IMG/VR virus record: IMGVR_UViG_3300025704_000035
Span: 1 to 53,719 of that record
Reading direction: 5' to 3' (one strand)
Length of the DNA: 53,719 bases
Origin: a virus
Taxonomy: Duplodnaviria > Caudoviricetes
Shown here: positions 1 to 53,719 of the stretch, piece after piece
How the letters are laid out: each line of letters begins with the position of its first letter
Position numbering within the stretch: position 1 is the first letter of the stretch
Translations under genes and position numbers: made by a program
The notes under the pieces: generated by a model
What the model was told of the DNA's origin: nothing
What the model saw: the letters and a program-made list of their open reading frames with translations, nothing else
The model's database searches: none

Positions 1-367
1 GGGTCTCTTCCCAGTTCTCGTAAAACTCGAATCGGTCTGCATAATCTGAGGGCGACTCAAAGAAACCACCAACTAACGGGAGGTCTTGCTTACGGTAGTC
101 TTCGTCAGAAAGCATACGACCTGCAATATCAGTTGTCTGGCTACCAAATCGACCCAAGCCGCCAAGGAAATATTCATAAGCATATTGCATCTTATCTGGA
201 TTGATAGACATGGAACCGTCTCGGTACTTGTCACCCCCAGTAGCATCGTTGAGGAACTCAGCCGGAACAGTAAACATCTTGTCGGTTGATCTTCGAGAGT
301 TATAAGCATTGGCTCGCTCAACAAACAATGGGTTTTGCTCTATGTAGATATCACTGCCAAAGAAGTT
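1..367. repeat. Terminal direct repeat, left copy (circular overlap with 53353-53719)
   Basis: 367 bp align without gaps to the last 367 bp, with 9 substitutions. Confidence 0.97.
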
Positions 368-3300
368 TTTGTTTGCCATCATATCTAAATGAAGCTCTAG
401 CAGATCAGGATAGAAACCTCTTGCCGCATCTTCCCAGTTATCGCCTGCTGATGGTGCAACAGGTACAAAGTTGAGCAGAAAGTTTTCCCAAAGATGCACG
501 GCAGTTTCATCCATAGTGCTAACACCAAGCGACACTTCTGTGGCAAGTCTGCCTATGTTGGTAAAAAAGTTATAGCCATAAGAGGCTGGTAAGGCAAAGC
601 CTTCTTCATCGTTATACATAAACAAGAGGGATCTGTTCTTGGCATGCTCGGGTAAATCTGCATATCTATTCTCATCGTCTTCGTCATCTTCAGAAGATAA
701 TATGTTCCATGCCGCTAGAGCTACACCAATGGCAACCATACCCATCGCCGCTTGTCTCGCAGTAGTTGTACCCTTTTCGCCCTTACCTTTACCGTCATCG
801 GATAAAGCCTGAGCAATGTTCACGTTACCCTGAACAGCCGCGTTGAAGAACAGGTAACCTGCGTTAACAACCGCAGTGCTTTCGCCTTTACGATTGAAGT
901 TAACGGTTAAGTCTTTTGCTAATGTAGCCGCATCTTCTCTAGGTGCGCCAGCTTTGCGAGCCTCTATATAGGCTGAAAAACGAATTGCGTTTTCTGTTGT
1001 TACGTTAAAGTCTTCAACCCACTTCCCTAAAGCTTTAGCCGCTTGACGAGCAAGTCCTCGCTTCATTTTGTTTTTAAGTATACGCATCTGCTCATCTGTA
1101 TCACGGACAAGCATCATACCCGTAGGCGCTCCGTCTTCTATATATTCTAATATATACTTTTGCATTTCATCGCCCATCTTAGCCGCAACATCCTTGCCAC
1201 GGTAATGACGATACAAAGTTCTCATCGCAGGGAAATATCCTTCAGCCATTTTGCCGATGATATTTTCACCCTGAATGCGACTACCGTTCTTATCCATTTC
1301 GCCCAAGGCATACATCAACCCTGTTTGAACGTCGCGAATAGGGTTAATCAATCCCCATGACGGGTTATAGTTAATAAGCATATTTCGACGGAAAGTCTGG
1401 AATCGAGTCGCCAGTGTTAGAGCTTTATCCATAGCCGAATTAGATCGATCAAATGCATCGACACTCATGTTTTGTAGTGAGTGGTTTAAAGCGTCACTTT
1501 TAAACTCAACAAAGAATGTCTGTCCACCCTTCTTAACCTGTACATATTTCGGCTCACCATTTGGACGGGTATCTCTCTCCATCTCTTTAAGATCTTGCTG
1601 AGTAAGCTCGTCACTATCTTTCATGGGGCGGAACTTGTTGTTATATATCGTATAGGAGTCGCTGTTACCCAGTTCGCTAAGAAGATCTAATAAGGTTTGG
1701 GCGTATTCATTTTTTCTCGCCCGAATAATTTTTTTCTGGATATCTTCAAACGACTGCATCAAAGGGCTCATAGGTAGCGTCTTACGACCTCTAGCCTTTA
1801 AGCTTTCGCTTCCTACTACAGAGTAACCACGAGCCTTAGACGCTCTTACAAACTGATCTCCATCTGCCTCCGCCGCAAAACCCTTCAGTGGAACGTAAAA
1901 CCTGAAGGTATCTTCCCAGTCCTCTTTAGAAGCCTGATCTAGCAAGCCCGATTCAACCATTCTGCTTCTGGCGGCATCATGCATCTCATAAACCATGGAT
2001 GCGATACGCTCTAAATCTGCTTGAGTGCCTTCTTGCTCTGCAATCTTGAGTACCTTTCGAGCTTCCACATAGGTCATGCCTGAACCGGTATCTTGAAAGG
2101 CTAAAGGTAGATCATTGTATTGCTTAAGTTTTTCCCTGAGGTTAGCAATTTGCACAGAGTGATCAACACCCGCATCCTCTTCTAGCTTAGCAATTGCCTG
2201 TTCTGTTCGGGCTATATTTTTAGCGCGTTGCGCGGCTACCTTCTCGGCAATAACGTCGTTACGCTCTTCAGCATGTTTAGCTATAAGATAGGTGTCCACA
2301 GCATCAACTGTGTAACCTAGCTCTGCAATAACATCACCTAAAGGATCGACAAATTCAGCGTGAAAGTTATCAAGATCAGTCTGGACCCGACCATGAGATA
2401 AGTTTTCCTGATCACGTGGAGATATAGCCGCAGGCAGTCTACCTACGTTTAAGTATTCTGCCGCCTGCATTTCAAAGTCTTCAAGTCGTGCATATCGATC
2501 AACAAGACTTCTATAGATAGCTTTGTCTTTTAGTCTTCTTACTAGGTCAGACTGTGAATCTATTTCATCGTTGTAAGAAAATTGGCTTGTAGATGGTGAT
2601 CCGTCATCTAGCTTGTTCAACTCTTTGTTGATTTGCTTTTTCTTAATAAAGGCAAAGTCTTCTACGTCAGCGTACTTAGCATCCTTAACAATGACTAAGT
2701 TACCTACCTGTATAGCTTCACTGAAACTCTCGACAGGTTGCTGTTTCTCTAGGTCGTAGTAGAAAGAATGACGCTCAGGATTCATCGATACCTGAGTCCA
2801 CTCTGGATCCTTAACAAACTTTTTAAAGTCAGCAACATTCTGTTCATGTGTAAGAGCTGTGCCATCTTCCTTCTGCCCTACATAATCACCTTCCATTGTG
2901 GCTATAGTGTTCTTGTCTGCACCAAGAGCAATCTTAACTGCTCCTTTTTCTGGTACAGCGAACACACCATTTTTGAGACGAATGGTTGGATAGTAACCAA
3001 GACGCTTACCAGCTGAACCTGCTTTAGCATTAGGTCTGGATACATGAACAGTAACTATGTCTGCTCGCTCATCTTTGGCTAGCGTTTTACTGTTGTATGA
3101 AGGAATGTCTAAGCGAGAGCCGTAACGTACACCATGCTCTAAAACGTCCGCTTTCCAGTACGTTTCTTTGGTTGGTGTATTGGGCTTCTCTCTATTTGTT
3201 TTCTTTAGAGCATTAACAAACTTTTGTTCTGATGGTAGCTCAGGAACCATGTCTGCTGTCATAGGTGCAACAAAGCGACCCTGATCTTCAAATACCTGAT

Positions 3301-6300
3301 TCAGTTCTTCTGCTGTTATGTCTCTATCTATACGAGACTGTACGGCATCCTTCATTGTTTGATTGATTCGGTTTTGTTCGGGGCGGATTCTTTCTTCCCC
3401 GCCTCGCTGAATTTTTACAGCGTCGTCATAGCTTTCTGCTACAACGCCATCTTCCCTAGAGTACTTACCAAAGTACTCTGGGTTGTGACGCATAAAGACA
3501 ACATCAGGTTCGCCGCCTTTAAACATGGCAAACGTTTTCTTGTCCCATCCATCTGGCGCTTGAGAGTCATCCCACTTAATACGTGAGACAGCCTCGAAGC
3601 CTAGGTTCTTATAAATATATGGAAGAGTGGTATCAAAAGCATCCAAATACTTTGCTCCGTCCTCTATTGCCAGTGACCCTAAGGCGTATGTAGTGTTTGG
3701 ATTTGTGCCATCGCTAAATAGTGAAACGATCTCGTCACCATTTCTTAATGCCAACCCTGCCGTACCGTCGTCAGTGACGTACAGGGTCATATCTTGATAG
3801 TCGGACTCTGGGTAAACATACACCGACGCACCAAAGCGTGAAGACTCTTTAGACGCTTTGATTTTATCGCTAAAGAATTTAACCGTTTCTGGTGTGCTTT
3901 CTAGCTCTAGAACTGTTCGTGAGTAGCTGTCTACTGATGCGAGATCCTGAGCAACTGACGGCTCTAACTCTCGCTTATAGGCATTGAACGTTTGACCGTC
4001 TAGGTCAACTTGAGCATATCCACTAGGTCTTGCTCTGAAGCGTCTGGGTAGTCCGCCTTGATTTCCTCTACCGTCTCCCTGTACGCCTCTGGAACCACGA
4101 AGCCTGTTGTAGGTTGCGATTCTTCTGCGCTGTCCGCTGATATCGGTTGCGTCGTAGTCAGTAGCTCTTTCAGGAGCATACTCTCTTTCAACTGCCTTTC
4201 TTTCAGCGTTAGATTCGACGAGGGCGTCGAGCTTTTGTCTGTCAACTTGTTCTGCTTCATACCAAGGAGATCCTTTATCGTAGTCGGTTACCTTGAAACC
4301 TTTAGGTATTACACCGTTCTTAGACTTTTTAACTTCTTTTAAGAAGTCGCCAAATTGTTTAGTGCTAAACTTGTAAACATCACCGTTAGACTTTGAGTAT
4401 AGTATATACGGGTTTGTATCTTCATCTCTAGCGTAGATAGCACCAAATCTATAAAGGTCACCCTTACCTTCAGGAGCGCCCAAGAAAGCATAAGGACTAT
4501 CTTCACCCTTAGCATCTTTCTCAAGACCCTGCATTGTCGGGTGAGCAACAACCTGCCCTGAATTTAATACCCAACTTTCCCAGTGATAGCGACCAACAGA
4601 AGCATCTTGCTCTCTGCCTAGCCCTTTATATAGGTCTGTGATTTTTGTTTGAAGAGCATTCTCCAAAGCCTCATATCTTGCTAGCCCATGGAAGCCACTG
4701 AACTCATCAGCAATGTCATCATAAATTAACTTGCCGTAACGTCCAGAATCCCACATAGAGTTAAGCTGTATGCGGTCTAAGATAACCACATCATCTCTAC
4801 CCATCATCAGCATCATGAAAGAGAATACTTTGTTGTCTATTCCAGAGCCCTGCACTTGAGCTTGGAACTGACGGCGTACCTCAAAAGACGGAATGCTTGA
4901 ATCTGCTAGCGTGTTATGTAGGTTTTGAAGCTTAGATACACCGTCAACCTGTTCGCTCATCTTCATTAGAAGCGGAAAGAAATCATTGGCATTCGAGGTT
5001 GCGCTCTTACCAAAGGATCCCTCGGGTATAGCGGTCTTAACTTCAGCTATCCATTTGCCTTTGTCATTAGCGTCGATGGTTCCATTTAGAGTTTTCTGAA
5101 TCAGATCCTGAGTCATCTCAGTACCTGTTACAAGATCAACGTATGCCGCCTCTTGAGAGCTAGCAGTTAGTCTTCTAGACAGTAATCCCCACAACAATAA
5201 CTTAGCCGTTGTATCAGGGGTTGCAACACCATTAGCGTATAACTCACCCATTCTTTTCGCAGTATCTAAGCCATTCTTGGCGGCTAATCTTTGCTCTGTA
5301 GTTAACTGAGAGTGACGGTCAACCCATCCATCCATGTTATTGAACAGGTTGATTAAGCCATACGGGGGTGCTAAGTGTGTGTTTTGACCAGTAAGCGATC
5401 TTTCAAACGAGCGCCAAGCATCAGTGCTACTGAGTGCATTGGGGTTACTATCGATGATTGTTTGAAGTCTGCGAATGCTTTCTTCTGCATTCTTGGGGTT
5501 GAGCTTCTTAACAGGAACTTGCTTCTTATCCGAAACATCTCCCTTGGAATCTTCTAATAAATACTCTGCGCCTTTCTTAATGAATCCCATATCATCAAGA
5601 TCAGAAAGGTCGTCATCAATTAAGTCAGCATCGTCGTCTAGATCACCAAGCTCTTGTTCCACCAACTTGGCTTCTTGTTCTTGCTCGATCTCGTTTAGGA
5701 TGTCTTGTTGAATAAACTTGTCGCCATTCATCACAACTAAGTCTTCCGCCTCTACATCTTTATCAAGCAATTGTTCTTTAAGGTTTTCAAATTGGTTGTC
5801 TTCTAGACGCTTAAACTTCTTACGAAGAGTTTTCTCTGTAGCACCCTCTTTGTCAGCAATAAACGACCACGCATCAGTGACAGTGTCTTTGCTTACAAGA
5901 GGATCTAGCGGGGTGTTGTATGATTTTTCTCCCGCCTCAATTAATTTTGCGCGGTGATCCACGATAGCTTGTATCGCATCATTCTTAGTTTCGCCTAGGT
6001 ACTCGACCTTACCATCTAGCGACTCTAACTCTGTAGCGTCGCCAACCTCTGCGGCATAGTCATCGTAATAAACTCGGTATCTGTCACCATCAGGAAATGC
6101 AACTAAGTACTCTCCTGTATCTTCGTAGTTCTCAGATTTTTTGAATCGCGGTTTTTTGCTGTGCGGTTTGAGGGTTACTTCGGTGCGTGGCTCTTCAGCT
6201 ACGACAGGTTCTTGTACCTCTGGTCGTTCACGTTCCCCACCTTCGTCTTGCTCCGATCTCTCCATTGAGGTATCGGCTCGTTCTTGGCTAGCGCTTCCTT

Positions 6301-8932
6301 CGCTATCTGATCTAGCTGGGGTAGGCTGAACTGCCTCGAGGCTTCCGGACTCTGGCGGTGCCCGAACTTGTCCTGATATTCCTGAAGGTTGGGTGGTGTT
6401 TTGGGGGCTGACACTACTCGACGGTTCATCTTGTACCTCTGCCTGTGCAGTCTGTAAGTTTTTGTCACGTATATCTTTTATGTAATTATACGCCTGTGGA
6501 GCAAATTCTTGTAGTTGTTTTGGGTTGCTGTGAAACATTGCCCCAAGCTGAGCAAAGACCTCTTCTCTATATGTGGTGTTTAAACTCTGGTTATCCTGCT
6601 CAAGATCAGCAATGTCTATTTTTAGATCATTAAAAGGATAGTCAAAGCGTTTCCCGAGGTCTGTTCCTTTCTCCCAATTATCATAGATCTCTTCCATGAT
6701 ATCGCCCATAACAACCGTTGGTGCCTCAGCATCGTCTTCAATTGTTATATCGAACCGCGAGTCTTTATCACTTAATCCGTAAGCATAGTCTGCCGCATGG
6801 TAAACCTCATGGGTCATTGTCCATGCTAACTCACGCAACTGTTCTTGATCTGTCATAGCGCCGTCAATCAACTGCGTGTTAACAGATATTCCTCTGCTAC
6901 CTTTTCCTGTAAGAGCTGGTGCAGTTACATCCTGATCCGTATGAACAAACACACCTGAAACTGCATCTACAAATGACGTGGGAACACCCTGTGCTGACAG
7001 GTCAGCCATCACACCACCTATGGTGTTTGTCACTGCCTCTGACTTATCACCGTATACCTCTTCAACTGTTGGTAAGCTTTTACCTTTTGGTTTAGCGGCA
7101 GTTCCAATTTTAAGGGTTTCGTTTCTATCGAAAACTCGGTCAATGTCGTCTTGATCAATTGGCTCAACCACAACATCGGTATTGTTTGGGTCTAGTGCTT
7201 CAGGAGTTTGCGCTACTCTTGACACCTCTAGAAGCTGATCTTGCACAGGGGTAGATGCATCTGTAAGTGAAGCATCCCACTTATGCTCGTGACCATACTC
7301 TCGAGCGCCTTCTGGCACCTCTCTAGCACCAAGTACTGGAGCTGATGGAGAATCACCCACCTCATCCGCAACCGGTTCCTGAATAACGCTCTGCTCTTCT
7401 ACTACCGTGTTAGCTTGTTGAGTGTCGCCATCGCCAAGATTTATCGAGCCACTATTGCTAGGCTCTGTGTAGGTTATGGATAGATCATCACCCTTGCCTA
7501 AATCAACGTTTAGGTTTGCAGGGTTGAAGTCATCTCCGTACTGAATCTTTAGCTGTTCAGTCGCCTGATCTATGTTTTGTTGTTGGACAGGATTTGGAGT
7601 CTGCTCTATAACTGACACACCTGTTACACGACCATCAGAATCTACTGTGGAAATTGTTGTTCCGTCATTATATTTGTTAAAGGTGTCTGCAATGTACTGT
7701 CTTCGTTCTTGCGGTGTAGCGTCTGGGGTTACATCGCGCATAGCGTCGAAGTTTGGAGCATTATCCAACTGATCGTATCCGCCTCTAGCTTTTTTAACAG
7801 AAGCAGAGGCAGTGCCTATGGCTTTACCACCCATAACGCCTGCCGCAACGCTATTAATTAATCCACTTCGTTTGTTCTCGTTTGCAATGTAGTCCATATA
7901 CTCAATTGCTTCTTTCTCTGTGAAGTTGTTATTCACATAAGCAACTGTTTCCTGCTCGACAATAAACTGAAGACCCTCTGTCATACCCTCTATGCCACTG
8001 ACCTTTCCAATGTCTTTAAGATATTCTTTGACCCAAGGCTTGTTTACTCCCGCCTGTAAAACCTCAATTGCTTCGCCTCTCAGGTTCGCAGGAATCATGT
8101 TTTCTAAAACTTTAAAGGCAGGAATTGCGTTTAGTCCACCCTGAACAAGACCTGAGGTTAAGGAGATGAAAGGCGCCTCTTCACCGGTATCTGTCAATAC
8201 CTTCGCAAATGTATTACCTGAACCCTGCGCGGTACCATAAACTACAGCACCGGCTGTTCCGGCTTTTAGAGATATCTGTTTTAGTTTAGCTTCCGCGAAC
8301 TTTTCAGCAACATCTGCGGCTACCTTATCCGCCGCCTCTTTTTCAAATCCGTCTTTAACAAGCTGATCTCTTCCGTTCTGCACATACTTATCAGCAAGCT
8401 TTTTAATTGATGCTTTAGCGCCTGCTTTTGCAATAGCTGATCCGGCGCCCATAGTTCCAACAGCACCAACTAAATCTGGAACCAGTGTACCTAAGGTATA
8501 TGCTGACCATGCCCCAAAATCTGCAATGCTGTTAATATCCTCAACCTTCATTACATCACCGGCTGATTCCTTGGCTTCAGCAGTTTGCTCTTGGTAGTAA
8601 GCCATACCCTCCTTGACCCACTCTTCTTTGCCAAACGCTGAGCCTGCTAAGGCTTTTAAGCCCCCGCCTAATGCTTGCGTTTGATCTATGCCGGCGCTTA
8701 GACCGCGAGTAAAGTTGTTAGGTTGACCGTCAAGCTGTGGAGCTTGATCAGGTTCACGAGTATAGGTTCCCGATAAAGGATCTGAGTTATCGGCGGATGT
8801 AGGGTCCGTAATGGGATCTGGGTTCAGTGCAGGATCTAGAGTTTCTGTTGGCGACTGGGCACCTTCCAGCTCCTCATAGACGTCCTCGTAATACCCTTGC
8901 TTTGAATACAGCTTTACCGAATTAAGTGGCAT
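1..8932 (-). CDS. Giant polyvalent / ejected internal virion protein, 5' part (~3,077 aa including the continuation to 53051)
   Basis: ATG at 8932 (MPLNSVKLYSK...). Spot translations along the region stay in one frame, which matches the 53051-53680 ORF across the junction (9,234 nt, divisible by 3). It is absent from the ORF track, consistent with no stop before the edge. Motifs: HEVYH zincin, HhH-like, GNAT-like, LPD38-like C-terminus (MLINYNPSWGLINP, DLTVNFNRKG). Confidence 0.88.
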   Translation of the reverse strand, partial: MPLNSVKLYSKQGYYEDVYEELEGAQSPTETLDPALNPDPITDPTSADNSDPLSGTYTREPDQAPQLDGQPNNFTRGLSAGIDQTQALGGGLKALAGSAFGKEEWVKEGMAYYQEQTAEAKESAGDVMKVEDINSIADFGAWSAYTLGTLVPDLVGAVGTMGAGSAIAKAGAKASIKKLADKYVQNGRDQLVKDGFEKEAADKVAADVAEKFAEAKLKQISLKAGTAGAVVYGTAQGSGNTFAKVLTDTGEEAPFISLTSGLVQGGLNAIPAFKVLENMIPANLRGEAIEVLQAGVNKPWVKEYLKDIGKVSGIEGMTEGLQFIVEQETVAYVNNNFTEKEAIEYMDYIANENKRSGLINSVAAGVMGGKAIGTASASVKKARGGYDQLDNAPNFDAMRDVTPDATPQERRQYIADTFNKYNDGTTISTVDSDGRVTGVSVIEQTPNPVQQQNIDQATEQLKIQYGDDFNPANLNVDLGKGDDLSITYTEPSNSGSINLGDGDTQQANTVVEEQSVIQEPVADEVGDSPSAPVLGAREVPEGAREYGHEHKWDASLTDASTPVQDQLLEVSRVAQTPEALDPNNTDVVVEPIDQDDIDRVFDRNETLKIGTAAKPKGKSLPTVEEVYGDKSEAVTNTIGGVMADLSAQGVPTSFVDAVSGVFVHTDQDVTAPALTGKGSRGISVNTQLIDGAMTDQEQLRELAWTMTHEVYHAADYAYGLSDKDSRFDITIEDDAEAPTVVMGDIMEEIYDNWEKGTDLGKRFDYPFNDLKIDIADLEQDNQSLNTTYREEVFAQLGAMFHSNPKQLQEFAPQAYNYIKDIRDKNLQTAQAEVQDEPSSSVSPQNTTQPSGISGQVRAPPESGSLEAVQPTPARSDSEGSASQERADTSMERSEQDEGGERERPEVQEPVVAEEPRTEVTLKPHSKKPRFKKSENYEDTGEYLVAFPDGDRYRVYYDDYAAEVGDATELESLDGKVEYLGETKNDAIQAIVDHRAKLIEAGEKSYNTPLDPLVSKDTVTDAWSFIADKEGATEKTLRKKFKRLEDNQFENLKEQLLDKDVEAEDLVVMNGDKFIQQDILNEIEQEQEAKLVEQELGDLDDDADLIDDDLSDLDDMGFIKKGAEYLLEDSKGDVSDKKQVPVKKLNPKNAEESIRRLQTIIDSNPNALSSTDAWRSFERSLTGQNTHLAPPYGLINLFNNMDGWVDRHSQLTTEQRLAAKNGLDTAKRMGELYANGVATPDTTAKLLLWGLLSRRLTASSQEAAYVDLVTGTEMTQDLIQKTLNGTIDANDKGKWIAEVKTAIPEGSFGKSATSNANDFFPLLMKMSEQVDGVSKLQNLHNTLADSSIPSFEVRRQFQAQVQGSGIDNKVFSFMMLMMGRDDVVILDRIQLNSMWDSGRYGKLIYDDIADEFSGFHGLARYEALENALQTKITDLYKGLGREQDASVGRYHWESWVLNSGQVVAHPTMQGLEKDAKGEDSPYAFLGAPEGKGDLYRFGAIYARDEDTNPYILYSKSNGDVYKFSTKQFGDFLKEVKKSKNGVIPKGFKVTDYDKGSPWYEAEQVDRQKLDALVESNAERKAVEREYAPERATDYDATDISGQRRRIATYNRLRGSRGVQGDGRGNQGGLPRRFRARPSGYAQVDLDGQTFNAYKRELEPSVAQDLASVDSYSRTVLELESTPETVKFFSDKIKASKESSRFGASVYVYPESDYQDMTLYVTDDGTAGLALRNGDEIVSLFSDGTNPNTTYALGSLAIEDGAKYLDAFDTTLPYIYKNLGFEAVSRIKWDDSQAPDGWDKKTFAMFKGGEPDVVFMRHNPEYFGKYSREDGVVAESYDDAVKIQRGGEERIRPEQNRINQTMKDAVQSRIDRDITAEELNQVFEDQGRFVAPMTADMVPELPSEQKFVNALKKTNREKPNTPTKETYWKADVLEHGVRYGSRLDIPSYNSKTLAKDERADIVTVHVSRPNAKAGSAGKRLGYYPTIRLKNGVFAVPEKGAVKIALGADKNTIATMEGDYVGQKEDGTALTHEQNVADFKKFVKDPEWTQVSMNPERHSFYYDLEKQQPVESFSEAIQVGNLVIVKDAKYADVEDFAFIKKKQINKELNKLDDGSPSTSQFSYNDEIDSQSDLVRRLKDKAIYRSLVDRYARLEDFEMQAAEYLNVGRLPAAISPRDQENLSHGRVQTDLDNFHAEFVDPLGDVIAELGYTVDAVDTYLIAKHAEERNDVIAEKVAAQRAKNIARTEQAIAKLEEDAGVDHSVQIANLREKLKQYNDLPLAFQDTGSGMTYVEARKVLKIAEQEGTQADLERIASMVYEMHDAARSRMVESGLLDQASKEDWEDTFRFYVPLKGFAAEADGDQFVRASKARGYSVVGSESLKARGRKTLPMSPLMQSFEDIQKKIIRARKNEYAQTLLDLLSELGNSDSYTIYNNKFRPMKDSDELTQQDLKEMERDTRPNGEPKYVQVKKGGQTFFVEFKSDALNHSLQNMSVDAFDRSNSAMDKALTLATRFQTFRRNMLINYNPSWGLINPIRDVQTGLMYALGEMDKNGSRIQGENIIGKMAEGYFPAMRTLYRHYRGKDVAAKMGDEMQKYILEYIEDGAPTGMMLVRDTDEQMRILKNKMKRGLARQAAKALGKWVEDFNVTTENAIRFSAYIEARKAGAPREDAATLAKDLTVNFNRKGESTAVVNAGYLFFNAAVQGNVNIAQALSDDGKGKGEKGTTTARQAAMGMVAIGVALAAWNILSSEDDEDDENRYADLPEHAKNRSLLFMYNDEEGFALPASYGYNFFTNIGRLATEVSLGVSTMDETAVHLWENFLLNFVPVAPSAGDNWEDAARGFYPDLLELHLDMMANKNFFGSDIYIEQNPLFVERANAYNSRRSTDKMFTVPAEFLNDATGGDKYRDGSMSINPDKMQYAYEYFLGGLGRFGSQTTDIAGRMLSDEDYRKQDLPLVGGFFESPSDYADRFEFYENWEET

Positions 8933-8943
8933 TGATTAGCCTT

Positions 8944-10455
8944 TTACTTAATGAATTGAAGTGCTTGTAGCTGGGCGATTAAACCTTGCTCATCAGATAT
9001 TGTTCCGTCTGGATTATAAAAGCCCTGAAGGATTGAGACGTTTTGCGGTGTCCACTGCCCCTTAACAACGCCGCCTAGGTTTGTCTTGAAGCCATTAGGC
9101 ATTGGCATGTCGTTCAGTGCTGTAGATGTCTCTTGGAACCACTCGCTAACGCGAACATTATCCTGCTTCTTGTTCTGTGGACCATAAAGAATCTCATGTT
9201 CTATTTGGCGCCGATATTTGTCTGTATCAGCAAAGGCTAATTTTTCCGAGACGGTGGCGCTTGTCAAGTCCTCCATAAATGGAAGCGATGTTGGCGAGGC
9301 GCCGTTTTGAATACCCTTGCGAACCTGCTCCAAACGTCGATCCACAGCCACACCAAAAGCATCCATACCGCTTTTCCCTTTACCATCGCCATAGATTGTT
9401 TTAATTTTTGCTTCTTTTGCATGTTTTTCTATTCGTGGAGCAACACTCCGAACCATGTGAGACGTACCCGCCGTCGCTTGCATAGCCTCATCAAAGCTAA
9501 GAGTAAGTGCCTTGTTGTCACCCATGCTTCTGTTTGCGGTTAGCGGCGGAAAGTAGGGGTAGATGTCACCCGTCTTTTGGTTCTTGACCATGACATACAT
9601 AGTCCCACCAAACTGCTGTCCATCGTATGAGCCAATTTCATGGAGACCTTGACTCACGATCTTGTGATTCCCGTCCTTCATCCAGTCGGGAGCGTTAACG
9701 AACGTATCGTCTAGAGTTCTTCCCACAGCCGCAGACTTGCCTACACCCAACATGTCATCAAAAGCACCAACAAGCTCAGGAGTCATTTCAGGGTTACTGC
9801 CATCAGCAAGGTTTTGCACGAAGTTCCGTACGGTGCCTATACTATCTTCTGTTGAAGGATTTAAAATGAAACCAAGATCAAAGCGACCTCCGCCTTTAAG
9901 ATCCTCTTGTCCTTGCCGAAAATATTCAAGCTCGCTTTCGCCCAAAGATCTATCCTTTGCGCCACTACTGATCTTATATAATCTGTTAAGTATCCCCGCA
10001 TTTTCGTGCTCAGCTCTTTGAGAGCCAGCAAGTATAGTTGCCTCTTTTTTTGAAGCTGTTTCAGCCTGCGTCTTATCAATTCCTGCTTGCTTCTCTTGTG
10101 ATGCCAAAGAGTTGACGTCGGTCAGTTGTTTTTGTTTTGCAAGTTCAGTATCAGCTTTGACGCCTGCTGTTTGGGCGTTGATTAGTGCAGTTTGTGAAGT
10201 TATTGCGCTTAGCGATGCTGAGGATTCGGCTGATGCTCTTTTGTAATCTAGATCTTGAGCCCTGTAATCCTGCGTGTTTTGTTCCTGTTCTTTCTGAAAA
10301 GATAGCGTATCCTGCCTGTACTGTTCATCTAGACCCTGCTTCTCTTTTTGATTTTCAAACTGCTCTTCTTTTAATCGACGACCCTTTACGCCCTCCATCA
10401 AACCGAAACCCTGCTGAAAGCCCTGTGCAAAACCGCCGTATGTGTTCAAAGCCAT
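8944..10455 (-). CDS. Putative internal virion / DNA ejection protein
   Basis: 503 aa; Gly-rich N-terminus (GGFAQGFQQGFG) then a Q/E coiled coil; lies in the ejection-protein block. Confidence 0.6.
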   Translation of the reverse strand: MALNTYGGFAQGFQQGFGLMEGVKGRRLKEEQFENQKEKQGLDEQYRQDTLSFQKEQEQNTQDYRAQDLDYKRASAESSASLSAITSQTALINAQTAGVKADTELAKQKQLTDVNSLASQEKQAGIDKTQAETASKKEATILAGSQRAEHENAGILNRLYKISSGAKDRSLGESELEYFRQGQEDLKGGGRFDLGFILNPSTEDSIGTVRNFVQNLADGSNPEMTPELVGAFDDMLGVGKSAAVGRTLDDTFVNAPDWMKDGNHKIVSQGLHEIGSYDGQQFGGTMYVMVKNQKTGDIYPYFPPLTANRSMGDNKALTLSFDEAMQATAGTSHMVRSVAPRIEKHAKEAKIKTIYGDGKGKSGMDAFGVAVDRRLEQVRKGIQNGASPTSLPFMEDLTSATVSEKLAFADTDKYRRQIEHEILYGPQNKKQDNVRVSEWFQETSTALNDMPMPNGFKTNLGGVVKGQWTPQNVSILQGFYNPDGTISDEQGLIAQLQALQFIK

Positions 10456-10464
10456 AACGAATAC

Positions 10465-11094
10465 CTAGTCGAATAATTTGTTTAGTAAGAAAGCGACGCC
10501 TAATCCGATTGCTATAGGAGATGCCATTGTGGCTAGCTGTGCCATTGGACCCGCTGATGCTGTTGCCGCTGTTCCCGTGTTCACTGCGGCTAATGCTTCA
10601 CCGCCTACCGTGGCTGTTTCTGCAAGGGCTCCTGCTTCTGCCGTCAGAGTCCCTGCTTCTACCGTTACAGCTCCGGCTTCGGCTAACGTACCTGCTTCTG
10701 CCAGCGCGGCATCAGTCGCTAAACCATCAATACCTAGGGCGGTATTTTCCATAGCGGAAACTGCCGCATCACCCGAAAGTGTTGTCGCGCCTTCTCCTGC
10801 TGGCGTATATTTAACGGTTCCTGTCATTGATCTGCTTGCAGTTCCGTATCCGTCTAGCGCCGTATTAATTCCATCAATCCCTGCGTTTGCCGCTTTAGAT
10901 GCGTCCGCCATTCTGTTAGCACCAACCATTCCACCAATACCTGCGCCTGTGCCCATGGTTGCGTTTTCTTGCTGTTGCTGTGCTGTCTCAAGAGCCAGAC
11001 GTTGCTGATTCTCTACTGACTCAGCCTTAGTTACAGCGCCCATTCCTCTAAGGGCACCGCCTCTCAGACCTCTACCTACCGCTAACATTGTCAT
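10465..11094 (-). CDS. Ala/Gly-rich putative ejection (pilot) protein with C-terminal hydrophobic helix
   Basis: 209 aa; composition; C-terminal PIAIGLGVAFLL. Confidence 0.6.
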   Translation of the reverse strand: MTMLAVGRGLRGGALRGMGAVTKAESVENQQRLALETAQQQQENATMGTGAGIGGMVGANRMADASKAANAGIDGINTALDGYGTASRSMTGTVKYTPAGEGATTLSGDAAVSAMENTALGIDGLATDAALAEAGTLAEAGAVTVEAGTLTAEAGALAETATVGGEALAAVNTGTAATASAGPMAQLATMASPIAIGLGVAFLLNKLFD

Positions 11095-11813
11095 TACACT
11101 GATCCTCTTGCTTTTTGCGAGATTGAGCCTAAGTTACCGTTAAGTATTGCCTGCCTTCTATCGGAATCTCTAACTCTTGTATCATTCATACCTCCTACCA
11201 GCGCACCTATAGTGGACTGGTTGTTGGGTGTGGATGATGGGGCACTAAGTCCCATGCGAGCCATAGCTCTTTGCTGTTGCCCTCCCACGTTAGCCGAGGC
11301 ACCTAGCACAGAATTTTCCGTTCTTCGCAAATCCCCAGCCAAAGCCCTTGTGCCTGTAGCTGTGATTTGATTTGCCATATAATCTTCAACAGGAGCGTAT
11401 CTTGTTTGGTAGTCTTGAGTTTGGGCTCGTATTAGATCGGCATAAAGCTTATCGGCAGGATTCTCTTTTTTCTCTAGGTGGTCGTACCTGTTGACGTTTA
11501 TGCTAGCGTAAGGATTGTAAGAGCTATTAATTGCGCCATTGCCCACACCGCCTTGATAAAAACTATCACCACCAGAGGAAGCGTCGTAGCCGTTGTAAAA
11601 AGCGTCAACATCTGCCGCTGTGCCAGCGTTTAATCCGTCTAGGTACTGTTGATATAGAGGGTCGCCGTATGTGCCAAAGTGTTTTTTGGCTTGAGTATCA
11701 AAATTGTTTCTTATCCACTTACTGCCACCGGCTAGTGAGGCTCTTTTTTGACCATATTCAAAAGGAGTTTGTCCGTTTATCTGATAATCGCCAGTATTGT
11801 ATCCACGAGGCAT
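11094..11813 (-). CDS. Putative internal virion protein
   Basis: 239 aa; stop/start overlaps with both neighbours. Confidence 0.55.
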   Translation of the reverse strand: MPRGYNTGDYQINGQTPFEYGQKRASLAGGSKWIRNNFDTQAKKHFGTYGDPLYQQYLDGLNAGTAADVDAFYNGYDASSGGDSFYQGGVGNGAINSSYNPYASINVNRYDHLEKKENPADKLYADLIRAQTQDYQTRYAPVEDYMANQITATGTRALAGDLRRTENSVLGASANVGGQQQRAMARMGLSAPSSTPNNQSTIGALVGGMNDTRVRDSDRRQAILNGNLGSISQKARGSV

Positions 11814-12382
11814 TAGGAGCCACCTCCTAACCCGTAACTAGCGGTCATACCCACTCCCGTACCAGCTATTTGCTGTATCGAGCTTGACTTTGCAAAGTCG
11901 CGTTCTGCTTCTGCGCCAGCTCTGTCAAGACCAGACTGCAATCGATCTATGTTGCCCTGCATCGTGGTTCCCTGAAGACCTTGACCCATAGCAATAACAT
12001 TACCCAGTCCCTCGAAGCCCGCGTCAGTGTTGTCGATGCCGGCTCCCGCCGATGCCAGACCCATGCCTCTAGCCTGTGCGGCTCTTAAGGCTCCCGACTC
12101 TGCTTGATATGCACCCGATGTAGGATCATATCCTCTCTGGAAGGCACCTGAGTTTAGATCAGAAATACCGTCCTCATATATAGAAGAGGTTTGATTCATT
12201 GCCCGTGACATTGAATCTGTATATGCATCCTCGCCAAAACGATCAAATTGATCCGCAATAAACTGATTCTCAAGAGGTACAAATGTACTACCGTAGCGCT
12301 GAAGATTTACAGCCGCCTGTTCGGCAAGTGCCATTTTGCTCTCTTGTTCGTCTACTCTGTTGTCGCCACCACCACCACACAT
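11813..12382 (-). CDS. Putative internal virion protein (MCGGGG start, Gly/Ala/Gln-rich)
   Basis: N-terminus and composition typical of podovirus ejection proteins that follow a GNAT gene. Confidence 0.6.
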   Translation of the reverse strand: MCGGGGDNRVDEQESKMALAEQAAVNLQRYGSTFVPLENQFIADQFDRFGEDAYTDSMSRAMNQTSSIYEDGISDLNSGAFQRGYDPTSGAYQAESGALRAAQARGMGLASAGAGIDNTDAGFEGLGNVIAMGQGLQGTTMQGNIDRLQSGLDRAGAEAERDFAKSSSIQQIAGTGVGMTASYGLGGGS

Positions 12383-12383
12383 A

Positions 12384-12845
12384 TTAAACCTCTCGCTTAT
12401 ACCATGTACCGGCTTCTTTGTAGCCCAGCCGTTGTATTAATTTTGGGTATCCGTCACCAGCAATACCATCGGTAACACCGATGCATACCTCAAGGGCTTC
12501 GTTGCTTTTTGCCCATGATTCAAATTCTTTAAACATTTTTATTAGGCTTTTACCAACACCCTGTCTTTTGTCGGGGTGAAAGCAAACAACCTGATCCATG
12601 GCGATCTTGTTTTCAGAGAAGAAGTATTCAGTAATTAATCCAATAAACATCCCAATGACTTCTCCGTCTTTTTCTGCTACGCGAAAAAAATAAGGAGAGT
12701 GGTTGTTAAGCGAAGAAAGAATAATAGATGCACATTTCTTTTCGGACCAACCACAATTTTTGTAGGCGCTGTTTTCTTGGAACCATCGTCCCAGATCATT
12801 CAGTTGCTCGAAATCACCCATAACAGGACGGCGAATAACTGCCAT
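12384..12845 (-). CDS. GNAT-family acetyltransferase-like virion-module protein
   Basis: FHPDKRQGVGKSLI acetyl-CoA-binding-like motif; C-terminal RLGY. Confidence 0.8.
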   Translation of the reverse strand: MAVIRRPVMGDFEQLNDLGRWFQENSAYKNCGWSEKKCASIILSSLNNHSPYFFRVAEKDGEVIGMFIGLITEYFFSENKIAMDQVVCFHPDKRQGVGKSLIKMFKEFESWAKSNEALEVCIGVTDGIAGDGYPKLIQRLGYKEAGTWYKREV

Positions 12846-13033
12846 AAATCACCATGCATGAAAATAATTTTTAATAAGTCGTATTCAAGATCGGATCTTG
12901 AGTGACTAAAAGAACCTCACCAAGCAAGTTGGCAGGCTTCCATGTGATAGGCAATTGAATAACTGCCCAAATATAATATATATAATACTGTAATTAGCCG
13001 TAAAGTACTAATTTTTATAGAGTTTTTTGCAAT

Positions 13034-13360
13034 CTATTTTGGAAATTTATCTTTAATTTCTTTGATCATGTTAAAGAAATCTCCATCGGTACCAAGTCTG
13101 TTGTTTTTAAGATCATCATATAACGCTTCTAATTGCTTATCTATTGATGGATACTCATAAGTTCTCATGTCCATCCAGCTTGTATTTTCTTCGCATCGTT
13201 GGGTTACAAGCAATCTGTCCTCGTCCCAGTAATCAATAAGATTGTCTGTTAACTTTAGTCTTTCTCCGTGCACGTAAGGCACCCATGTATCATCTGGCTT
13301 GAGAGTTTGTGGACCCGCTACAACTTTTTGTTTGTCACTATCCCACAGCACGTAATACAT
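13034..13360 (-). CDS. Tail fibre assembly-like small protein
   Basis: 108 aa; R..EYPSI..QLEALY...IKEIKDKFPK motif common in marine phage tail-associated proteins. Confidence 0.55.
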   Translation of the reverse strand: MYYVLWDSDKQKVVAGPQTLKPDDTWVPYVHGERLKLTDNLIDYWDEDRLLVTQRCEENTSWMDMRTYEYPSIDKQLEALYDDLKNNRLGTDGDFFNMIKEIKDKFPK

Positions 13361-16300
13361 TACCTAAGCTCCATAATTAGTCCGTTAACCTCATTCGAAG
13401 TGTCATTGTTGATCGACGCGCCGGACTCGGTGCCAAAAGATATATTCCACGACACAAAATGTCGCGTAGGAATTTCTAGACCACCCTGTACAGCCCAAGG
13501 TGAGTGCCACATGTTGTGTGCCGGTCTGAATCTTTGCTCTCCCACCTTGTATTTTATGGTTTTTGCCCTGCACCCAAACGTCGCTCTTACAGCGCGATTG
13601 GGATATCTAGCGACAACAACATCAACTTCTCCCCAATGCCAATAATACCCAGAGCCAGCACTACCTCTCTGGCTCGGAGTATATGTTGGGTCAAATTCTA
13701 CTTTTGTGTAGCCAAAACGCTCGAAATACTCAACCTCTTTTATAGTGCCAAGACCAAAATAGTTAGCGGCGCCCTTGTGTGCTTCACCTTCGCCGTCATA
13801 CCTAGAGGTCAGAATCCAGCCCTTAGCGAGCTCAGCCTCCACATCACCGTCGAGGTAAGCTACCGCCGTACCATCGAAAGTTCTATAATATGGCTCACTA
13901 TCTCGCTTGCCTTTCGCAATGTCTCTTATTTCAATTTCGCCTGTGTCTTCTGCGTCAACCCGTACCGTTAAGAATAAGCTAACGACATACGCTTCGTTTG
14001 AAGCAAATTTCCCCCAGCCTGTAAATGAAAGATGTATTCTGCGTGCTATATCTGGGTTATTAAACCGACCAATCGAGCCCGAATACGCTACACTATTTCC
14101 ATAGTTATTATTGGTGGGTGATAATGTGTATATACTTTTAGTAGTAGTGTCGCGGTAGCTTGTCATCCTGCTTACCCCGCCCTTAATTGAGGTCGCGTAG
14201 AGGTTGTCAATGGTAACGTTGCCGGCGTCAATGGTTCCTGACTCAATACTGTCGGCGCTTATTTTTCCGAGTGAAAGTTTCCCGTTAACCTCTTTGATCG
14301 TACTGTTATCAACGTTAATAACACTCGCATCAAGAGTTCCGCCTTCAATCTTACTAGCCGTCAATGTTCCCGTCACGTCTGCAAGGTCAACTATTAGCGA
14401 ACCAATTTTTGCCTGATCTATGGAACCGTCTTTGATATGAGCGGAATCAATATAGGTTTTACCACCCTGAACAAAAAACGGGCTTATCATAGAGCCGTCG
14501 GCAGGGTCAACAAGCGCAAACCTATCTGCCGCGATGGCAAACTCAGAGAAACTGCCTACAGCCAGCCTGCAAGTAATTTTCTTTATCATAAAGAAGTGCG
14601 AGGAATGACTAGCACCCTGAGCTTGGTTAAAGTCAGGTGTGATACTAAAATCCGTGCTATCTCTTGGTCTAAGTAAAACGTTGAAAGACTTTACGGTAGT
14701 GCCGTTGTGGACGTCTGCTTCTTCCCATAATTTTTCTGAGGGCAGTACCTGATTTGCAACTCCCGCAATGTAATATCTCAGGTTCATGTTCGTACTAGAG
14801 GAAAAATGTATTTCAAGCACCGCACGGTTTAGGAAACCCGCTCTCTCCATCGTGGGTGGAATCCTTAAGATAAATTGAGGGTAACTCGAACTATTCCTCC
14901 TCACCAAAAGCCCGCCTTGATTCACAGTGTAGGATCCATTTGTATAGCTAGTAAAGTTTGTTGAAACATTTGAGTTATTGAAATCTGGGTCAACCACAAG
15001 CTCCTCGCCCAGCCCTGTGTTAGTGGTTGTTGCAAGACCAAATCCAGATACGTGACCGTCGCTATTGACCTTCACTGAATACTGTGCAGATAATCCGCCT
15101 TCATCAGTCAGCAGGGATTCGTGAGTTTCGATGGACTGCTCCATCGTTCCTACTGTGGCAGAAAGCGAGGACAGCCTACCATTCTCTTGTGTGGTTGAGT
15201 CACCAAATACTTCGAGATTAATTGCTTCAACAAAGCTGGCGGATGCAAATGCTGAATCTCCGTCAGCGGTAAATACCTCTGCGGTTAATTTATCTATTCT
15301 TGAGATTTCGGCGGCGTCGTCGAACAGCTCGCTCCTTAACTCTGTCACTGAATCTGCTGATGCAAGCTTGGTCTCACCGTCATCGTCAAATACAGCATTG
15401 AAGGTAGAATCTACTCTTGAAACGGCGTTTGGGGAATAGCCACCCGCGCCGTAGACTTCAGTTTCAAAGATCTGTAAGTAGCCGTTCTGCGCGGAAAGCC
15501 CAGAGATCGGGTCGTTAACTGCTGTACTCAAAGATTGAATTAAAGAGGCTGAAGCGCCTGATTCATTGCCTTCGCCAAAGACCTCTGTTTGCATTTCAGA
15601 TAATGCAGATGCAGAAGCCAGCTTAAGGTTGCTGTCGTCGTCATATAATGCGCTATTTAACTCTGTTACGGCAGTCTGCAAAGATTTTACAAGGCTTTCG
15701 TTATCCCCGTCATATATAGCGGTAACATTACTAGACAGAGTTGTAAGTGCAGAACCTGACGCAAGGCGAGCATCACCATCATCGGTGAAGACCTCTGAGT
15801 TTAAGTTAGTAATACTTGTTTGAATTGCCTGAATAAGGTCAACATCATCAAGGTTGTCGGGGTCGTATATTACCTTTACAGCGGTATCTAAAGTTTCCAG
15901 TGCCGACGCGGTAGCTAGCGCAAGCTCATCATCGCTAAATACTACGGCGTTTAAATCCGTTACCTCGCCTTGAAGTGACTTTACAGTACTTGCATTATCC
16001 CCATCATATATAGCCTCTACCGTTGACGTAAGCGTGGATAGCGCTGAAGAGCTAGCGAGCCTTCCAACTTTTTCCCCGTCAACCTCAGAAAACACCTCGC
16101 TATCTAGCGAAGTAATATCACTTTGAATTGCCGACACAACAGTTTCATCATCATCTTCATTATATATGGAATCAACAACCGCAGATAAGGTGTCTAATGC
16201 CGCCGATGTAGCAACAATCGATTCCGTATCACCCACGGCACCATATACGGTGGTATCAAGACTATCAACACGACTTTGCAGTGTTATTATATCACCTTCC

Positions 16301-17952
16301 GCAGACTCGAAGTCTTGGGTTAACGTTGAAAACGCATCACCTTGTGCAAGTCTAGATACCTGCTCTCCATCCACCTCAGAGAAAACTTCCGTACTAAGGC
16401 TGTCTACACTTGACTGGAGTACCCGCACCAAGCTTGTCTCGCTGTCAGCCTTATAAATTGTCTCTACATCAGACTGCAAGCCAGATAAAGCAGAAGCTGT
16501 AGCCAGTTGCAGAGTGTCATCATCACCGTAAATGGTAGAGTTTAGAGAGGTTATGTCGCTTTGGGCGGTAGTGATATCACCACCCTGTGAGGTTACTGTT
16601 GAGCTAAGAGTGTTTAAGGCGCTTGCTGTTGCCAAAAGACTGTCGCCGTTTTCAGCAAAAACTTCAGCGTTCAGGTCTGTAACACTAGACTGTAAAACCT
16701 TAACCAAAGACGTATCGTCCTCGGCGTCGTATATTACCGTCACGCTACTTGTAAGTGTGTCTAAGGCGCTAGTAGTGGCTAACTTAACTGTGTCATCGTC
16801 ATTGAATACAGCGCCGTCTAGAGCTGTTATGGAGGATGCGTGTGACGTGACCGTACCGTTTATACCGGTAACTGTTGAGTCAAGGGTGCTAAGAGCACTA
16901 GCGCTTGCCACCTTTACCGTCCCGTCCGCGTTGAAGACCTCTGCATTTAGATTTGTTATGGAAGATTCGTTGGCGGCGATCCGAGGATCTAGCAAACTCT
17001 CCCACGTTTCTGTTCCGTCTCCATTTGCGTCAATCCTAACGTATGGTTCCATGTTATTAGCAGAATCATACCAACGGCTGTAAGTGCTTATCGTGCCTGT
17101 AGGTTCCGAATCCTGCACGAACACCGCCGTGGTTCCAGAGGTCAGATCGCCAACACTTGTTTGCAAGTTGCTAATAGCAGTGTTTGCGGATGATAAATTA
17201 GTTTCGACAGTCGAGGCAGTTGATGCCGCATTTGTTGCAACTGTTTCTGTAGTACCAATGCGCGTTAGGAGATCATCGTTATCGTATGTATCTACGAATC
17301 CTGTATAGGTTTCAACTCTTTCAAGAAGGTCTTCAAGACCGTCAATTTTGCCAAGGGGAGTTCTTAAGCTTTGCGCCAATTCTGAATCAGTTATTGACTC
17401 AGATAGCTCTGCAATTATGCTGGCATTATTAGTTAGCGTGGTTGCAGAAACCCCAACACTTGTATTGAAAGGTCCTGTATCTCCAATGACGTTAACAGCT
17501 CTAACCCAGTAGTAAAATGTTGCATTCTCACCTACAGGGTCGCTAAATATTTTTGTATACCCAGAAAGCTCTGCAAGCATAGTTGCTTGAGCAATGTTAT
17601 CGGCATCATTTCTAAAAACCTGAACGGCTGAATGCCCGCTATATTGAACTAAATCCCACGACAAAAGAATATTTTCAAAACCAGCAGTGGCTACCAGATT
17701 TGTGGGCGTAGGAATTAAATCTAACTTTAAAACGCTATCATTGTTTAGCGGCTCTATCTCGCCCTCGCCTGCTAGGCTTACATATTTGGCGAACCCCATC
17801 TCCACAAGATTCTTTGCGGTTACGGCTTTGGATCCTGCTCCTTTGACTCCGCCTAAAACTTCAAGACCTTCCTTAAGTTGTTGTAGGAATATCTTATCAG
17901 CTCCAGAAAACCCTTGGGGTACCGGAGGTATTCCGCCTTTTAAATTAGCCAC
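13360..17952 (-). CDS. Large tail-tip / host-specificity protein (FN3-like N-domain, acidic coiled-coil repeats, lambda J-like C-terminal region)
   Basis: YYWVRAVN; repeated LASASALxTL units; AQYSVKV..GHVSGFGL and SEFAIAADRFAL..PFFVQGGKTYIDSA motifs. GTG start at 17952 chosen for its GGAGG SD (track start 17979). Confidence 0.75.
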   Translation of the reverse strand: MANLKGGIPPVPQGFSGADKIFLQQLKEGLEVLGGVKGAGSKAVTAKNLVEMGFAKYVSLAGEGEIEPLNNDSVLKLDLIPTPTNLVATAGFENILLSWDLVQYSGHSAVQVFRNDADNIAQATMLAELSGYTKIFSDPVGENATFYYWVRAVNVIGDTGPFNTSVGVSATTLTNNASIIAELSESITDSELAQSLRTPLGKIDGLEDLLERVETYTGFVDTYDNDDLLTRIGTTETVATNAASTASTVETNLSSANTAISNLQTSVGDLTSGTTAVFVQDSEPTGTISTYSRWYDSANNMEPYVRIDANGDGTETWESLLDPRIAANESSITNLNAEVFNADGTVKVASASALSTLDSTVTGINGTVTSHASSITALDGAVFNDDDTVKLATTSALDTLTSSVTVIYDAEDDTSLVKVLQSSVTDLNAEVFAENGDSLLATASALNTLSSTVTSQGGDITTAQSDITSLNSTIYGDDDTLQLATASALSGLQSDVETIYKADSETSLVRVLQSSVDSLSTEVFSEVDGEQVSRLAQGDAFSTLTQDFESAEGDIITLQSRVDSLDTTVYGAVGDTESIVATSAALDTLSAVVDSIYNEDDDETVVSAIQSDITSLDSEVFSEVDGEKVGRLASSSALSTLTSTVEAIYDGDNASTVKSLQGEVTDLNAVVFSDDELALATASALETLDTAVKVIYDPDNLDDVDLIQAIQTSITNLNSEVFTDDGDARLASGSALTTLSSNVTAIYDGDNESLVKSLQTAVTELNSALYDDDSNLKLASASALSEMQTEVFGEGNESGASASLIQSLSTAVNDPISGLSAQNGYLQIFETEVYGAGGYSPNAVSRVDSTFNAVFDDDGETKLASADSVTELRSELFDDAAEISRIDKLTAEVFTADGDSAFASASFVEAINLEVFGDSTTQENGRLSSLSATVGTMEQSIETHESLLTDEGGLSAQYSVKVNSDGHVSGFGLATTTNTGLGEELVVDPDFNNSNVSTNFTSYTNGSYTVNQGGLLVRRNSSSYPQFILRIPPTMERAGFLNRAVLEIHFSSSTNMNLRYYIAGVANQVLPSEKLWEEADVHNGTTVKSFNVLLRPRDSTDFSITPDFNQAQGASHSSHFFMIKKITCRLAVGSFSEFAIAADRFALVDPADGSMISPFFVQGGKTYIDSAHIKDGSIDQAKIGSLIVDLADVTGTLTASKIEGGTLDASVINVDNSTIKEVNGKLSLGKISADSIESGTIDAGNVTIDNLYATSIKGGVSRMTSYRDTTTKSIYTLSPTNNNYGNSVAYSGSIGRFNNPDIARRIHLSFTGWGKFASNEAYVVSLFLTVRVDAEDTGEIEIRDIAKGKRDSEPYYRTFDGTAVAYLDGDVEAELAKGWILTSRYDGEGEAHKGAANYFGLGTIKEVEYFERFGYTKVEFDPTYTPSQRGSAGSGYYWHWGEVDVVVARYPNRAVRATFGCRAKTIKYKVGEQRFRPAHNMWHSPWAVQGGLEIPTRHFVSWNISFGTESGASINNDTSNEVNGLIMELR

Positions 17953-19609
17953 CAATTTCCTCCGCAGATTCGTAAACACATATTTCGTTTATTGCGACGT
18001 TTGCCTCAACCTGTATTTCAAACTCGTTATCCTTGTAGCCAGATGGAAGTCTAAATACAGAGGAATCCTGCACGGTACAAGTAAATACTGCACTCGCACT
18101 GCCTCCGGCATAAAGCTTAAATACCACGCCATCTCCGTAATCATCACAGTCAACCTTTGCTACGGCGGGGTTAATCGGGCGCGGAATGTAGAACTTTTTA
18201 GTTTTCCACGTATAGTTAAGATTGCTACCCGAGGCAAACGTATGAAGACTGCCGTTAACCACTAGATATAAAACATCGTTCACTAGGTCAGAGAACCCAG
18301 CGGTTGCATGAAAATCTAAATCAATGTAACTGTTCGCGCCGCCCCTCGGGTCAAAGACAAAGCCTCGGCTTAATGTGCCGGTAGAATAAAAACCAACATA
18401 ATAGCCTTCCCATGCGTATGCTGTAATTGATTCCGGAGATAGGTCTTGCCACTGATCGCGTGTAAATATACCGCTTGTTGCTAAATTAACACCCGTTTCG
18501 GTCGCTATGACTAAACCGTCTGGGCTGGCATATATAACCGCATCACCCATATCAACAACTGACCGCTTGCTTACACAGGATAAAGTCGAATCAATTTCCG
18601 TCATGCTCATGAAGGATGGGTCTGAGCCAGTTATTAGTGCGGGCTTACCCTTCGTAAGCACAAGTAACCCGTTCTGTAGCGGGGCAAGAGATACAATATC
18701 GGTCTTCACGGTAAGTCGGTATTCCTCAGGATATGCATGAGGCTGAAAAGGCTCTGAAAACAATATCGTCTTTCCGGAAAATCCAGCAAAAACCCCGTTC
18801 GGTAGTGCTTTTAAGCCCCGCATTGGACCATTCGTGTGCTCGGAGGAGATCTCATCAGGCGGAGCAGAAAAACCTGAGGTTGGTATCACCTCTCCAAGAT
18901 TTTCATTTGCTACCTGATCTTCGTAACTAGCCGCGTTCAGACCCACATCAGCAACAAAGCGATAGTCGCCGTTAGCATCTGTTCTATAAATTCGTTTAGA
19001 TGCAATGTTATGGTTGTCTGCGTCATGATTCCCAAAATTGACCGTTGCCGTTTGATCGCTAAAAAGCGTTAATACATTGTCAACCTGAGGAACGCTTGGC
19101 TCACCCTCTTCACCATATGCTGAAACATAAGTATAAATATATGACCTGCTGGTTGGAGTCTCCTCTTCAGTTTTCCCGCTCGTGACAGGAGAAATCCCCG
19201 TAACACCAAGGTTAGATGGAGTAGGCATTCCTAACCTATAATAAGTAGCGTTACCCGCGATGCTAGCCGTGGTCATTCTTGGATAGTTGCCTGAGTTAGT
19301 GTCTATGTAATCAGTTACATATATTCTCTCATGCGGGTCTTCAGCTATTGGTGACCTGACGTAGTCGGCGGCACTATTTTTTGCGACCCACAGTGAGTCA
19401 CTATATTTAAAAATTGTTTTTGTTTGGTTGCTTATAGTTCCCTCTACGGTGGCTGTGCCTGTCGCGGTGGCACTATTTCCTTTCCACGGGTCAAGGCGAC
19501 CGCTATCAAGCCTTACGTTAGTAGCCTTTTGAGCCATATTGGGCGGAAGAGCTCGCGCATATACTTTGGGGGCTTTACCGCCAAACTGATTTAGAGTAAA
19601 TCCCGTCAT
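17945..19609 (-). CDS. Tail nozzle / stabilisation-like protein
   Basis: 554 aa, beta-rich; RSYIYTYVSAYGEEG and FSEPFQPHAYP motifs; position in tail module. Confidence 0.6.
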   Translation of the reverse strand: MTGFTLNQFGGKAPKVYARALPPNMAQKATNVRLDSGRLDPWKGNSATATGTATVEGTISNQTKTIFKYSDSLWVAKNSAADYVRSPIAEDPHERIYVTDYIDTNSGNYPRMTTASIAGNATYYRLGMPTPSNLGVTGISPVTSGKTEEETPTSRSYIYTYVSAYGEEGEPSVPQVDNVLTLFSDQTATVNFGNHDADNHNIASKRIYRTDANGDYRFVADVGLNAASYEDQVANENLGEVIPTSGFSAPPDEISSEHTNGPMRGLKALPNGVFAGFSGKTILFSEPFQPHAYPEEYRLTVKTDIVSLAPLQNGLLVLTKGKPALITGSDPSFMSMTEIDSTLSCVSKRSVVDMGDAVIYASPDGLVIATETGVNLATSGIFTRDQWQDLSPESITAYAWEGYYVGFYSTGTLSRGFVFDPRGGANSYIDLDFHATAGFSDLVNDVLYLVVNGSLHTFASGSNLNYTWKTKKFYIPRPINPAVAKVDCDDYGDGVVFKLYAGGSASAVFTCTVQDSSVFRLPSGYKDNEFEIQVEANVAINEICVYESAEEIGG

Positions 19610-19983
19610 TATTTATTCCTCAACTTCATTATCTTGTCTGCGCCCTTAATACCGAAGCTAGAACTGACGGCAATAAATAATAAGTATTGATACCATTCTG
19701 GTAATTGATTAAGGGCATTAAAACCCTCTTTAACTCTTGTAATGATAGTAGGGTCATCTACGCCAACTGCGTACCCTATAAACAAAAGGGGCAGGCTAAG
19801 CACACCACTAAAAAATTCATCCTTGAGTGAATTATTTGAAGCCTCAGCCATCTTGGTTTCCCAATCAGCATCGTTCTCAATCATTGTCATTTTAGCTTTG
19901 TGTTTAGCCTCTTTCTCTTCAGCCTTGTTCTTTAGATATCCGCCTGCTAAATTAGAAATCGGTCCAATTAAACTTTGCCACAT
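19609..19983 (-). CDS. Holin-like membrane protein (3TM-holin-like)
   Basis: 124 aa; S.KDE motif, two clear hydrophobic helices, SSFGIK, basic C-terminus. Confidence 0.6.
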   Translation of the reverse strand: MWQSLIGPISNLAGGYLKNKAEEKEAKHKAKMTMIENDADWETKMAEASNNSLKDEFFSGVLSLPLLFIGYAVGVDDPTIITRVKEGFNALNQLPEWYQYLLFIAVSSSFGIKGADKIMKLRNK

Positions 19984-19986
19984 AAA

Positions 19987-20472
19987 TCACCTCAAAGGGT
20001 TTGCACTTAACTCGTCAAGTCCATCCCATATGTCATTGATTTCTCGAGTAAGTACTTGATATTTATCAGAAAAGCTAGAAAGACTGTCAGCGATAACTTC
20101 GCTTTTAGTAACAGTCGCTTTCATACCTTCTATTTGTTTTTCTAAATCAGTAACCTGCGCCTTTATCAACAGTAAGCTAGCCTGCTGTTCTTTTATTACT
20201 AGTAAATTTGTACCCAGCTCGGCAAGTTTTCCTTGTAGCTGTGAAACAGAATTAGCTGTTAACTCCTGTTCGATCAGTATTATTTTTTCTTCTAGTGGAA
20301 CTATGTCTGGAACCGATACCGCTTCTACCGCTTCGAGTCTCGAGTAAAGACTACTTGCCATCCAGACGCCTCCACCAAGAGAGGTCGCCAAACTGAACAG
20401 AATTGCGATGTATACCCCTTTAAATGAGGTTCCGCCAATGTTTAGCTCTGCTTCAGCAAGGCTCATTCGCAA
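19987..20472 (-). CDS. Membrane-anchored coiled-coil protein
   Basis: N-terminal hydrophobic helix then heptad-rich region. Confidence 0.6.
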   Translation of the reverse strand: MRMSLAEAELNIGGTSFKGVYIAILFSLATSLGGGVWMASSLYSRLEAVEAVSVPDIVPLEEKIILIEQELTANSVSQLQGKLAELGTNLLVIKEQQASLLLIKAQVTDLEKQIEGMKATVTKSEVIADSLSSFSDKYQVLTREINDIWDGLDELSANPLR

Positions 20473-21296
20473 CCACCGGTCATGTAGCAGTCAAATCCTC
20501 CACCTAAAGGGGAGGTTAAATAGAACTCGGATTGAGATCCTGCAATAAGTATCTCTGCTTCAGTTGCGTAAACGTTTAGCCCTATACCGTCAGTTCCATT
20601 AAGCATGACCGCTGATAGGTTTCTTGTTGTGTTGTAACCCATTTGCACCCACTGTCTATTTGCGTCGTAAAGAATTGAGGTCTGCTCTGCGGTTGTATTG
20701 GCTGACTCTACACCCTGTTCAAAGAACGCAACTGCTTCGGGTGATGCCGCTACGCTCATATAGGCTACTGCCGAATTTGCATGGGTCTCTATGTCTGTCA
20801 GAGATTCATTGAAATCCTGTACAGACTCATGCGAAACCATCAACATCTCTTGATTGTTTTCAACGAAAGACTGAACTTCTGCTTGTTCTTGAGGGGTGTT
20901 AGCTTCTCCCGCCAAATTATTAATCTCTGCCACCTGTATAATTTCAACCGTTGCGGATGTAAAAACATTTACCGCATCATTCATGAGAGACAGCTCTTGA
21001 GCCGCCTTGGCTTCCAGAACGTCAGTCACTGAGCCATAGGGTTGATACTCCTGAATGTCCATTAACGCGGTGTTATATGCTTCTATTTGAGCGGATGTAA
21101 TATGAGCTGTTTCAGCTAGGGAGCCGTCGCTCATTCCCTGACCGTATTGAGAGTACTCTGTAGCGGCACCGACTAGCTTTATTCCCGTATCAATCTGGTT
21201 AACAATATCCTGAGATGCATTAATCAGGTTGTCGAGCTGATTTGCTTGAGCGAAACTTGTCGCTAATAGAGCGACTATCATCACCTTCTTCATCAT
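20463..21296 (-). CDS. Putative exported helical protein
   Basis: Sec-type signal peptide MMKKVMIVALLATSFAQA. Confidence 0.6.
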   Translation of the reverse strand: MMKKVMIVALLATSFAQANQLDNLINASQDIVNQIDTGIKLVGAATEYSQYGQGMSDGSLAETAHITSAQIEAYNTALMDIQEYQPYGSVTDVLEAKAAQELSLMNDAVNVFTSATVEIIQVAEINNLAGEANTPQEQAEVQSFVENNQEMLMVSHESVQDFNESLTDIETHANSAVAYMSVAASPEAVAFFEQGVESANTTAEQTSILYDANRQWVQMGYNTTRNLSAVMLNGTDGIGLNVYATEAEILIAGSQSEFYLTSPLGGGFDCYMTGGCE

Positions 21297-21918
21297 CTTC
21301 TTCTCCTATTTTTAATATATTGTTAAACCAAATTTGCTTTTCCGTATACTCGGGAATTAAAGACTCGCTTTTCCCTTTTGAATCTTTCTTGTACTTAATA
21401 TTTCCGTAGTAAGGAATGTGTAGCTCTGGGTTTAGCTTCATTAATAAGTAGTTCTTTTTACCTGCAACTAGCCTGCCGTTTGAAATTATTGGACAAGGGG
21501 TACCTGATTTAAAAAGCGCCATCCAGTTTCTTTCACTGTCGCAAATTCTGCTTACGGCGCTTACCTTCATCCCCAAATCACTTAACAGCCTAGCGTCTCT
21601 TCGCCGGTTGCAGTCTTCATCAACCTCGTAGTGACCACCTGAAATTGCCACAACAACCGTTGATATAGAGCTACCCGTTCCGCGTAAACAAGTTTCAATT
21701 CCGTTTGACATGTATGATGGTGTGATAGCACTTCCTACCGGAATTTGGCTTGAAGATCCTGCCCCTGTGTAATTGTTTGTAACTGAGTCATTTTTATTGT
21801 TTGAGTCAACGGTCGAGTTAACCGTACTACTATTCAGGCTACCCTCTTGGTCGTTTGATATTTCAGCGACCGAAAATGCTGAAAAAAAGGCTAAAATCAG
21901 TATATAAAAAGCTTTCAT
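21220..21918 (-). CDS. Putative exported Cys-containing protein
   Basis: Signal peptide MKAFYILILAFFSAFSVA; four Cys; GMKVSAV motif. Confidence 0.6.
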   Translation of the reverse strand: MKAFYILILAFFSAFSVAEISNDQEGSLNSSTVNSTVDSNNKNDSVTNNYTGAGSSSQIPVGSAITPSYMSNGIETCLRGTGSSISTVVVAISGGHYEVDEDCNRRRDARLLSDLGMKVSAVSRICDSERNWMALFKSGTPCPIISNGRLVAGKKNYLLMKLNPELHIPYYGNIKYKKDSKGKSESLIPEYTEKQIWFNNILKIGEEDDEEGDDSRSISDKFRSSKSARQPD

Positions 21919-21981
21919 ACTTTCTCTTAATTAGCCTCTCTGTTTGCAGGAACCATACATTCTTTGGACATGTGATATTCC

Positions 21982-24396
21982 TTACATTGCGGCTATAATG
22001 AACGCCAAAAGTTGCTCGTACCTGACCCCTAGCCTAGTTTTCTCAACGGCTATATCGCGCAATTCTTCGGGTAAATCGTCTAGCCTAGGATAGGCTGTAC
22101 CACCTTCCTCAGTTTCATACCAAGTGTCTTCCATGAACATTGCATAGCGATGTGCATCCAGTCCCTCTGCGGAAAATGCGTCTTCAAGGTCTTGAGCTAT
22201 AATGCCAAAATGTATACGAGCACCCTCACCCTTCTCTTCAATAGCCTCAATTCTTCGGTACTTTCTAAGTAAAGGCTTACACCTAGTCGCCACTCTAAGT
22301 TCCGCCTCGGTCAGCTCTTCAATATCTCTTTTTTCGTTTACATCAGAAGATGTTGTTGTGCCGCTGGCAAAGTAACCTAACTTCCACCTTGCCCAGCTTT
22401 GCCCAAAATAGACTACATTGTTTTGAGTTGCGCCAGTTCCGGCGTGTGTAGGGGCGAGATATGCTCCGTTCCAAAAATCAGTGAATGATACGCCAGCCCT
22501 ATCCTGCCCAATAACTATTTTTGACGGTCCGTAAGGATTACCGTAAGTCCCTATGTTGGCGGCTTCTGACGTTCCGGTTGCAGACGTCTTAGCCACAAAG
22601 GTAATAACTTTGTCATAGACAAACCCACCACTAGCATCTGATACAAGATCTACTTGTTTCAAAAACTCAGTACTTTCTCTAAACTCGGCGGGGGCATTGA
22701 GGTGAATTTGTTTTGCTGTGGTTGAAGACGCTGGACCAATATTTATTGTCGTATAGCCGCCATTATCAGCGCCTGTTCCAATGTTAACGGTTTTGGTAGT
22801 GAAGCCACCGATGCTTCCTGTACAAATATTAACCACTGAGTTTGACGTAGAGTTGCACAGGGTGGCATCACCGCTCACTGTAAGGTCGTTATAAAATTTA
22901 GCGTCACCGGCGGTATCAATGTCAAAGCTTGATGAACCGTTGGTTTTAAACTTAAACCCCTTGCCAGATGTTTTGTCAAAGTTTAAAAAATTACTGCTAG
23001 TGTCAATAGAATAAATTGTACTGTTGGCATTATCTGTAAAAAGAATCTCATGATCGTCGGCTACAGACGTATCTTTTAGTGTTAACTTGGGCGTACTTGT
23101 TGCAATCGTTACATCACCAGTTAGCTGACCGCCAGTTTTTGGATACTTGACGTTTATTATGGACAGCATATTGGTGTAGAAACTTGCATCATTATTAAGA
23201 GCGTCATTAAGCTTTTTTAGGGTATCAAGGACGAAGTTTGAGTTACTTCCAATTAAGCCAGCTATCTCAGTATCAACATATGATTCTGAAGCCAAGCCGG
23301 TGGTGCCAAAACTTACAGACCCCTGATCATCTATGCTAAAAGCATTGTTAGTCCCATTGACTAAAAACTTAATACCACCAGATGACTTAATTTCTAAATC
23401 ATCAGTGACGGTATTGTTGTCGTTGTAGGTTATGGACGCTGTCTCTGTAGCGTCTTGTAAAAACTTAATTGCCGGACTGGCATCTGCATCCTCACCGCGT
23501 ACAACCACCTCTGAAGCTTGCATCTTTCCACTTAAAACCGCATCGCCTGTGAGGGCTAGCTGTGTGTCCTCTATGCTTACCTCCCAGAAAGTCTCATACC
23601 CGTCAAAGGTGGCGGCAGGGGTTGTTGTGGTAGGGGTTGTGACCAAGCTACTTGCCGCAAATGCTCCGGTGCTATTAACGCTTCGAGAACCAACAAAATA
23701 GTAGTCAGGATGATTGCCGCCAACAGAAATACAAGTTGCATAAACATCAGAGTCAGCAATGTCATTATATACTTGTAATAAAACGCTACCGTAATCATCG
23801 CCAGTTAATCCGCCTTGGATTCCAGTATCTTGTAATATACGTACTTTTGTAAGGACTGCACTGCCTGCTTGATTTACACCCAGTACGTACCCGCTTTTAT
23901 GTTCAGCCTTCCTGCTTAGCCCAACTTTAAGATGGGTGTTATTTGCACCGTTTCGTGCGGTAATGACGTACTCTAGGTTATATTTTTGGCTCGGACCGTA
24001 GAGTTCTGCAACTGTGACCCAGCCAGCGGCTAGATCTTCCGCTGATTTGTAGGGTGTATTTGCAATAACCCTTTTTTCAGACTCCTCAGCTATACCCGCC
24101 AAGCCGGCAGATGTTACTCGTAACTCAATTCGATCTCCGACAAAGATGTTATTAGAGGAGGTGTCATCCTGCCCGCGCTCAACAGTGAAAGAACCGGCTG
24201 AGCTGTCTTTGGTAATACCTGTGACTTTAAGTATTTCCCCAACTGTGCCGTACTGGCTTAACACGGTCGCATAGAAAAACTCCCCACTCTCTAAAGCAGG
24301 AAAGTCTTGATTATTACCTGTGCTTACGGTAGTTGCTGAGCTATTAATCTGAACCGTAACAACCGTAGACGCATTGTTAGCAAACTTTATGCCCAT
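21982..24396 (-). CDS. Tail fibre/spike with C-terminal intramolecular chaperone (peptidase S74-type)
   Basis: 804 aa; N-terminal VERGQDDT..GDRIELRVT; C-terminal SSDVNEKRDI, HFGIIAQDL, GVRYEQL. Confidence 0.85.
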   Translation of the reverse strand: MGIKFANNASTVVTVQINSSATTVSTGNNQDFPALESGEFFYATVLSQYGTVGEILKVTGITKDSSAGSFTVERGQDDTSSNNIFVGDRIELRVTSAGLAGIAEESEKRVIANTPYKSAEDLAAGWVTVAELYGPSQKYNLEYVITARNGANNTHLKVGLSRKAEHKSGYVLGVNQAGSAVLTKVRILQDTGIQGGLTGDDYGSVLLQVYNDIADSDVYATCISVGGNHPDYYFVGSRSVNSTGAFAASSLVTTPTTTTPAATFDGYETFWEVSIEDTQLALTGDAVLSGKMQASEVVVRGEDADASPAIKFLQDATETASITYNDNNTVTDDLEIKSSGGIKFLVNGTNNAFSIDDQGSVSFGTTGLASESYVDTEIAGLIGSNSNFVLDTLKKLNDALNNDASFYTNMLSIINVKYPKTGGQLTGDVTIATSTPKLTLKDTSVADDHEILFTDNANSTIYSIDTSSNFLNFDKTSGKGFKFKTNGSSSFDIDTAGDAKFYNDLTVSGDATLCNSTSNSVVNICTGSIGGFTTKTVNIGTGADNGGYTTINIGPASSTTAKQIHLNAPAEFRESTEFLKQVDLVSDASGGFVYDKVITFVAKTSATGTSEAANIGTYGNPYGPSKIVIGQDRAGVSFTDFWNGAYLAPTHAGTGATQNNVVYFGQSWARWKLGYFASGTTTSSDVNEKRDIEELTEAELRVATRCKPLLRKYRRIEAIEEKGEGARIHFGIIAQDLEDAFSAEGLDAHRYAMFMEDTWYETEEGGTAYPRLDDLPEELRDIAVEKTRLGVRYEQLLAFIIAAM

Positions 24397-24408
24397 ATTA
24401 GGCTCCTG

Positions 24409-24870
24409 TTAGCTAGCTTCGACTGTCCAAGTAATATTTAGCGTATCGCCCGTACCCTTATTTATAGCGTTAAACTTTGTTCTACAAAGCATTACACCAC
24501 CAGAATTAGAGTTAAATATGCCTGCCTCTGTAATTGGGTAAGGAGCATCTGGCTGATTGGAGCCAAATGAGGCAGAATAAACAACTTCGTTACTGTCGGC
24601 ACTGACTGTAGTGCTTGAGAGCGACTGCCTGTTTCTTTCTGTGTATAGTGCTGTATCGGTAGGGTCAGGTCCTTGAGTGCTGGTGCCGATTGCCATGTCG
24701 CTCATCAGTGCCGGAAGGTCGGCATTTGCTTTTCCCATACGTTGAGCTACCCATTCTTTACCATCACCGGTAACTACGTTGGTAATATCTCTAGAATCTT
24801 TAAGCTCGCCGTCTGGTCCTTTAAGCTCAATTGTTAAGCAACCTTTCATTGCAAGATCATCGTTGATCAT
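24409..24870 (-). CDS. Tail-associated structural protein
   Basis: NVVT..MAIGT..ITEAGIFN..MLCRTKF..INK..D.LNITW motif of phage tail proteins. Confidence 0.65.
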   Translation of the reverse strand: MINDDLAMKGCLTIELKGPDGELKDSRDITNVVTGDGKEWVAQRMGKANADLPALMSDMAIGTSTQGPDPTDTALYTERNRQSLSSTTVSADSNEVVYSASFGSNQPDAPYPITEAGIFNSNSGGVMLCRTKFNAINKGTGDTLNITWTVEAS

Positions 24871-24884
24871 GACTGGTCTCCAAA

Positions 24885-26318
24885 TTAACCATTTAAAATA
24901 AACTCGTTGAGCATGCTGTGGTTGACCTGAGACGATGAAGAAACGAGATCGAAAACAGTATGGTCTGTGAGTGTTTGGCTGTCTGAGAATGCAGTCACTG
25001 TAGACATCACTGCCGCATCTGATAAATCAAGTAAATCAGAGGGTGTGGTTTCCACTTCAAAGAGTGGGGAATCAATACCAATTATAGAGTCTGTTGCAAC
25101 CTTTGACAATTCTTTTATTAGGTCTTGGTCAGACATATCCAATTGATTTGTAACGATTTTATTTGTATTTAGTGCTATCTCATCCTCAAGGTCAAGCGCA
25201 TTGAAGACTCTGGGAGAAACGCTAAAATTAACAGACTGATCAAATTCAAATGAATGCGAGAAAACCTTGCCTGTAAGAATCTCAAAACCGCTGTCAGCTA
25301 AGGTGTATGAGTCAAACTTTACGGTAGATATGTCAATAGTTGGTATGCTGGCAAACGAATAAGAGTCCTCTACACCCTTGGTTGCCGCAAATGACAGCGA
25401 GTCCTGTATGCTGGTGATGTTTTGTTTATTAACATCAACTGAGTCTGCGTTAACTGTGTCGTCAAATCCAAACGCATCAAATAGCACGGTGCTAACGTCA
25501 AACAAAGGCGTGTCATTAAAATCAAACTCATCGTCAGGATATCCCGTAACAGTTGTTGTTAAGCCGTCATCCACAAAAGTAAATGCATATGGATCTCTTA
25601 CAAATACAAAGCTCTCATCGAAATCAAACTCATCATTACTAATTTTTCCTGCTACAAACGACTGTTCATCTACGAATGAGTACGAGTCTTCTTCCGCCTT
25701 CCCAACAACAAAGTTCTCTGAGTCAGTAAAGTCAAAGTCATCTTCTGCGACCTTGACTGTAGAAAAAGCATGACTTTCAATAACGTCAAACTCATCCTCG
25801 CTTTGCTTTGTGGCAGAGAAGATTAGGGAATCGTCAAATAGGTACAGTGTGCTAACATAATTTGGCAGGTGCTCAAGTATAGTTGAGTCTGACAAGTTAA
25901 GTGGACTACTCCTTAACGCCCTAACATCCAGTGTCTCACGGTCAGTGCAATCAAATGAATCTGATCTAACATCATCAAGTGAGAACGTATGGTCATCAGA
26001 AAAAGATACAGGGGTTGTTATATTTTTCCCCGCGCTAAAAACTATGTCCTGCGAAAAGCTAAATGCATCAGTAAAGGTAAAAATTGTTTTATTAGCGTTT
26101 ACCTTAATACCTGACAGGAATATGTTCTGCCAATTAGCCTGTGCAAACGGCGCTACAGTTAAGGCGCTAGCTGTAAGCTGTACAGTGCTTGCCTGCAAAG
26201 CTATAAAGGAATTTTTTACCGTAGAATAAGTTTTTACGAGACGAGCTCGTGCCGCCAGCTTCGCGTGGACTATGCCAGCGTATAGCGCCTTATAGTTTGT
26301 TGTGGCGCGGATAGCCAT
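24885..26318 (-). CDS. Acidic repetitive structural protein (DxFxFxD repeats)
   Basis: 477 aa with ~18-aa periodic D/E/F/S repeats. Confidence 0.6.
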   Translation of the reverse strand: MAIRATTNYKALYAGIVHAKLAARARLVKTYSTVKNSFIALQASTVQLTASALTVAPFAQANWQNIFLSGIKVNANKTIFTFTDAFSFSQDIVFSAGKNITTPVSFSDDHTFSLDDVRSDSFDCTDRETLDVRALRSSPLNLSDSTILEHLPNYVSTLYLFDDSLIFSATKQSEDEFDVIESHAFSTVKVAEDDFDFTDSENFVVGKAEEDSYSFVDEQSFVAGKISNDEFDFDESFVFVRDPYAFTFVDDGLTTTVTGYPDDEFDFNDTPLFDVSTVLFDAFGFDDTVNADSVDVNKQNITSIQDSLSFAATKGVEDSYSFASIPTIDISTVKFDSYTLADSGFEILTGKVFSHSFEFDQSVNFSVSPRVFNALDLEDEIALNTNKIVTNQLDMSDQDLIKELSKVATDSIIGIDSPLFEVETTPSDLLDLSDAAVMSTVTAFSDSQTLTDHTVFDLVSSSSQVNHSMLNEFILNG

Positions 26319-26324
26319 CTACAG

Positions 26325-26699
26325 CTAACCGAATTGAGCACGGACTTTGAATTTAAGTAAATCAACTACAGTCTGAGTCCTGCCATCAGCATTTGTGAAC
26401 TCAATTTCACCCTCAAACAAACCCGCTTCGCTCAGTGTGTTTTCGCCAAATAAAAACGTGACATCACCTGAGGAGCCGTTAGTAATAGTGCCTAATAGAG
26501 TTTCTTTAATAGTTGTTTCGCCAAGCTTTCTCAGTCTCATTCGGACAGAACCTGACGCAATATTTATGGGTGAGAACGAGGTAGGATCGTCTGGGTCAAG
26601 CGACCTTCCTGAGGCGGCTGAATTGCTATCTTTTAGAGACACTTGTATCTCTGGTAGCCGATCGCCCTGTACCAAGTCTATAGTAGTTAGATATGCCAT
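26325..26699 (-). CDS. BppU-N-like tail/baseplate adaptor domain protein
   Basis: VQGDRLP..G.FEGEIEFT..G.TQTV motif; start taken at MAYLTT, overlapping the upstream stop. Confidence 0.55.
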   Translation of the reverse strand: MAYLTTIDLVQGDRLPEIQVSLKDSNSAASGRSLDPDDPTSFSPINIASGSVRMRLRKLGETTIKETLLGTITNGSSGDVTFLFGENTLSEAGLFEGEIEFTNADGRTQTVVDLLKFKVRAQFG

Positions 26700-27319
26700 T
26701 AGATAAATGCCCTCGATCTGCACGTTAGAGATCCGCCACTAAACCCGTATTTAACTTGACGCACAGTAACTCCGACCTCTCGGTCGAATAGCTGTTTGTT
26801 TGAGCCAGCAAGATTTGCATTACCCCAAGGTTGGTTCATCATTTGCAGTCTATACAAAGCTCCGTGAACTAATATCTCGCGGTATTCCTTACCTACGGTA
26901 TCAGGGATGCTTGTACTGGTTGAAGACGGCTTGACGCTAAATACAACCTTAAGTGAATAATCTCTGTTGGGTATTTTTGCTAAATAGAAATCAGTGTTAT
27001 CACGTTGTGCGTAATATTGTGGTGTCCCCTGCTCTGTTTCGTTTCCCAAAATGCTTAACAGTTTTGTATAAGAAACAGGCTTTAAGGGAGCAGTGTCATT
27101 ATAAATATCAATAATATGGTTCAGTTCTGTACCGGTAGGAAGGCTAAGGGCATATTCATTTACACCCTTAACCACCGTGACCGCTTCAGGCTCAGGCATA
27201 TAAACATCTGTTCGCTTACAGAAATCTATACAAGAGTCTCTTACCGCTCTCTCGATTAGATGGTCAGGACATCCCTGAACCTCTGGTCTTATATATGCGC
27301 TTAAGTCACTGAACTTCAT
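26699..27319 (-). CDS. Head-tail adaptor-like protein
   Basis: 206 aa; VQGCP..DFC..T, GTP..Y, HGALYRLQMM..PW motifs. Confidence 0.6.
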   Translation of the reverse strand: MKFSDLSAYIRPEVQGCPDHLIERAVRDSCIDFCKRTDVYMPEPEAVTVVKGVNEYALSLPTGTELNHIIDIYNDTAPLKPVSYTKLLSILGNETEQGTPQYYAQRDNTDFYLAKIPNRDYSLKVVFSVKPSSTSTSIPDTVGKEYREILVHGALYRLQMMNQPWGNANLAGSNKQLFDREVGVTVRQVKYGFSGGSLTCRSRAFI

Positions 27320-27322
27320 TGC

Positions 27323-27979
27323 TTATACCCCTGTAGTTGGAATCGGGGTTGTTGCTGAATCAGCTTGAGTTTTTATACCAAGTGCATTTGAGAAACCCTG
27401 ATAATGCATCATGGAACGCTGTGAATTGCCGGCATACTCTGAATCTTTTTGATAAGCTCGGTATAGGATGTAATCCAGCAGACAGTTCGCGTAGATATCA
27501 TCCAAAGTTATTGTCGATGTGTCTGAGTCAAAGTTGCTCACTGCTTGATCAGAAGGCGCAGAACTGTAAACAATCTCTAAATCTAGATCAGTCGTGCCTT
27601 TTGGATACACGTAAAAATTCTTAGGGTCGGCGGGATCATAAATGAAATGCTCAATACCATCAGAACCAGCTACTGTCTCGTGCCAGTTGGGTAGTGTTTC
27701 ATCTAGAATCTGACGGTCAACCTGCGTGACTGCCTTACCGGATACGTTACGAACAACATCAATTAATCGCAAGCCAGTTGAGGGCAAAGACTGCTTGCTA
27801 CCTGCTACCAGCGTGATGCTTTGATTGTTCATGTTTGCATCAGGTCGATGCAGTACCACTTCTTTTTGAGCGTCATTAAAAAACTTTAATAGCTCATCGT
27901 TAGGAAAACGAACATTTGTATTATCTTGAAGGATAATCGATGCCCGATCCAAAATATCTACCACTTTTACCGTTGCCAT
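27323..27979 (-). CDS. Head-tail connector / adaptor protein
   Basis: 218 aa; ELL.FFNDAQ.EVV..RPDA and DYILYRAYQKDSEYA motifs; just downstream of the capsid gene. Confidence 0.65.
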   Translation of the reverse strand: MATVKVVDILDRASIILQDNTNVRFPNDELLKFFNDAQKEVVLHRPDANMNNQSITLVAGSKQSLPSTGLRLIDVVRNVSGKAVTQVDRQILDETLPNWHETVAGSDGIEHFIYDPADPKNFYVYPKGTTDLDLEIVYSSAPSDQAVSNFDSDTSTITLDDIYANCLLDYILYRAYQKDSEYAGNSQRSMMHYQGFSNALGIKTQADSATTPIPTTGV

Positions 27980-27982
27980 ATT

Positions 27983-28243
27983 TTAGTCCTCCCTCCACTC
28001 GATCACTTCAAGATTAGGGTTATTTTTGTAAGCTTCTTGGTACCTGAACACTAATCCAGTACGCTTGTTCTTAACCATAAATGGAGATTTCTCAGGCTTC
28101 TCCTCTACAGGGTTTGCCTGTCTCTGCTCTATAAGTTCTCGCTGTTCCATCATTGATGCTAAGGAAAGCCGTCTGTCTAGACGTATATCAAACTTATCTA
28201 ACGTTTCTTGGTAAAGATCATCTTTCTTTGTCTTTGTGCTCAT
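27983..28243 (-). CDS. Hypothetical protein
   Basis: Start chosen at MSTKTKK, after the terminator hairpin. Confidence 0.55.
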   Translation of the reverse strand: MSTKTKKDDLYQETLDKFDIRLDRRLSLASMMEQRELIEQRQANPVEEKPEKSPFMVKNKRTGLVFRYQEAYKNNPNLEVIEWRED

Positions 28244-28259
28244 GCTACCGCCAATTAAA

Positions 28260-28290
28260 GAAGGAGGGGCTTTCACCCCCCCCTTTTTTT
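28260..28290 (-). terminator. Intrinsic terminator-like hairpin after the major capsid gene (possibly bidirectional)
   Basis: Minus strand GGGGGGG-TGAAAG-CCCCTCC then TTCTTT; a long T run follows the hairpin on the plus strand. Confidence 0.6.
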
Positions 28291-29198
28291 TATGCTGTTG
28301 TCCAGTTACCAGTAACTAAGCAATCAGGGTTGATTACTTTGTAGCCGTACACTTTCAAACCGCGAACCGCGTCGCCAAATGTGTCAGTTAAACGAACAGT
28401 TTCAGTGTTAGTGAACTGGCTCGCAAACGTGATACCTTTTGAGTGACCCGCAAGAACCTGAGTTCTCATGTCTGTAACAGTATCAGTTGAGGTAGTATCA
28501 ACATCCACCTGACCAAGCATGTTTGATTGATAAATTGTGAAACGATCAATCGTGCCTACTTGTCCGTTACGTAGAACGGAAGTGGAATCACCCATCATTT
28601 GGGCTTGACGAAGTTCAGACTGCTTGAGCAACGAAACATATGCAGGAGGAAGAACTAAGAAACGACCTTCTTCTGGAATGTTCTTCTCGTCAAGAGCAGT
28701 AGACATTGCAAGAATGTTGTCAAGGATGTTGTCTTTAGCCAAGTCAGCTACAGCTTGAGTAGTACCAGCGTCAGCGCCAACAGCGCCTAGAACGTCAGTT
28801 TCAATCGCAATACGCATTTGCTCTGCCGCGTCTGATGACGCTTCTTCTAACATGTTGATGTCAGCCTGAGCCGCAAGTACATCGTCAACCTTAAAGCTGT
28901 AGTATTTAGCTTTGTCGATATTTAGATTTACTGTAGACGTTTCAAGGTTCTGATTAGCAACAGTGCCAGCGTAATCGTTGATTGTTACTGTTGGTACTGT
29001 ACGTACTGTTACCTTGTCGCCCTGACCAGAAATTTCACCTTCATAATCAGTGTTAGAGATAGCAGGAAGTACACTGCTTGCATAAAATTTAGCCTGAAGA
29101 AGTTTTGAAAAAACCTCAGGTACAAAGCTTGCCTGAGTGGATGTGACCGGAGAGGCGGCAGTGCCTGCACCGGTTTGTGTATAAAAAGAAAAAGCCAT
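28290..29198 (-). CDS. Major capsid protein (HK97 fold)
   Basis: FVPEVFS..L, NTDYEGEI..GDKV.V, IPEEGRFLV, FGDAVRGLKVYGYKV motifs; follows the scaffold gene. Confidence 0.88.
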   Translation of the reverse strand: MAFSFYTQTGAGTAASPVTSTQASFVPEVFSKLLQAKFYASSVLPAISNTDYEGEISGQGDKVTVRTVPTVTINDYAGTVANQNLETSTVNLNIDKAKYYSFKVDDVLAAQADINMLEEASSDAAEQMRIAIETDVLGAVGADAGTTQAVADLAKDNILDNILAMSTALDEKNIPEEGRFLVLPPAYVSLLKQSELRQAQMMGDSTSVLRNGQVGTIDRFTIYQSNMLGQVDVDTTSTDTVTDMRTQVLAGHSKGITFASQFTNTETVRLTDTFGDAVRGLKVYGYKVINPDCLVTGNWTTA

Positions 29199-29230
29199 TG
29201 TAAATTACCTCACAAGAGTAAAAAATTAAT

Positions 29231-30148
29231 TTAGCGGCGAATCGATCCAGTGTTCATAGCTTGTAAGATTTCGTCTTTATGCTTTTCGAATAATTCGTTT
29301 GGCATTCTGACAATATCGTCCACTGTCCACTGCTTCTTTTCACCTTTTAAGTTGGACTTTCGAGCTTTAGGCATCTTGGGTTCTGCAACCTTTTTAGCCT
29401 TCTCTAGAGTCCGCTCTTGCGGCGTTGGAGCCTTCATGCCCATGTCACTTTTAAACTGGTACAAAACAGTATTAACGTCATTGGATGATCCTGCTTGAAT
29501 CCATTGTTTCGTCTGTGCATCCGATTCCTCTAGCCAGTTCATCCAGTCTGCTGTCTCTATAAGTTGATCAACGTCAGGGTGCTCTGCTCTGATTCTATCG
29601 AAATGCGCTTCCGCTACTTTAGCTTCTTGCTCATCCCGCTTAGCCTGTTCTGCCTTGCTTAATTGCTCTTTGGTACTTGAAACCTCTTGTCTCGTTCTCT
29701 CGAGTTCATCAAGTAATGGACCTGCCAGATCGGGATAGTCCTCTCTGATTTGGTTCAACTTACTCGTGTCTCTTTCAGATTCCGAAACTTGACTCTTCAG
29801 CCCCGCAATTGTCTGCATCATCTGCTCGTTATTTTTTCGCAGTTCTGCCGCTTCTTGCGTTGCTCTAGTCATTCTCGCCTGAGCCCCTTTCATCGCTTTC
29901 TCAGCTTTTTCTAAAGCTGATCTCAGTCCGGATTCTTCGCCGCCTTCGTCCTGAACTGGTTCCTCTTCCGCTTGAGTTTCAACCGTATCCGTAGGATCGG
30001 GGGTATCTACTAGCACTTCTTCTTGCTCTTCCGAGGTATCCTCAACAGGTTGATCATCCTGCGGGGTCTCTTTTGGAGCCTGAGTCAATTGCTCGTACAA
30101 CTCTTTAGCTTCTGCTTCTAGTCGCTCTGGGTCATTTCTTTTAGCCAT
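29231..30148 (-). CDS. Capsid scaffolding protein
   Basis: Acidic N-terminus, coiled coil, HPD motif; between portal and capsid genes. Confidence 0.75.
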   Translation of the reverse strand: MAKRNDPERLEAEAKELYEQLTQAPKETPQDDQPVEDTSEEQEEVLVDTPDPTDTVETQAEEEPVQDEGGEESGLRSALEKAEKAMKGAQARMTRATQEAAELRKNNEQMMQTIAGLKSQVSESERDTSKLNQIREDYPDLAGPLLDELERTRQEVSSTKEQLSKAEQAKRDEQEAKVAEAHFDRIRAEHPDVDQLIETADWMNWLEESDAQTKQWIQAGSSNDVNTVLYQFKSDMGMKAPTPQERTLEKAKKVAEPKMPKARKSNLKGEKKQWTVDDIVRMPNELFEKHKDEILQAMNTGSIRR

Positions 30149-30186
30149 TATTTATTCCCTTCGGGTCTGCTCTGTACAGGTATCCG

Positions 30187-30462
30187 TTAGTCAATGGAGG
30201 TTGTTCGTTTCCGAGTCCTCAGTTGGTCTAATAGTGCTTTCGCACTGGTTTGAAGTTCAAGCATAAAGCGAAGCTCACTGAGTCGCCCTTGCTCAAACCT
30301 GAAATTTTTTTCGTCAGCTTGTTCCAGCTTTAGTTGTGCGTCGTTAAAACGGCATTGGAGGAGGTCTGTTACCCGCTTCCATTCCTCCCCCGCCGATAGG
30401 CGAAGGACTGCCTGCGCTTGCTCCTTGGAGCATTTGAGCTTGGATTGCTTGCTGTTGTTCAA
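30187..30462 (-). CDS. Small conserved head-module protein
   Basis: 91 aa; W..V and QGR motifs; overlaps the portal 3' end, start uncertain. Confidence 0.5.
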   Translation of the reverse strand: MNNSKQSKLKCSKEQAQAVLRLSAGEEWKRVTDLLQCRFNDAQLKLEQADEKNFRFEQGRLSELRFMLELQTSAKALLDQLRTRKRTTSID

Positions 30463-32335
30463 GAGCTAGTTGCTCCTCTGACTTAACAATTTCGTCAGGA
30501 TCAATATCCATACTCTTAGCTATATCGCGAAGAAGATGATTACGATCCACCAGTCCAGAATCCATGGGGTTTGAAACCAGCGACAGGAATTGCAACAAAC
30601 GCTGGCTTTGTACTTCTTTTTGAACAAGAGCTGTACTTCCTCTTGCAACAATCTTTAGGTCACCTTTAACGCTTTCATTAGAATTAAATTCCATATTCCA
30701 GTGATAAAGTGCCTTGATCATTGGCTCCATTAAGAAATCATCAACATTTTTAATGGTAGACTTAAGGGCAACGTTAGCCGCGCCCATTAACATAGACATG
30801 CCGGTGGCTGTCTTGTTAAGACTTTTTGACTGTTCGCCGTGCGTGTAGCTTGGAAGGCTAGTTGTTTCATCGGCAAAACGTCTGAATATTTCTACAATCT
30901 GATTAAGACCGTTAGCATTTGCTACTGGTTGATACCATCTAACAGCAGGCATACTGCCATCACCACCCTCGCGGAGGAATACACGCCAAGGATGAATGTC
31001 TGTAGGGTCTTCACCTGCCGCTAACAGATCAGTATTTACCTCAACCATCGGACCCGATGACAGTGCTAAATTGTCTAACCAGATTCTTGTTGCGGCATTC
31101 ATGGTGCCTTGGGAATCTCTCATCATTCTAGGTACGCCGGTACCCCAGAATTGATGCGGTGTTCTTTCGTAAGGGAAGACAAAGTACGGCATCTTGTAAC
31201 CCGATACAGGGTTTAGCATTAGCTTTATTACTTTGCCGTCACACATCCAAACACATGCACTATAATCGTCCGAAAGGTCTGAACCTTCTGGCAATTCAAT
31301 GTCATGCTCTTCAAGCTCATGTCCGTCAACAGTTCCCCAGTACTCTAAAACTTCAAACCGATTAGACTCTGAGTGATCGTTTATTCCAGCAATTCTTCTT
31401 CTTGTTCTTTCATGCTCTTCCTCAACGTGATTACCAGTCCTGTTGATCTTGAGTAGATACTTGATCATCGCGGAGTCAAATTGAGGACGGTCAGATAGCT
31501 CTCTAAACTGACGTCGTGTTAATACATGCCGGCGGAATAAGCCATCGCAATCCTCTAGCGAGGTGCAGTACGGGTCTGGGTACAGATCAAATATAGAAAC
31601 GCTTTCAACTTCTGGCGTTGCCTTCTCAATCTGAGAAAGGACGTGTGCCATTTCACCGGTTTCTGGATCCTGTACCTTTTGATATGACTGGCTTGTATCA
31701 ATCTTAACAGTTCCTGCCTTGACGGCACCCGAGCCAAAGATACAGCTTTCAAGAATAGATTCTTTGAGTTTCATTTCGGCATTGTTTTCTATTAGCTGAT
31801 CCATGATCGAAGTCGTCATTTTCTCAGCCGCTTCATTAGCCGCTTTCTGTTCTATTTCCTTAAACTCTTCTTCTAGCTCAGAAATGCGAGCCAAGACAAG
31901 ATCTTGATTCATGTTGGGATCCATCATTTGGGAAGCCATCATGATTTGTTCGGTAGCCTGTTCTCTTAGCTTGACCGCTTGTACAGGGTCTAGGTCTGCT
32001 ACGGGAGTGGGCTCACAGGCGAAAAATATATCGCCGTGCTGGAATAATAGGTCGATAATACGCGAATATGCCGCCATAACCTTGGTTCTTGTCAAGCCGA
32101 CAAAAACCTTTGAGCGAGCACCGGATTCGTTTAGACGTGCAAGTACATCGGGCTCATACAAGCCGTTGTATTGACGGAGATCTTTAAGCCACTCGTTTTC
32201 AGTTTCTTTTCGAGCGTCTTTGTATTCCTGATATATATGAGCTAGTCGTGTGCCAAGACTTTGAACCGAATGATCTTGCGTGCCATCGGATTCTTCTTCA
32301 GCTACAAATAGCTCTTCTTCATACTCTTCTATCAT
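30344..32335 (-). CDS. Portal protein
   Basis: 663 aa; RSKVFV..TR.K, YPDP, EYWG, KTATGMSMLM motifs; follows terL. Confidence 0.9.
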   Translation of the reverse strand: MIEEYEEELFVAEEESDGTQDHSVQSLGTRLAHIYQEYKDARKETENEWLKDLRQYNGLYEPDVLARLNESGARSKVFVGLTRTKVMAAYSRIIDLLFQHGDIFFACEPTPVADLDPVQAVKLREQATEQIMMASQMMDPNMNQDLVLARISELEEEFKEIEQKAANEAAEKMTTSIMDQLIENNAEMKLKESILESCIFGSGAVKAGTVKIDTSQSYQKVQDPETGEMAHVLSQIEKATPEVESVSIFDLYPDPYCTSLEDCDGLFRRHVLTRRQFRELSDRPQFDSAMIKYLLKINRTGNHVEEEHERTRRRIAGINDHSESNRFEVLEYWGTVDGHELEEHDIELPEGSDLSDDYSACVWMCDGKVIKLMLNPVSGYKMPYFVFPYERTPHQFWGTGVPRMMRDSQGTMNAATRIWLDNLALSSGPMVEVNTDLLAAGEDPTDIHPWRVFLREGGDGSMPAVRWYQPVANANGLNQIVEIFRRFADETTSLPSYTHGEQSKSLNKTATGMSMLMGAANVALKSTIKNVDDFLMEPMIKALYHWNMEFNSNESVKGDLKIVARGSTALVQKEVQSQRLLQFLSLVSNPMDSGLVDRNHLLRDIAKSMDIDPDEIVKSEEQLALEQQQAIQAQMLQGASAGSPSPIGGGGMEAGNRPPPMPF

Positions 32336-33918
32336 TAGTACCCTGCTACGGAGTCAAGAGTTGTAAAGCGTCGTTGTATCGTTCTACGCCGAGGTTTCGG
32401 CATTGAGGCAAGTCCGTGCAGGGCAATGGCAAATGCCATCACACGATCATCATAACATCCTTGCTGAGAATTAAAAACCCCTTTTTCATCAATAACATAC
32501 GTTCTTAATTCGTTAACTAACTCGATGTCAGCGACACCGGATTCGTTCTGTCTAATGAGGCTGGCAAGGTTGTCTACAATTAGAGGTTTTGTTTTTGACG
32601 TGGTCAGGAAACCACCCCTCTTTGTCATCTTATCTGAGTAGGCGCCATCAACAGAATGCTCAACAAACATATTGGGATACCTTAACTCCATTAATCTTCT
32701 TAACGTAGTTAGACCGTGGTTGTTTCTTTCTACCACAACATGGGCATCGTTATATCGCTTACCTATCTGGGATACTACATTTCCCCAATCCCATGGATCT
32801 ATATGACCATGCCAGCAAGCTACTTGACGACCTTGGGAGTCAAGAACTTGGGCGCAAGAATAATCGCCGTAAGATAGACCCTCAGCAACATCGACCCCAA
32901 TAACATAGGTATCATCTTTTGAGGGGGAGTGCCATTCTTTGTAAGGACCATAAGATCTTTCCTCGATATTGCCTCCAAGTATGTCCCCTTGAAAGTCTGG
33001 CGTATAACAATCGTCTTCACACACCGAGAGGTGCTTGTCTTCTACGAAACATCGACCGGATGTAAGGAACGCTTCCAGTGGGGTGCTAGGATATTCTTGT
33101 TTAAATAGATCTGTGCCGCCAAGTTCATCAAGCTTGCTTCGTCTAAATGCCAGCTGGGCATCGTCCAAACCAAATCTTTTCGCTAGAGCATACTCTTCCG
33201 GCGTAGCCTCAAAATATGGGCTGGGTTTTTTTCTGTAGTCGGGCATCCAAAACCAAGGAATAAAACAAGTCACCCACTCAGATTCACCGCGCAAGCTTTT
33301 CATCACAGAGTCATAGAACCATCCGCCCGCGCCGTTGGCTGTACTCTCTAGGATTACTTCAGATTTTTTTCCGCCCACCGTCTGGAGGAGACCGGCGGTG
33401 ATATCAGATCCCTGAGGGTAAAAGGCAACTTCCGAGCCATGGACGAAGCGGTTTGTTTGTCCTCGACCAGTCTGCGTAGACCGCGCAGTCCCAACTCGGT
33501 ATCTACTATTAAGCTCGTCGAAAACGAGAGTAGAAGCACTAGAAGAAGACAGAGGCGGCTTAAAGGCAGGATGAGGTATGTTGTCATAGAAGTAACGCAC
33601 CATATTGAAAATGGCGTTCGTAGATTCTGCCAGATGGGACAGTACGAATGCATTGGCGTTTCGATTTTGCGTTACCTTCCAAAAGTTTCTGCCCTGAGAA
33701 TAAGTGGAAATACCTGTTTGTCGTGCCTTAAGCACTAAAGCACGGACGTTATCTTGTTCTTTTAATTGCTTTTCTAGCATGTTGTGCAGATGCAACTGGG
33801 CACTGTTTAAAACAAAGGGGGTGGACTCACCTTCTTTATTAACTATCTTAAGGACATTCTTTGCATAGAGGGGAAAGTTACCCTTAAATTTTGCGGCTAC
33901 TTTTTCGATATCATTCAT
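32335..33918 (-). CDS. terL: Terminase large subunit
   Basis: Walker A LKARQTGIST, Walker B HGSEVAF, ESTANG; nuclease GVDVAEG..DYS and DDRVMA. Confidence 0.95.
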   Translation of the reverse strand: MNDIEKVAAKFKGNFPLYAKNVLKIVNKEGESTPFVLNSAQLHLHNMLEKQLKEQDNVRALVLKARQTGISTYSQGRNFWKVTQNRNANAFVLSHLAESTNAIFNMVRYFYDNIPHPAFKPPLSSSSASTLVFDELNSRYRVGTARSTQTGRGQTNRFVHGSEVAFYPQGSDITAGLLQTVGGKKSEVILESTANGAGGWFYDSVMKSLRGESEWVTCFIPWFWMPDYRKKPSPYFEATPEEYALAKRFGLDDAQLAFRRSKLDELGGTDLFKQEYPSTPLEAFLTSGRCFVEDKHLSVCEDDCYTPDFQGDILGGNIEERSYGPYKEWHSPSKDDTYVIGVDVAEGLSYGDYSCAQVLDSQGRQVACWHGHIDPWDWGNVVSQIGKRYNDAHVVVERNNHGLTTLRRLMELRYPNMFVEHSVDGAYSDKMTKRGGFLTTSKTKPLIVDNLASLIRQNESGVADIELVNELRTYVIDEKGVFNSQQGCYDDRVMAFAIALHGLASMPKPRRRTIQRRFTTLDSVAGY

Positions 33919-34357
33919 AATGATTCACTATTGCTCGGCACCACCATGTAAGTTCATGATCAGGTAGGTCCATTCGCATCATATTGACTCGGGAACAAAT
34001 GAGGCGGACATTACCTAGCTCATAACCCTTGTCACAATTTATTCTGTCGGGAGAAGCCGACAAATCGGTTTTCTTGGTGGTCGCATACATAGGCATTCCG
34101 GTGACCGCACACATACCTTTCTGATCTCTATAGAGCTGTTTAAGCTCTTCTAAAGATATCGGTGTGCCTTCGTACTCAAATCTCTTATTACGGCTTAAAA
34201 GCTTTGTGTGACGGTTCTGAAAGAAGCCGTCAAATGTTTCAGCTCTTTGTTTATTTTCTTTTGTTCGACAGGGGTTACACTGATTCCTGTTTCCCGAAAA
34301 TACCGTTAAGTCTTTGGTAACGCCGCATGTAGTACACTGCTTACTGTTAGCCGCCAT
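33911..34357 (-). CDS. HNH-like / Zn-finger endonuclease
   Basis: CxxC pairs; CAVTG..SPDRI...GY..GNVRLIC..VN. Confidence 0.7.
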   Translation of the reverse strand: MAANSKQCTTCGVTKDLTVFSGNRNQCNPCRTKENKQRAETFDGFFQNRHTKLLSRNKRFEYEGTPISLEELKQLYRDQKGMCAVTGMPMYATTKKTDLSASPDRINCDKGYELGNVRLICSRVNMMRMDLPDHELTWWCRAIVNHYE

Positions 34358-34716
34358 TCTTTATCTTTTGTGAGCTCTTCAAATCTCTTAACAGCTACCC
34401 TGCTATTGCTTACAGCAATCCGGTCGCCCATTAAAGATGTCCCAAGCCCAATACACCCCATAACATCTGTTGGAAAATTTGCTACATGAATAAGGATGTA
34501 AGTTCGATCTTCAACATCCTTCACATGCCACGTCTCTCCGAAGCGAGGCGAATCTCTCCACCCCATGTCGTATGTCCCTGTAGGAATACAGGAAACGTTT
34601 GGCTTGTTGTTTAACCAAGGTCTTTCAACCGTGTAAAACTTCTCGCCGTCTACCTCAATAACCCCAAGCGTTCCCTTAGGGTGATAACAAAATCTTTTTA
34701 AAACTAAATCAATCAC
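34306..34716 (-). CDS. DUF5675-family protein (putative cell-wall peptidase / endolysin)
   Basis: TVERPW..SCIP.G.Y, R.YILIH.AN...GCI.LG, S..A motifs. GTG start at 34716 preferred because the upstream space holds another ORF. Confidence 0.75.
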   Translation of the reverse strand: MIDLVLKRFCYHPKGTLGVIEVDGEKFYTVERPWLNNKPNVSCIPTGTYDMGWRDSPRFGETWHVKDVEDRTYILIHVANFPTDVMGCIGLGTSLMGDRIAVSNSRVAVKRFEELTKDKEWRLTVSSVLHAALPKT

Positions 34717-34720
34717 AGTA

Positions 34721-34894
34721 TTAACCTTGGGTTCTTTTGCGCTCGCGTCTTTCGGCGCGTTCATCTTTAATGGTTTTTTCTTTCTTTCCAAAAATGCGGT
34801 CAAAATTTTCTTCATACTTATCACGATCCACTGGACGTGGATTATCGCCTTTTCCATATGTAGTCTCTCTCGCGTTCTTCGTGTTAATTCCCAT
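34721..34894 (-). CDS. Small basic protein, 57 aa (below the ORF-track cutoff)
   Basis: Translated by hand: MGINTKNARETTYGKGDNPRPVDRDKYEENFDRIFGKKEK...; start overlaps the upstream stop. Confidence 0.65.
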   Translation of the reverse strand: MGINTKNARETTYGKGDNPRPVDRDKYEENFDRIFGKKEKTIKDERAERRERKRTQG

Positions 34895-35010
34895 TACTTC
34901 TTAGCCTTTTTCTTTGTGGTGACCTTTTTACCAGTCTTTTTCGCCGCTGTTTTTGCCTTGGCAATACCTTTCTTTGTATAGGCGTATTTCTTACCATTAA
35001 CTGTTGGCAT
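34894..35010 (-). CDS. Lys-rich 38-aa peptide (histone-like)
   Basis: MPTVNGKKYAYTKKGIAKAKTAAKKTGKKVTTKKKAKK; SD AGGAG upstream. Confidence 0.7.
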   Translation of the reverse strand: MPTVNGKKYAYTKKGIAKAKTAAKKTGKKVTTKKKAKK

Positions 35011-35019
35011 ATCTATCTC

Positions 35020-35313
35020 CTACCACTTGGATTTATCCGCCCAATAGGCGGCTGACATTTTGCCTTTCTTTATATTCTTACCGTGACGCGCTTTAAAGCT
35101 CGCTCGTTTCTTTTTCATGGCTTCTGACTCACCAGCCTTAGGCTTACCAGCAGTCTTAGCACCCTGCTCCCCAAAGCGTATTGTCTTAACCTTATCGCCC
35201 TCTTTAGCCACAACCACATGTGACTTCTTTGGATGACTAGGAGTGCGCTTAGGCTTGTTATAACCACTCACGCCCGCCCTAGCTAATCTCGAATCTTTCT
35301 TCTTTTCCGCCAT
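35020..35313 (-). CDS. Conserved basic phage protein
   Basis: 97 aa; KSH.V.AK.G..VKTIRFG.QG, R.SF.ARH, SAAYWA..KW motifs. Confidence 0.75.
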   Translation of the reverse strand: MAEKKKDSRLARAGVSGYNKPKRTPSHPKKSHVVVAKEGDKVKTIRFGEQGAKTAGKPKAGESEAMKKKRASFKARHGKNIKKGKMSAAYWADKSKW

Positions 35314-35344
35314 TTCAAAAAAACCTCTGTATATTTTTTGGGTT

Positions 35345-35424
35345 AGGTACTCTCACAAGGACCGCCCCCCTATTTCTTGAATGCATGTTTTTCAAAACAG
35401 GTACTCTCATATTGACCCACCCCC
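35345..35424. repeat. Direct repeat pair AGGTACTCTCA-N4-GACC-(C-run) in the non-coding gap downstream of terS
   Basis: Copies start at 35345 and 35399, 54 bp apart; further C-runs to 35508. Confidence 0.6.
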
Positions 35425-35577
35425 CAAAAATGGTGATATAGATCTACTAGTCCCCCATGGATCCACAGTATCGAACCGCCCCGATCCCAATATCCCTATC
35501 CCCCCCCCTACCTTATTATTACCTGCGATATGGCGAGGTGTTCTGGCTAACCACAACCTGATAAAGGTGTTGGTCAG

Positions 35578-36030
35578 CTAGTGTAAGTCCTTGTTTTCCT
35601 TGAAGATATCCTCATCAAACTCTTCTTCAACAGCTTCTTCTAGGTCTAAATCAGCTAAAAACGCCCCATGAAAGCTTGTAACCTCCTGCTTTTCTGGCGC
35701 AAATCCGCCTACCACCTTAATCAGCAGTTCTAATGCCCTAACACGGGTTCCTGACTGATCTGCCTCCATGCTTTCACTTTCAAGCTGACTCACGTAACGA
35801 GCCAACCTATCCTCACCATCACTCATGATTTGTCTCCTTTCAGCCTCTATAGCCGCCTTTACACTAATATTATCTAACAGACGGAATGCCTGCACATTTG
35901 GGTGAGCGTAGCCTGCAAGGTGTGCTGATCTGGTTGCATTACCTGTTGCTACGTACTCTGTGACGAATCGAAGCTGTCTCATGTTCAGGGCTTTGTTATC
36001 CCTTACTGGTGCATTGCTCTCTACTGTCAT
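35578..36030 (-). CDS. terS: Terminase small subunit
   Basis: RQLRFVTEY...GNATRSA..AGY HTH motif; RALELL. Confidence 0.85.
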   Translation of the reverse strand: MTVESNAPVRDNKALNMRQLRFVTEYVATGNATRSAHLAGYAHPNVQAFRLLDNISVKAAIEAERRQIMSDGEDRLARYVSQLESESMEADQSGTRVRALELLIKVVGGFAPEKQEVTSFHGAFLADLDLEEAVEEEFDEDIFKENKDLH

Positions 36031-36086
36031 TGTTTACTTCTCCCTATGGGAATATGGACGTGGGGGGTTTTGGTTTTTTCCCCGCC

Positions 36087-36371
36087 CTAGAAAAAATTCT
36101 TAACTACTGCGCTCAGTCCTACTGAGAATGCTACCCAGAACATCCTCTCACTGATGCGGCTCTTACTCTCTGTCTCGATTATCGATTTCTCGATCTCACG
36201 CTGATTCGACTCTAAGGTATCAAGCCTGCGTTCGTGGCGGTCTGTTCTTTTATGGCTACTGATCATCCGCTCATCTAAGCGTTTAAGTTCTGACAATGTC
36301 TTGGTGACTTCATCTAACTTTGACTCTAGGCGATCAAATCTGGTGTCTATGTTCAAAGTATCTGCGCTCAT
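36087..36371 (-). CDS. Coiled-coil protein with C-terminal membrane anchor (holin/XhlA-like)
   Basis: RFDRLESKLD heptads; C-terminal hydrophobic helix; start at MSADTL. Confidence 0.5.
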   Translation of the reverse strand: MSADTLNIDTRFDRLESKLDEVTKTLSELKRLDERMISSHKRTDRHERRLDTLESNQREIEKSIIETESKSRISERMFWVAFSVGLSAVVKNFF

Positions 36372-36466
36372 TTGTAAGTGGTTGGTTTCATTAAGAAATA
36401 TGTCTGTAAGTATATCTTTTAATCTATACAGACACAAAATAATTTCAATTAATTATAAAATATATC

Positions 36467-36496
36467 TTGACAGATTATTTTCTGCACCTGTATATT
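36467..36496 (+). promoter_or_regulatory. Sigma70-type promoter of the rightward operon
   Basis: TTGACA (36467-72), 18-bp spacer, TATATT (36491-96); AT-rich UP-like region upstream. Confidence 0.7.
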
Positions 36497-36499
36497 AGT

Positions 36500-36826
36500 T
36501 GGCAAGTGCTCAAACGGCACTTCGGATACGAGGTCTCCGACATGACCTGCCACCTTCGGGTGAACACGAAAGCTTCGGCGAGTAGTGGTCTTCAAAGCAC
36601 AGCGGTTGGGTGCGAGTCGGGACAGAGCCCCTGCCGCTCTTCAAAGGTGCACGGTTGGAGATAGTGAAAGCCAGAATGAGTTCTGAGCGAGTAGCGAGCC
36701 TCCTGCAAGGAACGCAATCAAACGACCGACTGGGTGGGCTACCTACCTAGGAAAGCTACGGCGAGTACGACCCAGTCGAGTTGATTTGATAGAGCCGCCA
36801 CGTTGGAGGTTCTACAAAATCAATTC
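36500..36826 (+). ncRNA. Candidate structured leader RNA, family unknown
   Basis: GC-rich, no convincing CDS; UUCG/UACG tetraloops; three GAAAGC..GCGAGUA modules; 9-bp stem 36727-35/36770-78; long hairpin 36778-36826. Confidence 0.65.
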
Positions 36827-36845
36827 TTACCCTGAGGAGGGCACC

Positions 36846-37019
36846 ATGGATATTCAAGTAGAAATAAAAAGCATTTACGGTCAAGAAAAGATCTACCCAC
36901 TATGCCTAGCAGGCGAGACATTCGCTCAGATAGCAGGCACCAAAACATTAACCACTGAGACTATCGCACTGGCTAAGCGCCTAGGCTATCAATTCATTAT
37001 TAAACAACGGGGGATCTGA
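36846..37019 (+). CDS. Small hypothetical protein
   Basis: MDIQVEIKSIYGQEKIYP..., directly after CCTGAGGAGG. Confidence 0.75.
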   Translation: MDIQVEIKSIYGQEKIYPLCLAGETFAQIAGTKTLTTETIALAKRLGYQFIIKQRGI

Positions 37020-37021
37020 TC

Positions 37022-37252
37022 ATGACTACACATAAAGAACGAGCGTTTAAGTTAGCGGATGAGATAGACGCACTGCATAGCAAACTAGAAGAGCATGTTG
37101 AAGATTTACGGCTCGAATGGGCAGACGATAAATTCGATGACGAGTACCCAATCTGGGACTCAGAAGATGCTCAATGCTACTTAGAGAAGGCGGTTGACTT
37201 AATCAAGCGCTACTACACGAACGAATCATTATTTAGGCGGCAGATCCCCTGA
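37022..37252 (+). CDS. Small acidic hypothetical protein
   Basis: 76-aa ORF with GGGGG SD-like sequence. Confidence 0.65.
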   Translation: MTTHKERAFKLADEIDALHSKLEEHVEDLRLEWADDKFDDEYPIWDSEDAQCYLEKAVDLIKRYYTNESLFRRQIP

Positions 37253-37271
37253 AAAGGGAAGCCTAAGCATA

Positions 37272-37332
37272 CTCAACTGATGAGGCTAGCGGGGGTTAGC
37301 CGAAACAGCCCTTCGGGGTTGTCTTGAGACCC
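37272..37332 (+). ncRNA. Type I hammerhead ribozyme HH1 (predicted cleavage after C37323, GUC)
   Basis: Stem I CUCAA/UUGAG; CUGAUGA; stem II GGCUAGC/GUUAGCC; GAAA; stem III CAGCCC-UUCG-GGGUUG; G-rich loop II can pair with 3' CCC. Confidence 0.93.
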
Positions 37333-37361
37333 ATATAATTAATCCTGAGGAGGATAACAAC

Positions 37362-38240
37362 ATGGCTAAATTTGAAGATATTTTTCAAGAAGTTACAGAC
37401 CGAATCATTGATGGTTTGGAAAATGCTGATGACTGGCGCAAGCCTTGGAAATCACTGTTCGATGGTTCAGTACCGCATAACGCATCTACTGGCAGACCAT
37501 ATAGCGGTGTGAATTTCCTTAACCTATCGTGGGCATCCAAGAAATGGGGTGCTTCTGGTTGGGTTACCTACAAGCAGGCGCAAGCCCTTGGCGGTAAGGT
37601 TCCCAGTAAAAGCGCATCAAACGGGGGCTGTGAGTATGTTTGGTTCATGGCTCGCAGTGTCTATAAAGATAAGCAGACTGGTGACGATAAAGTCGGCTTT
37701 ATAAACAAATGCTTCTCAGTCTGGAATGTTAACCAGATCGAATGGGAAGAAGGCAGTAAACCTTACAGAGAATACACCCCACCAGTATCTGGTACGGGTG
37801 CAGTCAATGTACTGGCTGAGAGCCTAGATATTGATCTGCAATATCAGGGTGATGTTGCATGCTTCATCCCTTCAGTAGATGTTATCAAGATGCCTTCTGC
37901 TGAGGCGTTCAAAACCCCTGAAGACCATGACGCCACACTGGCTCATGAGTTAGTGCACTGGACTGGTCATAAAGACCGACTCAACAGAAAGATCCTGAAC
38001 AGCAAGGGTGGTGAAGATTACGCCTTTGAGGAACTGGTCGCTGAGTTGGGTGCGGCTTTTGCAGGCTCCCTACTAGGTATTCCCTACGAGGGGCTACAGC
38101 ATGAGAAGTACATCAAGAGTTGGCTTAAGGCGTTAAAGAATGATCCTAAACATATCGTAAAGGCATCTGCTCAAGCGTCCAAAGCTGTTAACTATCTTAA
38201 TGATAACGGCTCCCTACAGATTGTAGACATAGCCGCATAG
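37362..38240 (+). CDS. ardC: ArdC-like antirestriction protein (ssDNA-binding domain plus zincin metallopeptidase)
   Basis: W.KPW, N..TGRPYSGVN, W.TYKQA..LGG, HELVHWTGH..RL.R, YAFEELVAELGAAF, YI.SWL..L. Confidence 0.9.
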   Translation: MAKFEDIFQEVTDRIIDGLENADDWRKPWKSLFDGSVPHNASTGRPYSGVNFLNLSWASKKWGASGWVTYKQAQALGGKVPSKSASNGGCEYVWFMARSVYKDKQTGDDKVGFINKCFSVWNVNQIEWEEGSKPYREYTPPVSGTGAVNVLAESLDIDLQYQGDVACFIPSVDVIKMPSAEAFKTPEDHDATLAHELVHWTGHKDRLNRKILNSKGGEDYAFEELVAELGAAFAGSLLGIPYEGLQHEKYIKSWLKALKNDPKHIVKASAQASKAVNYLNDNGSLQIVDIAA

Positions 38241-38241
38241 G

Positions 38242-38279
38242 TTGGGGGGTGTTGGGTTTTTCCCGCGCCCCAATTTTTT
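38242..38279 (+). terminator. Possible weak terminator hairpin after ardC
   Basis: TTGGGG...CCCCAA imperfect stem followed by a T run. Confidence 0.4.
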
Positions 38280-38295
38280 ACCTGAGGAGGTAATC

Positions 38296-38451
38296 ATGAC
38301 TGAAGATCAACTGATACAAAACGTTAAAAACGTAATCCTTGAGTGGGCGTTCGAGGAGATCGAAGAAAACCCTGACAGCGACATTACCTTGGAGGATCGG
38401 TACTGCCAGAACAGGGATTCAATACTTGACGTCCTGAAAGAAAAGCTCTAG
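38296..38451 (+). CDS. Small acidic hypothetical protein
   Basis: ATG after CCTGAGGAGG; stop TAG is part of HH2 stem I. Confidence 0.7.
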   Translation: MTEDQLIQNVKNVILEWAFEEIEENPDSDITLEDRYCQNRDSILDVLKEKL

Positions 38452-38511
38452 CTGATGAGTACTGGGTAGTGCCCAGTCGAAACACTGGTTCGCCAGTGTC
38501 CTAGATAACTA
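38447..38511 (+). ncRNA. Type I hammerhead ribozyme HH2 (cleavage after C38500, GUC)
   Basis: Stem I UCUAG/CUAGA; CUGAUGA; stem II G(U)ACUGGG/CCCAGUC; GAAA; stem III CACUGG-UUCG-CCAGUG; loop UAGU pairs with 3' ACUA. Confidence 0.93.
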
Positions 38512-38530
38512 ATCCTGAGGAGGATCTATC

Positions 38531-38938
38531 ATGGCTACATTGCAACAGAAAAACATCCACCCTGCACTGTCCCTGACTTGGGATTTATTGACAGACCCTG
38601 TGATCAACCCTACACGCAAAGCGAGACTGCGTCAGGATGCACGGCGCTATCAATACAGCGACCGCCTAGCTACTCGCATTGAACTCAATCAACACATTGA
38701 GTACTGCAAGACCGCAGACGGTTTTATTTATATCGAGAACTTCTCTCGAGACTGTGACAACTGCGAACGTACATGGGTAGAGAAGATACCCGCTCACATC
38801 ACAGCCCTCACGGTACACGAGAACCGACTGCAAAAAAACGCAGAGGGGATCACCTACTGCTCCCTGATCACTAAAGCGCAAGCAAACAAATTCAAACCCT
38901 CATTTCGTGATCGTAACGCAGAGCGTGGCTGGTACTAA
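38531..38938 (+). CDS. Hypothetical protein with CxxC
   Basis: 135 aa; SD hairpin upstream. Confidence 0.75.
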   Translation: MATLQQKNIHPALSLTWDLLTDPVINPTRKARLRQDARRYQYSDRLATRIELNQHIEYCKTADGFIYIENFSRDCDNCERTWVEKIPAHITALTVHENRLQKNAEGITYCSLITKAQANKFKPSFRDRNAERGWY

Positions 38939-38949
38939 CTTTATACTAA

Positions 38950-39012
38950 TCCAACTGATGAGACTAGATAGTTACTGGTCGAAACACCCCCTGTGGGTGT
39001 CTTGGAAAACTA
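38950..39012 (+). ncRNA. Type I hammerhead ribozyme HH3 (cleavage after C39001, GUC)
   Basis: Stem I UCCAA/UUGGA; CUGAUGA; stem II GACUAG/CUGGUC; GAAA; stem III CACCC/GGGUG; loop UAGUU pairs with 3' AACUA. Confidence 0.93.
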
Positions 39013-39034
39013 ATAAGACCTGAGGAGGTTAATC

Positions 39035-39577
39035 ATGAGCAATTCCAAATTTCACTTAGATAAAAATGCAATCCATTTGCTTAAAGAGTGCAACGAGTTG
39101 GCATGGCGTATGTCTGGTCGGGTCGAAGAACTTTTTAACGACTTGCATGGCACGTCAGTACCCCGCTCTGTTAGAGATGAGATTGAGATTCTTGAGCAGT
39201 ACCTAAACAAGGTAATCAATCAGACCACAGAAGCCCTAGACGCTGATCGTGAGATTGACGGTGAGTGTGTCCATGCTTACTGCCCTAACCCAACCAACAT
39301 AGAAGCCTATGGCTTAAAGGTTGAGAGGTATCTGCCCAGTAACTGGGAGGTATCAGATATAACACCTGACACTGTTTATATTCGTGGTCATAACACCTGC
39401 CGCACTGATGGAGAGCGTGAGTTCGAGCACTACTTACAGCCACGGCTAACGTCAGGCTTGATTCACTCTGTGCTTGCAACCGCTGAAGAAGTAGCGAAGC
39501 GTGCCCAAGGTGAGCGAGACAATCTTGAGGATGGGTGGGTTCAAACAAACGACATAAGGCACCAGTTACCGTGTTAA
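39035..39577 (+). CDS. Hypothetical protein
   Basis: 180 aa; SD hairpin upstream; bracketed by HH3 and HH4. Confidence 0.75.
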   Translation: MSNSKFHLDKNAIHLLKECNELAWRMSGRVEELFNDLHGTSVPRSVRDEIEILEQYLNKVINQTTEALDADREIDGECVHAYCPNPTNIEAYGLKVERYLPSNWEVSDITPDTVYIRGHNTCRTDGEREFEHYLQPRLTSGLIHSVLATAEEVAKRAQGERDNLEDGWVQTNDIRHQLPC

Positions 39578-39578
39578 A

Positions 39579-39640
39579 TCCAACTGATGATCGCAGTTAG
39601 TTACTGCGTGAAACACCCTTCGGGGTGTATTGGAAAACTA
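39579..39640 (+). ncRNA. Type I hammerhead ribozyme HH4 (cleavage after A39629, GUA)
   Basis: Stem I UCCAA/UUGGA; CUGAUGA; stem II CGCAGU/ACUGCG with U-U at the base; GAAA; stem III CACCC-UUCG-GGGUG; loop UAGUU pairs with 3' AACUA. Confidence 0.88.
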
Positions 39641-39658
39641 AACCTGAGGAGGTTGTAT

Positions 39659-39946
39659 ATGTATTTCATAACTAAACTAAACGGCGATCGAGTGCCCAGT
39701 CGATATGGTCTGGTGCATTACGTGAGTCTGTCCAGACTGTGTGACTATAGCTACCCTAACGTTAAGGATGGCATAAGCTATCTGGTATATAAGAGTGAAT
39801 TAGATCGCAGTGATGGCAAAGCCCATGGCGTCTATGTTACTGAGGGCGGAAAGTTGGTGCGCGATAAACGCAGATCAGCATTACGCAAAATACACGATCT
39901 ATTCAGGGGGCGCAGTATCGATGAAATTACCTACGCCCCACTTTGA
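39659..39946 (+). CDS. Hypothetical protein
   Basis: Start at MYFITKL after CCTGAGGAGG; the track's longer start lies inside HH4. Confidence 0.72.
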   Translation: MYFITKLNGDRVPSRYGLVHYVSLSRLCDYSYPNVKDGISYLVYKSELDRSDGKAHGVYVTEGGKLVRDKRRSALRKIHDLFRGRSIDEITYAPL

Positions 39947-40136
39947 CATTAACACTATGCTTCACCGCAAGGTGCGGTATGTCCTACAGAAACCTGACGC
40001 CCTGCATGATGCCCTGCTACAAATTGTAACTTTGGGCAAATCGGATTGGGATCAGCAAGAGTGGGACGCACTGGTTGCCGATATCGAATCATCCGACCTT
40101 ACAGTTGGTGAATACATCAAGCCCTACAGAACCTGA
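39921..40136 (+). CDS. Hypothetical protein
   Basis: MKLPTPHF...; stop TGA lies inside the next CCTGAGGAGG. Confidence 0.6.
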   Translation: MKLPTPHFDINTMLHRKVRYVLQKPDALHDALLQIVTLGKSDWDQQEWDALVADIESSDLTVGEYIKPYRT

Positions 40137-40147
40137 GGAGGTTAACC

Positions 40148-40390
40148 ATGGCTTATTACATTAGCAAGCTAGACCCTATAGATGGATCAGTATCACCGTT
40201 CGCTAGAGTAGTCAAACGATTATGTGATGCAAAACATCTAGCTGACGATGAGGTGTGTGCGGTATTCAAAAACCGCAGAGACTTCTCTGAAAAGTGGATC
40301 TACAAAACCTATGTGTCGCAGAACGGTAAACTTAAACCCGTGACAAGACATGACATCCCGAAACAAATCGGAAATCTGTTTTCTCTCTAG
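40148..40390 (+). CDS. Hypothetical protein
   Basis: 80 aa; stop TAG is part of HH5 stem I. Confidence 0.72.
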   Translation: MAYYISKLDPIDGSVSPFARVVKRLCDAKHLADDEVCAVFKNRRDFSEKWIYKTYVSQNGKLKPVTRHDIPKQIGNLFSL

Positions 40391-40445
40391 CTGATGAGCA
40401 CTGGATGGTTACCAGTCGAAACGCCGTGAGGCGTCCTAGAAAACC
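40386..40445 (+). ncRNA. Type I hammerhead ribozyme HH5 (cleavage after C40435, GUC)
   Basis: Stem I UCUAG/CUAGA; CUGAUGA; stem II G(C)ACUGG/CCAGUC; GAAA; stem III CGCC-GUGA-GGCG; loop GGUU pairs with 3' AACC. Confidence 0.93.
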
Positions 40446-40487
40446 GTTACAATTGCGTGTATATTAATTTCCTGAGGAGGATACATT

Positions 40488-40793
40488 ATGAAACAAGCAC
40501 ACTTACACCTTATTCAATGGGGTTTAGATCAGGGCTACATCATCGAGGTAGACATCGAGGGTGAGGCTGAGTATCGAGGCAAAAGCTACAAAGAAGCAAA
40601 AGATGCTAGCGAAGCGGGTGAGACAGGCTGTATATACCTAATTACTGGCACGGGTGATACAGATTATGCGTGGTTTGGATATCTTCACGACTACGACCAG
40701 AAGCCCGATGAAAAGATTTACGACTATGGCATTTGTGCCGTATCTGAATCGTGGCAGAAAGCCTACGACCAACACTGCTCTCAAGCCGCATAA
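40488..40793 (+). CDS. Hypothetical protein
   Basis: 101 aa; SD hairpin upstream. Confidence 0.75.
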   Translation: MKQAHLHLIQWGLDQGYIIEVDIEGEAEYRGKSYKEAKDASEAGETGCIYLITGTGDTDYAWFGYLHDYDQKPDEKIYDYGICAVSESWQKAYDQHCSQAA

Positions 40794-40820
40794 CCACCCC
40801 CACAATAAGTAACCACCATA

Positions 40821-40843
40821 AAGCCACCTTCGGGTGGTTTTTT
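40821..40843 (+). terminator. Intrinsic terminator
   Basis: AAGCCACC-TTCG-GGTGGTTT followed by a T run. Confidence 0.8.
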
Positions 40844-40888
40844 AGTGCTTATTTAATTATCAAAAACCAATATCCTGAGGAGGATTTT

Positions 40889-41224
40889 ATGAGTTTATAT
40901 TTAGTAAAAAGTGAAGTACGCGATGGTGGTTATGAATACCATGACAAGTTTATCCTGCTAGCAAGTAGCGGCGGAATATCGCTCGAACTACCTCAAAACA
41001 TCAATGCAATTTTGACGGCATGGGAGTTTGGGTTGACTGTCAAACATGTTGAAGAGTCAGGTGATGAGGTTTGGGCTGACTGTCGGCTGGTTTATTGCAA
41101 CACCTGCGGAACCATATCAAATGAAAACTACAACGTCATTAAAGAATACCTGAACGTGATTAATCTTGAGTACATTTTAGGTGATGTCGAATATGGCGAT
41201 GAGCGTGATCAGGAGGTGGCGTAA
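40889..41224 (+). CDS. Hypothetical protein
   Basis: Start MSLYLVK after CCTGAGGAGG. Confidence 0.72.
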   Translation: MSLYLVKSEVRDGGYEYHDKFILLASSGGISLELPQNINAILTAWEFGLTVKHVEESGDEVWADCRLVYCNTCGTISNENYNVIKEYLNVINLEYILGDVEYGDERDQEVA

Positions 41225-41391
41225 TGGATAACCCATTTGCAGATATCGCCCAGTGGGAGCGCTACTGGGATATGAGCGACCTTGAACGTGTCCGTGAGGA
41301 TGAGCAGGAGCAGAAAAAGAAAGAAGCGACCGAGCAAAAATGGGCTAATCGCTTTAAGTTAGGTATTCAAGACGAATGCGAACAATACTAG
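41224..41391 (+). CDS. 55-aa hypothetical protein (below the ORF-track cutoff)
   Basis: MDNPFADIAQWERYWDMSDL...; TAATG coupling and AGGAGG SD. Confidence 0.65.
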   Translation: MDNPFADIAQWERYWDMSDLERVREDEQEQKKKEATEQKWANRFKLGIQDECEQY

Positions 41392-41399
41392 GAGGTGCT

Positions 41400-41588
41400 A
41401 TGCCTATATATCAAGTAACAACTAAAGAGGTCTGCCTTAACACCTATGAGGTGGCGGCTAGATCCAAGGAAGATGCTATCAGCTCTTATTATGAGCAGTT
41501 GAACTCGCGTCAAATAAAAAGCGTTAGCAGTGATGAGAGTGTTATTTCAACACTTGAAGTATTTCCAACTGATGAGTTGTCGAGGTAG
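41400..41588 (+). CDS. Small hypothetical protein; last codons overlap HH6
   Basis: MPIYQVTTKE... with AGGAGG SD; PTDELSR* is encoded by the hammerhead core. Confidence 0.65.
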   Translation: MPIYQVTTKEVCLNTYEVAARSKEDAISSYYEQLNSRQIKSVSSDESVISTLEVFPTDELSR

Positions 41589-41662
41589 TCCCTCGATCGA
41601 AAGTCTAAGTACACAATAGGTAATCTTTTTTACCCTTTGTGTATTTGACTCTTGGATAACTA
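41564..41662 (+). ncRNA. Type I hammerhead ribozyme HH6 with extended stem III (cleavage after C41651, CUC)
   Basis: Stem I UCCAA/UUGGA; CUGAUGA; stem II GUCGAGG/CCUCGAU; GAAA; stem III GUC/GAC plus AAGUACACAA/UUGUGUAUUU plus GGUAA/UUACC; loop UAGU pairs with 3' ACUA. Confidence 0.85.
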
Positions 41663-41682
41663 AAAAACCTGAGGAGGTTTAT

Positions 41683-42135
41683 ATGTCTAACAATAATGTT
41701 TATTTAAGAAGTAAAAAGGTTAAAAGAATTGGCGGGAAGGATATTGTTTTGTTCTCTCATGCCTACAATCATGAGGTATCTGTCTTAGCTAAAGAGAAGT
41801 ACTACGGCAGTGAATCGCATTATGACCGAGTGGTAAATCAGCGTGAAAATAAAGCTATGAAATACTGCGAAACACAGAAAGATATAGGGTATATGGTTCT
41901 GTGTGACAACTGGACTAGTATTGGGTTGCATTACGATTTATCAAAACCATGCTTAAACCCAGTTTATATAATAGAGCCTCATGACTACTACATTCGCGAG
42001 GGCACTCAACTTCCACCTATTGCAGGCTTTGTTTCCCGTAGTGGTTATCAGTACCGTTTTATAGCTTTTGAAGATGCCTGTGAACCTTGGAAGCAAAAAT
42101 ACCCAGAGCAGATTAAAAGAAATGCTTTCACCTAA
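41683..42135 (+). CDS. Hypothetical protein
   Basis: 150 aa; SD hairpin upstream. Confidence 0.75.
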   Translation: MSNNNVYLRSKKVKRIGGKDIVLFSHAYNHEVSVLAKEKYYGSESHYDRVVNQRENKAMKYCETQKDIGYMVLCDNWTSIGLHYDLSKPCLNPVYIIEPHDYYIREGTQLPPIAGFVSRSGYQYRFIAFEDACEPWKQKYPEQIKRNAFT

Positions 42136-42258
42136 TACTAAAGTATTAGTACCTAATGGCTATGTATTAATGAATCATTTGTACGTATATTCTTCACCCA
42201 AAGGAATTGGCACTCTTTCGACATGGATGTTCTCTTAATTTCATTTAAAGGAAATAGG

Positions 42259-42642
42259 ATGAACCTTAATGACAGTAAAATTGAAAAAGACCCTCGATAT
42301 CTAGTCGCGGTTGCTTTGTTACGACTAGCAAAAACGTCAAAACAAAAAAAGGTATTAAGAAAAATGCTCAAGCAACATCAGGGCTTTGACTTTCTTGCAT
42401 ATAAGCAACACATCAAAAAAGAGATAGATGAAAAAAGCGCGGGCGGTAAAATAATTGTTCACGCATGGAGCCTTGAAGATACATTGCAGGGCTGTCCCTC
42501 AACCAAAAAACTGCCAGCAACAGTAGTTGCTTATTTAAGATTTGCTAGATCAGCTAAAGGCAAGTCTGTAATTATTAACCCCCCGTCTTTGACAGTTCGT
42601 CAAACGACTTTTACAGAGACTAATCTTCAAAGCGTAGTATAA
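42259..42642 (+). CDS. Hypothetical basic protein
   Basis: Start at MNLNDSK (AAGGA SD). Confidence 0.6.
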   Translation: MNLNDSKIEKDPRYLVAVALLRLAKTSKQKKVLRKMLKQHQGFDFLAYKQHIKKEIDEKSAGGKIIVHAWSLEDTLQGCPSTKKLPATVVAYLRFARSAKGKSVIINPPSLTVRQTTFTETNLQSVV

Positions 42643-42736
42643 AGGTGACGGCTCACCTGAGGAGGGTATAGGCACAGGGAATACAGTGCCGAGCCGCCGC
42701 CCCTATCATAACCCTACAGTACCCACGGAGTAAAGA

Positions 42737-42916
42737 ATGCAAAGGTATGAATGCCTTTGCTGTCAATTTGCGGGTGATCGTGATGAATTCATAATCGAAG
42801 AATGCGTGGATCTGGAGCCTTACGGCGATCGGAGCGTCCCGCGCACATCCTACACTTTTAACTGCCCTAAATGCGACAGCGATAACGTTGACGAAGAATG
42901 GCGTGCGCCATTTTAA
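42737..42916 (+). CDS. 59-aa Zn-ribbon protein (below the ORF-track cutoff)
   Basis: MQRYECLCCQF...FNCPKCDSDNV; GGAG SD. Confidence 0.7.
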   Translation: MQRYECLCCQFAGDRDEFIIEECVDLEPYGDRSVPRTSYTFNCPKCDSDNVDEEWRAPF

Positions 42917-42937
42917 AAAACAATACAGGAGGTGCAT

Positions 42938-43291
42938 ATGCACTTATATAAAAAAATGCTCGAAGTTAGTAATATTCCCGAAACAAGATCCTTACCATTA
43001 GCAGAAGCCCTAAAAAGTTTGCATTCTGCTATCTGTGCTTTAGACCAAGAGAACAGAGTGCGCTTCGGGTTCATTAACCCAGAAGCAGTTGAAGCCGCAA
43101 TAAGCTACGCCTTAACGGAAGACCTCAATGCTGAACTTTGGGGCTCTGACGAAAAGGTTTCCGTCATGATGGATAATCAATCTATTAGTGATAGTTTCTA
43201 TATTGAATTTACGCCTGACTGTTTCGATGAAGAGGGTAAATCAGAAAAAGAAGGAGCGGTAATTAACATGGAGGACTACAGGAAAGAATGA
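42938..43291 (+). CDS. Hypothetical acidic protein
   Basis: AGGAGG SD before the ATG. Confidence 0.65.
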   Translation: MHLYKKMLEVSNIPETRSLPLAEALKSLHSAICALDQENRVRFGFINPEAVEAAISYALTEDLNAELWGSDEKVSVMMDNQSISDSFYIEFTPDCFDEEGKSEKEGAVINMEDYRKE

Positions 43292-43488
43292 AAACAAATG
43301 ATCAGCTAATAAATTTAGCCAAGGAATCAGGGTTAACTATCAAAGAGATATCCGAACTGATAGAGACCCCTTATGGAACTGTAAAAAACTGGACTCGAGG
43401 AAAGGAATCCCCAAGCTATAGAGAAATGCCTAGGCACGCACTCATTGCCGCTCGATACTGTATCGAAGCAAAGCTTGCCGAGGAATAA
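43288..43488 (+). CDS. Small HTH DNA-binding protein (Cro/XRE-like)
   Basis: GLTIKEISELIETPYGTVKNWTRG helix-turn-helix. Confidence 0.75.
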   Translation: MKTNDQLINLAKESGLTIKEISELIETPYGTVKNWTRGKESPSYREMPRHALIAARYCIEAKLAEE

Positions 43489-43864
43489 GAAATACCCACT
43501 TTGGATACCTGTCCGTAGTACCAGTAATGCGGACGGGCTCCAACCCTTCAACTAGAATACACTCCAGTATTCCCTCTCGCGTAAACCAATACTCCCCATC
43601 CCCTAAATCAAAGAACCAAAAGTCAGCTTCAGATACAGAAAATGCACTAGGTTTTCTATGGAAATACTCCACAACAACATTGCCAGTCTTAATTGACATA
43701 GGGTCGTATTTAACCTCTATGGTTTGATTGATCTCAGGCACCCTTATATCCCACTCGGGATGATTGCCGATCGCTCTTACAGAACTGGGGAATGTCGTTT
43801 TTAGGCGTTCTAGCAACCCTTCCTCGACCCTTCCACCTCTCTTTAAATCTTCCTTAAATCCCAC
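43442..43864 (-). CDS. PD-(D/E)XK nuclease-like protein
   Basis: WDI..IEVKYD..TGNV.VEY..PS....ADFW. Confidence 0.7.
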   Translation of the reverse strand: MGFKEDLKRGGRVEEGLLERLKTTFPSSVRAIGNHPEWDIRVPEINQTIEVKYDPMSIKTGNVVVEYFHRKPSAFSVSEADFWFFDLGDGEYWFTREGILECILVEGLEPVRITGTTDRYPKWVFLIPRQALLRYSIERQ

Positions 43865-44153
43865 GCTTCTTCCACATAGCTTTTACTCCGTTTTCTACAA
43901 GCTGTCTTGTATGTTTAGGAACTGCATCTTGCGGTATTGATTGTATTGCATTGCGCCTTTCTTCTTTGGTACTTAAGTCAAGTATCTGGCTTGGAAGATA
44001 ATAAGGGAGCGTTGATAGTGCCAAGTCATGAAACTCTGGCTTCATAGCGCCCCTTATATATTCAACGCATTGGGGGTAATATATTTTTCCCGCCGCAATT
44101 TCTACGGTCTTACGTAGCTGTGTTGGATTCAATAGGAACCTCCAGCAAGTCAC
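43854..44153 (-). CDS. Hypothetical protein
   Basis: ORF in operon context; start uncertain. Confidence 0.5.
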   Translation of the reverse strand: MTCWRFLLNPTQLRKTVEIAAGKIYYPQCVEYIRGAMKPEFHDLALSTLPYYLPSQILDLSTKEERRNAIQSIPQDAVPKHTRQLVENGVKAMWKKRGI

Positions 44154-44532
44154 GCATGATCATGATGCCAGTGCTAAAGTCGGTGGTGATGGTTTGCATG
44201 CCGTTCATGGCGATGTATTGACCCTCAGCTATAGCCTTTAAAGGAAACACCATTCGCGCCGGCTGATAGTCATACTTGTAAATAAGAATCGGAACATACT
44301 CCTCTTTTGCAGAGACACATGCCTGATCCCACCAATCATCTTTATGCCAACTTCCTTTAGCGTATCGCTTGGCTTCAATCATTAAATTATGAAAGACAAT
44401 GTCTCCATGACCCTTGTCTTGATACTGCTCTAGGTTGCGCTTCAAATGATCTGCACATGACCCGAACTCATCCCTAAATATTCGAATCAAATCCCTTTCA
44501 AACGCATGTCCCTTTGCTCGACCATTAATCAT
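44110..44532 (-). CDS. Holliday-junction-resolvase-like PD-(D/E)XK nuclease
   Basis: NGRAKG..FER, GDI, IEAKR, WW.QA, P.LIYK. Confidence 0.75.
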   Translation of the reverse strand: MINGRAKGHAFERDLIRIFRDEFGSCADHLKRNLEQYQDKGHGDIVFHNLMIEAKRYAKGSWHKDDWWDQACVSAKEEYVPILIYKYDYQPARMVFPLKAIAEGQYIAMNGMQTITTDFSTGIMIMRDLLEVPIESNTAT

Positions 44533-44890
44533 CTAATGTTTCCACTAACCACTGAAGATACACGGCGGCTTTTTCAAGTGACTGCCTCGCACCATTCGGG
44601 TGTACCTCATATCTCCAAACATACTTCTGGATGTTACCTTTCAGGTATCCCCTAAACTGCTCAAGTTCCATTGAGCTTTTAATCGCTTGTATGCACTCAA
44701 TTGAATCAGGTGTTTTTTTATAGTGCTGTGGCTGATTTACCGCATCCCATTGTTCTGGGGTCACGTCATCAATGCTTTTCTGCTCTTGAGCGGACGAACT
44801 GAAGAAGCTCATGCTCCGTGCCATACCTTCTTTCGAATGCCCGTTTGAACGGGTGCCTGCTTGTGTAGATTTCATTGTCTTCACCTCCAC
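44525..44890 (-). CDS. DUF3310-domain protein
   Basis: D.VN.P.HY..IECI.AI..GY.KGN..KY.WR..SLEKA..YL; true start probably downstream of the track start. Confidence 0.8.
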   Translation of the reverse strand: MEVKTMKSTQAGTRSNGHSKEGMARSMSFFSSSAQEQKSIDDVTPEQWDAVNQPQHYKKTPDSIECIQAIKSSMELEQFRGYLKGNIQKYVWRYEVHPNGARQSLEKAAVYLQWLVETLDD

Positions 44891-45071
44891 GGTGATGTTT
44901 GTAACATAGTGGTAGGGTTTTTAGGTGCGCTTCAGGCTTGGTCTTACCATCAATATGATGTACCTCGGCGGGACTAAACACCCCGTGATATTTCTTGCAC
45001 ACACAGCATCCAAGCTGTGTTATTAAATTCATCCATGCCTTCTCTTCCGTGTTGGGTGCTCTACCCTTCAA
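44769..45071 (-). CDS. Ref-like HNH nuclease (recombination enhancement family)
   Basis: LGCCVC..AEVHH...LPLC..HH..FE.RYGTE.ELL. Confidence 0.8.
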   Translation of the reverse strand: MKGRAPNTEEKAWMNLITQLGCCVCKKYHGVFSPAEVHHIDGKTKPEAHLKTLPLCYKHHRGGEDNEIYTSRHPFKRAFERRYGTEHELLQFVRSRAEKH

Positions 45072-45073
45072 CT

Positions 45074-45409
45074 TTATGCCCCGTAAACGCGGCGTTCTGC
45101 TCGCTCAGACGCTAGCTTTGACTGCCAAGCCTTGAACTCAACCTCAGCCGCCATCAGGTCAGCCTTGGCTGAAGCTAAAGCACCTTTTGCCATACCTTTT
45201 TCAAGGCGTGCGGTAAAAACGTTTTCATCTTCATCCGCAAATCTCTCTTGCCCTGCATTAGTCTTAGTCCCTCTAGCCTCTGCCTGAACCTTGCACTGAG
45301 CAATCAATTTTTTTTCTTCAGCTTCTGATCTTGCCACCTGAATCTCGGCTTTCTGTAGCTGAATACCTGCGACTCTAATCGCCTCTGCAAATCGTTCTAT
45401 ATCTTCCAT
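45074..45409 (-). CDS. Helical hypothetical protein
   Basis: 111 aa coiled coil. Confidence 0.6.
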   Translation of the reverse strand: MEDIERFAEAIRVAGIQLQKAEIQVARSEAEEKKLIAQCKVQAEARGTKTNAGQERFADEDENVFTARLEKGMAKGALASAKADLMAAEVEFKAWQSKLASERAERRVYGA

Positions 45410-45412
45410 TTG

Positions 45413-47242
45413 TTAATCCTTTGAATAGTTAATGTAATATCTTGGTCTGCCGCCTCTTCTGTCTTTGTATTGACAGGTTTCGTTATCAAACTCAAAGCCA
45501 ACACGACCCTCATACATACCGTTTCTGTTTTTCAGTATTTCTAAGTAGGTGTCCCATTGCTTTGTGTACTTTTCGTCTGGCTCTTCACCTAGCATCTCTG
45601 CCTGCTCAATTGCCTCAGACTTTCTTTTGTTCTTCCACACAGAGATAAACCCATCAGCTAAATCTGTGATTGAGCCTGAGCCCTTAACATCATATTTATT
45701 TGGAGCGGAATACTCCGACTCGCCCTTTCGAACGTGAGTAACAATAAAAATTGTGACGGGAAACGAAAGCTTAAAGTTGACTAGCTTTTCAATGAATCTT
45801 TGCTGACCTTCATAATCATCCTGCCTAACCATATTTGTTAAGCTATCAACGATAAAAACATTAATGCCATAACGCCTGTACGCATACTCAAAGCACGCCA
45901 TTAAATCTTCTGGTTTGGGGGTGAGCTTATCCACGAATAGCCATAAGTTCGGAGCCATCCATTCAAGAAGTTTTGACCTGTATGGCTTTGGAGGGTTAGC
46001 TGACCCTGCCGACTGACGTAACATTCGACCCATGGTAGCCTTGGGGGTCATCTCCATTGATGCAATTAAAACCTTCTGATCCTGCTCTACAGCATTGAGC
46101 GCCAACTGATTAAGCCACATAGATTTACCATGCCCATTGATACCTGCAACACCCCACAACTCCTGAGGTCTAAACCTAATATCCTCTTCATCTAGCTTTG
46201 CCCAACCGCTACCGAATCCCTGCTCGTCATTGGCACGGTTATCAAAAAAGTCATCTATGTCTGTTTCAAAATCAAGGACTGCTCGAAGGGTTTCAGGATC
46301 TTTCCATCTTGCCTCTTCATAAGCGCAATTGAGCATCCATTTAGCCTGCTCGTATCCTTCTTTCTTTAACAGATCATTAATATCTTTTGTTGGCAGAGTG
46401 ACCCGATAGCATCGGTCACCAAACCTGTTCATGATTTCTTCTGCGGCTAGCTCACCCTGCTCATCCATATCAGTGGCAATTATTATTTCTTCGAATCGGG
46501 AAAGGTTTTCATATTCATGAGCAATCCACTTGGTTTGCTTAGCGCCCTTACCGCCTCCCATTGGCACACTTAAAGCTGGATAGCCCAACTCCGAACAAGC
46601 TATAGCATCCCACTCACCTTCGGTAATCCATACTTTGCGGCAATCTGCGGGCATTGTTTGCCAGCCAAAAAGTATAGGTTTTAGATCTTTTTGCGTGCTT
46701 GGGTTTCCATCGTGATCGACTGGCTTGGTTTTAAGAAATACCTCTTTGCCGCTGGGGTCGTAATAATTAAATACAACATCCTTACCTCCACGACCGTCTG
46801 TCTCATATATCTTGTGGCGGAAACATATCTCCCCTACATCTTTGAAGCCTCTCTGCTCCATATGTTTATGCAAGGCTTCTCCGCTTACTTGTGGTGGTGG
46901 CTTTGGTTTGGTGTAATTCTTTTTTTCCGCCGTTGCTATTTTTTTTGCGGGACTTCTATCCCTTATGGCGTATGTTTTTTTAGCCCAATCCATCGCTTCA
47001 GTGAGCGAGTAGCCATTACGATACTGTATAAGGTCGAGTAGATCCCCGCCCTCTCCAGTAGCAAAGTCCATCCACTTTCCTGATTGATCACCTGTAAGAT
47101 AGATAGACATAGACCTACCCTTCTCACCCTGTATAGAGCCTACCTTGTAACAGCCTGACTCCATCTTTCCCTCTGGATATAACTCGTGGCACACCGATGC
47201 GGCGTGACTAGCGAGCTCACTACTTAAATCTTTAACATTCAT
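45413..47242 (-). CDS. Primase-helicase (TOPRIM plus SF4 helicase, T7 gp4/Twinkle-like)
   Basis: ITEGEWDA, DMDEQG, KDINDLL; Walker A GINGHGKS; VDSL; VTHVRK; KGSG.I.DLAD; KNRNG. Confidence 0.92.
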   Translation of the reverse strand: MNVKDLSSELASHAASVCHELYPEGKMESGCYKVGSIQGEKGRSMSIYLTGDQSGKWMDFATGEGGDLLDLIQYRNGYSLTEAMDWAKKTYAIRDRSPAKKIATAEKKNYTKPKPPPQVSGEALHKHMEQRGFKDVGEICFRHKIYETDGRGGKDVVFNYYDPSGKEVFLKTKPVDHDGNPSTQKDLKPILFGWQTMPADCRKVWITEGEWDAIACSELGYPALSVPMGGGKGAKQTKWIAHEYENLSRFEEIIIATDMDEQGELAAEEIMNRFGDRCYRVTLPTKDINDLLKKEGYEQAKWMLNCAYEEARWKDPETLRAVLDFETDIDDFFDNRANDEQGFGSGWAKLDEEDIRFRPQELWGVAGINGHGKSMWLNQLALNAVEQDQKVLIASMEMTPKATMGRMLRQSAGSANPPKPYRSKLLEWMAPNLWLFVDKLTPKPEDLMACFEYAYRRYGINVFIVDSLTNMVRQDDYEGQQRFIEKLVNFKLSFPVTIFIVTHVRKGESEYSAPNKYDVKGSGSITDLADGFISVWKNKRKSEAIEQAEMLGEEPDEKYTKQWDTYLEILKNRNGMYEGRVGFEFDNETCQYKDRRGGRPRYYINYSKD

Positions 47243-47985
47243 TTAACTGCCCCCAATAAATCATCATGTCTTGATATGTTTTTAAAACACTGCAAGCCTT
47301 GCCAGTCAGGTTGACCTACTCTCTGCCAGCCTCTCGATATGGCAAACTCCACAACCTTGTTCATATCAAACTTTTCGTTTTGCATAACCTCGAAATCATG
47401 CGTTTGTCTTGTAATTGTTGCCTTAGCAACCTTTCTGTTACCGTTACCCTCAACCTTGTAATCCCACCACGCTTCCCATGCTTTTTTGGAAACACCCGTA
47501 GGACATTTGTTAAGGAGCGCTTCTTTCCAATGTTCTTCTGTAGTAATAGTTATTCTTTGTGGCGGATTATCCGTAGCCGGATTACCCGTAGACGGATTAC
47601 CCGTAGACGGAAAATCAGCCTCGGTGGTTTTAGTAGTAGGCTTCACGGAATCTGGAAATACATTGCGCGTATCGGTAGCCAGCCAGTCATAACCACCGAA
47701 CTGCCCCTTGCCATCTCTGCTTGCGTGCTTCTTTAGGTAGCCGCTAGACTCAAGACATTTTGTAATAGACTGCATCTTGGTTTTTCCTACAGCAAAGACA
47801 GTGCATAGCTGAGTCTGAGTTACCTGCCAGTCTTCAACGTGAGACAGCAAGTAAACCAACACGCCCAAGGCTTCGGGTGTTAGACTGTCCTCCCTTGCAT
47901 CAGATGCTGATACACCTCCACGCAGGAGTAAGTTTGGTAGCTTGGTGTAATGGGTGCTGTCATTAAAGGCGGGTCGATAAATCAT
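47239..47985 (-). CDS. Phage replication initiator (winged HTH) with internal repeats
   Basis: YTKLPN..L, LT.EA.G.L.YLLS...W, LE..GYL; upstream of the helicase. Confidence 0.75.
   Translation of the reverse strand: MIYRPAFNDSTHYTKLPNLLLRGGVSASDAREDSLTPEALGVLVYLLSHVEDWQVTQTQLCTVFAVGKTKMQSITKCLESSGYLKKHASRDGKGQFGGYDWLATDTRNVFPDSVKPTTKTTEADFPSTGNPSTGNPATDNPPQRITITTEEHWKEALLNKCPTGVSKKAWEAWWDYKVEGNGNRKVAKATITRQTHDFEVMQNEKFDMNKVVEFAISRGWQRVGQPDWQGLQCFKNISRHDDLLGAVK
47563..47616. repeat. 15-bp tandem repeats (candidate origin iterons) inside the initiator gene
   Basis: CGGATTATCCGTAGC, CGGATTACCCGTAGA x2, partial CGGAAAATC. Confidence 0.7.
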
Positions 47986-48096
47986 AAAAAAAGAAAAAGC
48001 ATCCGTGTGGTAAAAGTAATCTATATGGGTCTATACTAATCTAGAAGTGCACATTTAAGCAACAAGTGTTTAATCATCTATGCATAAATAAATATG

Positions 48097-48126
48097 TTGA
48101 CATTATTATATTAGTAGGCGTAAGAT
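48097..48126 (+). promoter_or_regulatory. Sigma70-type promoter for the repressor-like gene
   Basis: TTGACA-N18-TAAGAT in a divergent AT-rich intergenic region. Confidence 0.55.
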
Positions 48127-48179
48127 CGCGAGAAATACCCTATGGACTATATTGTCATTAGGTAACATGGAGAACTGTT

Positions 48180-48581
48180 ATGAAAAAAGAAGAAAGGGCA
48201 AAGTTTTTTAACTCAGCCTTAGATAAATCTGGGGTACCAAACTGGGGAAGGAATGCGGAGATAGTAAAGCGCATTAATTGTAGCCCTGCTACTGCCCAAG
48301 GCTGGTGTAGAGGATCTTTACCAAGCGATCCGGAAACTCTCGTATCTGTATGTGACGCTTTCAATGTAGATTTATATGCTTGGGTTGACGGCAAATCTAG
48401 AGGCTCAACAAGCATTGATAGTGACAAAATGATGAAAGCACTTATACAGGCTAAATCGTTGTTTGAGGCAGTTGGAATGAACTTGGAGACAAACCAATAC
48501 GCCAAGGTAATATGTTACTTATATACGTTGAATGGGGAAGGTGACGTGGTAAGTGCTATTACAGATCTGATTAACGAGTAA
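48180..48581 (+). CDS. Repressor-like XRE HTH protein (no peptidase domain visible)
   Basis: F..AL...G...GR..EI..S..TA..W.RGSLP..L..VC..FNV...W; divergent from the replication operon. Confidence 0.7.
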   Translation: MKKEERAKFFNSALDKSGVPNWGRNAEIVKRINCSPATAQGWCRGSLPSDPETLVSVCDAFNVDLYAWVDGKSRGSTSIDSDKMMKALIQAKSLFEAVGMNLETNQYAKVICYLYTLNGEGDVVSAITDLINE

Positions 48582-48611
48582 TCTGTAAGTAATATTTATA
48601 ATCTATAAGTG

Positions 48612-48640
48612 TTGATTTATAATCCATAGAGTAATACTAT
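48612..48640 (+). promoter_or_regulatory. Sigma70-type promoter for the recombination operon
   Basis: TTGATT-N17-TACTAT upstream of the AAGGAG SD. Confidence 0.5.
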
Positions 48641-48669
48641 GTAGTTAGCTTAACAAAGGAGCTAATTAC

Positions 48670-49299
48670 ATGGATACGCTTAAGCGCTCAGAGATCTGGG
48701 CGACCCTATCTAAAAAAGACGTAAAACCCTACTGCACAGAAACCGAAGTCATCGGTGACGTGATTCTAAAATATCTTCCTTGGATGCGTGCTCACGAAAT
48801 TATGATGAGCCTGTACCCTGAATATAGCTGGGAGTTTACAGAAGACCCCGAAGGCAGAGAGTGTCACTACTTTGATGACGGTTCTGCTGAGGTGCGTTGT
48901 CGTATGACTATCGGCGAGCACACAAACATCACTGCACTGCCAGTACACCGTAACGGTAAACCTATCCCCTCGCCTAGCGCAATGGACATCAACACAGCAA
49001 AACAAAGATGCCGAGTCAAGAGTATGGCTGAGTTTGGTCTTGGTTATCAGATGTGGCTGAATGATGCAGAAAGCAAGCCTAAAGAGGCACCTTCTGAGTC
49101 AGTAGAAGAACCCGTTGATGAGTCAGAATTAGTTAAAGCCCTTTGGAACAAAACTAAAATTGAAGAAACCAAGACGTTTGGTGATGCACAAAAACTGTAT
49201 TCACGCTTTACCAAAGGCTTACAGAATCGCGGATGGACTGATGACTCGGATCGCTGGGAAGCATTGTGTAAAAAGAACGATTGGAGGGCTAAGAAATGA
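48670..49299 (+). CDS. Sak/Rad52-like single-strand annealing protein
   Basis: IW.TLS..DV, L.YLPW..A, LPV, DINTAKQRC.VK..A.FGLG. Confidence 0.8.
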   Translation: MDTLKRSEIWATLSKKDVKPYCTETEVIGDVILKYLPWMRAHEIMMSLYPEYSWEFTEDPEGRECHYFDDGSAEVRCRMTIGEHTNITALPVHRNGKPIPSPSAMDINTAKQRCRVKSMAEFGLGYQMWLNDAESKPKEAPSESVEEPVDESELVKALWNKTKIEETKTFGDAQKLYSRFTKGLQNRGWTDDSDRWEALCKKNDWRAKK

Positions 49300-50327
49300 G
49301 TTTAGCTGTCCAAGGTTCTCCCGAGTGGCATAGAGCCAGAGCGGGCAAGATTAAAGCCTCTGTATGTGCCGCCCTTGAGGGTAAGCACAAATATATGAAG
49401 TCAAAAGACTTGGTTCGTCAGGAAGTTAGAGCCCTAGCAGGCTCTGAATCTGAATTTAAGATGGTACCGGCTGTAGCGCACGGTCAGGTTATGGAAGATA
49501 CCGCTCGTATCTTTCTCGAAAAGACTCAAGGATATACCGTTGAAGAGACAGGGCTAGTTGTTCACCCTAAGTATGACTTCTTAGCCGCAAGCCCCGATGG
49601 TTTGGTGGGTTTGGACGGGTGCGTTGAAATTAAGTGCCCTTACCCGCAATACACCAAGCAACCCTACTCTGTTTTCGATCCTGCAAAGTCTGTTTATTTG
49701 TGGCAGGTATACATGCAGATGGAGGTTCTTGACGCTGACTGGTGTGACTTTATCTGCTATCTAGCTAATAACGAGACCAGTGAGCCGCAGTTTACTATTG
49801 AAAGGGTTGAGCGCAAGCAGGACTTTCTGACCGAACTTGTCAGTAGAAAGTACATGCCTCAGCCTGAGAAGGGAACCATATCTAGACTTGATTTATATCA
49901 GGCTTGGCACCGATGGATCGCTGAACAGCATAGTGACCCTGTAACGCGCAAGCTACACACCGATGCCATTGAGGCAGAGAGCGCTGAGGTCGTAACTAAT
50001 GATGAAGATCTTAACTCCTTAACAAAAATTCAAAACCGGATACATGAAATAAAAGACCGTATTTCGGACGAGCTAGAAATTCTAGACATTCTTTCCACCA
50101 ACTCAATCGACCTAAAGAAAAGCATTGCTGGTCGTTTTGATTCAAGCGTTTCTAATGGAAAGACAACAGTCAGGATAACAAGCAAGACTCCACCCATAGA
50201 CTACAGAAAGGCATTTGAGTTTCTAGGTGGCGAGGACGAAGTCCTCAACAAAGACGAGAGTATCGATTCCTTCAGAAGGACTACCGGTACTAAGCAAGTA
50301 ACGATCTTACATGGAGATCAACTATGA
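49296..50327 (+). CDS. YqaJ / lambda-exonuclease-family recombinase
   Basis: QGSPEW..RAGKI.AS, HG..ME..A, ASPDGL, EIKCP, Q...QM. Confidence 0.9.
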   Translation: MSLAVQGSPEWHRARAGKIKASVCAALEGKHKYMKSKDLVRQEVRALAGSESEFKMVPAVAHGQVMEDTARIFLEKTQGYTVEETGLVVHPKYDFLAASPDGLVGLDGCVEIKCPYPQYTKQPYSVFDPAKSVYLWQVYMQMEVLDADWCDFICYLANNETSEPQFTIERVERKQDFLTELVSRKYMPQPEKGTISRLDLYQAWHRWIAEQHSDPVTRKLHTDAIEAESAEVVTNDEDLNSLTKIQNRIHEIKDRISDELEILDILSTNSIDLKKSIAGRFDSSVSNGKTTVRITSKTPPIDYRKAFEFLGGEDEVLNKDESIDSFRRTTGTKQVTILHGDQL

Positions 50328-50689
50328 AAACCCCAACAGCGTTTGAAAGCCTGAAAGCAGGAAAGGGTCGTTTGTACCCGATGGATAAAGAAAAGAGAAT
50401 AGCGGAATGGAATCGCTTAAAGCAGTACGAATGGGCAACTAAGGCACATGTGCCCAAGTTCGAAGGTTATATAAAGATTAATCAGGATGTTATCGACGAA
50501 ATGACCCTTGCAATGAATGCACAGGGTGGCGAGTTCCGATACAACCTAAAAGTTTGTGAGCAGATGGGTGACGATGGCGAGCTGAAGCAGTTCAACATTG
50601 ATTACTGGGTGCCAACCAAACCAGCGAAGTCAAAGCCAGTAGAAAGTGCGCCTGCCGATGACTTTTTAGATGATGATGTACCATTTTAA
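50324..50689 (+). CDS. Putative ssDNA-binding protein
   Basis: Acidic C-terminal tail DDFLDDDVPF; P.F.G.I motif; follows the SSAP and exonuclease. Confidence 0.6.
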   Translation: MKTPTAFESLKAGKGRLYPMDKEKRIAEWNRLKQYEWATKAHVPKFEGYIKINQDVIDEMTLAMNAQGGEFRYNLKVCEQMGDDGELKQFNIDYWVPTKPAKSKPVESAPADDFLDDDVPF

Positions 50690-50699
50690 AGGATAAATT

Positions 50700-51089
50700 A
50701 TGCCACTAAGAATCACCCGTGCCGTTGACTCGGTACTGTATGGCGGGTGGGATCTAGACCCCTCGGATTTAGAGGGGTCATGTGACCATCGAATTTGGGT
50801 GAGGAGGGTTAGGGACACAGACAAGCATCAGGATGCGTTGATAAACATTGAGTCACAGCAAGGAGTGACTGAAGAGATTATAAATATTGACGAGCCAATG
50901 ATGGTTGATCACGGAATAGAGTTAAAGATGGTTGGGGTACAGCGCTATCACCTCAAACCCGAAAAGCACTGCAAGGTTTGTGATCGAGGAGATCACTTTA
51001 AATCAAAGCATATTCCGCAGGCACGCATAGCAGTCGATGCCCCGCGTGAATACGAAGTCATCAGGCATGACGCTAGGAAGAAAAGATGA
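50700..51089 (+). CDS. Divergent CsrA/RsmA-like RNA-binding protein
   Basis: N-terminal LRITRAVDSVL and C-terminal QARIAVDAPREYEVIR resemble CsrA LILTRRVGETL and QVRIGVNAPKEVSVHR; about twice the length of CsrA, with a CxxC insert. Confidence 0.5.
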   Translation: MPLRITRAVDSVLYGGWDLDPSDLEGSCDHRIWVRRVRDTDKHQDALINIESQQGVTEEIINIDEPMMVDHGIELKMVGVQRYHLKPEKHCKVCDRGDHFKSKHIPQARIAVDAPREYEVIRHDARKKR

Positions 51090-51325
51090 ATGAAGATACT
51101 GTAATAGAGATAGGCGGTAACAGTTACCGATCAGGAGACTTATCGAAGACCTGCATACAGAAGATCAATTCTGTGGCACAGAGTCGCCAAGCGCTTCAGC
51201 TTGTAGCCTCTTTAGTTAACCATGCACAGCATGGAATAGACGTGGATTTAAAGGAAGCACTAAAACTTCTTCCTGATCCTGTATCTGACTCCCCCTCCTC
51301 GAAGGATGCAGAACAGGAAGGCTAG
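51086..51325 (+). CDS. Small hypothetical protein
   Basis: 79 aa; I.I.G..Y...DLS motif then a helix. Confidence 0.65.
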   Translation: MNEDTVIEIGGNSYRSGDLSKTCIQKINSVAQSRQALQLVASLVNHAQHGIDVDLKEALKLLPDPVSDSPSSKDAEQEG

Positions 51326-51435
51326 CAATCCTCCTCGCTGGCTTGGTTCACCAGTGCTAGATAACGAACCCTAGACATTTGACCCTTTGGTGTAGATAAT
51401 AATCTGGCTGATGGGTCTCTCACAAGGAGGCTTAT

Positions 51436-52377
51436 ATGAGTATGACGTTTAAAGAAGTTGCAGAGATGTATGTGCAACAACCGACAAAAAAGTATGCGCG
51501 TAAGCAGAAGCATTGCTTGCAGATAGTTGGCAAGATTTGCGAAAAAATTGGCAATGAACCTGTTGCTAAGTTTCAGCGCAAGCGCCCTGTCCTTGAGTAT
51601 GTGACAGCGGTTAGGGCACAGCCGTCAACTAGGCGTGCTGGTAAGTTGGTAAGTAATGGGTATGTAAATAGCCACATTGTTTTCCTTAGAGCAATTTTGG
51701 TTTTTGCAAGGGATGAGCTTGAGATTATTGATCGAGTTCCTTTGATTAAAACCTTAACGGAAAAGAAGCGTGACACATATCTTACGCCGGAACAGGTTCG
51801 TAATCTCATGCGTTGGTTGGATGAGTTGCGAGCAGACATGGTGGAATTTGCAGTTAATACAGGGCTGAGAAATAGCAATGTTCGATTATTAAAGTGGTCG
51901 GATCTTGCGGATGATTTATCAGCACTGTCTGTTAAGGCTGAAGATTCTAAGAACGGTGAAGCTACAGCGATCCCTTTAAATCCGGATGCGCGTCGTGTGT
52001 TGAGAAGACGTAAGTCCAAGTGTAGAAGTTTAGAGGATCGTTATCCTTATTTAAAAGGCAAGATAGATTATGTTTTTGCTAAGGAATCGAATCGCCGTGC
52101 AGTGAATGGTACGCCGTATGCAGACTGTAAGGCTGTGTCTGGTACGAACTGGCGTAAAGCGTGTCGTCAGGCAGGACTTCCAGATGATGTTGTGTTTCAT
52201 ACAATGAGGCATACATTTGCAAGCTGGCATTTACAGAGTGGAACGAGCGAGTCAACACTGCAAGAATTGGGTAATTGGCAAAGCGAGCGTTCAATGAAAA
52301 GGTATGGTCATCTGTCGATGAAATTTAAGAAAGAGGCGGCTGGCAATATCAGTGGATTATTGAGGGGTAATCTTTAA
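51436..52377 (+). CDS. int: Tyrosine integrase
   Basis: TGLR, SKNG, FHTMRHTFASW, LGNW, RYGHL catalytic residues; attP immediately downstream. Confidence 0.93.
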   Translation: MSMTFKEVAEMYVQQPTKKYARKQKHCLQIVGKICEKIGNEPVAKFQRKRPVLEYVTAVRAQPSTRRAGKLVSNGYVNSHIVFLRAILVFARDELEIIDRVPLIKTLTEKKRDTYLTPEQVRNLMRWLDELRADMVEFAVNTGLRNSNVRLLKWSDLADDLSALSVKAEDSKNGEATAIPLNPDARRVLRRRKSKCRSLEDRYPYLKGKIDYVFAKESNRRAVNGTPYADCKAVSGTNWRKACRQAGLPDDVVFHTMRHTFASWHLQSGTSESTLQELGNWQSERSMKRYGHLSMKFKKEAAGNISGLLRGNL

Positions 52378-52441
52378 TAATTTACAGAATGGTGTTGACC
52401 TTAACCTGAAGTATTAGTTAGCCAACACCTTAACTTGGGTA

Positions 52442-52457
52442 CTGTTTATTTATACAG
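52442..52457. promoter_or_regulatory. LexA (SOS) box-like site
   Basis: CTGT-TTATTTAT-ACAG matches the CTGT-N8-ACAG consensus. Confidence 0.55.
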
Positions 52458-52506
52458 AAGCCCGCAACCTAGAGAAGGTTACGGTAAGCGACAAAAAAAT
52501 CACATG

Positions 52507-52617
52507 TAAGTAGTTGATTTTATTGCCAAAAAAATTGGAGCGGGAAACGAGATTCGAACTCGCGACCTCAACCTTGGCAAGATGTCGGCATGTGATCCCT
52601 TATAAATCAATAACTTA
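52507..52617. promoter_or_regulatory. Two IHF consensus sites flanking the att core, inverted
   Basis: WATCAANNNNTTR matches: AATCAACTACTTA (minus, 52507-19) and AATCAATAACTTA (plus, 52605-17). Confidence 0.7.
52536..52581 (-). other. attP core: 3' half of a tRNA-Gly(GCC), from the anticodon loop to CCA
   Basis: Minus strand CTTGCCAAGGTTGAGGTCGCGAGTTCGAATCTCGTTTCCCGCTCCA; 5' half of the tRNA absent. Confidence 0.92.
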
Positions 52618-52686
52618 CGAGAGACTCATCAGAAATGTCGTAAAATTGTTGACCGTAACCTTTCCTTAAAAGAAAGGTCTTAAATA

Positions 52687-52884
52687 ATGAAAAATACTGA
52701 TAAATTAATTGCCGATATAAACAAGTTTGCAGACCAAAAAATCAAAGAAACAAAGCGAGATGTAAGCGTGATAAAAGGCATGGTGTTTGACTACCTTGGG
52801 CAGGAAGCATGCACTCTAAAAAACTGGCATGTAGCCGCTTGGATTCTTATAACCATATTATTTTGTTCTTCTACCTCTATATAA
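52687..52884 (+). CDS. Small protein with C-terminal hydrophobic helix
   Basis: 65 aa, between attP and a terminator. Confidence 0.55.
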   Translation: MKNTDKLIADINKFADQKIKETKRDVSVIKGMVFDYLGQEACTLKNWHVAAWILITILFCSSTSI

Positions 52885-52946
52885 CTAAAAGTTATAACGG
52901 GTATAAAAACAAAGCATTTCCCCTAGTAGTAAGTAGCACTTAGAAT

Positions 52947-52977
52947 GCCTCTTCATTAACCCGAAGAGGCTTTTTTT
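52947..52977 (+). terminator. Intrinsic terminator at the convergence of the two transcription directions
   Basis: GCCTCTTC-N8-GAAGAGGC then T7. Confidence 0.8.
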
Positions 52978-53050
52978 AGTGATTACAGTATGTGTTTTGG
53001 TAGTGTTTGGCTTGGCGTGTATAGGACTGCAAGACTTGAGGAAGAAGTAA

Positions 53051-53719
53051 CTACTTCCCCTCAGCCTTTCGGTATGCCTTGTTAAAGATATCAAAGATCT
53101 TGTTTTCATTAACTTCAAGCTCTTCAAGTAACTTTCTTCTTTTCTCCTCTCCTAATGAGCCGGCACCGTAGTTCTGTTTCTCAACCATTTTTCTTGTTTT
53201 AGAGATCCTTCTAAGGTCTCTGTTTGCCAGCTCGTAAAGATTCTTACCGTTATACTTGGGGTTAAGTAGCGGGATGAAATCTTTAAACTCTGTCTGAAGT
53301 CTAGCCACTTCCGTCACGTCTGTAGCTTCTTTAAATCTAGTTACAATTTTACGGGTCTCTTCCCAGTTCTCGTAAAACTCGAATCGGTCTGCATAATCTG
53401 AGGGCGACTCAAAGAAACCACCAACTAACGGGAGGTCTTGCTTACGGTAGTCTTCATCCGAAAGCATACGACCTGCAATATCAGTTGTCTGGCTACCAAA
53501 TCGACCCAAGCCGCCAAGGAAATACTCATAAGCATATTGCATCTTATCTGGATTGATAGATATGGATCCATCTCGGTACTTATCACCCCCAGTAGCATCG
53601 TTGAGGAACTCAGCCGGAACAGTAAACATCTTGTCGGTTGATCTTCGAGAGTTATAAGCATTGGCTCGGTCAACAAACAACGGGTTTTGCTCTATGTAGA
53701 TATCACTGCCAAAGAAGTT
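53051..53719 (-). CDS. C-terminal part of the giant polyvalent protein (continues from 1-8932)
   Basis: Same frame as 1-8932 through the terminal overlap; stop at 53051. Confidence 0.88.
   Translation of the reverse strand, partial: NFFGSDIYIEQNPLFVDRANAYNSRRSTDKMFTVPAEFLNDATGGDKYRDGSISINPDKMQYAYEYFLGGLGRFGSQTTDIAGRMLSDEDYRKQDLPLVGGFFESPSDYADRFEFYENWEETRKIVTRFKEATDVTEVARLQTEFKDFIPLLNPKYNGKNLYELANRDLRRISKTRKMVEKQNYGAGSLGEEKRRKLLEELEVNENKIFDIFNKAYRKAEGK
53353..53719. repeat. Terminal direct repeat, right copy
   Basis: Matches 1-367 with 9 substitutions. Confidence 0.97.

Follow-up and report, generated by a model that had tools for sequence, protein, structure and literature searches.

A family of structured leader RNAs at the head of an early operon in uncultured, mostly marine phages

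Background

In the lambda pL transcript, nutL is followed by an RNase III hairpin and then by the ribosome site of N, and in the early leader of T7 the R0.3 hairpin lies before the anti-restriction gene 0.3; both are precedents for leader hairpins cut by RNase III. CsrB and RsmZ are protein-sponge RNAs in which hairpin sites with a GGA loop motif are repeated. Perreault et al. (2011; PMC3088659) reported that hammerhead ribozymes occur in clusters in prophage operons, where the genes they flank include ardA, which has an anti-restriction role, and the accessible part of that paper does not describe the leader RNA presented here. The put element of phage HK022 is a V-shaped, two-stem RNA of about 70 nt that binds the zinc-binding domain of beta' and suppresses termination, according to the accessible text of PMC9378689. 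conAn2, a leader region of 260–600 bp, allows several terminators to be passed in a long mobile-element operon, as the accessible sections of PMC8191782 describe it.

The DNA analysed here, referred to as the window, is the whole of a 53,719-nt stretch (positions 1–53,719 of IMG/VR record IMGVR_UViG_3300025704_000035; Caudoviricetes). We consider it about 90% probable that an immediate-early operon transcribed by the host sigma-70 polymerase opens with a non-coding unit, its 'gene 0', at positions 36504–36845, and that this unit represents a so far uncatalogued family of structured, modular RNAs carried by a clade of phages that are uncultured, have an integrase and are mostly marine. The order of promoter, functional leader RNA, long hairpin and first early ribosome site is shared with lambda and T7, and T7, too, has an anti-restriction gene as one of its first; here, unlike in those phages, the leader has no boxA/boxB or N protein, its RNase III site is a prediction, and relatives use a ribozyme instead. 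Like CsrB and RsmZ, it repeats one small motif in hairpins, with a copy number that varies between relatives, but the motif is an internal loop (GAAA/GAGUA) rather than a GGA loop, and the leader is phage-encoded.

The likeness to the operons of Perreault et al. (PMC3088659, accessible part) lies in an operon with an anti-restriction gene, in hammerheads before most genes and in the hammerhead that ends the leader of short relatives; however, the leader itself is no hammerhead, and the gene here is ArdC-like where theirs is ArdA. Similar to putL and putR as far as PMC9378689 is accessible, it is an RNA just 3' of a temperate-phage early promoter, with two 5' stem-loops and terminators downstream – but put is about 70 nt long and present twice per genome, whereas the leader is 200–530 nt long and single-copy, with putative loop-E hairpins. 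conAn2 and EAR are also large structured leader regions at the head of long operons, yet in the accessible part of PMC8191782 they come from Gram-positive plasmids or Bacilli, and conAn2 acts over long range only with the ConAn1 protein.

Results and discussion

The locus and the leader family

The top promoter-like site between 35500 and 46000 is an early promoter of sigma-70 type at 36467–36496 on the + strand (TTGACA-18-TATATT, 11 of 12 matches). It places the start of transcription at about 36503–36504, at the foot of the first hairpin. A sequence-only reading of this DNA had put the start of the element at the predicted transcription start, which agrees with this, and had given it a length of about 280 nt. 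The element continues to a ribosome site, GAGGAGG at 36834–36840, so it is about 340 nt long instead. Site and start codon occupy 36834–36848 (+ strand), with the ATG of the first ORF (57 aa) at 36846. The stretch is GC-rich, as had been said: G+C is 0.57 at 36500–36799, compared to 0.30–0.49 in the flanks.

Between 36832 and 42657, CTGAGGAG occurs 11 times on the + strand. The first two ORFs downstream of the leader have no Pfam or PHROG match; an ArdC-like anti-restriction gene (37362–38240, + strand; PF18818, 4.1e-38; PF08401, 2.8e-19) is always present in loci of the leader family. The cultured-phage relatives of TerL and of the ArdC-like protein are all below 40% identity. The leader adjoins a small terminase gene.

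Pattern scans of viral and marine metagenome contigs yielded 43 loci with 30 distinct leaders, 200–530 nt in length and present in a single copy per genome; model R1 finds one copy within the window (60.6 bits). All leaders of the family are preceded by a sigma-70 promoter, and the same ribosome site marks their end. Exact TTGACA is found in 28 of the 30, and the end of the -10-like hexamer is 23–29 nt upstream of a conserved block. The first ORF after the leader belongs to at least eight different families among 14 loci, while the leader persists, and the leader is therefore independent of the first gene. No universal small ORF lies downstream of it among the loci compared.

Evidence for a folded, non-coding RNA

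Four elements of the leader are backed by covariation: the start hairpin, the 5-bp stem-loop within an invariant block, the three-way junction and, upstream of the ribosome site, a hairpin of 21 pairs. Such elements were 95–97% paired, versus 76–81% in shuffles, and in three tests none of 500 shuffles was as good; slid controls were far below the real alignments. Folding energy by itself gave no significant signal (z = -1.40; 10 of 100 shuffles folded as well), so the case for structure rests on covariation in the relatives. G-U pairs are frequent on the + strand (17 of 18 rows at one pair of the long hairpin, for example), which points to the sense strand as the folded one. No open frame stays open across the leader.

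That the locus is not an RNA at all, but encodes a small protein or acts as DNA (iterons, a packaging site or an origin of replication, for example), is largely refuted and has a very remote chance of being right. The small terminase gene is adjacent and ORFs of 41–65 codons can be drawn across the leader; nevertheless, class A relatives differ by a 34-nt indel and leader lengths fall in all three mod-3 classes, which rules out a conserved frame, the compensatory changes and frequent G-U pairs are on one strand only, and a consensus promoter precedes the leader in 28 of the 30 family members. The conserved ORF that the sequence-only reading had set against its own proposal of a new non-coding RNA is thus absent, and the proposal itself is borne out: the homologues collected support, by compensatory changes, a conserved, strand-specific structured RNA. 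It has no Rfam family. The Rfam 15 covariance models gave no match at gathering score over the whole window, and at E up to 10 over 36300–36950 the only hits were TtnuCD18 (19.2 bits, cut-off 55) and mir-1420 (18 bits, cut-off 70), both on the - strand.

The 5' unit

Every sequence feature that had been listed for the leader is present at its position; all elements of the leader given below are on the + strand. The transcript-start hairpin H0 (AAGUGC...GCACUU, 36504–36522) was 90.8% paired in alignment A3, which has 25 distinct rows, and six of its seven pairs were changed on both sides. An invariant block, CGGAUACG (CGGWUACG), and the hairpin P2 occupy 36523–36548. P2 joins AGGUC (36531–36535) to GACCU (36544–36548) around the loop UCCGACAU; it was 100% paired in A3, with two variable pairs that are only A-U or G-C (14/11 and 9/16 of the 25 rows). 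A CGG/CCG pseudoknot in the block is possible, judging from columns that never vary. A guanidine-II-like ACGR loop in CGGWUACGR was rejected, as it competes with the perfectly covarying P2 and has no Rfam match. The hairpin CACC-UUCG-GGUG (36551–36562) becomes CACCC-UUCG-GGGUG in relatives, with an inserted pair, or AACCC-GAGA-GGGUU.

In the loop E / sarcin-ricin (bulged-G) motif, 5'-AGUA-3' is opposite 5'-GAA-3' in an internal loop between Watson-Crick helices. The leader has three exact GAAA/GAGUA loops between helices; the loops are invariant and the flanking pairs covary. By this signature they are probably of loop-E (bulged-G) type, so that of the earlier claim the sequence signature stands and the fold is supported at the level of that signature only. 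The three GAAAGC...GCGAGUA modules reported before were readily recovered: GAAAGC-N4-20-GCGAGTA occurs three times in the 53,719-base window, always in the leader and on the + strand, versus 0.04 occurrences in shuffled windows, and none of 100 shuffles reached three. The number of exact modules ranges from none to four in relatives. Two other readings of the loops were discarded by eye: a mimic of the ribosomal sarcin-ricin loop, since the leader motif is oriented, relative to the hairpin tip, opposite to the ribosomal one, and a K-turn, since the strands misfit the bulge-then-GA order.

Module 1 (36565–36587) is CAC-GAAA-GC-UUCG-GC-GAGUA-GUG, and its relatives keep GAAA/GAGUA with different flanking helices and loops, e.g. 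CC-GAAA-GCC-CAA-GGC-GAGUA-GG. Module 2 (36664–36695) is GU-GAAA-GC-[CAGAA-UGAG-UUCUG]-A-GC-GAGUA-GC, with an A-U to C-G change in its apical stem in L101 and L102 (RNAalifold); short relatives have a single module, homologous to module 2, on a covarying helix. Between the two is a central domain (36588–36663) that includes two copies of UCUUCAAAG (36589–36597 and 36638–36646), an AGAGC/GCUCU hairpin and the site of the 34-nt deletion, which after 36609 removed a fourth module still present in the relatives L100–L102 and L184 (alignments A1 and A2).

The boxA consensus is CGCUCUUA-like, and a boxA-like sequence, CGCUCUUCAAA, is indeed found at 36635–36645, where it had been pointed out. The boxA reading of it does not hold. 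Its CGCUCUU (36635–36641) is the 3' arm of the hairpin just mentioned, AGAGC (36624–36628) with GCUCU (36636–36640), whose pairing survives a double change from C-G to A-U in L101 (RNAalifold), and other classes read GCGGGUUCAAGG. In place of the single-stranded, conserved boxA of a lambda-type nut, then, the sequence is paired, covaries as a helix and is unconserved; and in place of a boxB with a GNRA-like pentaloop and an arginine-rich N-type protein, the loops are UUCG, UACG and similar, with no GNRA-type boxB hairpin or N-like protein seen at the locus.

At 36699–36711, class A leaders carry CCUCCUGCAAGG, an anti-SD-like segment complementary to the ribosome site CCUGAGGAGG and absent from other classes. 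RNAalifold pairs it with 36830–36841 in all four aligned class A sequences; the pairing has no covariation because its columns never vary.

The 3' unit and its counterparts

The 3' unit (about 36714–36826) consists of a AAUCAAAC segment, a three-way junction and a long hairpin. The junction (36727–36778) is closed by eight covarying pairs (36727–36734 with 36771–36778), not by the 9-bp stem proposed from the sequence, and contains a hairpin with the 7-nt loop CUACCUA (36735–36749) and the putative loop-E-type module 3 (gGAAAgc-UACG-gcGAGUAc, 36750–36768), the closing pair of which is C-G in seven rows and G-C in five. In alignment A5 it was 96.5% paired compared to 80.8% in shuffles (0 of 500 as good), and nine of 14 pairs were changed on both sides; slid controls gave 27–37%. 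The long irregular hairpin (36778–36826) has 10 + 11 pairs around a 2x2 internal loop and ends 7 nt before the ribosome site. Alignment A4 gave 97.3% paired versus 81.0% in shuffles, again with 0 of 500 as good, and 11 of the 21 pairs changed on both sides. A switch involving the AAUCAAAC segment and this hairpin's 5' arm is unsupported because the pairing registers differ between classes, and pairing of the YWACCUR loop with AGGU segments is not, by eye, maintained across classes.

The long-hairpin motif is found once per locus, always in the slot before the ribosome site. In short relatives this same slot is taken by a type III hammerhead: eight distinct ones occur at the leader end in 21 loci, all less than 40 nt from the ribosome site, with compensatory changes in all three stems and an intact core. 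In relatives' leaders Hammerhead_3 scores 29.6 bits (E 1.7e-4), below the 48.5 cut-off, and the full core is present. Since the 175 nt upstream of the cut are conserved and the hammerheads at the leader end have compensatory stems, separation of leader from message appears to be selected. L158 and L165 join a short-class 5' unit to a long-hairpin 3' unit, which makes the two 3' units interchangeable. With a hammerhead defined by the core CUGANGA ... GAAA, a NUH cleavage site and three stems, no core is found in 36497–36845 and no ribozyme between the leader and the first ORF; the first core-like site of the window is at 37277. The release by downstream processing suggested earlier is thus supported in relatives by the type III hammerhead, and in the window is inferred from the long hairpin in that slot.

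RNA contigs wholly inside the leader were found in three of four metatranscriptome runs, from three studies (36640–36808, 36522–36713 and 36531–36714). In two of the studies the contigs end at 36713/14, where the two units meet; one contig crosses 36713. Parts of the region compared with these runs had no RNA contigs. The contigs may come from contaminating DNA, with ends that are assembly breaks.

Hammerhead candidates and terminators within the operon

The operon of the window has six type I hammerhead candidates and two terminators, one of them terminator-like. The first candidate (37272–37328, + strand), just upstream of the ArdC-like gene, has a complete core (CUGAUGA, GAAA, GUC) and three stems. 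The other five (38447–38505, 38950–39006, 39579–39634, 40386–40440 and 41564–41656, + strand) each precede a CCUGAGGAGG ribosome site by 7–35 nt. Two of these five reach 23.8 and 20.6 bits with Rfam Hammerhead_1, short of the cut-off of 34.

A terminator placed at 40821 in the sequence-only reading corresponds to an intrinsic terminator at 40824–40843 (CCACC-UUCG-GGUGG-U6, + strand). Both it and a terminator-like hairpin with U6 at 38242–38279 run directly up to the ribosome site that follows, leaving no promoter-like site in the interval. Of 11 loci examined, nine have one or more sense-strand terminators inside the operon. A cassette of terminator and ribosome site stands directly (about 30–40 nt) before the ArdC-like gene in L138, L136, L179 and L158, and at +883 and +1144 in L134.

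Possible functions

Our best reading, which we hold tentatively, is that the leader is a stand-alone, processed, protein-binding RNA and does not control the first gene; antitermination is a close rival. The leader RNA would be made first after infection, from a near-consensus promoter, would be protected by its terminal hairpin, and would be separated from the message by processing at the 3' unit. In short relatives the type III hammerhead would do this; in the window it would be the 21-pair hairpin, presumably through cleavage by host RNase III. Acting as binding sites, the loop-E repeats would hold or soak up a protein, for instance a host factor for transcription or translation or a protein of host defence. 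Repeated binding sites would be expected to vary in number, as the modules do from leader to leader. We know of no early-leader decoy RNA that would serve as a precedent. Against such a released protein-binding RNA, the window has no ribozyme between leader and first ORF, module 1 is altered to a near-regular helix in L185, and class F relatives (ArdC-like proteins 71–74% identity) have neither the CGG block nor the modules, so the elaborate 5' unit is dispensable for the operon.

Processive antitermination like that of HK022 put or lambda nut, in which the nascent leader would bind the host polymerase during elongation, by itself or together with host factors, and the polymerase would then read through the operon terminators, is possible but doubtful. 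It would account for a leader directly after the early promoter whichever gene comes first, for the window's terminators that abut ribosome sites without intervening promoters, for terminators inside the operon in nine of 11 loci, and for those shortly before an otherwise universal ArdC-like gene in L138, L136, L179 and L158. RNA antiterminators can span 260–600 bp, as conAn2 does (PMC8191782, accessible part). put lies just downstream of PL and, in the accessible text of PMC9378689, is active without a transcript tether, so the hammerhead cut would be compatible with this mechanism. On the other hand, the class F relatives L104 and L110 keep the terminator before the ArdC-like gene without CGG block or modules, the boxA-like sequence is a covarying, unconserved helix arm, no GNRA-type boxB hairpin, N-like protein or universal small ORF was seen, there is only one leader copy per genome, and terminators with 5-bp stems may simply leak. 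It is unlikely that the leader is an ordinary 5' UTR, with a start hairpin that stabilises the message and a CCUCCU segment that hides the first ORF's ribosome site for as long as the long hairpin is neither cut nor opened, affecting translation of that ORF only. The hairpin at the transcript start, the pairing of 36699–36711 with 36830–36841 in all four class A sequences and the layout of the lambda N and T7 gene 0.3 leaders would fit, but the anti-SD segment is confined to class A and without covariation, the first ORF varies between classes, and where a hammerhead ends the leader, the conserved 5' unit is severed from the message and could no longer act on translation. Compatible with the preferred protein-binding reading, though improbable, is a 3' unit that is itself a self-cleaving ribozyme of an undescribed class, cutting at its own 5' border. 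It occupies the exact slot of the relatives' type III hammerhead in an operon rich in hammerheads, has many conserved nucleotides at junctions and loops, and begins where the RNA contigs of two studies end. Against this, known ribozyme models give no match over the leader at E up to 10, the junction is much simplified in L158, L165 and L224, the contig ends are weak evidence with one contig crossing the site, and cleavage of the hairpin by a host nuclease accounts for the slot just as well.

Folded RNAs that are long, highly conserved and without a known job are rare and have more than once opened up new biology, and this one is the first product of a group of marine phages, ahead of an anti-restriction gene. 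There is some prospect, on the doubtful side, that the leader is a large modular phage RNA of a new class, working as a catalyst or in a machine-like way – its 5' unit a fourth kind of RNA-only antiterminator or a loop-E protein trap, or its 3' unit an undescribed ribozyme. A leader that traps a host protein would be an RNA-based tool of host takeover or counter-defence, and a 3' unit that cuts itself would be a new ribozyme. The natural variants, with none to four exact modules and a hammerhead or hairpin 3' end, are a ready-made mutational series. A leader that modifies RNA polymerase would stand as a new class beside the three RNA antiterminators named in the accessible part of PMC8191782. 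Even a modest reading extends the 2011 observation, as the accessible part of PMC3088659 gives it, of ribozymes cutting phage messages into single genes.

Searches for further relatives

The literature searched holds no description of this leader RNA; the motif may be among the thousands of unnamed RNA candidates from IMG/VR that Fremin et al. (2023; PMC10690425) list in their supplements. Searching the leader by blastn against cultured phages and against plasmids gave no match. A pattern scan of genome contigs gave at least 120 stretches, mostly from Streptomyces, and as none of the matches listed has the full block, these provide no host lead and no prophage copy. Near-identity look-ups favour the leader because it is better conserved than its flanks. 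A first scan for two modules 55–85 nt apart, a gap limit that misses module 2, returned 97 stretches, about the number estimated by chance; the only related one was L054, which is from the same phage as L099.

A conserved structured RNA at the start of the early operon

A sigma-70-driven early operon opens with the leader (36504–36845, + strand), a new and conserved RNA that is modular and specific to one strand. All motifs named in the sequence-only reading are at the positions given there. Matches to the module pattern GAAAGC-N4-20-GCGAGTA number three in the window, each of them within the leader on the + strand; the expected number is 0.04, and none of 100 shuffles of the window reached three. 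The G+C content is 0.57 in the leader and 0.30–0.49 in its flanks, in line with the GC-rich stretch described earlier. Its 5’ end, where transcription is predicted to begin, lies just after TTGACA-18-TATATT (36467–36496, 11/12), the region’s best promoter-like site. Folding energy by itself does not stand out (z −1.40 for the + and −1.10 for the − strand). Novelty had also been proposed: Rfam gave no matches at gathering score over the window, so the RNA belongs to no Rfam family, and a search at E up to 10 gave just two matches, far below threshold and both on the − strand. The alternative of a conserved ORF does not hold, as no frame is open across the leader and leader lengths in the family cover all three mod-3 classes.

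The window is a complete IMG/VR virus record of 53,719 bases. The small terminase gene (35578–36030, −; PF03592, 2.5e-10) and the other packaging and head genes (large terminase, portal, major head protein) lie to the left of the leader on the − strand. To the right, on the + strand, is a row of small genes, the third of which encodes an ArdC-like anti-restriction protein (37362–38240, +; PF18818 4.1e-38, PF08401 2.8e-19, phrog_7245 1.5e-58). Other phage genes include an integrase, Sak/RecE-type recombination genes and a primase-helicase. There is no close cultured relative: identity to cultured phages is at most 38% for the large terminase and 39% for the ArdC-like protein. A protein of at least 2977 aa with an LPD38 ‘large polyvalent protein’ domain (2–8932, −) runs off the window start, and a second open piece with this domain (53051–53719, −) enters from the window end. 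Probably the record is circularly permuted and the LPD38 protein even longer.

The family of leaders

Relatives were sought via the ArdC-like protein, and 4 of the 34 loci obtained had a recognisable leader (100, 89, 83 and 83% identity). In L102 the leader is more than 90% identical although the promoter region is heavily diverged. These close relatives have 34 extra bases after window position 36609, forming a fourth GAAA/GAGUA module, which indicates a deletion in the window; the length of this indel excludes a conserved reading frame. Two far more diverged leaders (L103, L109) share the block CGGWUACGRRGUCUCCG-N4-5-GACYYGC. Scans for the block found 7 and 8 viral stretches and at least 117 metagenome stretches; one of the viral stretches, L137, was rejected as a chance match in a coding region. 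At least 29 loci from two large scans, all metagenomic, passed the full-block filter, and the full block was in none of the 120 genome contig matches listed.

The block followed by a downstream ribosome site was found in at least 43 loci with at least 30 distinct leaders, 274–603 nt long when counted with 70 nt of upstream sequence. In 28 of 30 distinct leaders, an exact TTGACA is followed by a −10-like hexamer ending 23–29 nt before the block, a position from which the transcript should start 0–4 nt before H0, its terminal hairpin. The common order is H0, the invariant CGGWUACG, the 5-bp hairpin P2, a variable middle of plain and loop-E-type hairpins, the 3’ unit, and CCUGAGGAGG with a start codon. 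The leader is independent of the first gene; the first ORF varies by class, and 14 loci yielded at least eight families of it. In all 14 loci with at least 2 kb of downstream sequence, an ArdC-like gene lies 0.5–2.4 kb downstream; ten of these loci came from the RNA pattern and not from the ArdC search.

In sequence, the facing strands GAAA (5’) and GAGUA (3’) fit the signature of a bulged-G (loop E / sarcin-ricin) motif. The module loops do not vary but their flanking helices do, with outer helices that include CAC/GUG, CC/GG and GU/GC and apical loops that include UUCG, UACG, UGAG, CAA, UUA and UCCG. Leaders of the short classes have one exact-consensus module, the window three, and its closest relatives four; in one leader (L185), module 1 is altered to a near-regular helix. 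Relative to the hairpin tip, the motif is oriented oppositely to that of the ribosomal sarcin-ricin loop, making a direct mimic of that loop unlikely.

Covariation and strand

The helices covary in three alignments, in each of which none of 500 shuffles was as good; the rows are related and the structures were derived from the same sequences as tested. H0 and P2 were paired at 94.9% in 25 distinct rows (alignment A3; 76.1% shuffled, slid controls 22–41%), the long hairpin before the ribosome site at 97.3% in 18 (A4; 81.0%, 33–50%), and the three-way junction at 96.5% in 15 (A5, which omits the simplified junctions of L158, L165 and L224; 80.8%, 27–37%). Changes on both sides were seen in 11 of 21 pairs of the long hairpin and 9 of 14 of the junction. 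The two variable pairs of P2 are A-U or G-C only; the search pattern permitted any purine-pyrimidine combination, so that A-C mismatches and G-U wobbles were possible yet absent. Frequent G-U pairs on the + strand, which would be A-C mismatches on the opposite strand, place the structure on the sense strand.

Exchange of the 3’ unit and the middle

In classes D and E (short), the last module and the ribosome site are separated by a type III hammerhead. The Rfam Hammerhead_3 model aligns over its full length at 29.6 bits (E 1.7e-4, searching 371 bases; curated cut-off 48.5), and the core (GUC, CUGAUGAG, CGAAAC) is present despite the sub-threshold score. There are 8 distinct hammerheads in 21 loci, all with the core and less than 40 nt from the ribosome site. 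Stem I changes from GCAUC/GAUGC to GCGAC/GUCGC and GCGUC/GGCGC, stem II from GGGC/GCCC to GAUC/GAUC, and stem III from AGUG/CACU to AGUA/UACU. L158 and L165 join the long-hairpin 3’ unit to a class D-type 5’ unit. The 3’ unit and the hammerhead can stand in for one another, and in many relatives a ribozyme separates the leader from the message.

In class F (L104–L108, L110, L112), promoter, H0 and hammerhead are retained around an unrelated 100-nt middle; R1, a model of the 5’ core, found no copy in five class F records, of which four have a completeness of at least 94%. Together with the 3’-unit swaps, this leaves a constant frame of promoter, terminal hairpin, processing unit and ribosome site, within which the leader middle is exchangeable cargo. 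The shorter class F leader contains a conserved AUCCGACCYAGAGG...GUGAAGCGGCAAGACCCA stretch.

Hammerheads and terminators in the operon

Six type I hammerhead candidates (37272–37328, 38447–38505, 38950–39006, 39579–39634, 40386–40440 and 41564–41656, all +) lie between early genes, each 7–35 nt upstream of a CCUGAGGAGG ribosome site. All are below the Rfam gathering cut-off of 34 bits (two score 23.8 and 20.6) and are therefore missed by a gathering scan or standard annotation. A stricter script, which recovered four of the six, found 37 distinct type-I-like hammerheads in 44 oriented loci, 36 with a ribosome site within 60 nt. One in L158 (1478–1535, −) reaches gathering score (35.5 bits), 2.4 kb downstream of the L158 leader and in the same direction. 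The arrangement matches that described by Perreault et al. 2011 (PMC3088659), which includes hammerheads flanking ardA. The ribosome-site cassette CTGAGGAG has 11 copies on the + strand between 36832 and 42657, and elsewhere in the window one on each strand.

An intrinsic terminator inside the operon (40824–40843, +) and a G+C-rich hairpin with U6 right after the ArdC-like gene (38242–38279, +; by eye and RNAfold) each abut the next ribosome site. For 40465–42428, no promoter-like site was reported on the + strand. Such sense-strand terminators are present in 9 of 11 loci examined. The cassette CCAC(C/U)UACG(G/A)GUGG-U6 directly precedes the ArdC-like gene in L138, L136, L179 and L158, and occurs twice in L134 (+883 and +1144). 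Related phages reuse a near-identical cassette (CCACC-UWCG-GGUGG-U6-AGU) in varying positions, and it often stands directly before the ArdC-like gene. In the same five loci, a conserved non-coding stretch about 90 nt before the terminator preceding this gene reads …CAGUGUCCGGCACUGGGGUG.GGGA…UCCCGCCCC… and looks like two hairpins; Rfam at gathering score had no match to it in L138, L136, L179 or L158.

Transcription

Word matches to 36300–37400 occur in five metatranscriptome runs, and contigs of four were placed on the region: X19 (169 nt, 36640–36808), X20 (192 nt, 36522–36713), X21 (184 nt, 36531–36714) and X18 (242 nt, of which 217 nt on 37021–37237, in the second ORF). The leader is thus present in RNA libraries of three studies, and those from two studies end at almost the same place, one base apart, where the 5’ unit meets the 3’ unit. 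Being contigs, for which DNA carry-over is possible, they are a weak hint only.

Possible functions of the leader

We infer that the leader functions in its own right, as a ‘gene 0’. Our tentative preference, at a probability of about 35%, is that it would be released as a protein-binding scaffold or trap acting via its repeated loop-E hairpins. A 3’ unit that is itself a new ribozyme would be compatible with such release, though we consider this improbable. An antitermination element like put of HK022 or nut of lambda is almost as likely as the scaffold or trap: the leader’s position and the operon’s internal terminators favour it, whereas class F relatives have terminators without the leader RNA, and the boxA-like sequence noted earlier fails as a boxA. 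The hammerhead does not decide between antitermination and the scaffold or trap, since put is active without a tether (PMC9378689). A plain UTR is unlikely; its anti-SD segment is confined to class A, where it is invariant.

Another candidate RNA came from the first pattern scan, in which a G+C-rich stretch that looks non-coding, GAAAGC...GCGAGUAGAGUAGG...GAUAUAGUC...CGAAAGC, is conserved among three unrelated viral contigs (L008, L032, L094) and may be another structured RNA.

Follow-up and report, generated by a model that had tools for sequence, protein, structure and literature searches.

Repression of translation by CsrA is exerted at Shine–Dalgarno (SD) sites, where the protein binds GGA in the loops of hairpins of no more than four pairs; in psl, RsmA clamps a hairpin formed by the SD sequence and an anti-SD sequence (PMC7652899). 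Some phages also encode homologues of csrA, found in 30 of 2517 genomes (Sobrero and Valverde 2020, PMC7366521). Here we describe a phage early operon in which a hairpin containing the SD sequence is repeated before ten genes, and a protein of the same phage with a predicted CsrA-like domain.

An SD hairpin confined to one early operon

The window, i.e. the whole sequence analysed, is the complete 53.7-kb virus record of an uncultured marine phage (CheckV completeness 100%). The sequence CCTGAGGAGG occurs in it 11 times on the forward strand and never on the reverse strand; all copies lie within one 6-kb early operon (36831–42665). The expected count in shuffled sequences is 0.07, and none of 100 shuffles reached 11 (maximum 2). 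The original prediction, which had noticed the copies in this 6 kb and none elsewhere, agrees with the genome-wide count: there is no copy outside the early operon in the complete genome, hence the motif is not equally common before late genes. In related loci (n = 79), 53 motif copies lie opposite to the terminase strand and none on it. Ten of the 11 copies precede an ATG, as had been claimed, at a distance of 5–8 nt; the eleventh (42656) has no ATG. The features of the locus are as follows.

36467..36496, +, sigma-70-like early promoter (TTGACA, 18 nt, TATATT), 11 of 12 consensus positions, by consensus match only
36498..36829, +, long leader upstream of hairpin 1, 3′ domain of the RNA conserved and structured by alignment
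36830..36841, +, SD hairpin 1, CCCU GAGG AGGG; ATG 36846
37272..37328, +, predicted hammerhead 1, type I, core and three stems; predicted cleavage after 37323
37342..37355, +, SD hairpin 2, AUCCU GAGG AGGAU; precedes ArdC-like gene 37362–38240
38241..38279, +, terminator-like GC hairpin and T run, from sequence reading; separator before hairpin 3
38278..38293, +, SD hairpin 3, UUACCU GAGG AGGUAA; ATG 38296
38447..38505, +, predicted hammerhead 2; predicted cleavage after 38500
38512..38525, +, SD hairpin 4, AUCCU GAGG AGGAU; ATG 38531
38950..39006, +, predicted hammerhead 3; predicted cleavage after 39001; Rfam Hammerhead_1 23.8 bits, E 0.03
39017..39030, +, SD hairpin 5, GACCU GAGG AGGUU; ATG 39035
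39579..39634, +, predicted hammerhead 4, GUA cleavage triplet; predicted cleavage after 39629
39641..39654, +, SD hairpin 6, AACCU GAGG AGGUU; ATG 39659
40130..40143, +, SD hairpin 7, AACCU GAGG AGGUU; ATG 40148
40386..40440, +, predicted hammerhead 5; predicted cleavage after 40435
40470..40481, +, SD hairpin 8, UCCU GAGG AGGA; ATG 40488
40824..40843, +, intrinsic-terminator-like hairpin, CCACC uucg GGUGG and U6, from sequence reading; separator before hairpin 9
40872..40885, +, SD hairpin 9, AUCCU GAGG AGGAU; ATG 40889
41564..41656, +, predicted hammerhead 6, long stem III; predicted cleavage after 41651
41665..41680, +, SD hairpin 10, AAACCU GAGG AGGUUU; ATG 41683
42656..42665, +, orphan eleventh copy, no ATG; it occupies the internal loop of the larger stem formed by CGGCUC...GAGCCG
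50700..51089, +, 129-aa protein, CsrA-like C-terminal domain with a CxxC insertion; candidate trans-acting partner

The promoter at 36467 scores best within 36000–43600 and is the single strong one; promoter-like sequences are no more numerous in this region than in shuffles. The leader has conserved blocks and compensatory pairs in an alignment of nine relatives; no Rfam family matched it at E up to 10. Gene 37362–38240 encodes ArdC domains, and the UGA within the motif of hairpin 7 is the stop codon of the ORF 39813–40136. The orphan copy is conserved solely in a near-identical contig.

Covariation and stability of the hairpin

The compensatory extension of the stem by the flanks, listed originally for the ten ATG-linked copies, was confirmed. 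The copies have 1, 2, 3, 2, 2, 2, 2, 1, 2 and 3 pairs beyond CCU/AGG, in sum 20; permutation of the 3′ flanks gives 8.5 ± 3.3, with 7 of 20 000 permutations reaching 20. Random flanks matched for composition reach this sum in 17 of 20 000 cases, and slid registers yield 3–15 extra pairs. Folded in isolation, the ten hairpins have free energies from −4.0 to −6.0 kcal/mol. In a 90-nt context, the CCU/AGG pairing probability is at least 0.7 in eight of the ten copies and 0.5 and 0.04 in the other two, the last value coming from an excised segment that cut into the upstream terminator.

Covariation across homologues, proposed as a check on the original prediction, is significant. Among 132 distinct sites from this phage and its relatives, 113 are CCU sites, and 111 of these keep the fourth stem pair, with all four Watson–Crick pairs represented (G-C 49, A-U 29, U-A 20, C-G 8; wobble 5). 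Covariation scores 0.252, whereas shuffled sequences give 0.081 ± 0.009 (none of 500 reached 0.252) and slid registers no more than 0.093. Within the motif itself, C1-G10 is replaced by U-A in 16 of 149 N-CUGAGGAG-N sites, with U·G intermediates in two. The hairpin is real: an RNA hairpin containing the SD sequence, as had been predicted, with covariation kept in homologues and the motif restricted to the early operon.

Its stability is bounded and held near −6 kcal/mol. When the fourth pair is A-U, a fifth is present in 44 of 49 stems; when it is G-C, in only 4 of 57. The same split is seen within 12 single sources (33/35 for A-U, 4/33 for G-C). The free energy is −5.87 ± 0.91 kcal/mol versus −3.97 ± 1.71 for permuted flanks. 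Stems of four to six pairs at about −6 kcal/mol, with the SD sequence inside, are stable enough to form and weak enough to be opened by the 30S subunit. As read from the sequence, each ATG-linked copy evidently serves an early gene with its own translation start as ribosome binding site, and the site is an extended SD (UGAGGAGG) whose last three bases are locked to the upstream CCU, one to three pairs of free choice being added to the stem.

Ribozymes and turnover of cassettes

Six sites have the type I hammerhead features (CUGANGA, GAAA and UH cores; three stems; stem I open). The consensus fold of eight sequences, hammerhead 6 being left out of the alignment, has three stems with compensatory changes in 12 of 16 pairs. 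Rfam gave no hammerhead match at the gathering threshold (best score 23.8 bits, for hammerhead 3, versus a gathering score of 34); hammerhead 1 had sub-threshold matches and the consensus fold with compensatory pairs.

Whole cassettes made of ribozyme, hairpin and ORF are gained and lost between relatives. Contig L107 has one extra unit (hammerhead, hairpin and an ORF of 80 aa) between two near-identical hammerheads, while contig L101 lacks window positions 40446–40864, with the junction immediately before hairpin 9. Gene gain or loss between repeated cassettes, a property of the PeSL units of T4-type phages, is thus seen here; an early promoter in each cassette is not, given the single strong promoter at 36467. 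The idea of a standard expression cassette with the ribozyme survives in part: the hairpin belongs to a repeated cassette, but the ribozyme is not obligatory, as a hammerhead core lies at most 75 nt upstream in 55 of 112 sites. The remaining sites follow terminator-like hairpins or lie inside the ends of upstream ORFs.

A putative, divergent CsrA-domain protein

Gene 50700–51089 is newly identified here as coding for a putative, divergent CsrA-domain protein conserved in the clade, with every CsrA signal lying below the curated or usual threshold. The Pfam CsrA model was the sole family matched repeatedly (12 of 32 homologues, below threshold, best E 4.1e-5); the phage protein itself scores 16.5 bits against PF02599, under the gathering cut-off of 27. 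Comparison with E. coli CsrA by hhalign gave a probability of 58% (E 1e-4), and the alignment places R44 of CsrA, an arginine of strand 5 that binds RNA, opposite the invariant R122. In Foldseek searches with the domain model, the top 12 matches were all CsrA/RsmA/RsmE chains (probability 0.90–1.00, E 0.07–0.9), and the next, unrelated match had a probability of 0.14; VIA-align gave Z of 4.1–4.5. The full-length model produced no match, and BLASTP gave no alignment.

Homologues are encoded in all five near-complete relatives. The gene is located in the replication/recombination module, after an SSB-like gene, a position which could mean that the protein acts on host RNAs instead. Four of five further records encoding a homologue, one of the four being 100% complete, do not contain YCUGAGGAGR. 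No CsrA-like gene was found in the motif-bearing fragments of other phage lineages (GC 0.50–0.60), which are just 16–36% complete and hence uninformative.

Function of the hairpin

The original prediction had also proposed a translational operator. The finding of a putative CsrA-domain protein in this phage clade makes that idea a concrete hypothesis, with binding only predicted. We tentatively favour, as a candidate with close to an even chance, the motif being a ribosome-site operator for class-wide control of Csr type. The hairpin would then also be a shared operator: a CsrA-type RNA-binding protein would bind the GGA located at the loop's 3′ edge, clamping the stem. The likeliest binder would be the phage's own CsrA-domain protein, host CsrA being possible, and binding could turn down the whole early accessory gene set together, including the ArdC-like anti-restriction gene and ORFans, with the cassettes presumably separated by upstream hammerheads or terminator-like hairpins. 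At CsrA sites a short hairpin of about four pairs or fewer overlaps the SD sequence, and the phage hairpin, with four to six pairs, resembles them in this. The GAGG tetraloop does not offer a single-stranded GGA in either consensus context, ANGGAN or ACA..GGA: the lowest-energy fold leaves only the two G of GGA in the loop, the A being paired with U3, and if this U-A pair opens, the resulting hexaloop, UGAGGA, does not match either consensus. One relative has, at the same place, GACC-AACAGGA-GGUC-type hairpins with AACAGGA loops.

The main rival, of appreciable though lesser probability, is a purely cis-acting standardized ribosome site with no dedicated protein. A very strong SD, partly sequestered in the hairpin, would give every shuffled-in gene the same moderate cost of unfolding and could not be trapped by ribozyme or coding sequence, as a natural counterpart of ribozyme-plus-hairpin insulators; in RiboJ the hairpin that comes after the ribozyme is said to keep the ribosome binding site exposed (PMC6206723). 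The narrow, bounded free energy fits this explanation, as does the opening energy (−18..+13), 8.9 ± 1.8 for the 10 hairpin genes versus 9.8 ± 3.75 for 51 others, a comparison set whose gene starts are crude. It is also consistent with the location of hairpin sites at free-standing starts, tightly coupled genes using plain GGAGGUG, with the reuse of the identical 10-mer in other phage lineages of differing GC content (GC 0.50–0.60), and with an architecture that is constant while loop bases vary in distant relatives (UAAGGA, GAGGA, AACAGGA). A cis-acting site leaves unexplained that no late gene, even that of the capsid, uses such a good site, that the orphan copy has no gene, and that the base before AGGAGG is G rather than the better-pairing A in 46 of 47 CCU sites.

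Quite improbable is a mark for, or shield against, a sequence-specific endoribonuclease that, like T4 RegB at GG/AG, would inactivate early messages at their SD. The early-only SD contains GGAG, and RegB cleaves the SDs of early genes, its action being blocked where the RNA is structured; yet none of the ORFs scanned matched a RegB-like or other RNase family, and the A-rich 3′ consensus of RegB is not conserved, since those bases covary with the 5′ flank.

It is very improbable that conservation of the sequence mainly reflects use as a recombination junction, with whole genes swapped through repeated cassette ends. The L107 insertion, the L101 deletion and the PeSL precedent (PMC2839356) speak for such swaps; recombination would explain sequence identity but not compensatory changes or bounded stability, and the ribozyme repeats flanking indels, at 60 nt, are much longer than the 10-mer.

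A classical 5′-terminal stabilizing hairpin, part of the original prediction, or a DNA-level protein site is the least probable of all: some GC-rich lineages have a promoter just 7–26 nt upstream of the motif, so the hairpin there may sit near the 5′ end, but predicted hammerhead cleavage leaves 13–35 nt ahead of the 10-mer, and a DNA site is opposed by G-U pairs, all four pair types, strict strandedness and the fixed distance to ATG.

The clade might even run its own Csr-like circuit, a broader proposal that we regard as less likely than not. The viral CsrA-domain protein would read some ten GGA hairpins and so set when genes for anti-defence and take-over are shut off, or the early RNA with its many hairpins could soak up host CsrA in the manner of CsrB; ribozyme cutting would yield separately controllable messages. 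Because the candidate regulator and the candidate target set share one 54-kb genome, a viral Csr-type circuit is directly testable in vitro. The ribozyme, the leader and the SD with its hairpin (about −6 kcal/mol) make up a natural, evolution-tuned part providing a uniform start for unrelated genes, relevant to the way in which early operons of phages take up new accessory genes and to the design of insulated expression parts.

Comparison with known systems

In CsrA/RsmA-repressed leaders (hcnA, glgC, psl), as here, a hairpin of at most four to five pairs overlaps the SD and has GGA at the loop; in the psl hairpin, which RsmA clamps, the partner of the SD is an anti-SD segment (PMC7652899). 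Unlike these leaders, the phage has GAGG/UGAGGA loops rather than ANGGAN, 10–11 copies in one viral operon, and as candidate binder a viral, rearranged CsrA-domain protein. In prophage hammerhead clusters (Perreault et al. 2011, PMC3088659) several ribozymes likewise flank single genes or small blocks, with an anti-restriction gene among them (ardA there, ArdC-like here). The available text of that work does not mention an SD element (‘shine’ occurs 0 times); compared with those prophages, the conserved SD hairpin after each hammerhead is a feature of this phage. The synthetic insulator RiboJ also has a self-cleaving ribozyme and then a hairpin immediately ahead of the gene, so that all genes receive a uniform 5′ leader; its hairpin precedes the ribosome binding site, whereas the phage hairpin contains the SD and is natural (PMC6206723).

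PeSL cassettes (Arbiol et al. 2010, PMC2839356) are similarly repeated regulatory units between non-essential early ORFans that are gained and lost, but consist of promoter and terminator; here a ribozyme or terminator is combined with the SD hairpin under a single promoter. With T4 RegB (PMC3014915) the shared point is that an early-specific form of SD permits class-wide shut-off; the differences are a structured target and, in the ORFs scanned, no nuclease. Finally, the available text of PMC7366521 assigns no role to phage csrA alleles and names no mRNA targets in phages; in the phage described here, a far more divergent protein is accompanied by a candidate target set in the same genome.

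The 10-mer in the early operon

We found 11 copies of the 10-mer CCTGAGGAGG in the window, all on the + strand between positions 36831 and 42665 (0.07 expected from shuffles). A genome-wide count gave 0 copies elsewhere in the complete genome, bearing out the restriction to the early region that the original prediction had supposed. Ten of the copies sit 5–8 nt upstream of an ATG in one operon, whose genes include an ArdC-like anti-restriction gene and small ORFs that match no Pfam or PHROG family. Tightly coupled downstream genes carry a plain GGAGGUG site in place of the hairpin; late genes, by crude gene calls, have weak or absent Shine-Dalgarno (SD) sequences. Six type I hammerheads with predicted cleavage sites lie between the early genes.

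36467–36496, + strand: near-consensus promoter of the early operon (consensus match)
37323, 38500, 39001, 39629, 40435, 41651, + strand: predicted hammerhead cleavage after each position, 13–35 nt upstream of a 10-mer

Several local arrangements were seen. The UGA within one 10-mer (40134–40136) is the stop codon of ORF 39813–40136, an arrangement also present in the related loci L101, L105, L106 and L107. Between two genes, at 42640–42700, a larger stem-loop (outer strands CGGCUC...GAGCCG, inner hairpin GGCAC/GUGCC) has the orphan 11th copy in its internal loop. Another conserved ribosome site, GGAGGUGGCGU(G/A)AUG (41209–41226, also in L037, L068 and L078), belongs to tightly coupled genes, the upstream ORF stop overlapping the start codon. 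A literature search for the 10-mer string returned, among the matches listed, primers or unrelated items only.

The operon leader (36498–36829, ∼330 nt) did not match Rfam. Nine relatives conserve its 3′ domain, in which ACUGGG/CCCAGU alternates with AUCAGG/CCUGAU as compensatory pairing and a variable covarying hairpin lies between UUGAUUUG and AAAUCAA. Four metatranscriptome runs (X19–X22) contain near-identical pieces of the early region (36400–42700) as contigs only, from which ends, strand and processing cannot be read and in which uncovered parts carry no meaning. In two X20 contigs, of depth 196 and 123, the match is confined to the ribozyme and hairpin modules, and beyond it the sequence is that of a relative.

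Pairing and covariation of the hairpin

We take UGAGGAGG to pair with the 16S 3′ end over eight positions, one of them G·U (general 16S, which may differ in the host); this leaves just the two C and the pairs of the flanks to be accounted for by a hairpin. For these the original argument stands that anti-SD pairing alone is insufficient. In all ten window copies before an ATG, the flanks lengthen the fixed CCU/AGG stem by one to three pairs, 20 in sum. Permuted flanks gave 8.5 ± 3.3 pairs, with 20 reached in 7 of 20000 permutations, and slid registers gave 3–15 pairs only. The isolated stems have −4.0 to −6.0 kcal/mol; in sequence context eight of ten are predicted with probability of at least 0.7.

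A terminase query yielded 80 related loci. Of the 79 loci L010–L088, 16 have the 10-mer, with 53 copies in all; as in the window, every copy is on the strand that does not encode the terminase. We collected each distinct GAGGAGG with an ATG 3–10 nt downstream, obtaining 132 contexts, 113 of them preceded by CCU. The proposed flank covariation was recovered in these homologues, the fourth pair being standard in 111 of the 113 CCU sites (G-C 49, A-U 29, U-A 20, C-G 8 and wobble 5). The covariation score was 0.252 (alignment A1) versus 0.081 ± 0.009 for shuffles (reached in 0 of 500) and at most 0.093 for slid registers; kinship among sequences alone can exceed shuffles, but the results for slid registers and the occurrence of four pair types speak against this source.

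The 10-mer had been called invariant. The 11 window copies are indeed identical, but the outer C1-G10 pair covaries in relatives: of 149 N-CUGAGGAG-N sites that precede an ATG, 124 have C-G at positions 1/10, 16 have U-A, two U·G and one A-U. Unpaired positions 1/10 were seen at six sites, five of which are one conserved antisense coding site. Twelve of the 16 U-A sites belong to relative L013, where they make up 12 of 12 hairpin sites (AAUCU GAGG AGAUU), the SD being weakened to GGAGA in all copies at once. A 14-mer scan for this variant gave single matches only, among the matches listed. We conclude that the hairpin exists and is under selection.

Its stability is bounded on both sides. A fifth pair is present at 44 of 49 sites with an A-U or U-A fourth pair and at 4 of 57 with G-C or C-G; inside the 12 single sources having both kinds, the split is 33/35 versus 4/33 (Fisher 1.6e-12). 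The free energy of the sites is −5.87 ± 0.91 kcal/mol versus −3.97 ± 1.71 for permuted flanks.

Genome context and other lineages

The window spans an entire IMG/VR virus record (53,719 bp, CheckV 100%), whose genes include those for terminase, portal, capsid and tail fibres, for primase-helicase, an integrase and a recombination pair of Sak/RecE type, and for a giant polyvalent protein that has an LPD38 domain. The polyvalent-protein ORF (>2977 aa; 2–8932, − strand) runs off the record edge, and 53051–53719 (− strand) is the tail of the same LPD38-protein domain at the far end; the record is probably circularly permuted, with an LPD38 gene of ∼3200 aa. One Pfam match of metalloprotease type, ATLF at residues 771–820 of the ORF, scored below threshold (19.6 bits versus 27.4). 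A reading of the hairpins as N4-type DNA-hairpin promoters was dropped, because the giant ORF is this LPD38 protein and not an RNA polymerase.

The closest terminase among named phages has only 35% identity, and a DNA search of the early region against named phages gave no match. As host clues, tRNA genes were looked for and none was found; the sole genome-contig match, to a contig of 7.5 kb from the bin of a Flavobacteriales MAG, is too weak for a host assignment.

In IMG/VR, a search pattern combining hammerhead and motif matched only 27 stretches. Other uncultured lineages, of GC 0.50–0.60 (L145, L220, L134, L157, L177 and L124), have 3–8 copies of the 10-mer. In the first five, the copies stand behind promoters or other hairpins, not hammerheads, and the fourth position pairs in 17 of 18 unselected copies (our own count from the listing). 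These five are unrelated-looking phage fragments with 10-mer copies before early-looking genes, some directly behind sigma-70-like promoters; L145 and L157 have in common a repeated upstream element (..GGGACUGUGAGC..GCUCAC..). DNA searches against named phages gave no match for L145 and trivial matches only for L134, and Rfam gave nothing useful on five GC-rich loci. A 15-base scan with GCCTGAGGAGGC..ATG, which gave mostly single matches, served only for locating multi-copy loci.

In the complete relative G011 (L440), CCUGAGGAGG is absent. It has three hammerheads (− strand, ∼2200–4950 of the reverse strand), each followed by a 4–5-bp hairpin before an ATG (GACC-, GAUC- and GUCC-AACAGGA); the AACAGGA loop is the same in all three, and the stems covary.

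A probable CsrA-like protein and readings of the hairpin

The gene at 50700–51089 (+ strand; protein P0001, 129 aa) gave a sub-threshold Pfam match to CsrA. Homologues are present in 5 of 5 near-complete relatives, and relatives of the protein are encoded in 91 IMG/VR stretches. CsrA was the only family with repeated matches (12 of 32 homologues, best E 4.1e-5). Alignment with E. coli CsrA by hhalign (probability 58%, E 1e-4) placed residues 65–125 onto CsrA 9–46 across a 23-residue CxxC insertion; R122, invariant in the family alignment, is aligned with CsrA R44, which is critical for binding together with L4 (PMC7652899). With the full-length model, Foldseek gave no match and VIA-align only Z 4.1–4.5, to RsmA and RsmN. 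With a model of residues 53–129 (pLDDT 78.7), the top 12 Foldseek matches were all CsrA/RsmA/RsmE chains (probability 0.90–1.00, E 0.07–0.9), the next unrelated match having probability 0.14. Scores in the ESM Atlas were below 0.9 and are leads only. Searches gave no match to PDB sequences, no BLASTP alignment with E. coli CsrA and, by tblastn against named phages, chance matches only; five fragments of GC-rich lineages, too incomplete to count, had neither the gene nor a match to the CsrA model. P0001 likely has a CsrA-like domain. Among phages, csrA alleles are reported in 30 of 2517 genomes, with their role left open (PMC7366521).

CsrA proteins are described as binding GGA in hairpin loops, mostly of at most four pairs and often at SD sites, and RsmA as clamping an SD/anti-SD hairpin in psl (PMC7652899). 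We tentatively put a shared operator for putative Csr-type control at a little under an even chance. Stem length, bounded stability, SD overlap and early-only use all fit; the AACAGGA loops of G011, which encodes a P0001 homologue, are much nearer the CsrA consensus. However, the GAGG loop differs from that consensus, the lowest-energy fold pairs the A of GGA, and three more homologue-bearing records (66–83% complete) are without the motif. The CsrA-like gene also sits in the replication module, behind a gene (50324–50689) with an SSB-like tail. Its sequence, DDDVPF, is an acidic ending of the sort characteristic of SSB proteins and is conserved in relatives. A conserved hairpin was looked for upstream of the CsrA-like gene and not found. 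The rival reading, a purely cis-acting standard ribosome site, is a real if somewhat doubtful possibility; nuclease, recombination-only and DNA-site readings, together with the 5′ stabiliser of the original prediction, are jointly unlikely.

Hammerheads and mobile cassettes

Over the whole window, Rfam gave no match at the gathering threshold and, at E up to 10, only hammerhead matches under that cut-off. A consensus fold of five window hammerheads and three from relatives recovers the three stems expected, and 12 of its 16 pairs show compensatory change. An Rfam 'Hammerhead_II' alignment with CUGAGGAG as ribozyme core (18.8 bits, E 4.8) was rejected because the stem I hairpin is absent there.

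Upstream of 112 hairpin sites in relatives, a hammerhead core lies within 75 nt in 55, a T run in 11 and neither in 46; the last include some variant hammerheads and some cases in which a stem-loop comes after a stop codon. Conversely, of 92 distinct contexts downstream of hammerheads, 74 have the motif within 90 nt. The constant element is therefore the hairpin, and the separator varies: the repeated unit of the proposed standard cassette holds, but its ribozyme part is found at only about half of the sites.

Whole cassettes (separator, SD hairpin and ORF) move between relatives. L107 has an extra unit of hammerhead, hairpin and 80-aa ORF between two near-identical hammerheads; L101 lacks window 40446–40864, with the junction immediately upstream of hairpin 9. 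Clustered hammerheads around single prophage genes, ardA included, have been known since 2011 (PMC3088659); that text makes no mention of a Shine-Dalgarno element. Gain and loss of cassettes resembles the PeSL-mediated shuffling described in PMC2839356.

Follow-up and report, generated by a model that had tools for sequence, protein, structure and literature searches.

Six motifs lying on one strand within 4.4 kb of a phage genome are genuine type I hammerhead motifs by core sequence and conservation, and ribozyme processing of a polycistronic transcript is the most likely mechanism in which they would take part. We consider it probable that the hammerheads self-cleave the polycistron into mRNAs of one or a few genes, setting new ends and leaders. 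This is the best reading because the motifs have a full type I core, occupy coding-strand spacers in front of an RBS, and keep their stems by compensatory changes. We infer that the region is transcribed as one or few long RNAs, that these are cleaved, and that the new ends affect stability and translation. The layout itself is not new, having been described for prophages in 2011, and the phage analysed here is a further striking example.

Phage and gene module

The window, i.e. the whole stretch of 53,719 bases that was analysed, covers all or nearly all of the genome of a temperate tailed phage, which encodes an integrase. Its plus strand carries a module at about 36.5-43.5 kb, in which an ArdC-like anti-restriction gene is accompanied by about 15 small ORFans. 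The ArdC-like gene (37362..38240, +, 292 aa) lies directly 3' of the first hammerhead, HH1, and its product matches the Pfam families ArdcN (PF08401, E = 2.8e-19) and MPTase-PolyVal (PF18818, E = 4.1e-38) as well as phrog_7245 (anti-restriction protein, E = 1.5e-58).

Transcription of the module probably starts at its head, at a sigma-70-like promoter (TTGACA-18-TATATT, 36467..36496, +), identified as a consensus match only, at 11/12 hexamer positions, the sequence of which is also found 379-417 nt 5' of the first module gene in three relatives (G001, G002, and G003). This promoter, the ArdC gene, and the numerous small ORFan genes would be consistent with early expression. The module may form more than one transcript instead of one uninterrupted polycistron, since it contains a weak promoter-like site (40437-40465) and, at 40824-40843, a terminator-like hairpin with U6 behind it, which make its single-transcript status doubtful. 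For the polycistron processing of the original prediction, the cores, the coding-strand intergenic placement, and the covarying stems speak in its favour, whereas these two internal elements speak against it.

Six hammerhead motifs in the window

The descriptor with which the window was scanned asked for CWGANGA followed by GAAA, for U-H, and for stems III and I of at least 3 and 4 bp, respectively; it returned exactly six sites on the plus strand and none on the minus strand. The six sense-strand elements of the original prediction were thereby recovered at the same coordinates and with identical cut positions, and its distances from the predicted cut to the next SD-led ATG (38, 30, 33, 29, 52, and 31 nt for HH1 to HH6) also proved right. 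With the same loose descriptor, 200 dinucleotide-preserving shuffles searched on both strands averaged 0.315 sites for each window and reached a maximum of 2, at least one site being found in 59/200; against this expectation stand the six sites observed, all on a single strand. The catalytic core is intact in 6/6 copies and in type I order (C3U4G5A6N7G8A9, G12A13A14, an A15.1-U16.1 pair, and C or A as H17). All copies are on the coding strand, either intergenic or overlapping the 3' end of the upstream ORF. Stem I reads UCCAA in three copies, UCUAG in two, and CUCAA in one, and stem II of HH2, HH5, and HH6 contains a bulge of 1-2 nt 3' of G10.1.

A model, R1, was seeded with HH1-5 only, HH6 being left out, and nevertheless recovers HH6. 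HH1 (37272..37334, +, type I; cut after C37323; 75.2 bits with R1) has the stem I CUCAA/UUGAG and the core CUGAUGA...GAAA, and is located 19 nt 3' of the stop of a 76-aa ORF and 38 nt 5' of the ArdC ATG. Its minimum-free-energy fold is the three-way junction, and its loop II (GGG) can form a pseudoknot with the 3' tail (CCC). Equivalent pseudoknots are present in HH2 (38447..38511, +, type I; cut after C38500; 82.5 bits; loop II UAGU with tail ACUA) and HH3 (38950..39012, +, type I; cut after C39001; 87.8 bits; UAGUU with AACUA), in HH4 (39579..39640, +; 84.3 bits; UUAGUU with AACUAA), and in HH5 (40386..40446, +, type I; cut after C40435; 75.5 bits; AUGGUU with AACCGU), where the pairing is compensatory to that of HH4. 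HH6 (41564..41662, +; cut after C41651; 35.2 bits, outside the seed) is likewise of type I, and its stem III is long. In isolation it is the sole exception among the six in that its minimum-free-energy fold is an alternative hairpin, not the hammerhead junction; its orthologues in G001-G004 show compensatory changes in stem II.

HH4 is a variant with a GUA cleavage site (cut after A39629), in which a U10.1.U11.1 mismatch replaces the conserved G10.1-C11.1 pair. The type I consensus with pairing stems, as originally claimed for all six elements, holds for the intact cores and covarying stems but fails at this pair. The orthologues of HH4 in G002 and G003 share the U.U variant. According to published screening criteria, a mispair adjoining the core would disqualify a candidate (Perreault et al., 2011; PMC3088659), and the activity of HH4 is uncertain.

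A TAG stop lies in stem I of HH2 (38449-38451, ending a 51-aa ORF) and of HH5 (40388-40390, ending an 80-aa ORF), while HH6 overlaps the final 25 nt of a 62-aa ORF (41400-41588), whose stop is in loop II. With 3/6 upstream ORFs ending within the ribozyme, a terminating ribosome would therefore unfold it, and the hammerheads could be switches that depend on upstream-ORF translation, ions, or a factor, some copies being tuned slow, and that time or balance expression. We regard such conditional cleavage as rather unlikely. The competing hairpin of HH6 and the retention of the HH4 mispair by the core in two related records would fit it, and Perreault et al. suggested regulated cleavage for slower phage variants (PMC3088659). 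However, no ligand-binding or sensor domain is visible, and 5/6 copies have a canonical core together with a stabilising pseudoknot, with which tested hammerheads are described as cleaving fast at physiological Mg2+ (PMC3088659). Moreover, the overlaps between ORF ends and ribozymes may merely reflect the compactness of phage genomes. Conditional cleavage would refine the processing of the polycistron more than exclude it.

Rfam models at their gathering thresholds gave no match in the whole window. The Rfam check suggested in the original prediction was thus negative at gathering score but returned sub-threshold matches to HH1, HH2, HH3, and HH5: Hammerhead_1 (RF00163, cut-off 34 bits) scored 23.8 for HH3, 20.6 for HH2, and 20.1 for HH5, and RAGATH-1-hammerhead (RF03152, cut-off 56.3 bits) scored 26.5 for HH3 and 21.4 for HH1. 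HH3 is thus the copy that Rfam matches best in the window, whereas HH4 and HH6 had no Rfam model match at E <= 10.

SD sequences in conserved hairpins

The SD sequence of the module genes is embedded in a conserved, covarying hairpin, NNCCU[GAGG]AGGN'N', in which it comprises the loop and the 3' arm; sense-strand G.U pairs are found both in this hairpin and in the hammerhead stems. On the plus strand, such hairpins follow each of the hammerheads: hairpin 2 (37342..37355) is 3' of HH1 and 5' of the ArdC gene, hairpin 4 (38512..38525) 3' of HH2 and 5' of a 135-aa ORF, hairpin 5 (39017..39030) 3' of HH3 and 5' of a 180-aa ORF, hairpin 6 (39641..39654) 3' of HH4 and 5' of a 95-aa ORF, hairpin 8 (40469..40482) 3' of HH5 and 5' of a 101-aa ORF, and hairpin 10 (41666..41679) 3' of HH6 and 5' of a 150-aa ORF. 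Hairpins 1 (36829..36842, 5' of a 57-aa ORF with its ATG at 36846), 3 (38279..38292, 5' of the 51-aa ORF), and 7 (40130..40143, 5' of the 80-aa ORF), likewise on the plus strand, have no upstream hammerhead, and hairpin 9 (40872..40885, +, 5' of a 111-aa ORF) is 3' of the terminator-like hairpin, not of a hammerhead. Since 4/10 SD-hairpin genes lack an upstream hammerhead, cleavage is not required for every cistron.

Hammerheads in related phages

The survey of related contigs for the same cassette, proposed originally, showed that relatives carry up to 9 copies per record. Per whole record, we counted 7, 7, 6, 7, and 1 hammerheads in G001 to G005 and 9, 4, 2, 3, and 0 in G006 to G010, the densest relative having 9 within 4.2 kb. 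With R1, 46 matches at E <= 1e-4 were obtained in the window plus 13 related loci. Core position 7 varies among U, C, A, and G across copies, all of which the consensus allows.

Covariation is seen in stems I, II, and III when 67 distinct copies are aligned: the paired cells amount to 96.0%, and 20/22 pairs have changed on both sides, these nested-stem counts being biased towards the structure of the model, to which the alignment was fitted. When the partners were slid by 1-3 columns as a control, 31-40% were paired, and 0/500 shuffles matched the observed score. Although the model does not include the pseudoknot that joins loop II to the 3' tail, this is 84.5% paired, and all of its pairs (5/5) show compensatory changes. 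This covarying contact had been missed by the original prediction.

An SD-led ORF starts 28-52 nt 3' of the cut in 34/34 hammerheads of the window and G001-G005, and at 34 ArdC-anchored loci 59/59 model matches are on the ArdC strand. In some relatives, copies carry core mutations (TTGATAAG, CCGATGA, and CCGAAGA) and have probably decayed. G001, G002, and G004 contain an extra cassette, consisting of a hammerhead and a gene of 79-82 aa, between two nearly identical hammerheads, and other differences among relatives concern whole units too, gains and losses being bounded by hammerheads.

Near-identical groups within one genome, as given by the stem I sequences, the bounding of cassette gains and losses by hammerheads, and the mutated cores could point to selfish or relic repeats that spread by duplication and recombination without a role in phage gene expression. 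We find this improbable, as all six window cores are intact, stems and pseudoknot are kept by compensatory changes in the 67 copies, and a catalytic fold on the gene strand in a fixed register to the RBS is not expected of neutral repeats. It is even harder to believe that the hammerhead and the SD hairpin, together a conserved unit of about 75 nt, serve mainly as a DNA-level homology patch for swapping gene cassettes between phages, with RNA activity secondary: the extra hammerhead-flanked cassette and the other whole-unit differences would suit it, but recombination requires sequence identity, not a conserved catalytic core or compensatory pairs, the sense-strand G.U pairs indicate selection at the RNA level, and the presence of repeats explains cassette turnover more simply.

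Proposed processing of the module transcript

In the processing of the polycistron that we favour, each spacer hammerhead would fold as a three-way junction, whose active shape would be held by the 5-bp stem I and by a pseudoknot of 3-6 bp that pairs loop II with the nucleotides immediately following stem I, and would self-cleave after H17. Because of the type I topology, the whole ribozyme would stay on the upstream mRNA, giving it a 3' end with two stable hairpins and a terminal 2',3'-cyclic phosphate. The downstream mRNA would have a 5'-OH end, and its leader would be uniform and short (29-52 nt), with a strong SD inside the small conserved hairpin. One transcript would in this way yield mono- and dicistronic mRNAs, the translation and decay of which would be independent of neighbouring sequence. 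Such 5'-OH ends may be poor RNase E substrates, as originally proposed.

Ends of the 5'-OH and 2',3'-cyclic phosphate type fit RtcB substrates, and this chemistry would suit an RtcB-type ligase that joins the released gene-length RNAs into circular or spliced RNAs; we deem this very improbable, as the phage has no RtcB homologue (PF01139, 0 matches). The possibility was named by Perreault et al., whose own search for spliced or circular products was, by their account, negative (data not shown there; PMC3088659).

Relation to known systems

The original prediction knew of no characterised system with this layout, but prophages in which single genes are flanked by several hammerheads had already been described by Perreault et al. 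(2011, PLoS Comput Biol; PMC3088659), who proposed the processing of long prophage transcripts into single-gene mRNAs. Their triple arrangements cleave in vitro, and an A. tumefaciens trio flanking ardA also does so in E. coli. Common to both systems are several same-strand hammerheads in phage DNA that flank genes singly or in short blocks, an anti-restriction gene among the genes served (ardA there, ArdC-like here), and a pseudoknot of the stem I/stem II region in place of loop-loop contacts. In contrast to the tested triple arrangements of that report, there are 6 copies here and up to 9 in relatives, and the copies here belong to type I, their stem I being fixed at 5 bp and their pseudoknot involving the 3' tail.

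RF00163 and RF03152 share the catalytic core and type I order with the window copies, and RF03152 also the short open stem I, whereas the scores (20-24 bits vs the cut-off of 34, and 21-26.5 vs 56.3) set them apart. The printed RAGATH-1 consensus has only a single pair in stem II, preceded by a hairpin further upstream, while stem II here has about 6 bp and the pseudoknot with the 3' tail provides the tertiary contact.

Early mRNA of T7 is cut by RNase III, a host protein that acts on double-stranded sites and leaves 5'-phosphate and 3'-OH ends. There, too, a polycistron is cut between its genes, and each resulting mRNA retains a protective hairpin at its 3' end, but the cut is made by a protein, whereas the RNA here would cut itself and leave 5'-OH and 2',3'-cyclic phosphate ends.

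The processed layout would be a natural counterpart of the engineered insulator RiboJ, which consists of the sTRSV hammerhead and a 23-nt hairpin and was reported to increase protein levels by 2-10 fold and mRNA levels by about 2 fold (Clifton et al., 2018; PMC6206723). In RiboJ, as would be the case here, a hammerhead 5' of the RBS strips the preceding sequence, so that a short standard leader remains, with a hairpin by the RBS; RiboJ is placed between promoter and gene with its hairpin 5' of the RBS (PMC6206723), whereas the hammerheads here stand between cistrons and the SD itself is inside the hairpin. Finally, self-cleavage tied to translation of the downstream ORF is described for eukaryotic RNA viruses, in which the hammerhead is of type I, has a long helix III, and immediately precedes a viral ORF (2026; PMC13725137). 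Unlike the module studied here, these viruses are eukaryotic and use cap-independent initiation without an SD sequence, and their hammerheads lack, per the authors, the usual helix I/II contacts; a type I hammerhead adjoining the downstream ORF is common to them and the window.

Six hammerhead motifs on one strand

Both a descriptor scan of the window and direct reading of the sequence gave exactly six type I hammerheads, all on the + strand as the original prediction had proposed, with starts at 37272 (HH1), 38447 (HH2), 38950 (HH3), 39579 (HH4), 40386 (HH5) and 41564 (HH6); the - strand gave none. The predicted cuts, after 37323, 38500, 39001, 39629, 40435 and 41651, were likewise reproduced by the scan. 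Each site runs in the order stem I, CUGAUGA, stem II, GAAA, stem III, U-H and stem I'. The + strand has nine CTGATGA words, of which six fall in these elements. The descriptor is loose: 200 shuffles that preserved dinucleotides averaged 0.315 sites per window and never exceeded 2. To find six in 4.4 kb, all on the same strand, is therefore far beyond chance.

The core residues C3, U4, G5, A6, N7, G8 and A9 as well as G12, A13 and A14 are correctly placed as CUGAUGA and GAAA in 6/6 window copies. The cleavage-site dinucleotide is UC in five of them and UA in HH4, H17 thus never being G (6/6). The 10.1-11.1 pair is G-C in 5/6 copies and a U.U in HH4, which recurs in the orthologues of HH4 in two related viral records (G002 and G003); published screening criteria (PMC3088659) would exclude a copy with a 10.1-11.1 mispair unless its activity were shown. 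When each element was folded alone, the three-way junction was the minimum-free-energy structure for HH1, HH3 and HH4, the centroid for HH2 and nearly so for HH5, and a competing hairpin was preferred for HH6. Judged by sequence, all six copies are intact, HH4 excepted for its U.U at 10.1-11.1.

In a search with Rfam, which the original prediction had put forward as a check, hammerhead models matched some of the copies, with all scores under the gathering cut-offs, and the whole window gave no match at gathering thresholds. RF00163 (Hammerhead_1; cut-off 34 bits) reached at best 23.8, 20.6 and 20.1 bits and left three of the six copies unreported, RF03152 (RAGATH-1-hammerhead; cut-off 56.3 bits) reached 26.5 and 21.4 bits, and neither HH4 nor HH6 was reported by the Rfam hammerhead models. 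At E <= 5 the only Rfam matches in the whole window were these sub-threshold hammerheads, and no twister, pistol or hatchet was found. Arrays of this kind will escape routine annotation, as none of the six copies passes the gathering thresholds.

Covariation and a pseudoknot in related viral records

A search pattern that combined the hammerhead core with the ribosome-binding motif of the module matched 14 stretches in viral contigs. A covariance model seeded with HH1-5 (R1) recovered HH6, which is absent from its seed, and at E <= 1e-4 the window and 13 loci together gave it 46 matches. The survey of related phage contigs suggested by the original prediction found 0-9 copies per record in whole-record scans of ten relatives: seven each in G001, G002 and G004, six in G003, one in G005, nine in G006 (an 11.2-kb fragment, all within 4.2 kb), four in G007, two in G008, three in G009 and none in G010.

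In a larger alignment of 78 matches (67 distinct copies), standard pairs occupy 96.0% of base-pair cells and both partners vary at 20 of 22 pairs; for the three helices, pairing is 100% in stem I, 99.4% in stem II and 98.7% in stem III with both-side changes at 15/16 pairs, counts that lean towards the structure for these nested stems as the alignment was fitted to the model. Pairing falls to 31-40% when partners are slid by 1-3 columns, and the covariation score of the 67 distinct copies was equalled by 0/500 shuffles. The A15.1-U16.1 pair (52-140) is present in 66/66 scorable distinct copies, 10.1-11.1 is G-C in 65/67 copies, position 7 is U, C, A or G as the consensus allows, and the rest of the core is kept with few exceptions. 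From their sequences, the few relatives' copies with core mutations have probably decayed. Strictly conserved core positions are substituted (TTGATAAG, CCGATGA, CCGAAGA, TTGACGA) in the copies at L100:6898-6974, L105:3033-3111, L100:9338-9417, L099:5646-5725 and L107:1368-1443, which are probably inactive or else tolerated variants.

Besides the nested stems, five loop II nucleotides pair with 5 nt located 3' of stem I, past a 1-nt spacer, and the two strands change together (UAGUU/AACUA; UGGUU/AACCG or AACCA; GGG/CCC; AGAU/AUCU). This pseudoknot is paired in 84.5% of cases with compensatory changes at 5/5 pairs (67 distinct copies), and in 87.1% in a smaller alignment; as the search model does not encode it, it constitutes independent evidence. 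It would supply the tertiary contact expected to hold stems I and II parallel. Perreault et al. (PMC3088659) reported pseudoknots of this kind for about 40% of hammerheads, and disruption of one lowered the rate 20- to >100-fold at 0.5 mM Mg2+.

Placement in the module and association with ArdC

The hammerheads start from 25 nt before to 19 nt after the upstream stop codon, the TAG stop forms part of stem I in HH2 and HH5, and the 3'-terminal 25 nt of an ORF of 62 aa lie within HH6. The spacing originally predicted was recovered for all six copies, 29-52 nt separating the cut from an ATG led by a Shine-Dalgarno (SD) sequence, and across the window and G001-G005 an SD-led ATG follows 28-52 nt past the cut in 34/34 hammerheads. 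The six copies within 4.4 kb divide the module into blocks of 1-4 genes. Relatives differ by whole units, as in the case of an extra cassette (a hammerhead and a 79-82-aa gene) in G001, G002 and G004.

The gene after HH1 encodes a 292-aa ArdC-like anti-restriction protein. In 34 loci anchored on ArdC homologues, 59/59 model matches lie on the ArdC strand. Among 14 loci with an ArdC at least 70% identical, a hammerhead lies directly upstream of the gene in six and directly downstream in seven, and the remaining one has hammerheads only 0.7-1.6 kb downstream. Around distant ArdC homologues (34-37% identity), 5/20 loci (L123-L127) carry a shorter, different hammerhead-like element upstream, CUGACGAG...CGAAA...GUC, scoring 26-34 bits with R1 (e.g. 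L127:5494-5562). These loci suggest that the hammerhead-ArdC link reaches beyond this clade.

A covarying hairpin around the Shine-Dalgarno sequence

The ribosome-binding motif of the module, CCTGAGGAGG or CCUGAGGAGG, precedes start codons ten times, all ten copies (36829-41679) lying in the module; a further copy at 42657 (hairpin 42654-42667) has no start codon after it. The motif forms a hairpin, NNCCU[GAGG]AGGN'N', in which the SD comprises two loop bases and the 3' arm. In 51 distinct 20-mers (132 occurrences in the window and relatives), the first of the free flanking pairs forms in 45/51 with five pair types and the second in 35/51, a covariation score reached by 0/500 shuffles. All nine copies in one relative (L099) read AAUCU[GAGG]AGAUU, a compensatory change within the otherwise invariant stem. 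U.G pairs on the sense strand favour a hairpin formed in the RNA. The hairpin also precedes four genes without an upstream hammerhead, and hence belongs to the module and not to the ribozyme. It may serve as a translational operator, a nuclease target or an SD-presenting device.

Relation to known systems

The original prediction knew of no characterised system with this layout and read the array as six hammerheads cutting a phage polycistron into separate mRNAs. That reading is supported in part: polycistron processing stands as the most likely mechanism, but the layout and the proposed mechanism had already been published by Perreault et al. In that paper (PMC3088659), three tandem hammerhead arrangements cleaved in vitro, an A. 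tumefaciens trio around ardA cleaved in E. coli too, and a Legionella ardA lies directly downstream of a hammerhead. The present array belongs with such clustered prophage hammerheads, lying on the coding strand and flanking single genes or short blocks in a phage that encodes a terminase, a portal, a capsid protein and an integrase. Later work associated hammerhead and twister ribozymes with phage genes and with each other, and hammerhead cleavage was detected in vivo in D. vulgaris. A literature search found no later study of phage hammerhead arrays, and the role of bacterial and phage hammerheads is still termed open in reviews and in a 2026 paper (PMC13725137). What the record adds is an array denser than the triple arrangements tested in 2011, a defined pseudoknotted type I subtype below Rfam thresholds, the link to ArdC, and the co-conserved SD hairpin.

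A generic hammerhead pattern matched at least 117 stretches in viral contigs, and in 78 loci beyond those above the subtype model gave at least 120 more; the subtype is widespread. Other arrays among the matches listed, which only the generic pattern brought to light, have eight copies (L170), seven each (L168 and L199) and four (L139). In each, 15-30 nt separate the hammerhead from an SD and ATG that do not vary within the lineage (GGAGGGCATATG, GGAGACAATCATG, ATAGGAGAAAATTATG). The hammerhead plus ribosome-binding-site pattern also hit 70 loci in genome contigs, none matching R1, and these are therefore chance or unrelated occurrences.

The clade offers an unusually dense, well-conserved test case, with 6-9 ribozymes per operon beside an anti-restriction gene and each ribozyme in constant register with a ribosome-binding site that is strong and structured. 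The covariation supplies mutant designs for asking whether cleavage insulates translation and stabilises mRNA.

Proposed mechanism

We infer cleavage, transcript structure, timing and stability effects alike from sequence. A + strand promoter would give one or few long RNAs, in which each hammerhead would fold and then cut itself. The type I topology would leave the ribozyme body on the upstream mRNA, at its 3' end, where, going by established end chemistry, two GC-rich hairpins and a 2',3'-cyclic phosphate would hinder 3' exonucleases and polyadenylation. The downstream mRNA would have a 5'-OH at its start, followed by a short uniform leader that contains the SD hairpin. Newly acquired small genes may thereby join the array without disturbing their neighbours. 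No RtcB was found in the phage.

The synthetic insulator RiboJ shares this design logic, a hammerhead followed by a hairpin near the ribosome-binding site and a uniform leader, the likeness being one of design only; in the module, leaders of 29-52 nt carrying the SD hairpin lie downstream of the hammerheads. In E. coli, RiboJ raised protein 2-10 fold and mRNA about 2 fold (PMC6206723). That the pseudoknotted hammerhead, short leader and SD hairpin form a portable natural insulator, with the shared hairpin as a common operator, is a speculative reading that we hold to be rather unlikely. The shared hairpin covaries and occurs at hammerhead-free genes too. Were this reading true, small genes (anti-defence candidates such as ArdC) would be plugged into one promoter-driven array, each expressed predictably, and one RNA-binding protein or nuclease could switch all cut mRNAs on or off together.

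Release of the SD by cleavage is unsupported, the predicted unpaired probability of GGAGG being 0.40 before and after the cut for all six copies. Supply of stop codons in three frames by the ribozyme, ahead of the cut, was considered and dropped: 142/195 frames hold a stop where shuffles give 103.6 +/- 5.5, the core UGA accounts for frame 0, and the remaining two (78/130) are near chance. The ribosome-binding CUGAGGA as a second core, which fits CUGANGA and gave an 18.8-bit type II alignment in cmscan, was rejected because no stem I forms in the 21-nt spacer and coding sequence follows it.

The phage record and its plus-strand module

PHROG matches identify the 53,719-base IMG/VR record as a tailed temperate phage, with a CheckV completeness estimate of 100%. 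The large terminase (32335-33918), portal/adaptor (30344-32335), major head protein (28290-29198), tail fibre proteins and primase/helicase (45413-47242) are on the - strand, and Sak-like and RecE-like recombination genes and an integrase (51436-52377) on the + strand. The hammerhead module (+ strand, ~36.5-43.5 kb) separates packaging from replication genes, and the sign of the GC skew flips across it. A giant ORF of at least 2977 aa (window 2-8932, - strand) runs past the record start and a second (53051-53719, - strand) is open at the record end; notwithstanding the completeness estimate, the ends of the record probably interrupt a very large virion or tail gene.

Megablast with 15 kb of the window found no match to cultured phages, blastn with HH3 and its leader found none either, and TerL and the capsid protein share only 31-43% amino-acid identity with cultured phages of varied hosts. 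Of 16 module proteins searched against Pfam and PHROGs, 14 had no family; the two exceptions are ArdC and a small HTH regulator, the product of the last gene. Atlas gave no usable match for the 180-aa and 135-aa module proteins. A predicted sigma-70-type promoter near consensus (TTGACA-18-TATATT, 36467-36496) is kept in three relatives. The ~340 nt between this promoter-like site and the first SD-hairpin gene (36503-36845) hold only a 40-aa ORF (36542-36664).

Within the module, the segment 40437-40868 opens with a weak promoter-like site at 40437-40465; a gene for 101 aa follows at 40488-40793, and a CCACC-UUCG-GGUGG hairpin with U6 after it at 40824-40843. This segment is missing in G001 and G004, where the HH5 orthologue directly precedes the 111/116-aa gene. 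The segment looks like a moron-like insertion, which would account for the long 52-nt leader of HH5.

Follow-up and report, generated by a model that had tools for sequence, protein, structure and literature searches.

Six type I hammerhead elements in one phage operon carry a covarying pseudoknot between loop II and the 3′ tail

Six elements in one operon of a temperate tailed aquatic phage are, with high probability, functional type I hammerhead ribozymes in which a pseudoknot between loop II and the 3′ tail braces stems I and II for fast cleavage. The window, by which we mean the whole stretch of 53,719 nucleotides analysed here, comes from a source record that represents the complete 53.7-kb phage. 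A motif-and-pairing scan of both strands of the window returned exactly six type I hammerheads (HH1–HH6), all on the + strand, where they sit between small early/accessory genes of a single + strand operon. The bare pattern CTGATGA..GAAA has seven matches vs 1.43 expected by chance, and seven or more were reached in 0/100 shuffles. The seventh match, at 37426, is internal to a gene and has no stems. The first gene of the operon is preceded by a promoter-like site, TTGACA-18-TATATT (36467..36496, + strand), recognized by an 11/12 consensus match only. Directly downstream of HH1 lies a + strand gene for an ArdC-like anti-restriction/zincin metallopeptidase (37362..38240; Pfam PF18818 at 4e-38 and PF08401 at 3e-19).

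The catalytic core is intact in all six copies (CUGAUGA, GAAA, U16.1 and C17, the last replaced by A17 in HH4). Stem I is always open and 5 bp long, and stems II (6–7 bp) and III are hairpins closed by loops. HH1 spans 37272..37328, with stem II at 37284-37301, stem III at 37305-37322 and a predicted cut after C37323; it scored 74.1 bits with a purpose-built covariance model (R1). HH2 (38447..38505, predicted cut after C38500) and HH5 (40386..40440, after C40435) both contain the UAG stop codon of the upstream gene in stem I, at 38449-38451 in the 5′ strand for HH2 and at 40388-40390 for HH5. HH3 (38950..39006, after C39001) scored 87.7 bits, and HH4 (39579..39634) has a GUA site with the predicted cut after A39629. 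HH6 (41564..41656, after C41651) has a long stem III (41602-41650) and scored 35 bits; the open reading frame upstream of it crosses the ribozyme core and stops at 41588, on the UAG (41586-41588) of loop II. The minimum-energy fold is the exact three-way junction for HH1, HH3 and HH4 and nearly so for HH2 and HH5, and that of HH6 has a competing CAACU/AGUUG hairpin.

The original prediction held that loop II is complementary to a segment starting 1–2 nt past stem I. We confirmed this in 6/6 copies, and the six loop/tail pairs, re-read from the sequence and the alignment, are those it had given. In HH1, GGG (37292-37294, within a G run at 37291-37295) pairs with CCC (37330-37332), and in HH2 UAGU (38467-38470) pairs with ACUA (38508-38511). 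UAGUU pairs with AACUA both in HH3 (38969-38973 with 39008-39012) and in HH4 (39598-39602 with 39636-39640). The HH5 pair is GGUU (40407-40410) with AACC (40442-40445), which a U40406–G40446 wobble extends to UGGUU (40406-40410) and AACCG (40442-40446), and the HH6 pair is UAGU (41586-41589) with ACUA (41659-41662). All lie on the + strand, with a spacer of 2 nt in HH2 and HH6 and 1 nt in the other copies, and a single alignment register holds all six. The pseudoknot is thus 4–5 bp long in five copies and 3 bp in HH1. Helices this short (3–5 bp) could suggest that the complementarity is due to chance, and the HH1 pairing taken alone has P = 0.11. Summed over the six copies, however, the longest Watson-Crick loop/tail helices amount to 25, vs 12.6 ± 1.7 (maximum 22) when these loops are set against 8-nt segments drawn at random from the genome; 0/20000 draws reached 25, bearing in mind that the six draws are not independent because the six copies are paralogues.

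Homologues were collected with a covariance model of our own, built from five of the window's copies, which gave 176 matches in 98 sources over ≈0.9 Mb of viral loci. The 150 best of the 176 matches, fitted to the model from the five copies, yielded an alignment (A4) of 112 distinct rows. GAAA and U16.1 do not vary, and 108/112 rows keep CUGAYGA, in loci that were seeded with a pattern fixing the core and a CCAA/UUGG stem I and are therefore a biased sample. The three stems are 97–99.8% paired with many both-side changes. Loop and tail were also predicted to change together, and this was borne out when covariation was checked on the alignment. In the pseudoknot (columns 30-34 with 149-153) 83.7% of the cells are paired, vs 72.3 ± 0.8 for shuffled rows, and the covariation score is 0.340 vs 0.157; neither value was reached by any of 500 shuffles, which ignore relatedness. 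Sliding the partner gave at most 49.5% paired and a score of at most 0.145. All five pseudoknot pairs show both-side changes. The central pair is G-C in 56 rows, A-U in 39, G-U in 4 and something else in 12, pairs 30-153 or 31-152 are absent from 12–13 of 111 rows, and the fifth pair forms in about half of the homologues (unpaired in 57/109).

The geometry is similarly constrained, with exactly one letter between stem I and the pseudoknot in 110/112 rows and a loop region of 7 nt in 99/112. In a permutation test on 149 unique hammerheads the mean longest Watson-Crick loop/tail helix was 3.64 vs 2.66 ± 0.07, a value reached in 0/1000 permutations. With the observed values reached by none of the draws, permutations or shuffles and with the register fixed, a chance origin of the complementarity is refuted by the controls and hardly credible.

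HH4 belongs to a variant class. The 10.1-11.1 position is G-C in five of the window's copies and U·U in HH4 (U39591 at 10.1 and U39609 at 11.1, + strand), where it replaces the most conserved pair of stem II. U10.1·U11.1 is accompanied by A17 in 38/39 cases. Perreault et al. (2011; PLoS Comput Biol 7:e1002031; PMC3088659) mention the U10.1-U11.1 mismatch among natural hammerhead variants, and we did not find a coupling of the first stem II pair (10.1-11.1) with the cleavage-site nucleotide in print.

Comparison with a syntenic phage (L081), whose genes are 70–79% identical to those of the window, gives a closer view of the changes. The HH2 pairing is UAGU/ACUA in the window and becomes UGGU/ACCA in the syntenic copy, with stems I and II identical, and the loop II GGG of HH1 is kept despite compensatory changes in stems I and II. 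Between the window's ribozymes and the syntenic ones, nine pairs changed on both sides and are still paired, and five pairs were lost, three of them the optional fifth pseudoknot pair. Relatives are set apart by an entire hammerhead-plus-ORF cassette that has hammerhead copies at its borders, and at greater distance between phages no DNA aligns any longer except the hammerhead and its ribosome-binding site.

These last two observations would also fit elements that are no longer catalysts and persist as structured message 3′ ends or recombination repeats, with a loop/tail match inherited by duplication. The UAGU(U)/(A)ACUA pairing common to 4/6 copies is what one expects of paralogues, and a 206-nt RNA-library contig that matches 41511-41716 exactly spans the HH6 cut site in uncut form. 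The contig may derive from RNA that was not cut or from DNA that was carried over, and RNA-library contigs are sparse, too few to reveal RNA ends. We nevertheless regard a loss of catalysis as very improbable. A simple hairpin would have no use for the unpaired core nucleotides, which nevertheless vary little or not at all across the 112 homologues; the compensatory pseudoknot swaps between syntenic copies are not explained by inheritance alone; and the slid-partner controls fail. The intact cores, the covarying stems and pseudoknot and the compensatory swaps instead support the proposal that these are not decayed repeats but elements in which selection maintains an active fold, as far as comparison of sequences can tell.

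At gathering scores Rfam called none of the six hammerheads, vs the 176 matches obtained with our own model, so a large set of aquatic-phage hammerheads is missed. Against RF00163 (clan CL00010; gathering score 34 bits) HH3 scored 23.8 bits and HH2 20.6 bits, and the other four had no match at E up to 10. The scores fall below the threshold because the model counts the length of stems II and III as insertions, and not for want of any core feature.

The premise of the original prediction, that tertiary contacts between stems I and II make natural hammerheads fast at physiological Mg2+, is right, and Perreault et al. (2011) offer a closer precedent than it had cited. Stem I/stem II pseudoknots are described there in all three hammerhead types and in ≈40% of the representatives. 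In a type II ribozyme, disruptive mutations reduced activity at 0.5 mM Mg2+ by 20-fold to >100-fold and a compensatory pseudoknot mutant restored it, so the pseudoknot was needed for fast cleavage. As in the window, a short Watson-Crick pseudoknot joins the loop of one stem to the strand leaving the other, and stem lengths are constrained by it. The mutated construct is type II, with loop I paired to the tail after stem II, whereas all six in the window are type I, its mirror image, with loop II paired to the tail after stem I; type I examples appear in that paper in Figure 2B and the supplements only. The same paper reports three prophage hammerhead clusters that cleaved in vitro, one of which, flanking ardA, also cleaved in vivo. 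These prophages resemble the window in having several hammerheads flanking genes, with the anti-restriction gene ardA directly downstream, while the gene in the window is ArdC-like, not ArdA.

Two other known systems are related. RAGATH-1, or “PK hammerhead” (RF03152; crystal structure by Zhan et al., 2024; PMC11300833), shares with the window a hammerhead core, a pseudoknot as long-range contact and phage-like contexts. In RAGATH-1, however, the pseudoknot stands in for helix II, and an additional 5′ stem-loop (helix IV), attached to helix I, takes part in forming it (PMC11300833). The window's ribozymes do not belong to it, having a full stem II of 6–7 bp and the 3′ tail as partner, and HH3 scored 26.5 bits against RF03152 (gathering score 56.3). 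Extended hammerheads (De la Pena, 2003; Khvorova, 2003; Martick and Scott, 2006; as cited in PMC3088659 and PMC11300833) rely on loop-loop or loop-bulge contacts, which are non-Watson-Crick and show no simple covariation, whereas the contact in the window is a base-paired helix.

Taken together, the 7-nt loop closing stem II would pair with 3–5 nt of the strand leaving stem I, and the pseudoknot would hold stems I and II side by side. By analogy with the published mirror-image case, its role is probably that of the loop-loop contacts of the viroid and Schistosoma hammerheads, which is to allow fast cleavage at cellular Mg2+. What we observe are the sequence motifs, their common register, the covariation and the position among the genes; cleavage, its speed and its effects on message stability and translation we infer. 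The polycistronic transcript would be cut at six points, 29–52 nt upstream of a start codon. The upstream message would keep the ribozyme body and a 2′,3′-cyclic phosphate as a structured 3′ end, and the downstream message would begin with a 5′-OH and a short leader consisting of the stem I 3′ strand, the pseudoknot tail and CCUGAGGAGG.

Each ribozyme is followed at 13–35 nt by the same strong ribosome-binding site, CCUGAGGAGG, found at 37344..37353 after HH1 and as the identical 10-mer at 38514, 39019, 39643, 40471 and 41668 after HH2–HH6 (all + strand). The tail ends 2–25 nt before it, and from cut to AUG the leaders measure 38, 30, 33, 29, 52 and 31 nt for HH1–HH6. CTGAGGAGG occurs 11 times, each time on the + strand and within 36832–42657, and is absent from the rest of the genome. 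Among 188 unique viral hammerheads, 138 have a ribosome-binding site and start codon at most 45 nt after stem I, vs 16.7 ± 3.9 when shuffled, and the position of the site peaks 10–14 nt past stem I.

The 30S subunit covers roughly −35 to +19 of a message. The footprint of the subunit on the leader takes in both the tail and the stem I 3′ strand, and a folded, uncut ribozyme and ribosome binding would therefore exclude each other. The pseudoknot might serve mainly as a switch between ribozyme folding and translation, with cleavage turning on the downstream gene. Besides the close spacing in the window, this idea draws on the hammerhead-tail-RBS order of the viral hammerheads and on fungal and plant RNA viruses, where initiation of translation is reported to require self-cleavage of a type I hammerhead located in the 5′-UTR (PMC13725137). 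The precedent is eukaryotic, though, and the cap-independent initiation it describes is a different problem. Covariation shows that loop and tail pair but not what the pairing is for, and the published mirror-image pseudoknot affects the cleavage rate in vitro without ribosomes (PMC3088659). We therefore consider a switch as the main function improbable. It is also rather unlikely, if conceivable, that hammerhead, tail and ribosome-binding site form a portable unit in which the tail doubles as a leader gating the 30S subunit, tuned in at least two catalytic grades, among them the standard G10.1-C11.1/C17 and the co-adapted U10.1·U11.1/A17 of HH4. In that case access of the 30S subunit would depend on folding and cleavage, and only cut message would allow translation of each small gene.

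A synthetic counterpart to the arrangement is known. RiboJ-type insulators place a hammerhead derived from a satellite-RNA ribozyme before the ribosome-binding site in engineered bacterial operons, and its position directly upstream of that site gives each gene a defined short 5′-OH leader. In contrast to such devices, the phage units are natural, occur in six copies and are probably braced by a tail pseudoknot.

For the proposed bracing of stems I and II itself little changes, since loop/tail-pseudoknot hammerheads and hammerhead clusters flanking prophage genes in phage operons are already in print (Perreault et al., 2011). The points added here are the escape from Rfam, the fixed spacing to the ribosome-binding site, the U10.1·U11.1/A17 class and the cassette difference. 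The near-obligate link within this class bears on a heavily studied catalytic core, and the difference between relatives suggests that the repeats are also joints at which genes are exchanged. The fixed geometry (5-bp stem I, 1-nt linker, 4–5-bp pseudoknot and 7-nt loop), together with the fixed RBS distance, makes a clean natural system. “Largely elusive” is how a 2019 review described what self-cleaving ribozymes do in bacteria (PMC6765202), a question that the phage hammerhead-RBS system could address.

We identified six type I hammerheads in the window by scanning both strands for the core together with a stem I of 4 bp or more and a stem III of 3 bp or more. All lie on the + strand, each has a 5 bp stem I, and they are found at 37272–37328 (HH1, predicted cut after 37323), 38447–38505 (HH2, after 38500), 38950–39006 (HH3, after 39001), 39579–39634 (HH4, after 39629), 40386–40440 (HH5, after 40435) and 41564–41656 (HH6, after 41651). 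The bare core pattern alone has 7 matches in the window against 1.43 expected. According to the original prediction, loop II of every copy forms a pseudoknot with the 3' tail just past stem I, and the two sides vary together under selection for activity. All of the predicted loop II/tail pairs were found, with spacers of 1–2 nt and in a single alignment register. The longest Watson-Crick helices between loop and tail sum to 25, compared with 12.6 ± 1.7 for the same loops and random 8-nt windows (0 of 20,000 draws reached 25). The six hammerheads are paralogues and four of them have one pairing in common, so the window by itself gives only three versions of the pseudoknot: GGG/CCC, UAGU(U)/(A)ACUA and UGGUU/AACCG.

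None of the six was called by Rfam at gathering scores, and a search at E up to 10 gave sub-threshold hits only (23.8 bits for HH3 and 20.6 bits for HH2 against a threshold of 34). Homologs were therefore collected with a pattern and a covariance model of our own. The seed pattern was fixed for the core and for a stem I of CCAA/UUGG but free in loop II and tail, and it matched more than 118 stretches in viral contigs. The model (R1) was built from HH1–HH5 with the pseudoknot left out. Applied to 98 sources (≈0.9 Mb) from among the pattern matches listed, it gave 176 matches with E-values of 0.001 or below. HH6 is recovered full-length by R1 with 35 bits under default filters; with the filters off it is misplaced (13.2 bits) because its stem III is long. 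The best 150 of the 176 matches, 112 of them distinct, make up the alignment A4, a sample biased by seeds with a fixed stem I and by fitting to a model derived from copies in the window itself. All 112 rows have GAAA and U16.1, 99 have a 7-nt loop region, and 110 have a single letter between stem I and the pseudoknot. One viral homolog (L089, 3596–3669) carries the core UUGAUAA instead of CUGAUGA, so that U3 occurs together with A8; covariation of this core pair is already described in the main text of PMC3088659. Among cellular genome contigs the CCAA..UUGG pattern gave 11 stretches, only three of which parse as hammerheads, and these pointed to no host.

In A4 the pseudoknot pairs columns 30–34 with 149–153. 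By statistics that disregard the kinship of the sequences, 83.7% of the cells are paired, compared with 72.3 ± 0.8% after shuffling and 49.5% for the best slid partner, and the covariation score is 0.340, compared with 0.157 and 0.145, respectively; neither observed value was reached in 500 shuffles. Two-sided changes are seen at all five pairs, and the central pair is G-C in 56 rows, A-U in 39, G-U in 4 and something else in 12. Only about one row in two has the fifth pair; the three stems, as a yardstick, are 97–99.8% paired. When 149 unique hammerheads were parsed independently, the longest loop/tail helix averaged 3.64, compared with 2.66 ± 0.07 for permuted tails (0 of 1,000 permutations reached 3.64), and many distinct pairings were present, among them UGGU/ACCA, UAGUU/AACUA, CGGG/CCCG, UGAUU/AAUCA and UAGCU/AGCUA.

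Viral type I hammerheads include a sister group (L017, L024, L028, L046, L068, L071 and other loci) with an ACCAA stem I and the loop UGAGAUU or UGAAAUU. Here stem I is directly followed not by a plain tail but by a small hairpin, whose loop (e.g., AAUCU) matches loop II (AGAUU) as its complement. The arrangement would represent the same contact in kissing-loop form.

The cleanest evidence for selection on the fold and the pseudoknot comes from compensatory changes between syntenic copies. The same operon is found in three viral loci, L069 (98% identical), L085 (93–96%) and L081 (70–79%). Between the window and L081, the pseudoknot of HH2 changes from UAGU/ACUA to UGGU/ACCA, a single compensatory swap with stems I and II identical, while HH1 retains GGG/CCC and has compensatory changes in stems I and II. 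Over the six orthologue pairs, 9 base pairs have changed on both sides and 5 on one side and are still paired. Five pairs are lost: the optional fifth pseudoknot pair three times, the HH4 position that is U.U in the window once and a terminal stem III pair once. At the level of sequence, these changes support the selection that had been proposed.

The HH4 mismatch, U.U at 10.1/11.1 (39591 and 39609), occurs together with A17 (39629). We examined this link in 220 unique parsed hammerheads from three pattern scans in which the relevant position was left free. With U.U, A17 was found in 38 and another N17 in 1; with any other combination, the numbers were 16 and 165 (Fisher p 1e-28, for sequences that are not independent). 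The link is one-way, as A17 is also found with G-C. The class with both features includes HH4, L003, L036, L065, L069, L085, L122, L173 and others, and in the HH4 slot itself U.U/A17 is seen in the window, L069 and L085, and G-C/C17 in the syntenic L081, L067 and L084. The U.U state changes 8 times on the tree, which is weak. On supported branches there are five independent pairs; A17 changes along with U.U in 4.5 of them on average and never in the opposite direction, giving a median p of 0.0625, which is not significant. After phylogenetic correction, the link is thus only suggestive. We came across no published mention of it. Neither 'A17' nor 'C17' appears in the main text of PMC3088659, and the link may be shown in that paper's figures or supplements.

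The window record is rated 100% complete in IMG/VR (53,719 bases). PHROGs matches to a large terminase, major head protein, tail fibres, internal virion protein, primase/helicase, RecE-like exonuclease and integrase identify it as a temperate tailed phage, and the DNA runs that contain it are from marine, freshwater and other aquatic metagenomes. No match to 36800–42200 was found by blastn in the phage GenBank collection, no tRNA was found in the window and no notable repeats in 1–10500. The idea that 1–9000 is a recoded or non-coding stretch was rejected, as it is occupied by one giant minus-strand ORF (2–8932, at least 2977 codons) that runs past the start of the record. If the record is circularly permuted, this ORF may continue in the open frame at 53051–53719.

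The hammerheads sit between small genes in a + strand block that begins after a promoter-like site at 36467–36496 (near-consensus, 11/12). The 9-mer CTGAGGAGG, a ribosome-binding site, has 11 copies between 36832 and 42665, all on the + strand and before 11 genes, and is found nowhere else in the genome. Six of the 11 stand 13–35 nt after a hammerhead, and a C precedes the motif at the six sites checked after hammerheads. Relatives also have the motif after their hammerheads, and a ribosome-binding site and start codon lie within 45 nt past stem I in 138 of 188 unique viral hammerheads (16.7 ± 3.9 when shuffled). The leaders from predicted cut to AUG are 38, 30, 33, 29, 52 and 31 nt for HH1–HH6, respectively. 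HH1 is directly followed by an ArdC-like gene; nine small operon proteins had no match in Pfam and ten had none in PHROGs, so gene function is uninformative beyond ArdC. G+C-rich hairpins with a T run, read by eye at 38241–38280 and 40820–40848, follow the ArdC-like gene and the gene ending at 40793, at two junctions without a hammerhead; neither site was listed by a consensus scan of the + strand. In HH2 and HH5 the upstream stop codon lies within the 5' strand of stem I. In HH6 (41564–41602) the reading frame of an upstream 62-codon ORF includes the CUGAUGA core and terminates at the loop II UAG, a stop codon that also belongs to the pseudoknot. Upstream translation and ribozyme folding must therefore compete.

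From this context, the best-supported mechanism is a predicted co-transcriptional self-cleavage of the polycistronic message at the hammerheads. Given the type I topology, the upstream message would keep the hairpins of the ribozyme along with a cyclic phosphate, and the downstream message would receive a short 5'-OH leader bearing the ribosome-binding site. Metatranscriptome contigs from four runs over 37000–41800 are short and sparse and cannot reveal RNA ends, so they are neutral on cleavage, and stretches without coverage carry no information. A single 206-nt RNA-library contig, an exact match, spans the HH6 cut site, and the lowest-energy fold of HH6 contains a competing CAACU/AGUUG hairpin. 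Cleavage at HH6 may therefore be incomplete, or the contig may derive from DNA. A literature search on phage hammerheads with ribosome-binding sites and message stability found nothing on point.

According to the main text of Perreault et al. (2011; PMC3088659), a pseudoknot between stems I and II is common in all three hammerhead types (≈40% of representatives) and was proved in a type II ribozyme at 0.5 mM Mg2+ by means of deletions, disruptive changes and compensatory changes. The same text describes hammerhead clusters flanking prophage genes, one of these being ardA, which lies immediately downstream. Cleavage in vitro was seen for three clusters, and the one from A. tumefaciens, which flanks ardA, was active in vivo too. 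The PK hammerhead of a 2024 crystal structure (PMC11300833) has, as described there, a pseudoknot that replaces helix II, a topology unlike that of the six ribozymes here. The original prediction thus describes a known feature correctly, and the six hammerheads are new, uncatalogued members. The bacterial roles of self-cleaving ribozymes are largely elusive, with polycistronic processing as a suggestion (2019 review, PMC6765202).

The repeats may also matter for gene content. At the HH3 site (window 38941–39028), L085 has an extra unit of hammerhead, ribosome-binding site and 82-codon ORF (2691–3160, minus strand of the locus) that ends exactly at two hammerhead copies, whereas only one HH3 is present there in the window and in L069; L081 and L067 have two syntenic HH3 copies at the same site. 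In more distant phages the alignment persists only over a hammerhead and its ribosome-binding site. This arrangement suggests that recombination between ribozyme repeats leads to gain or loss of gene cassettes.
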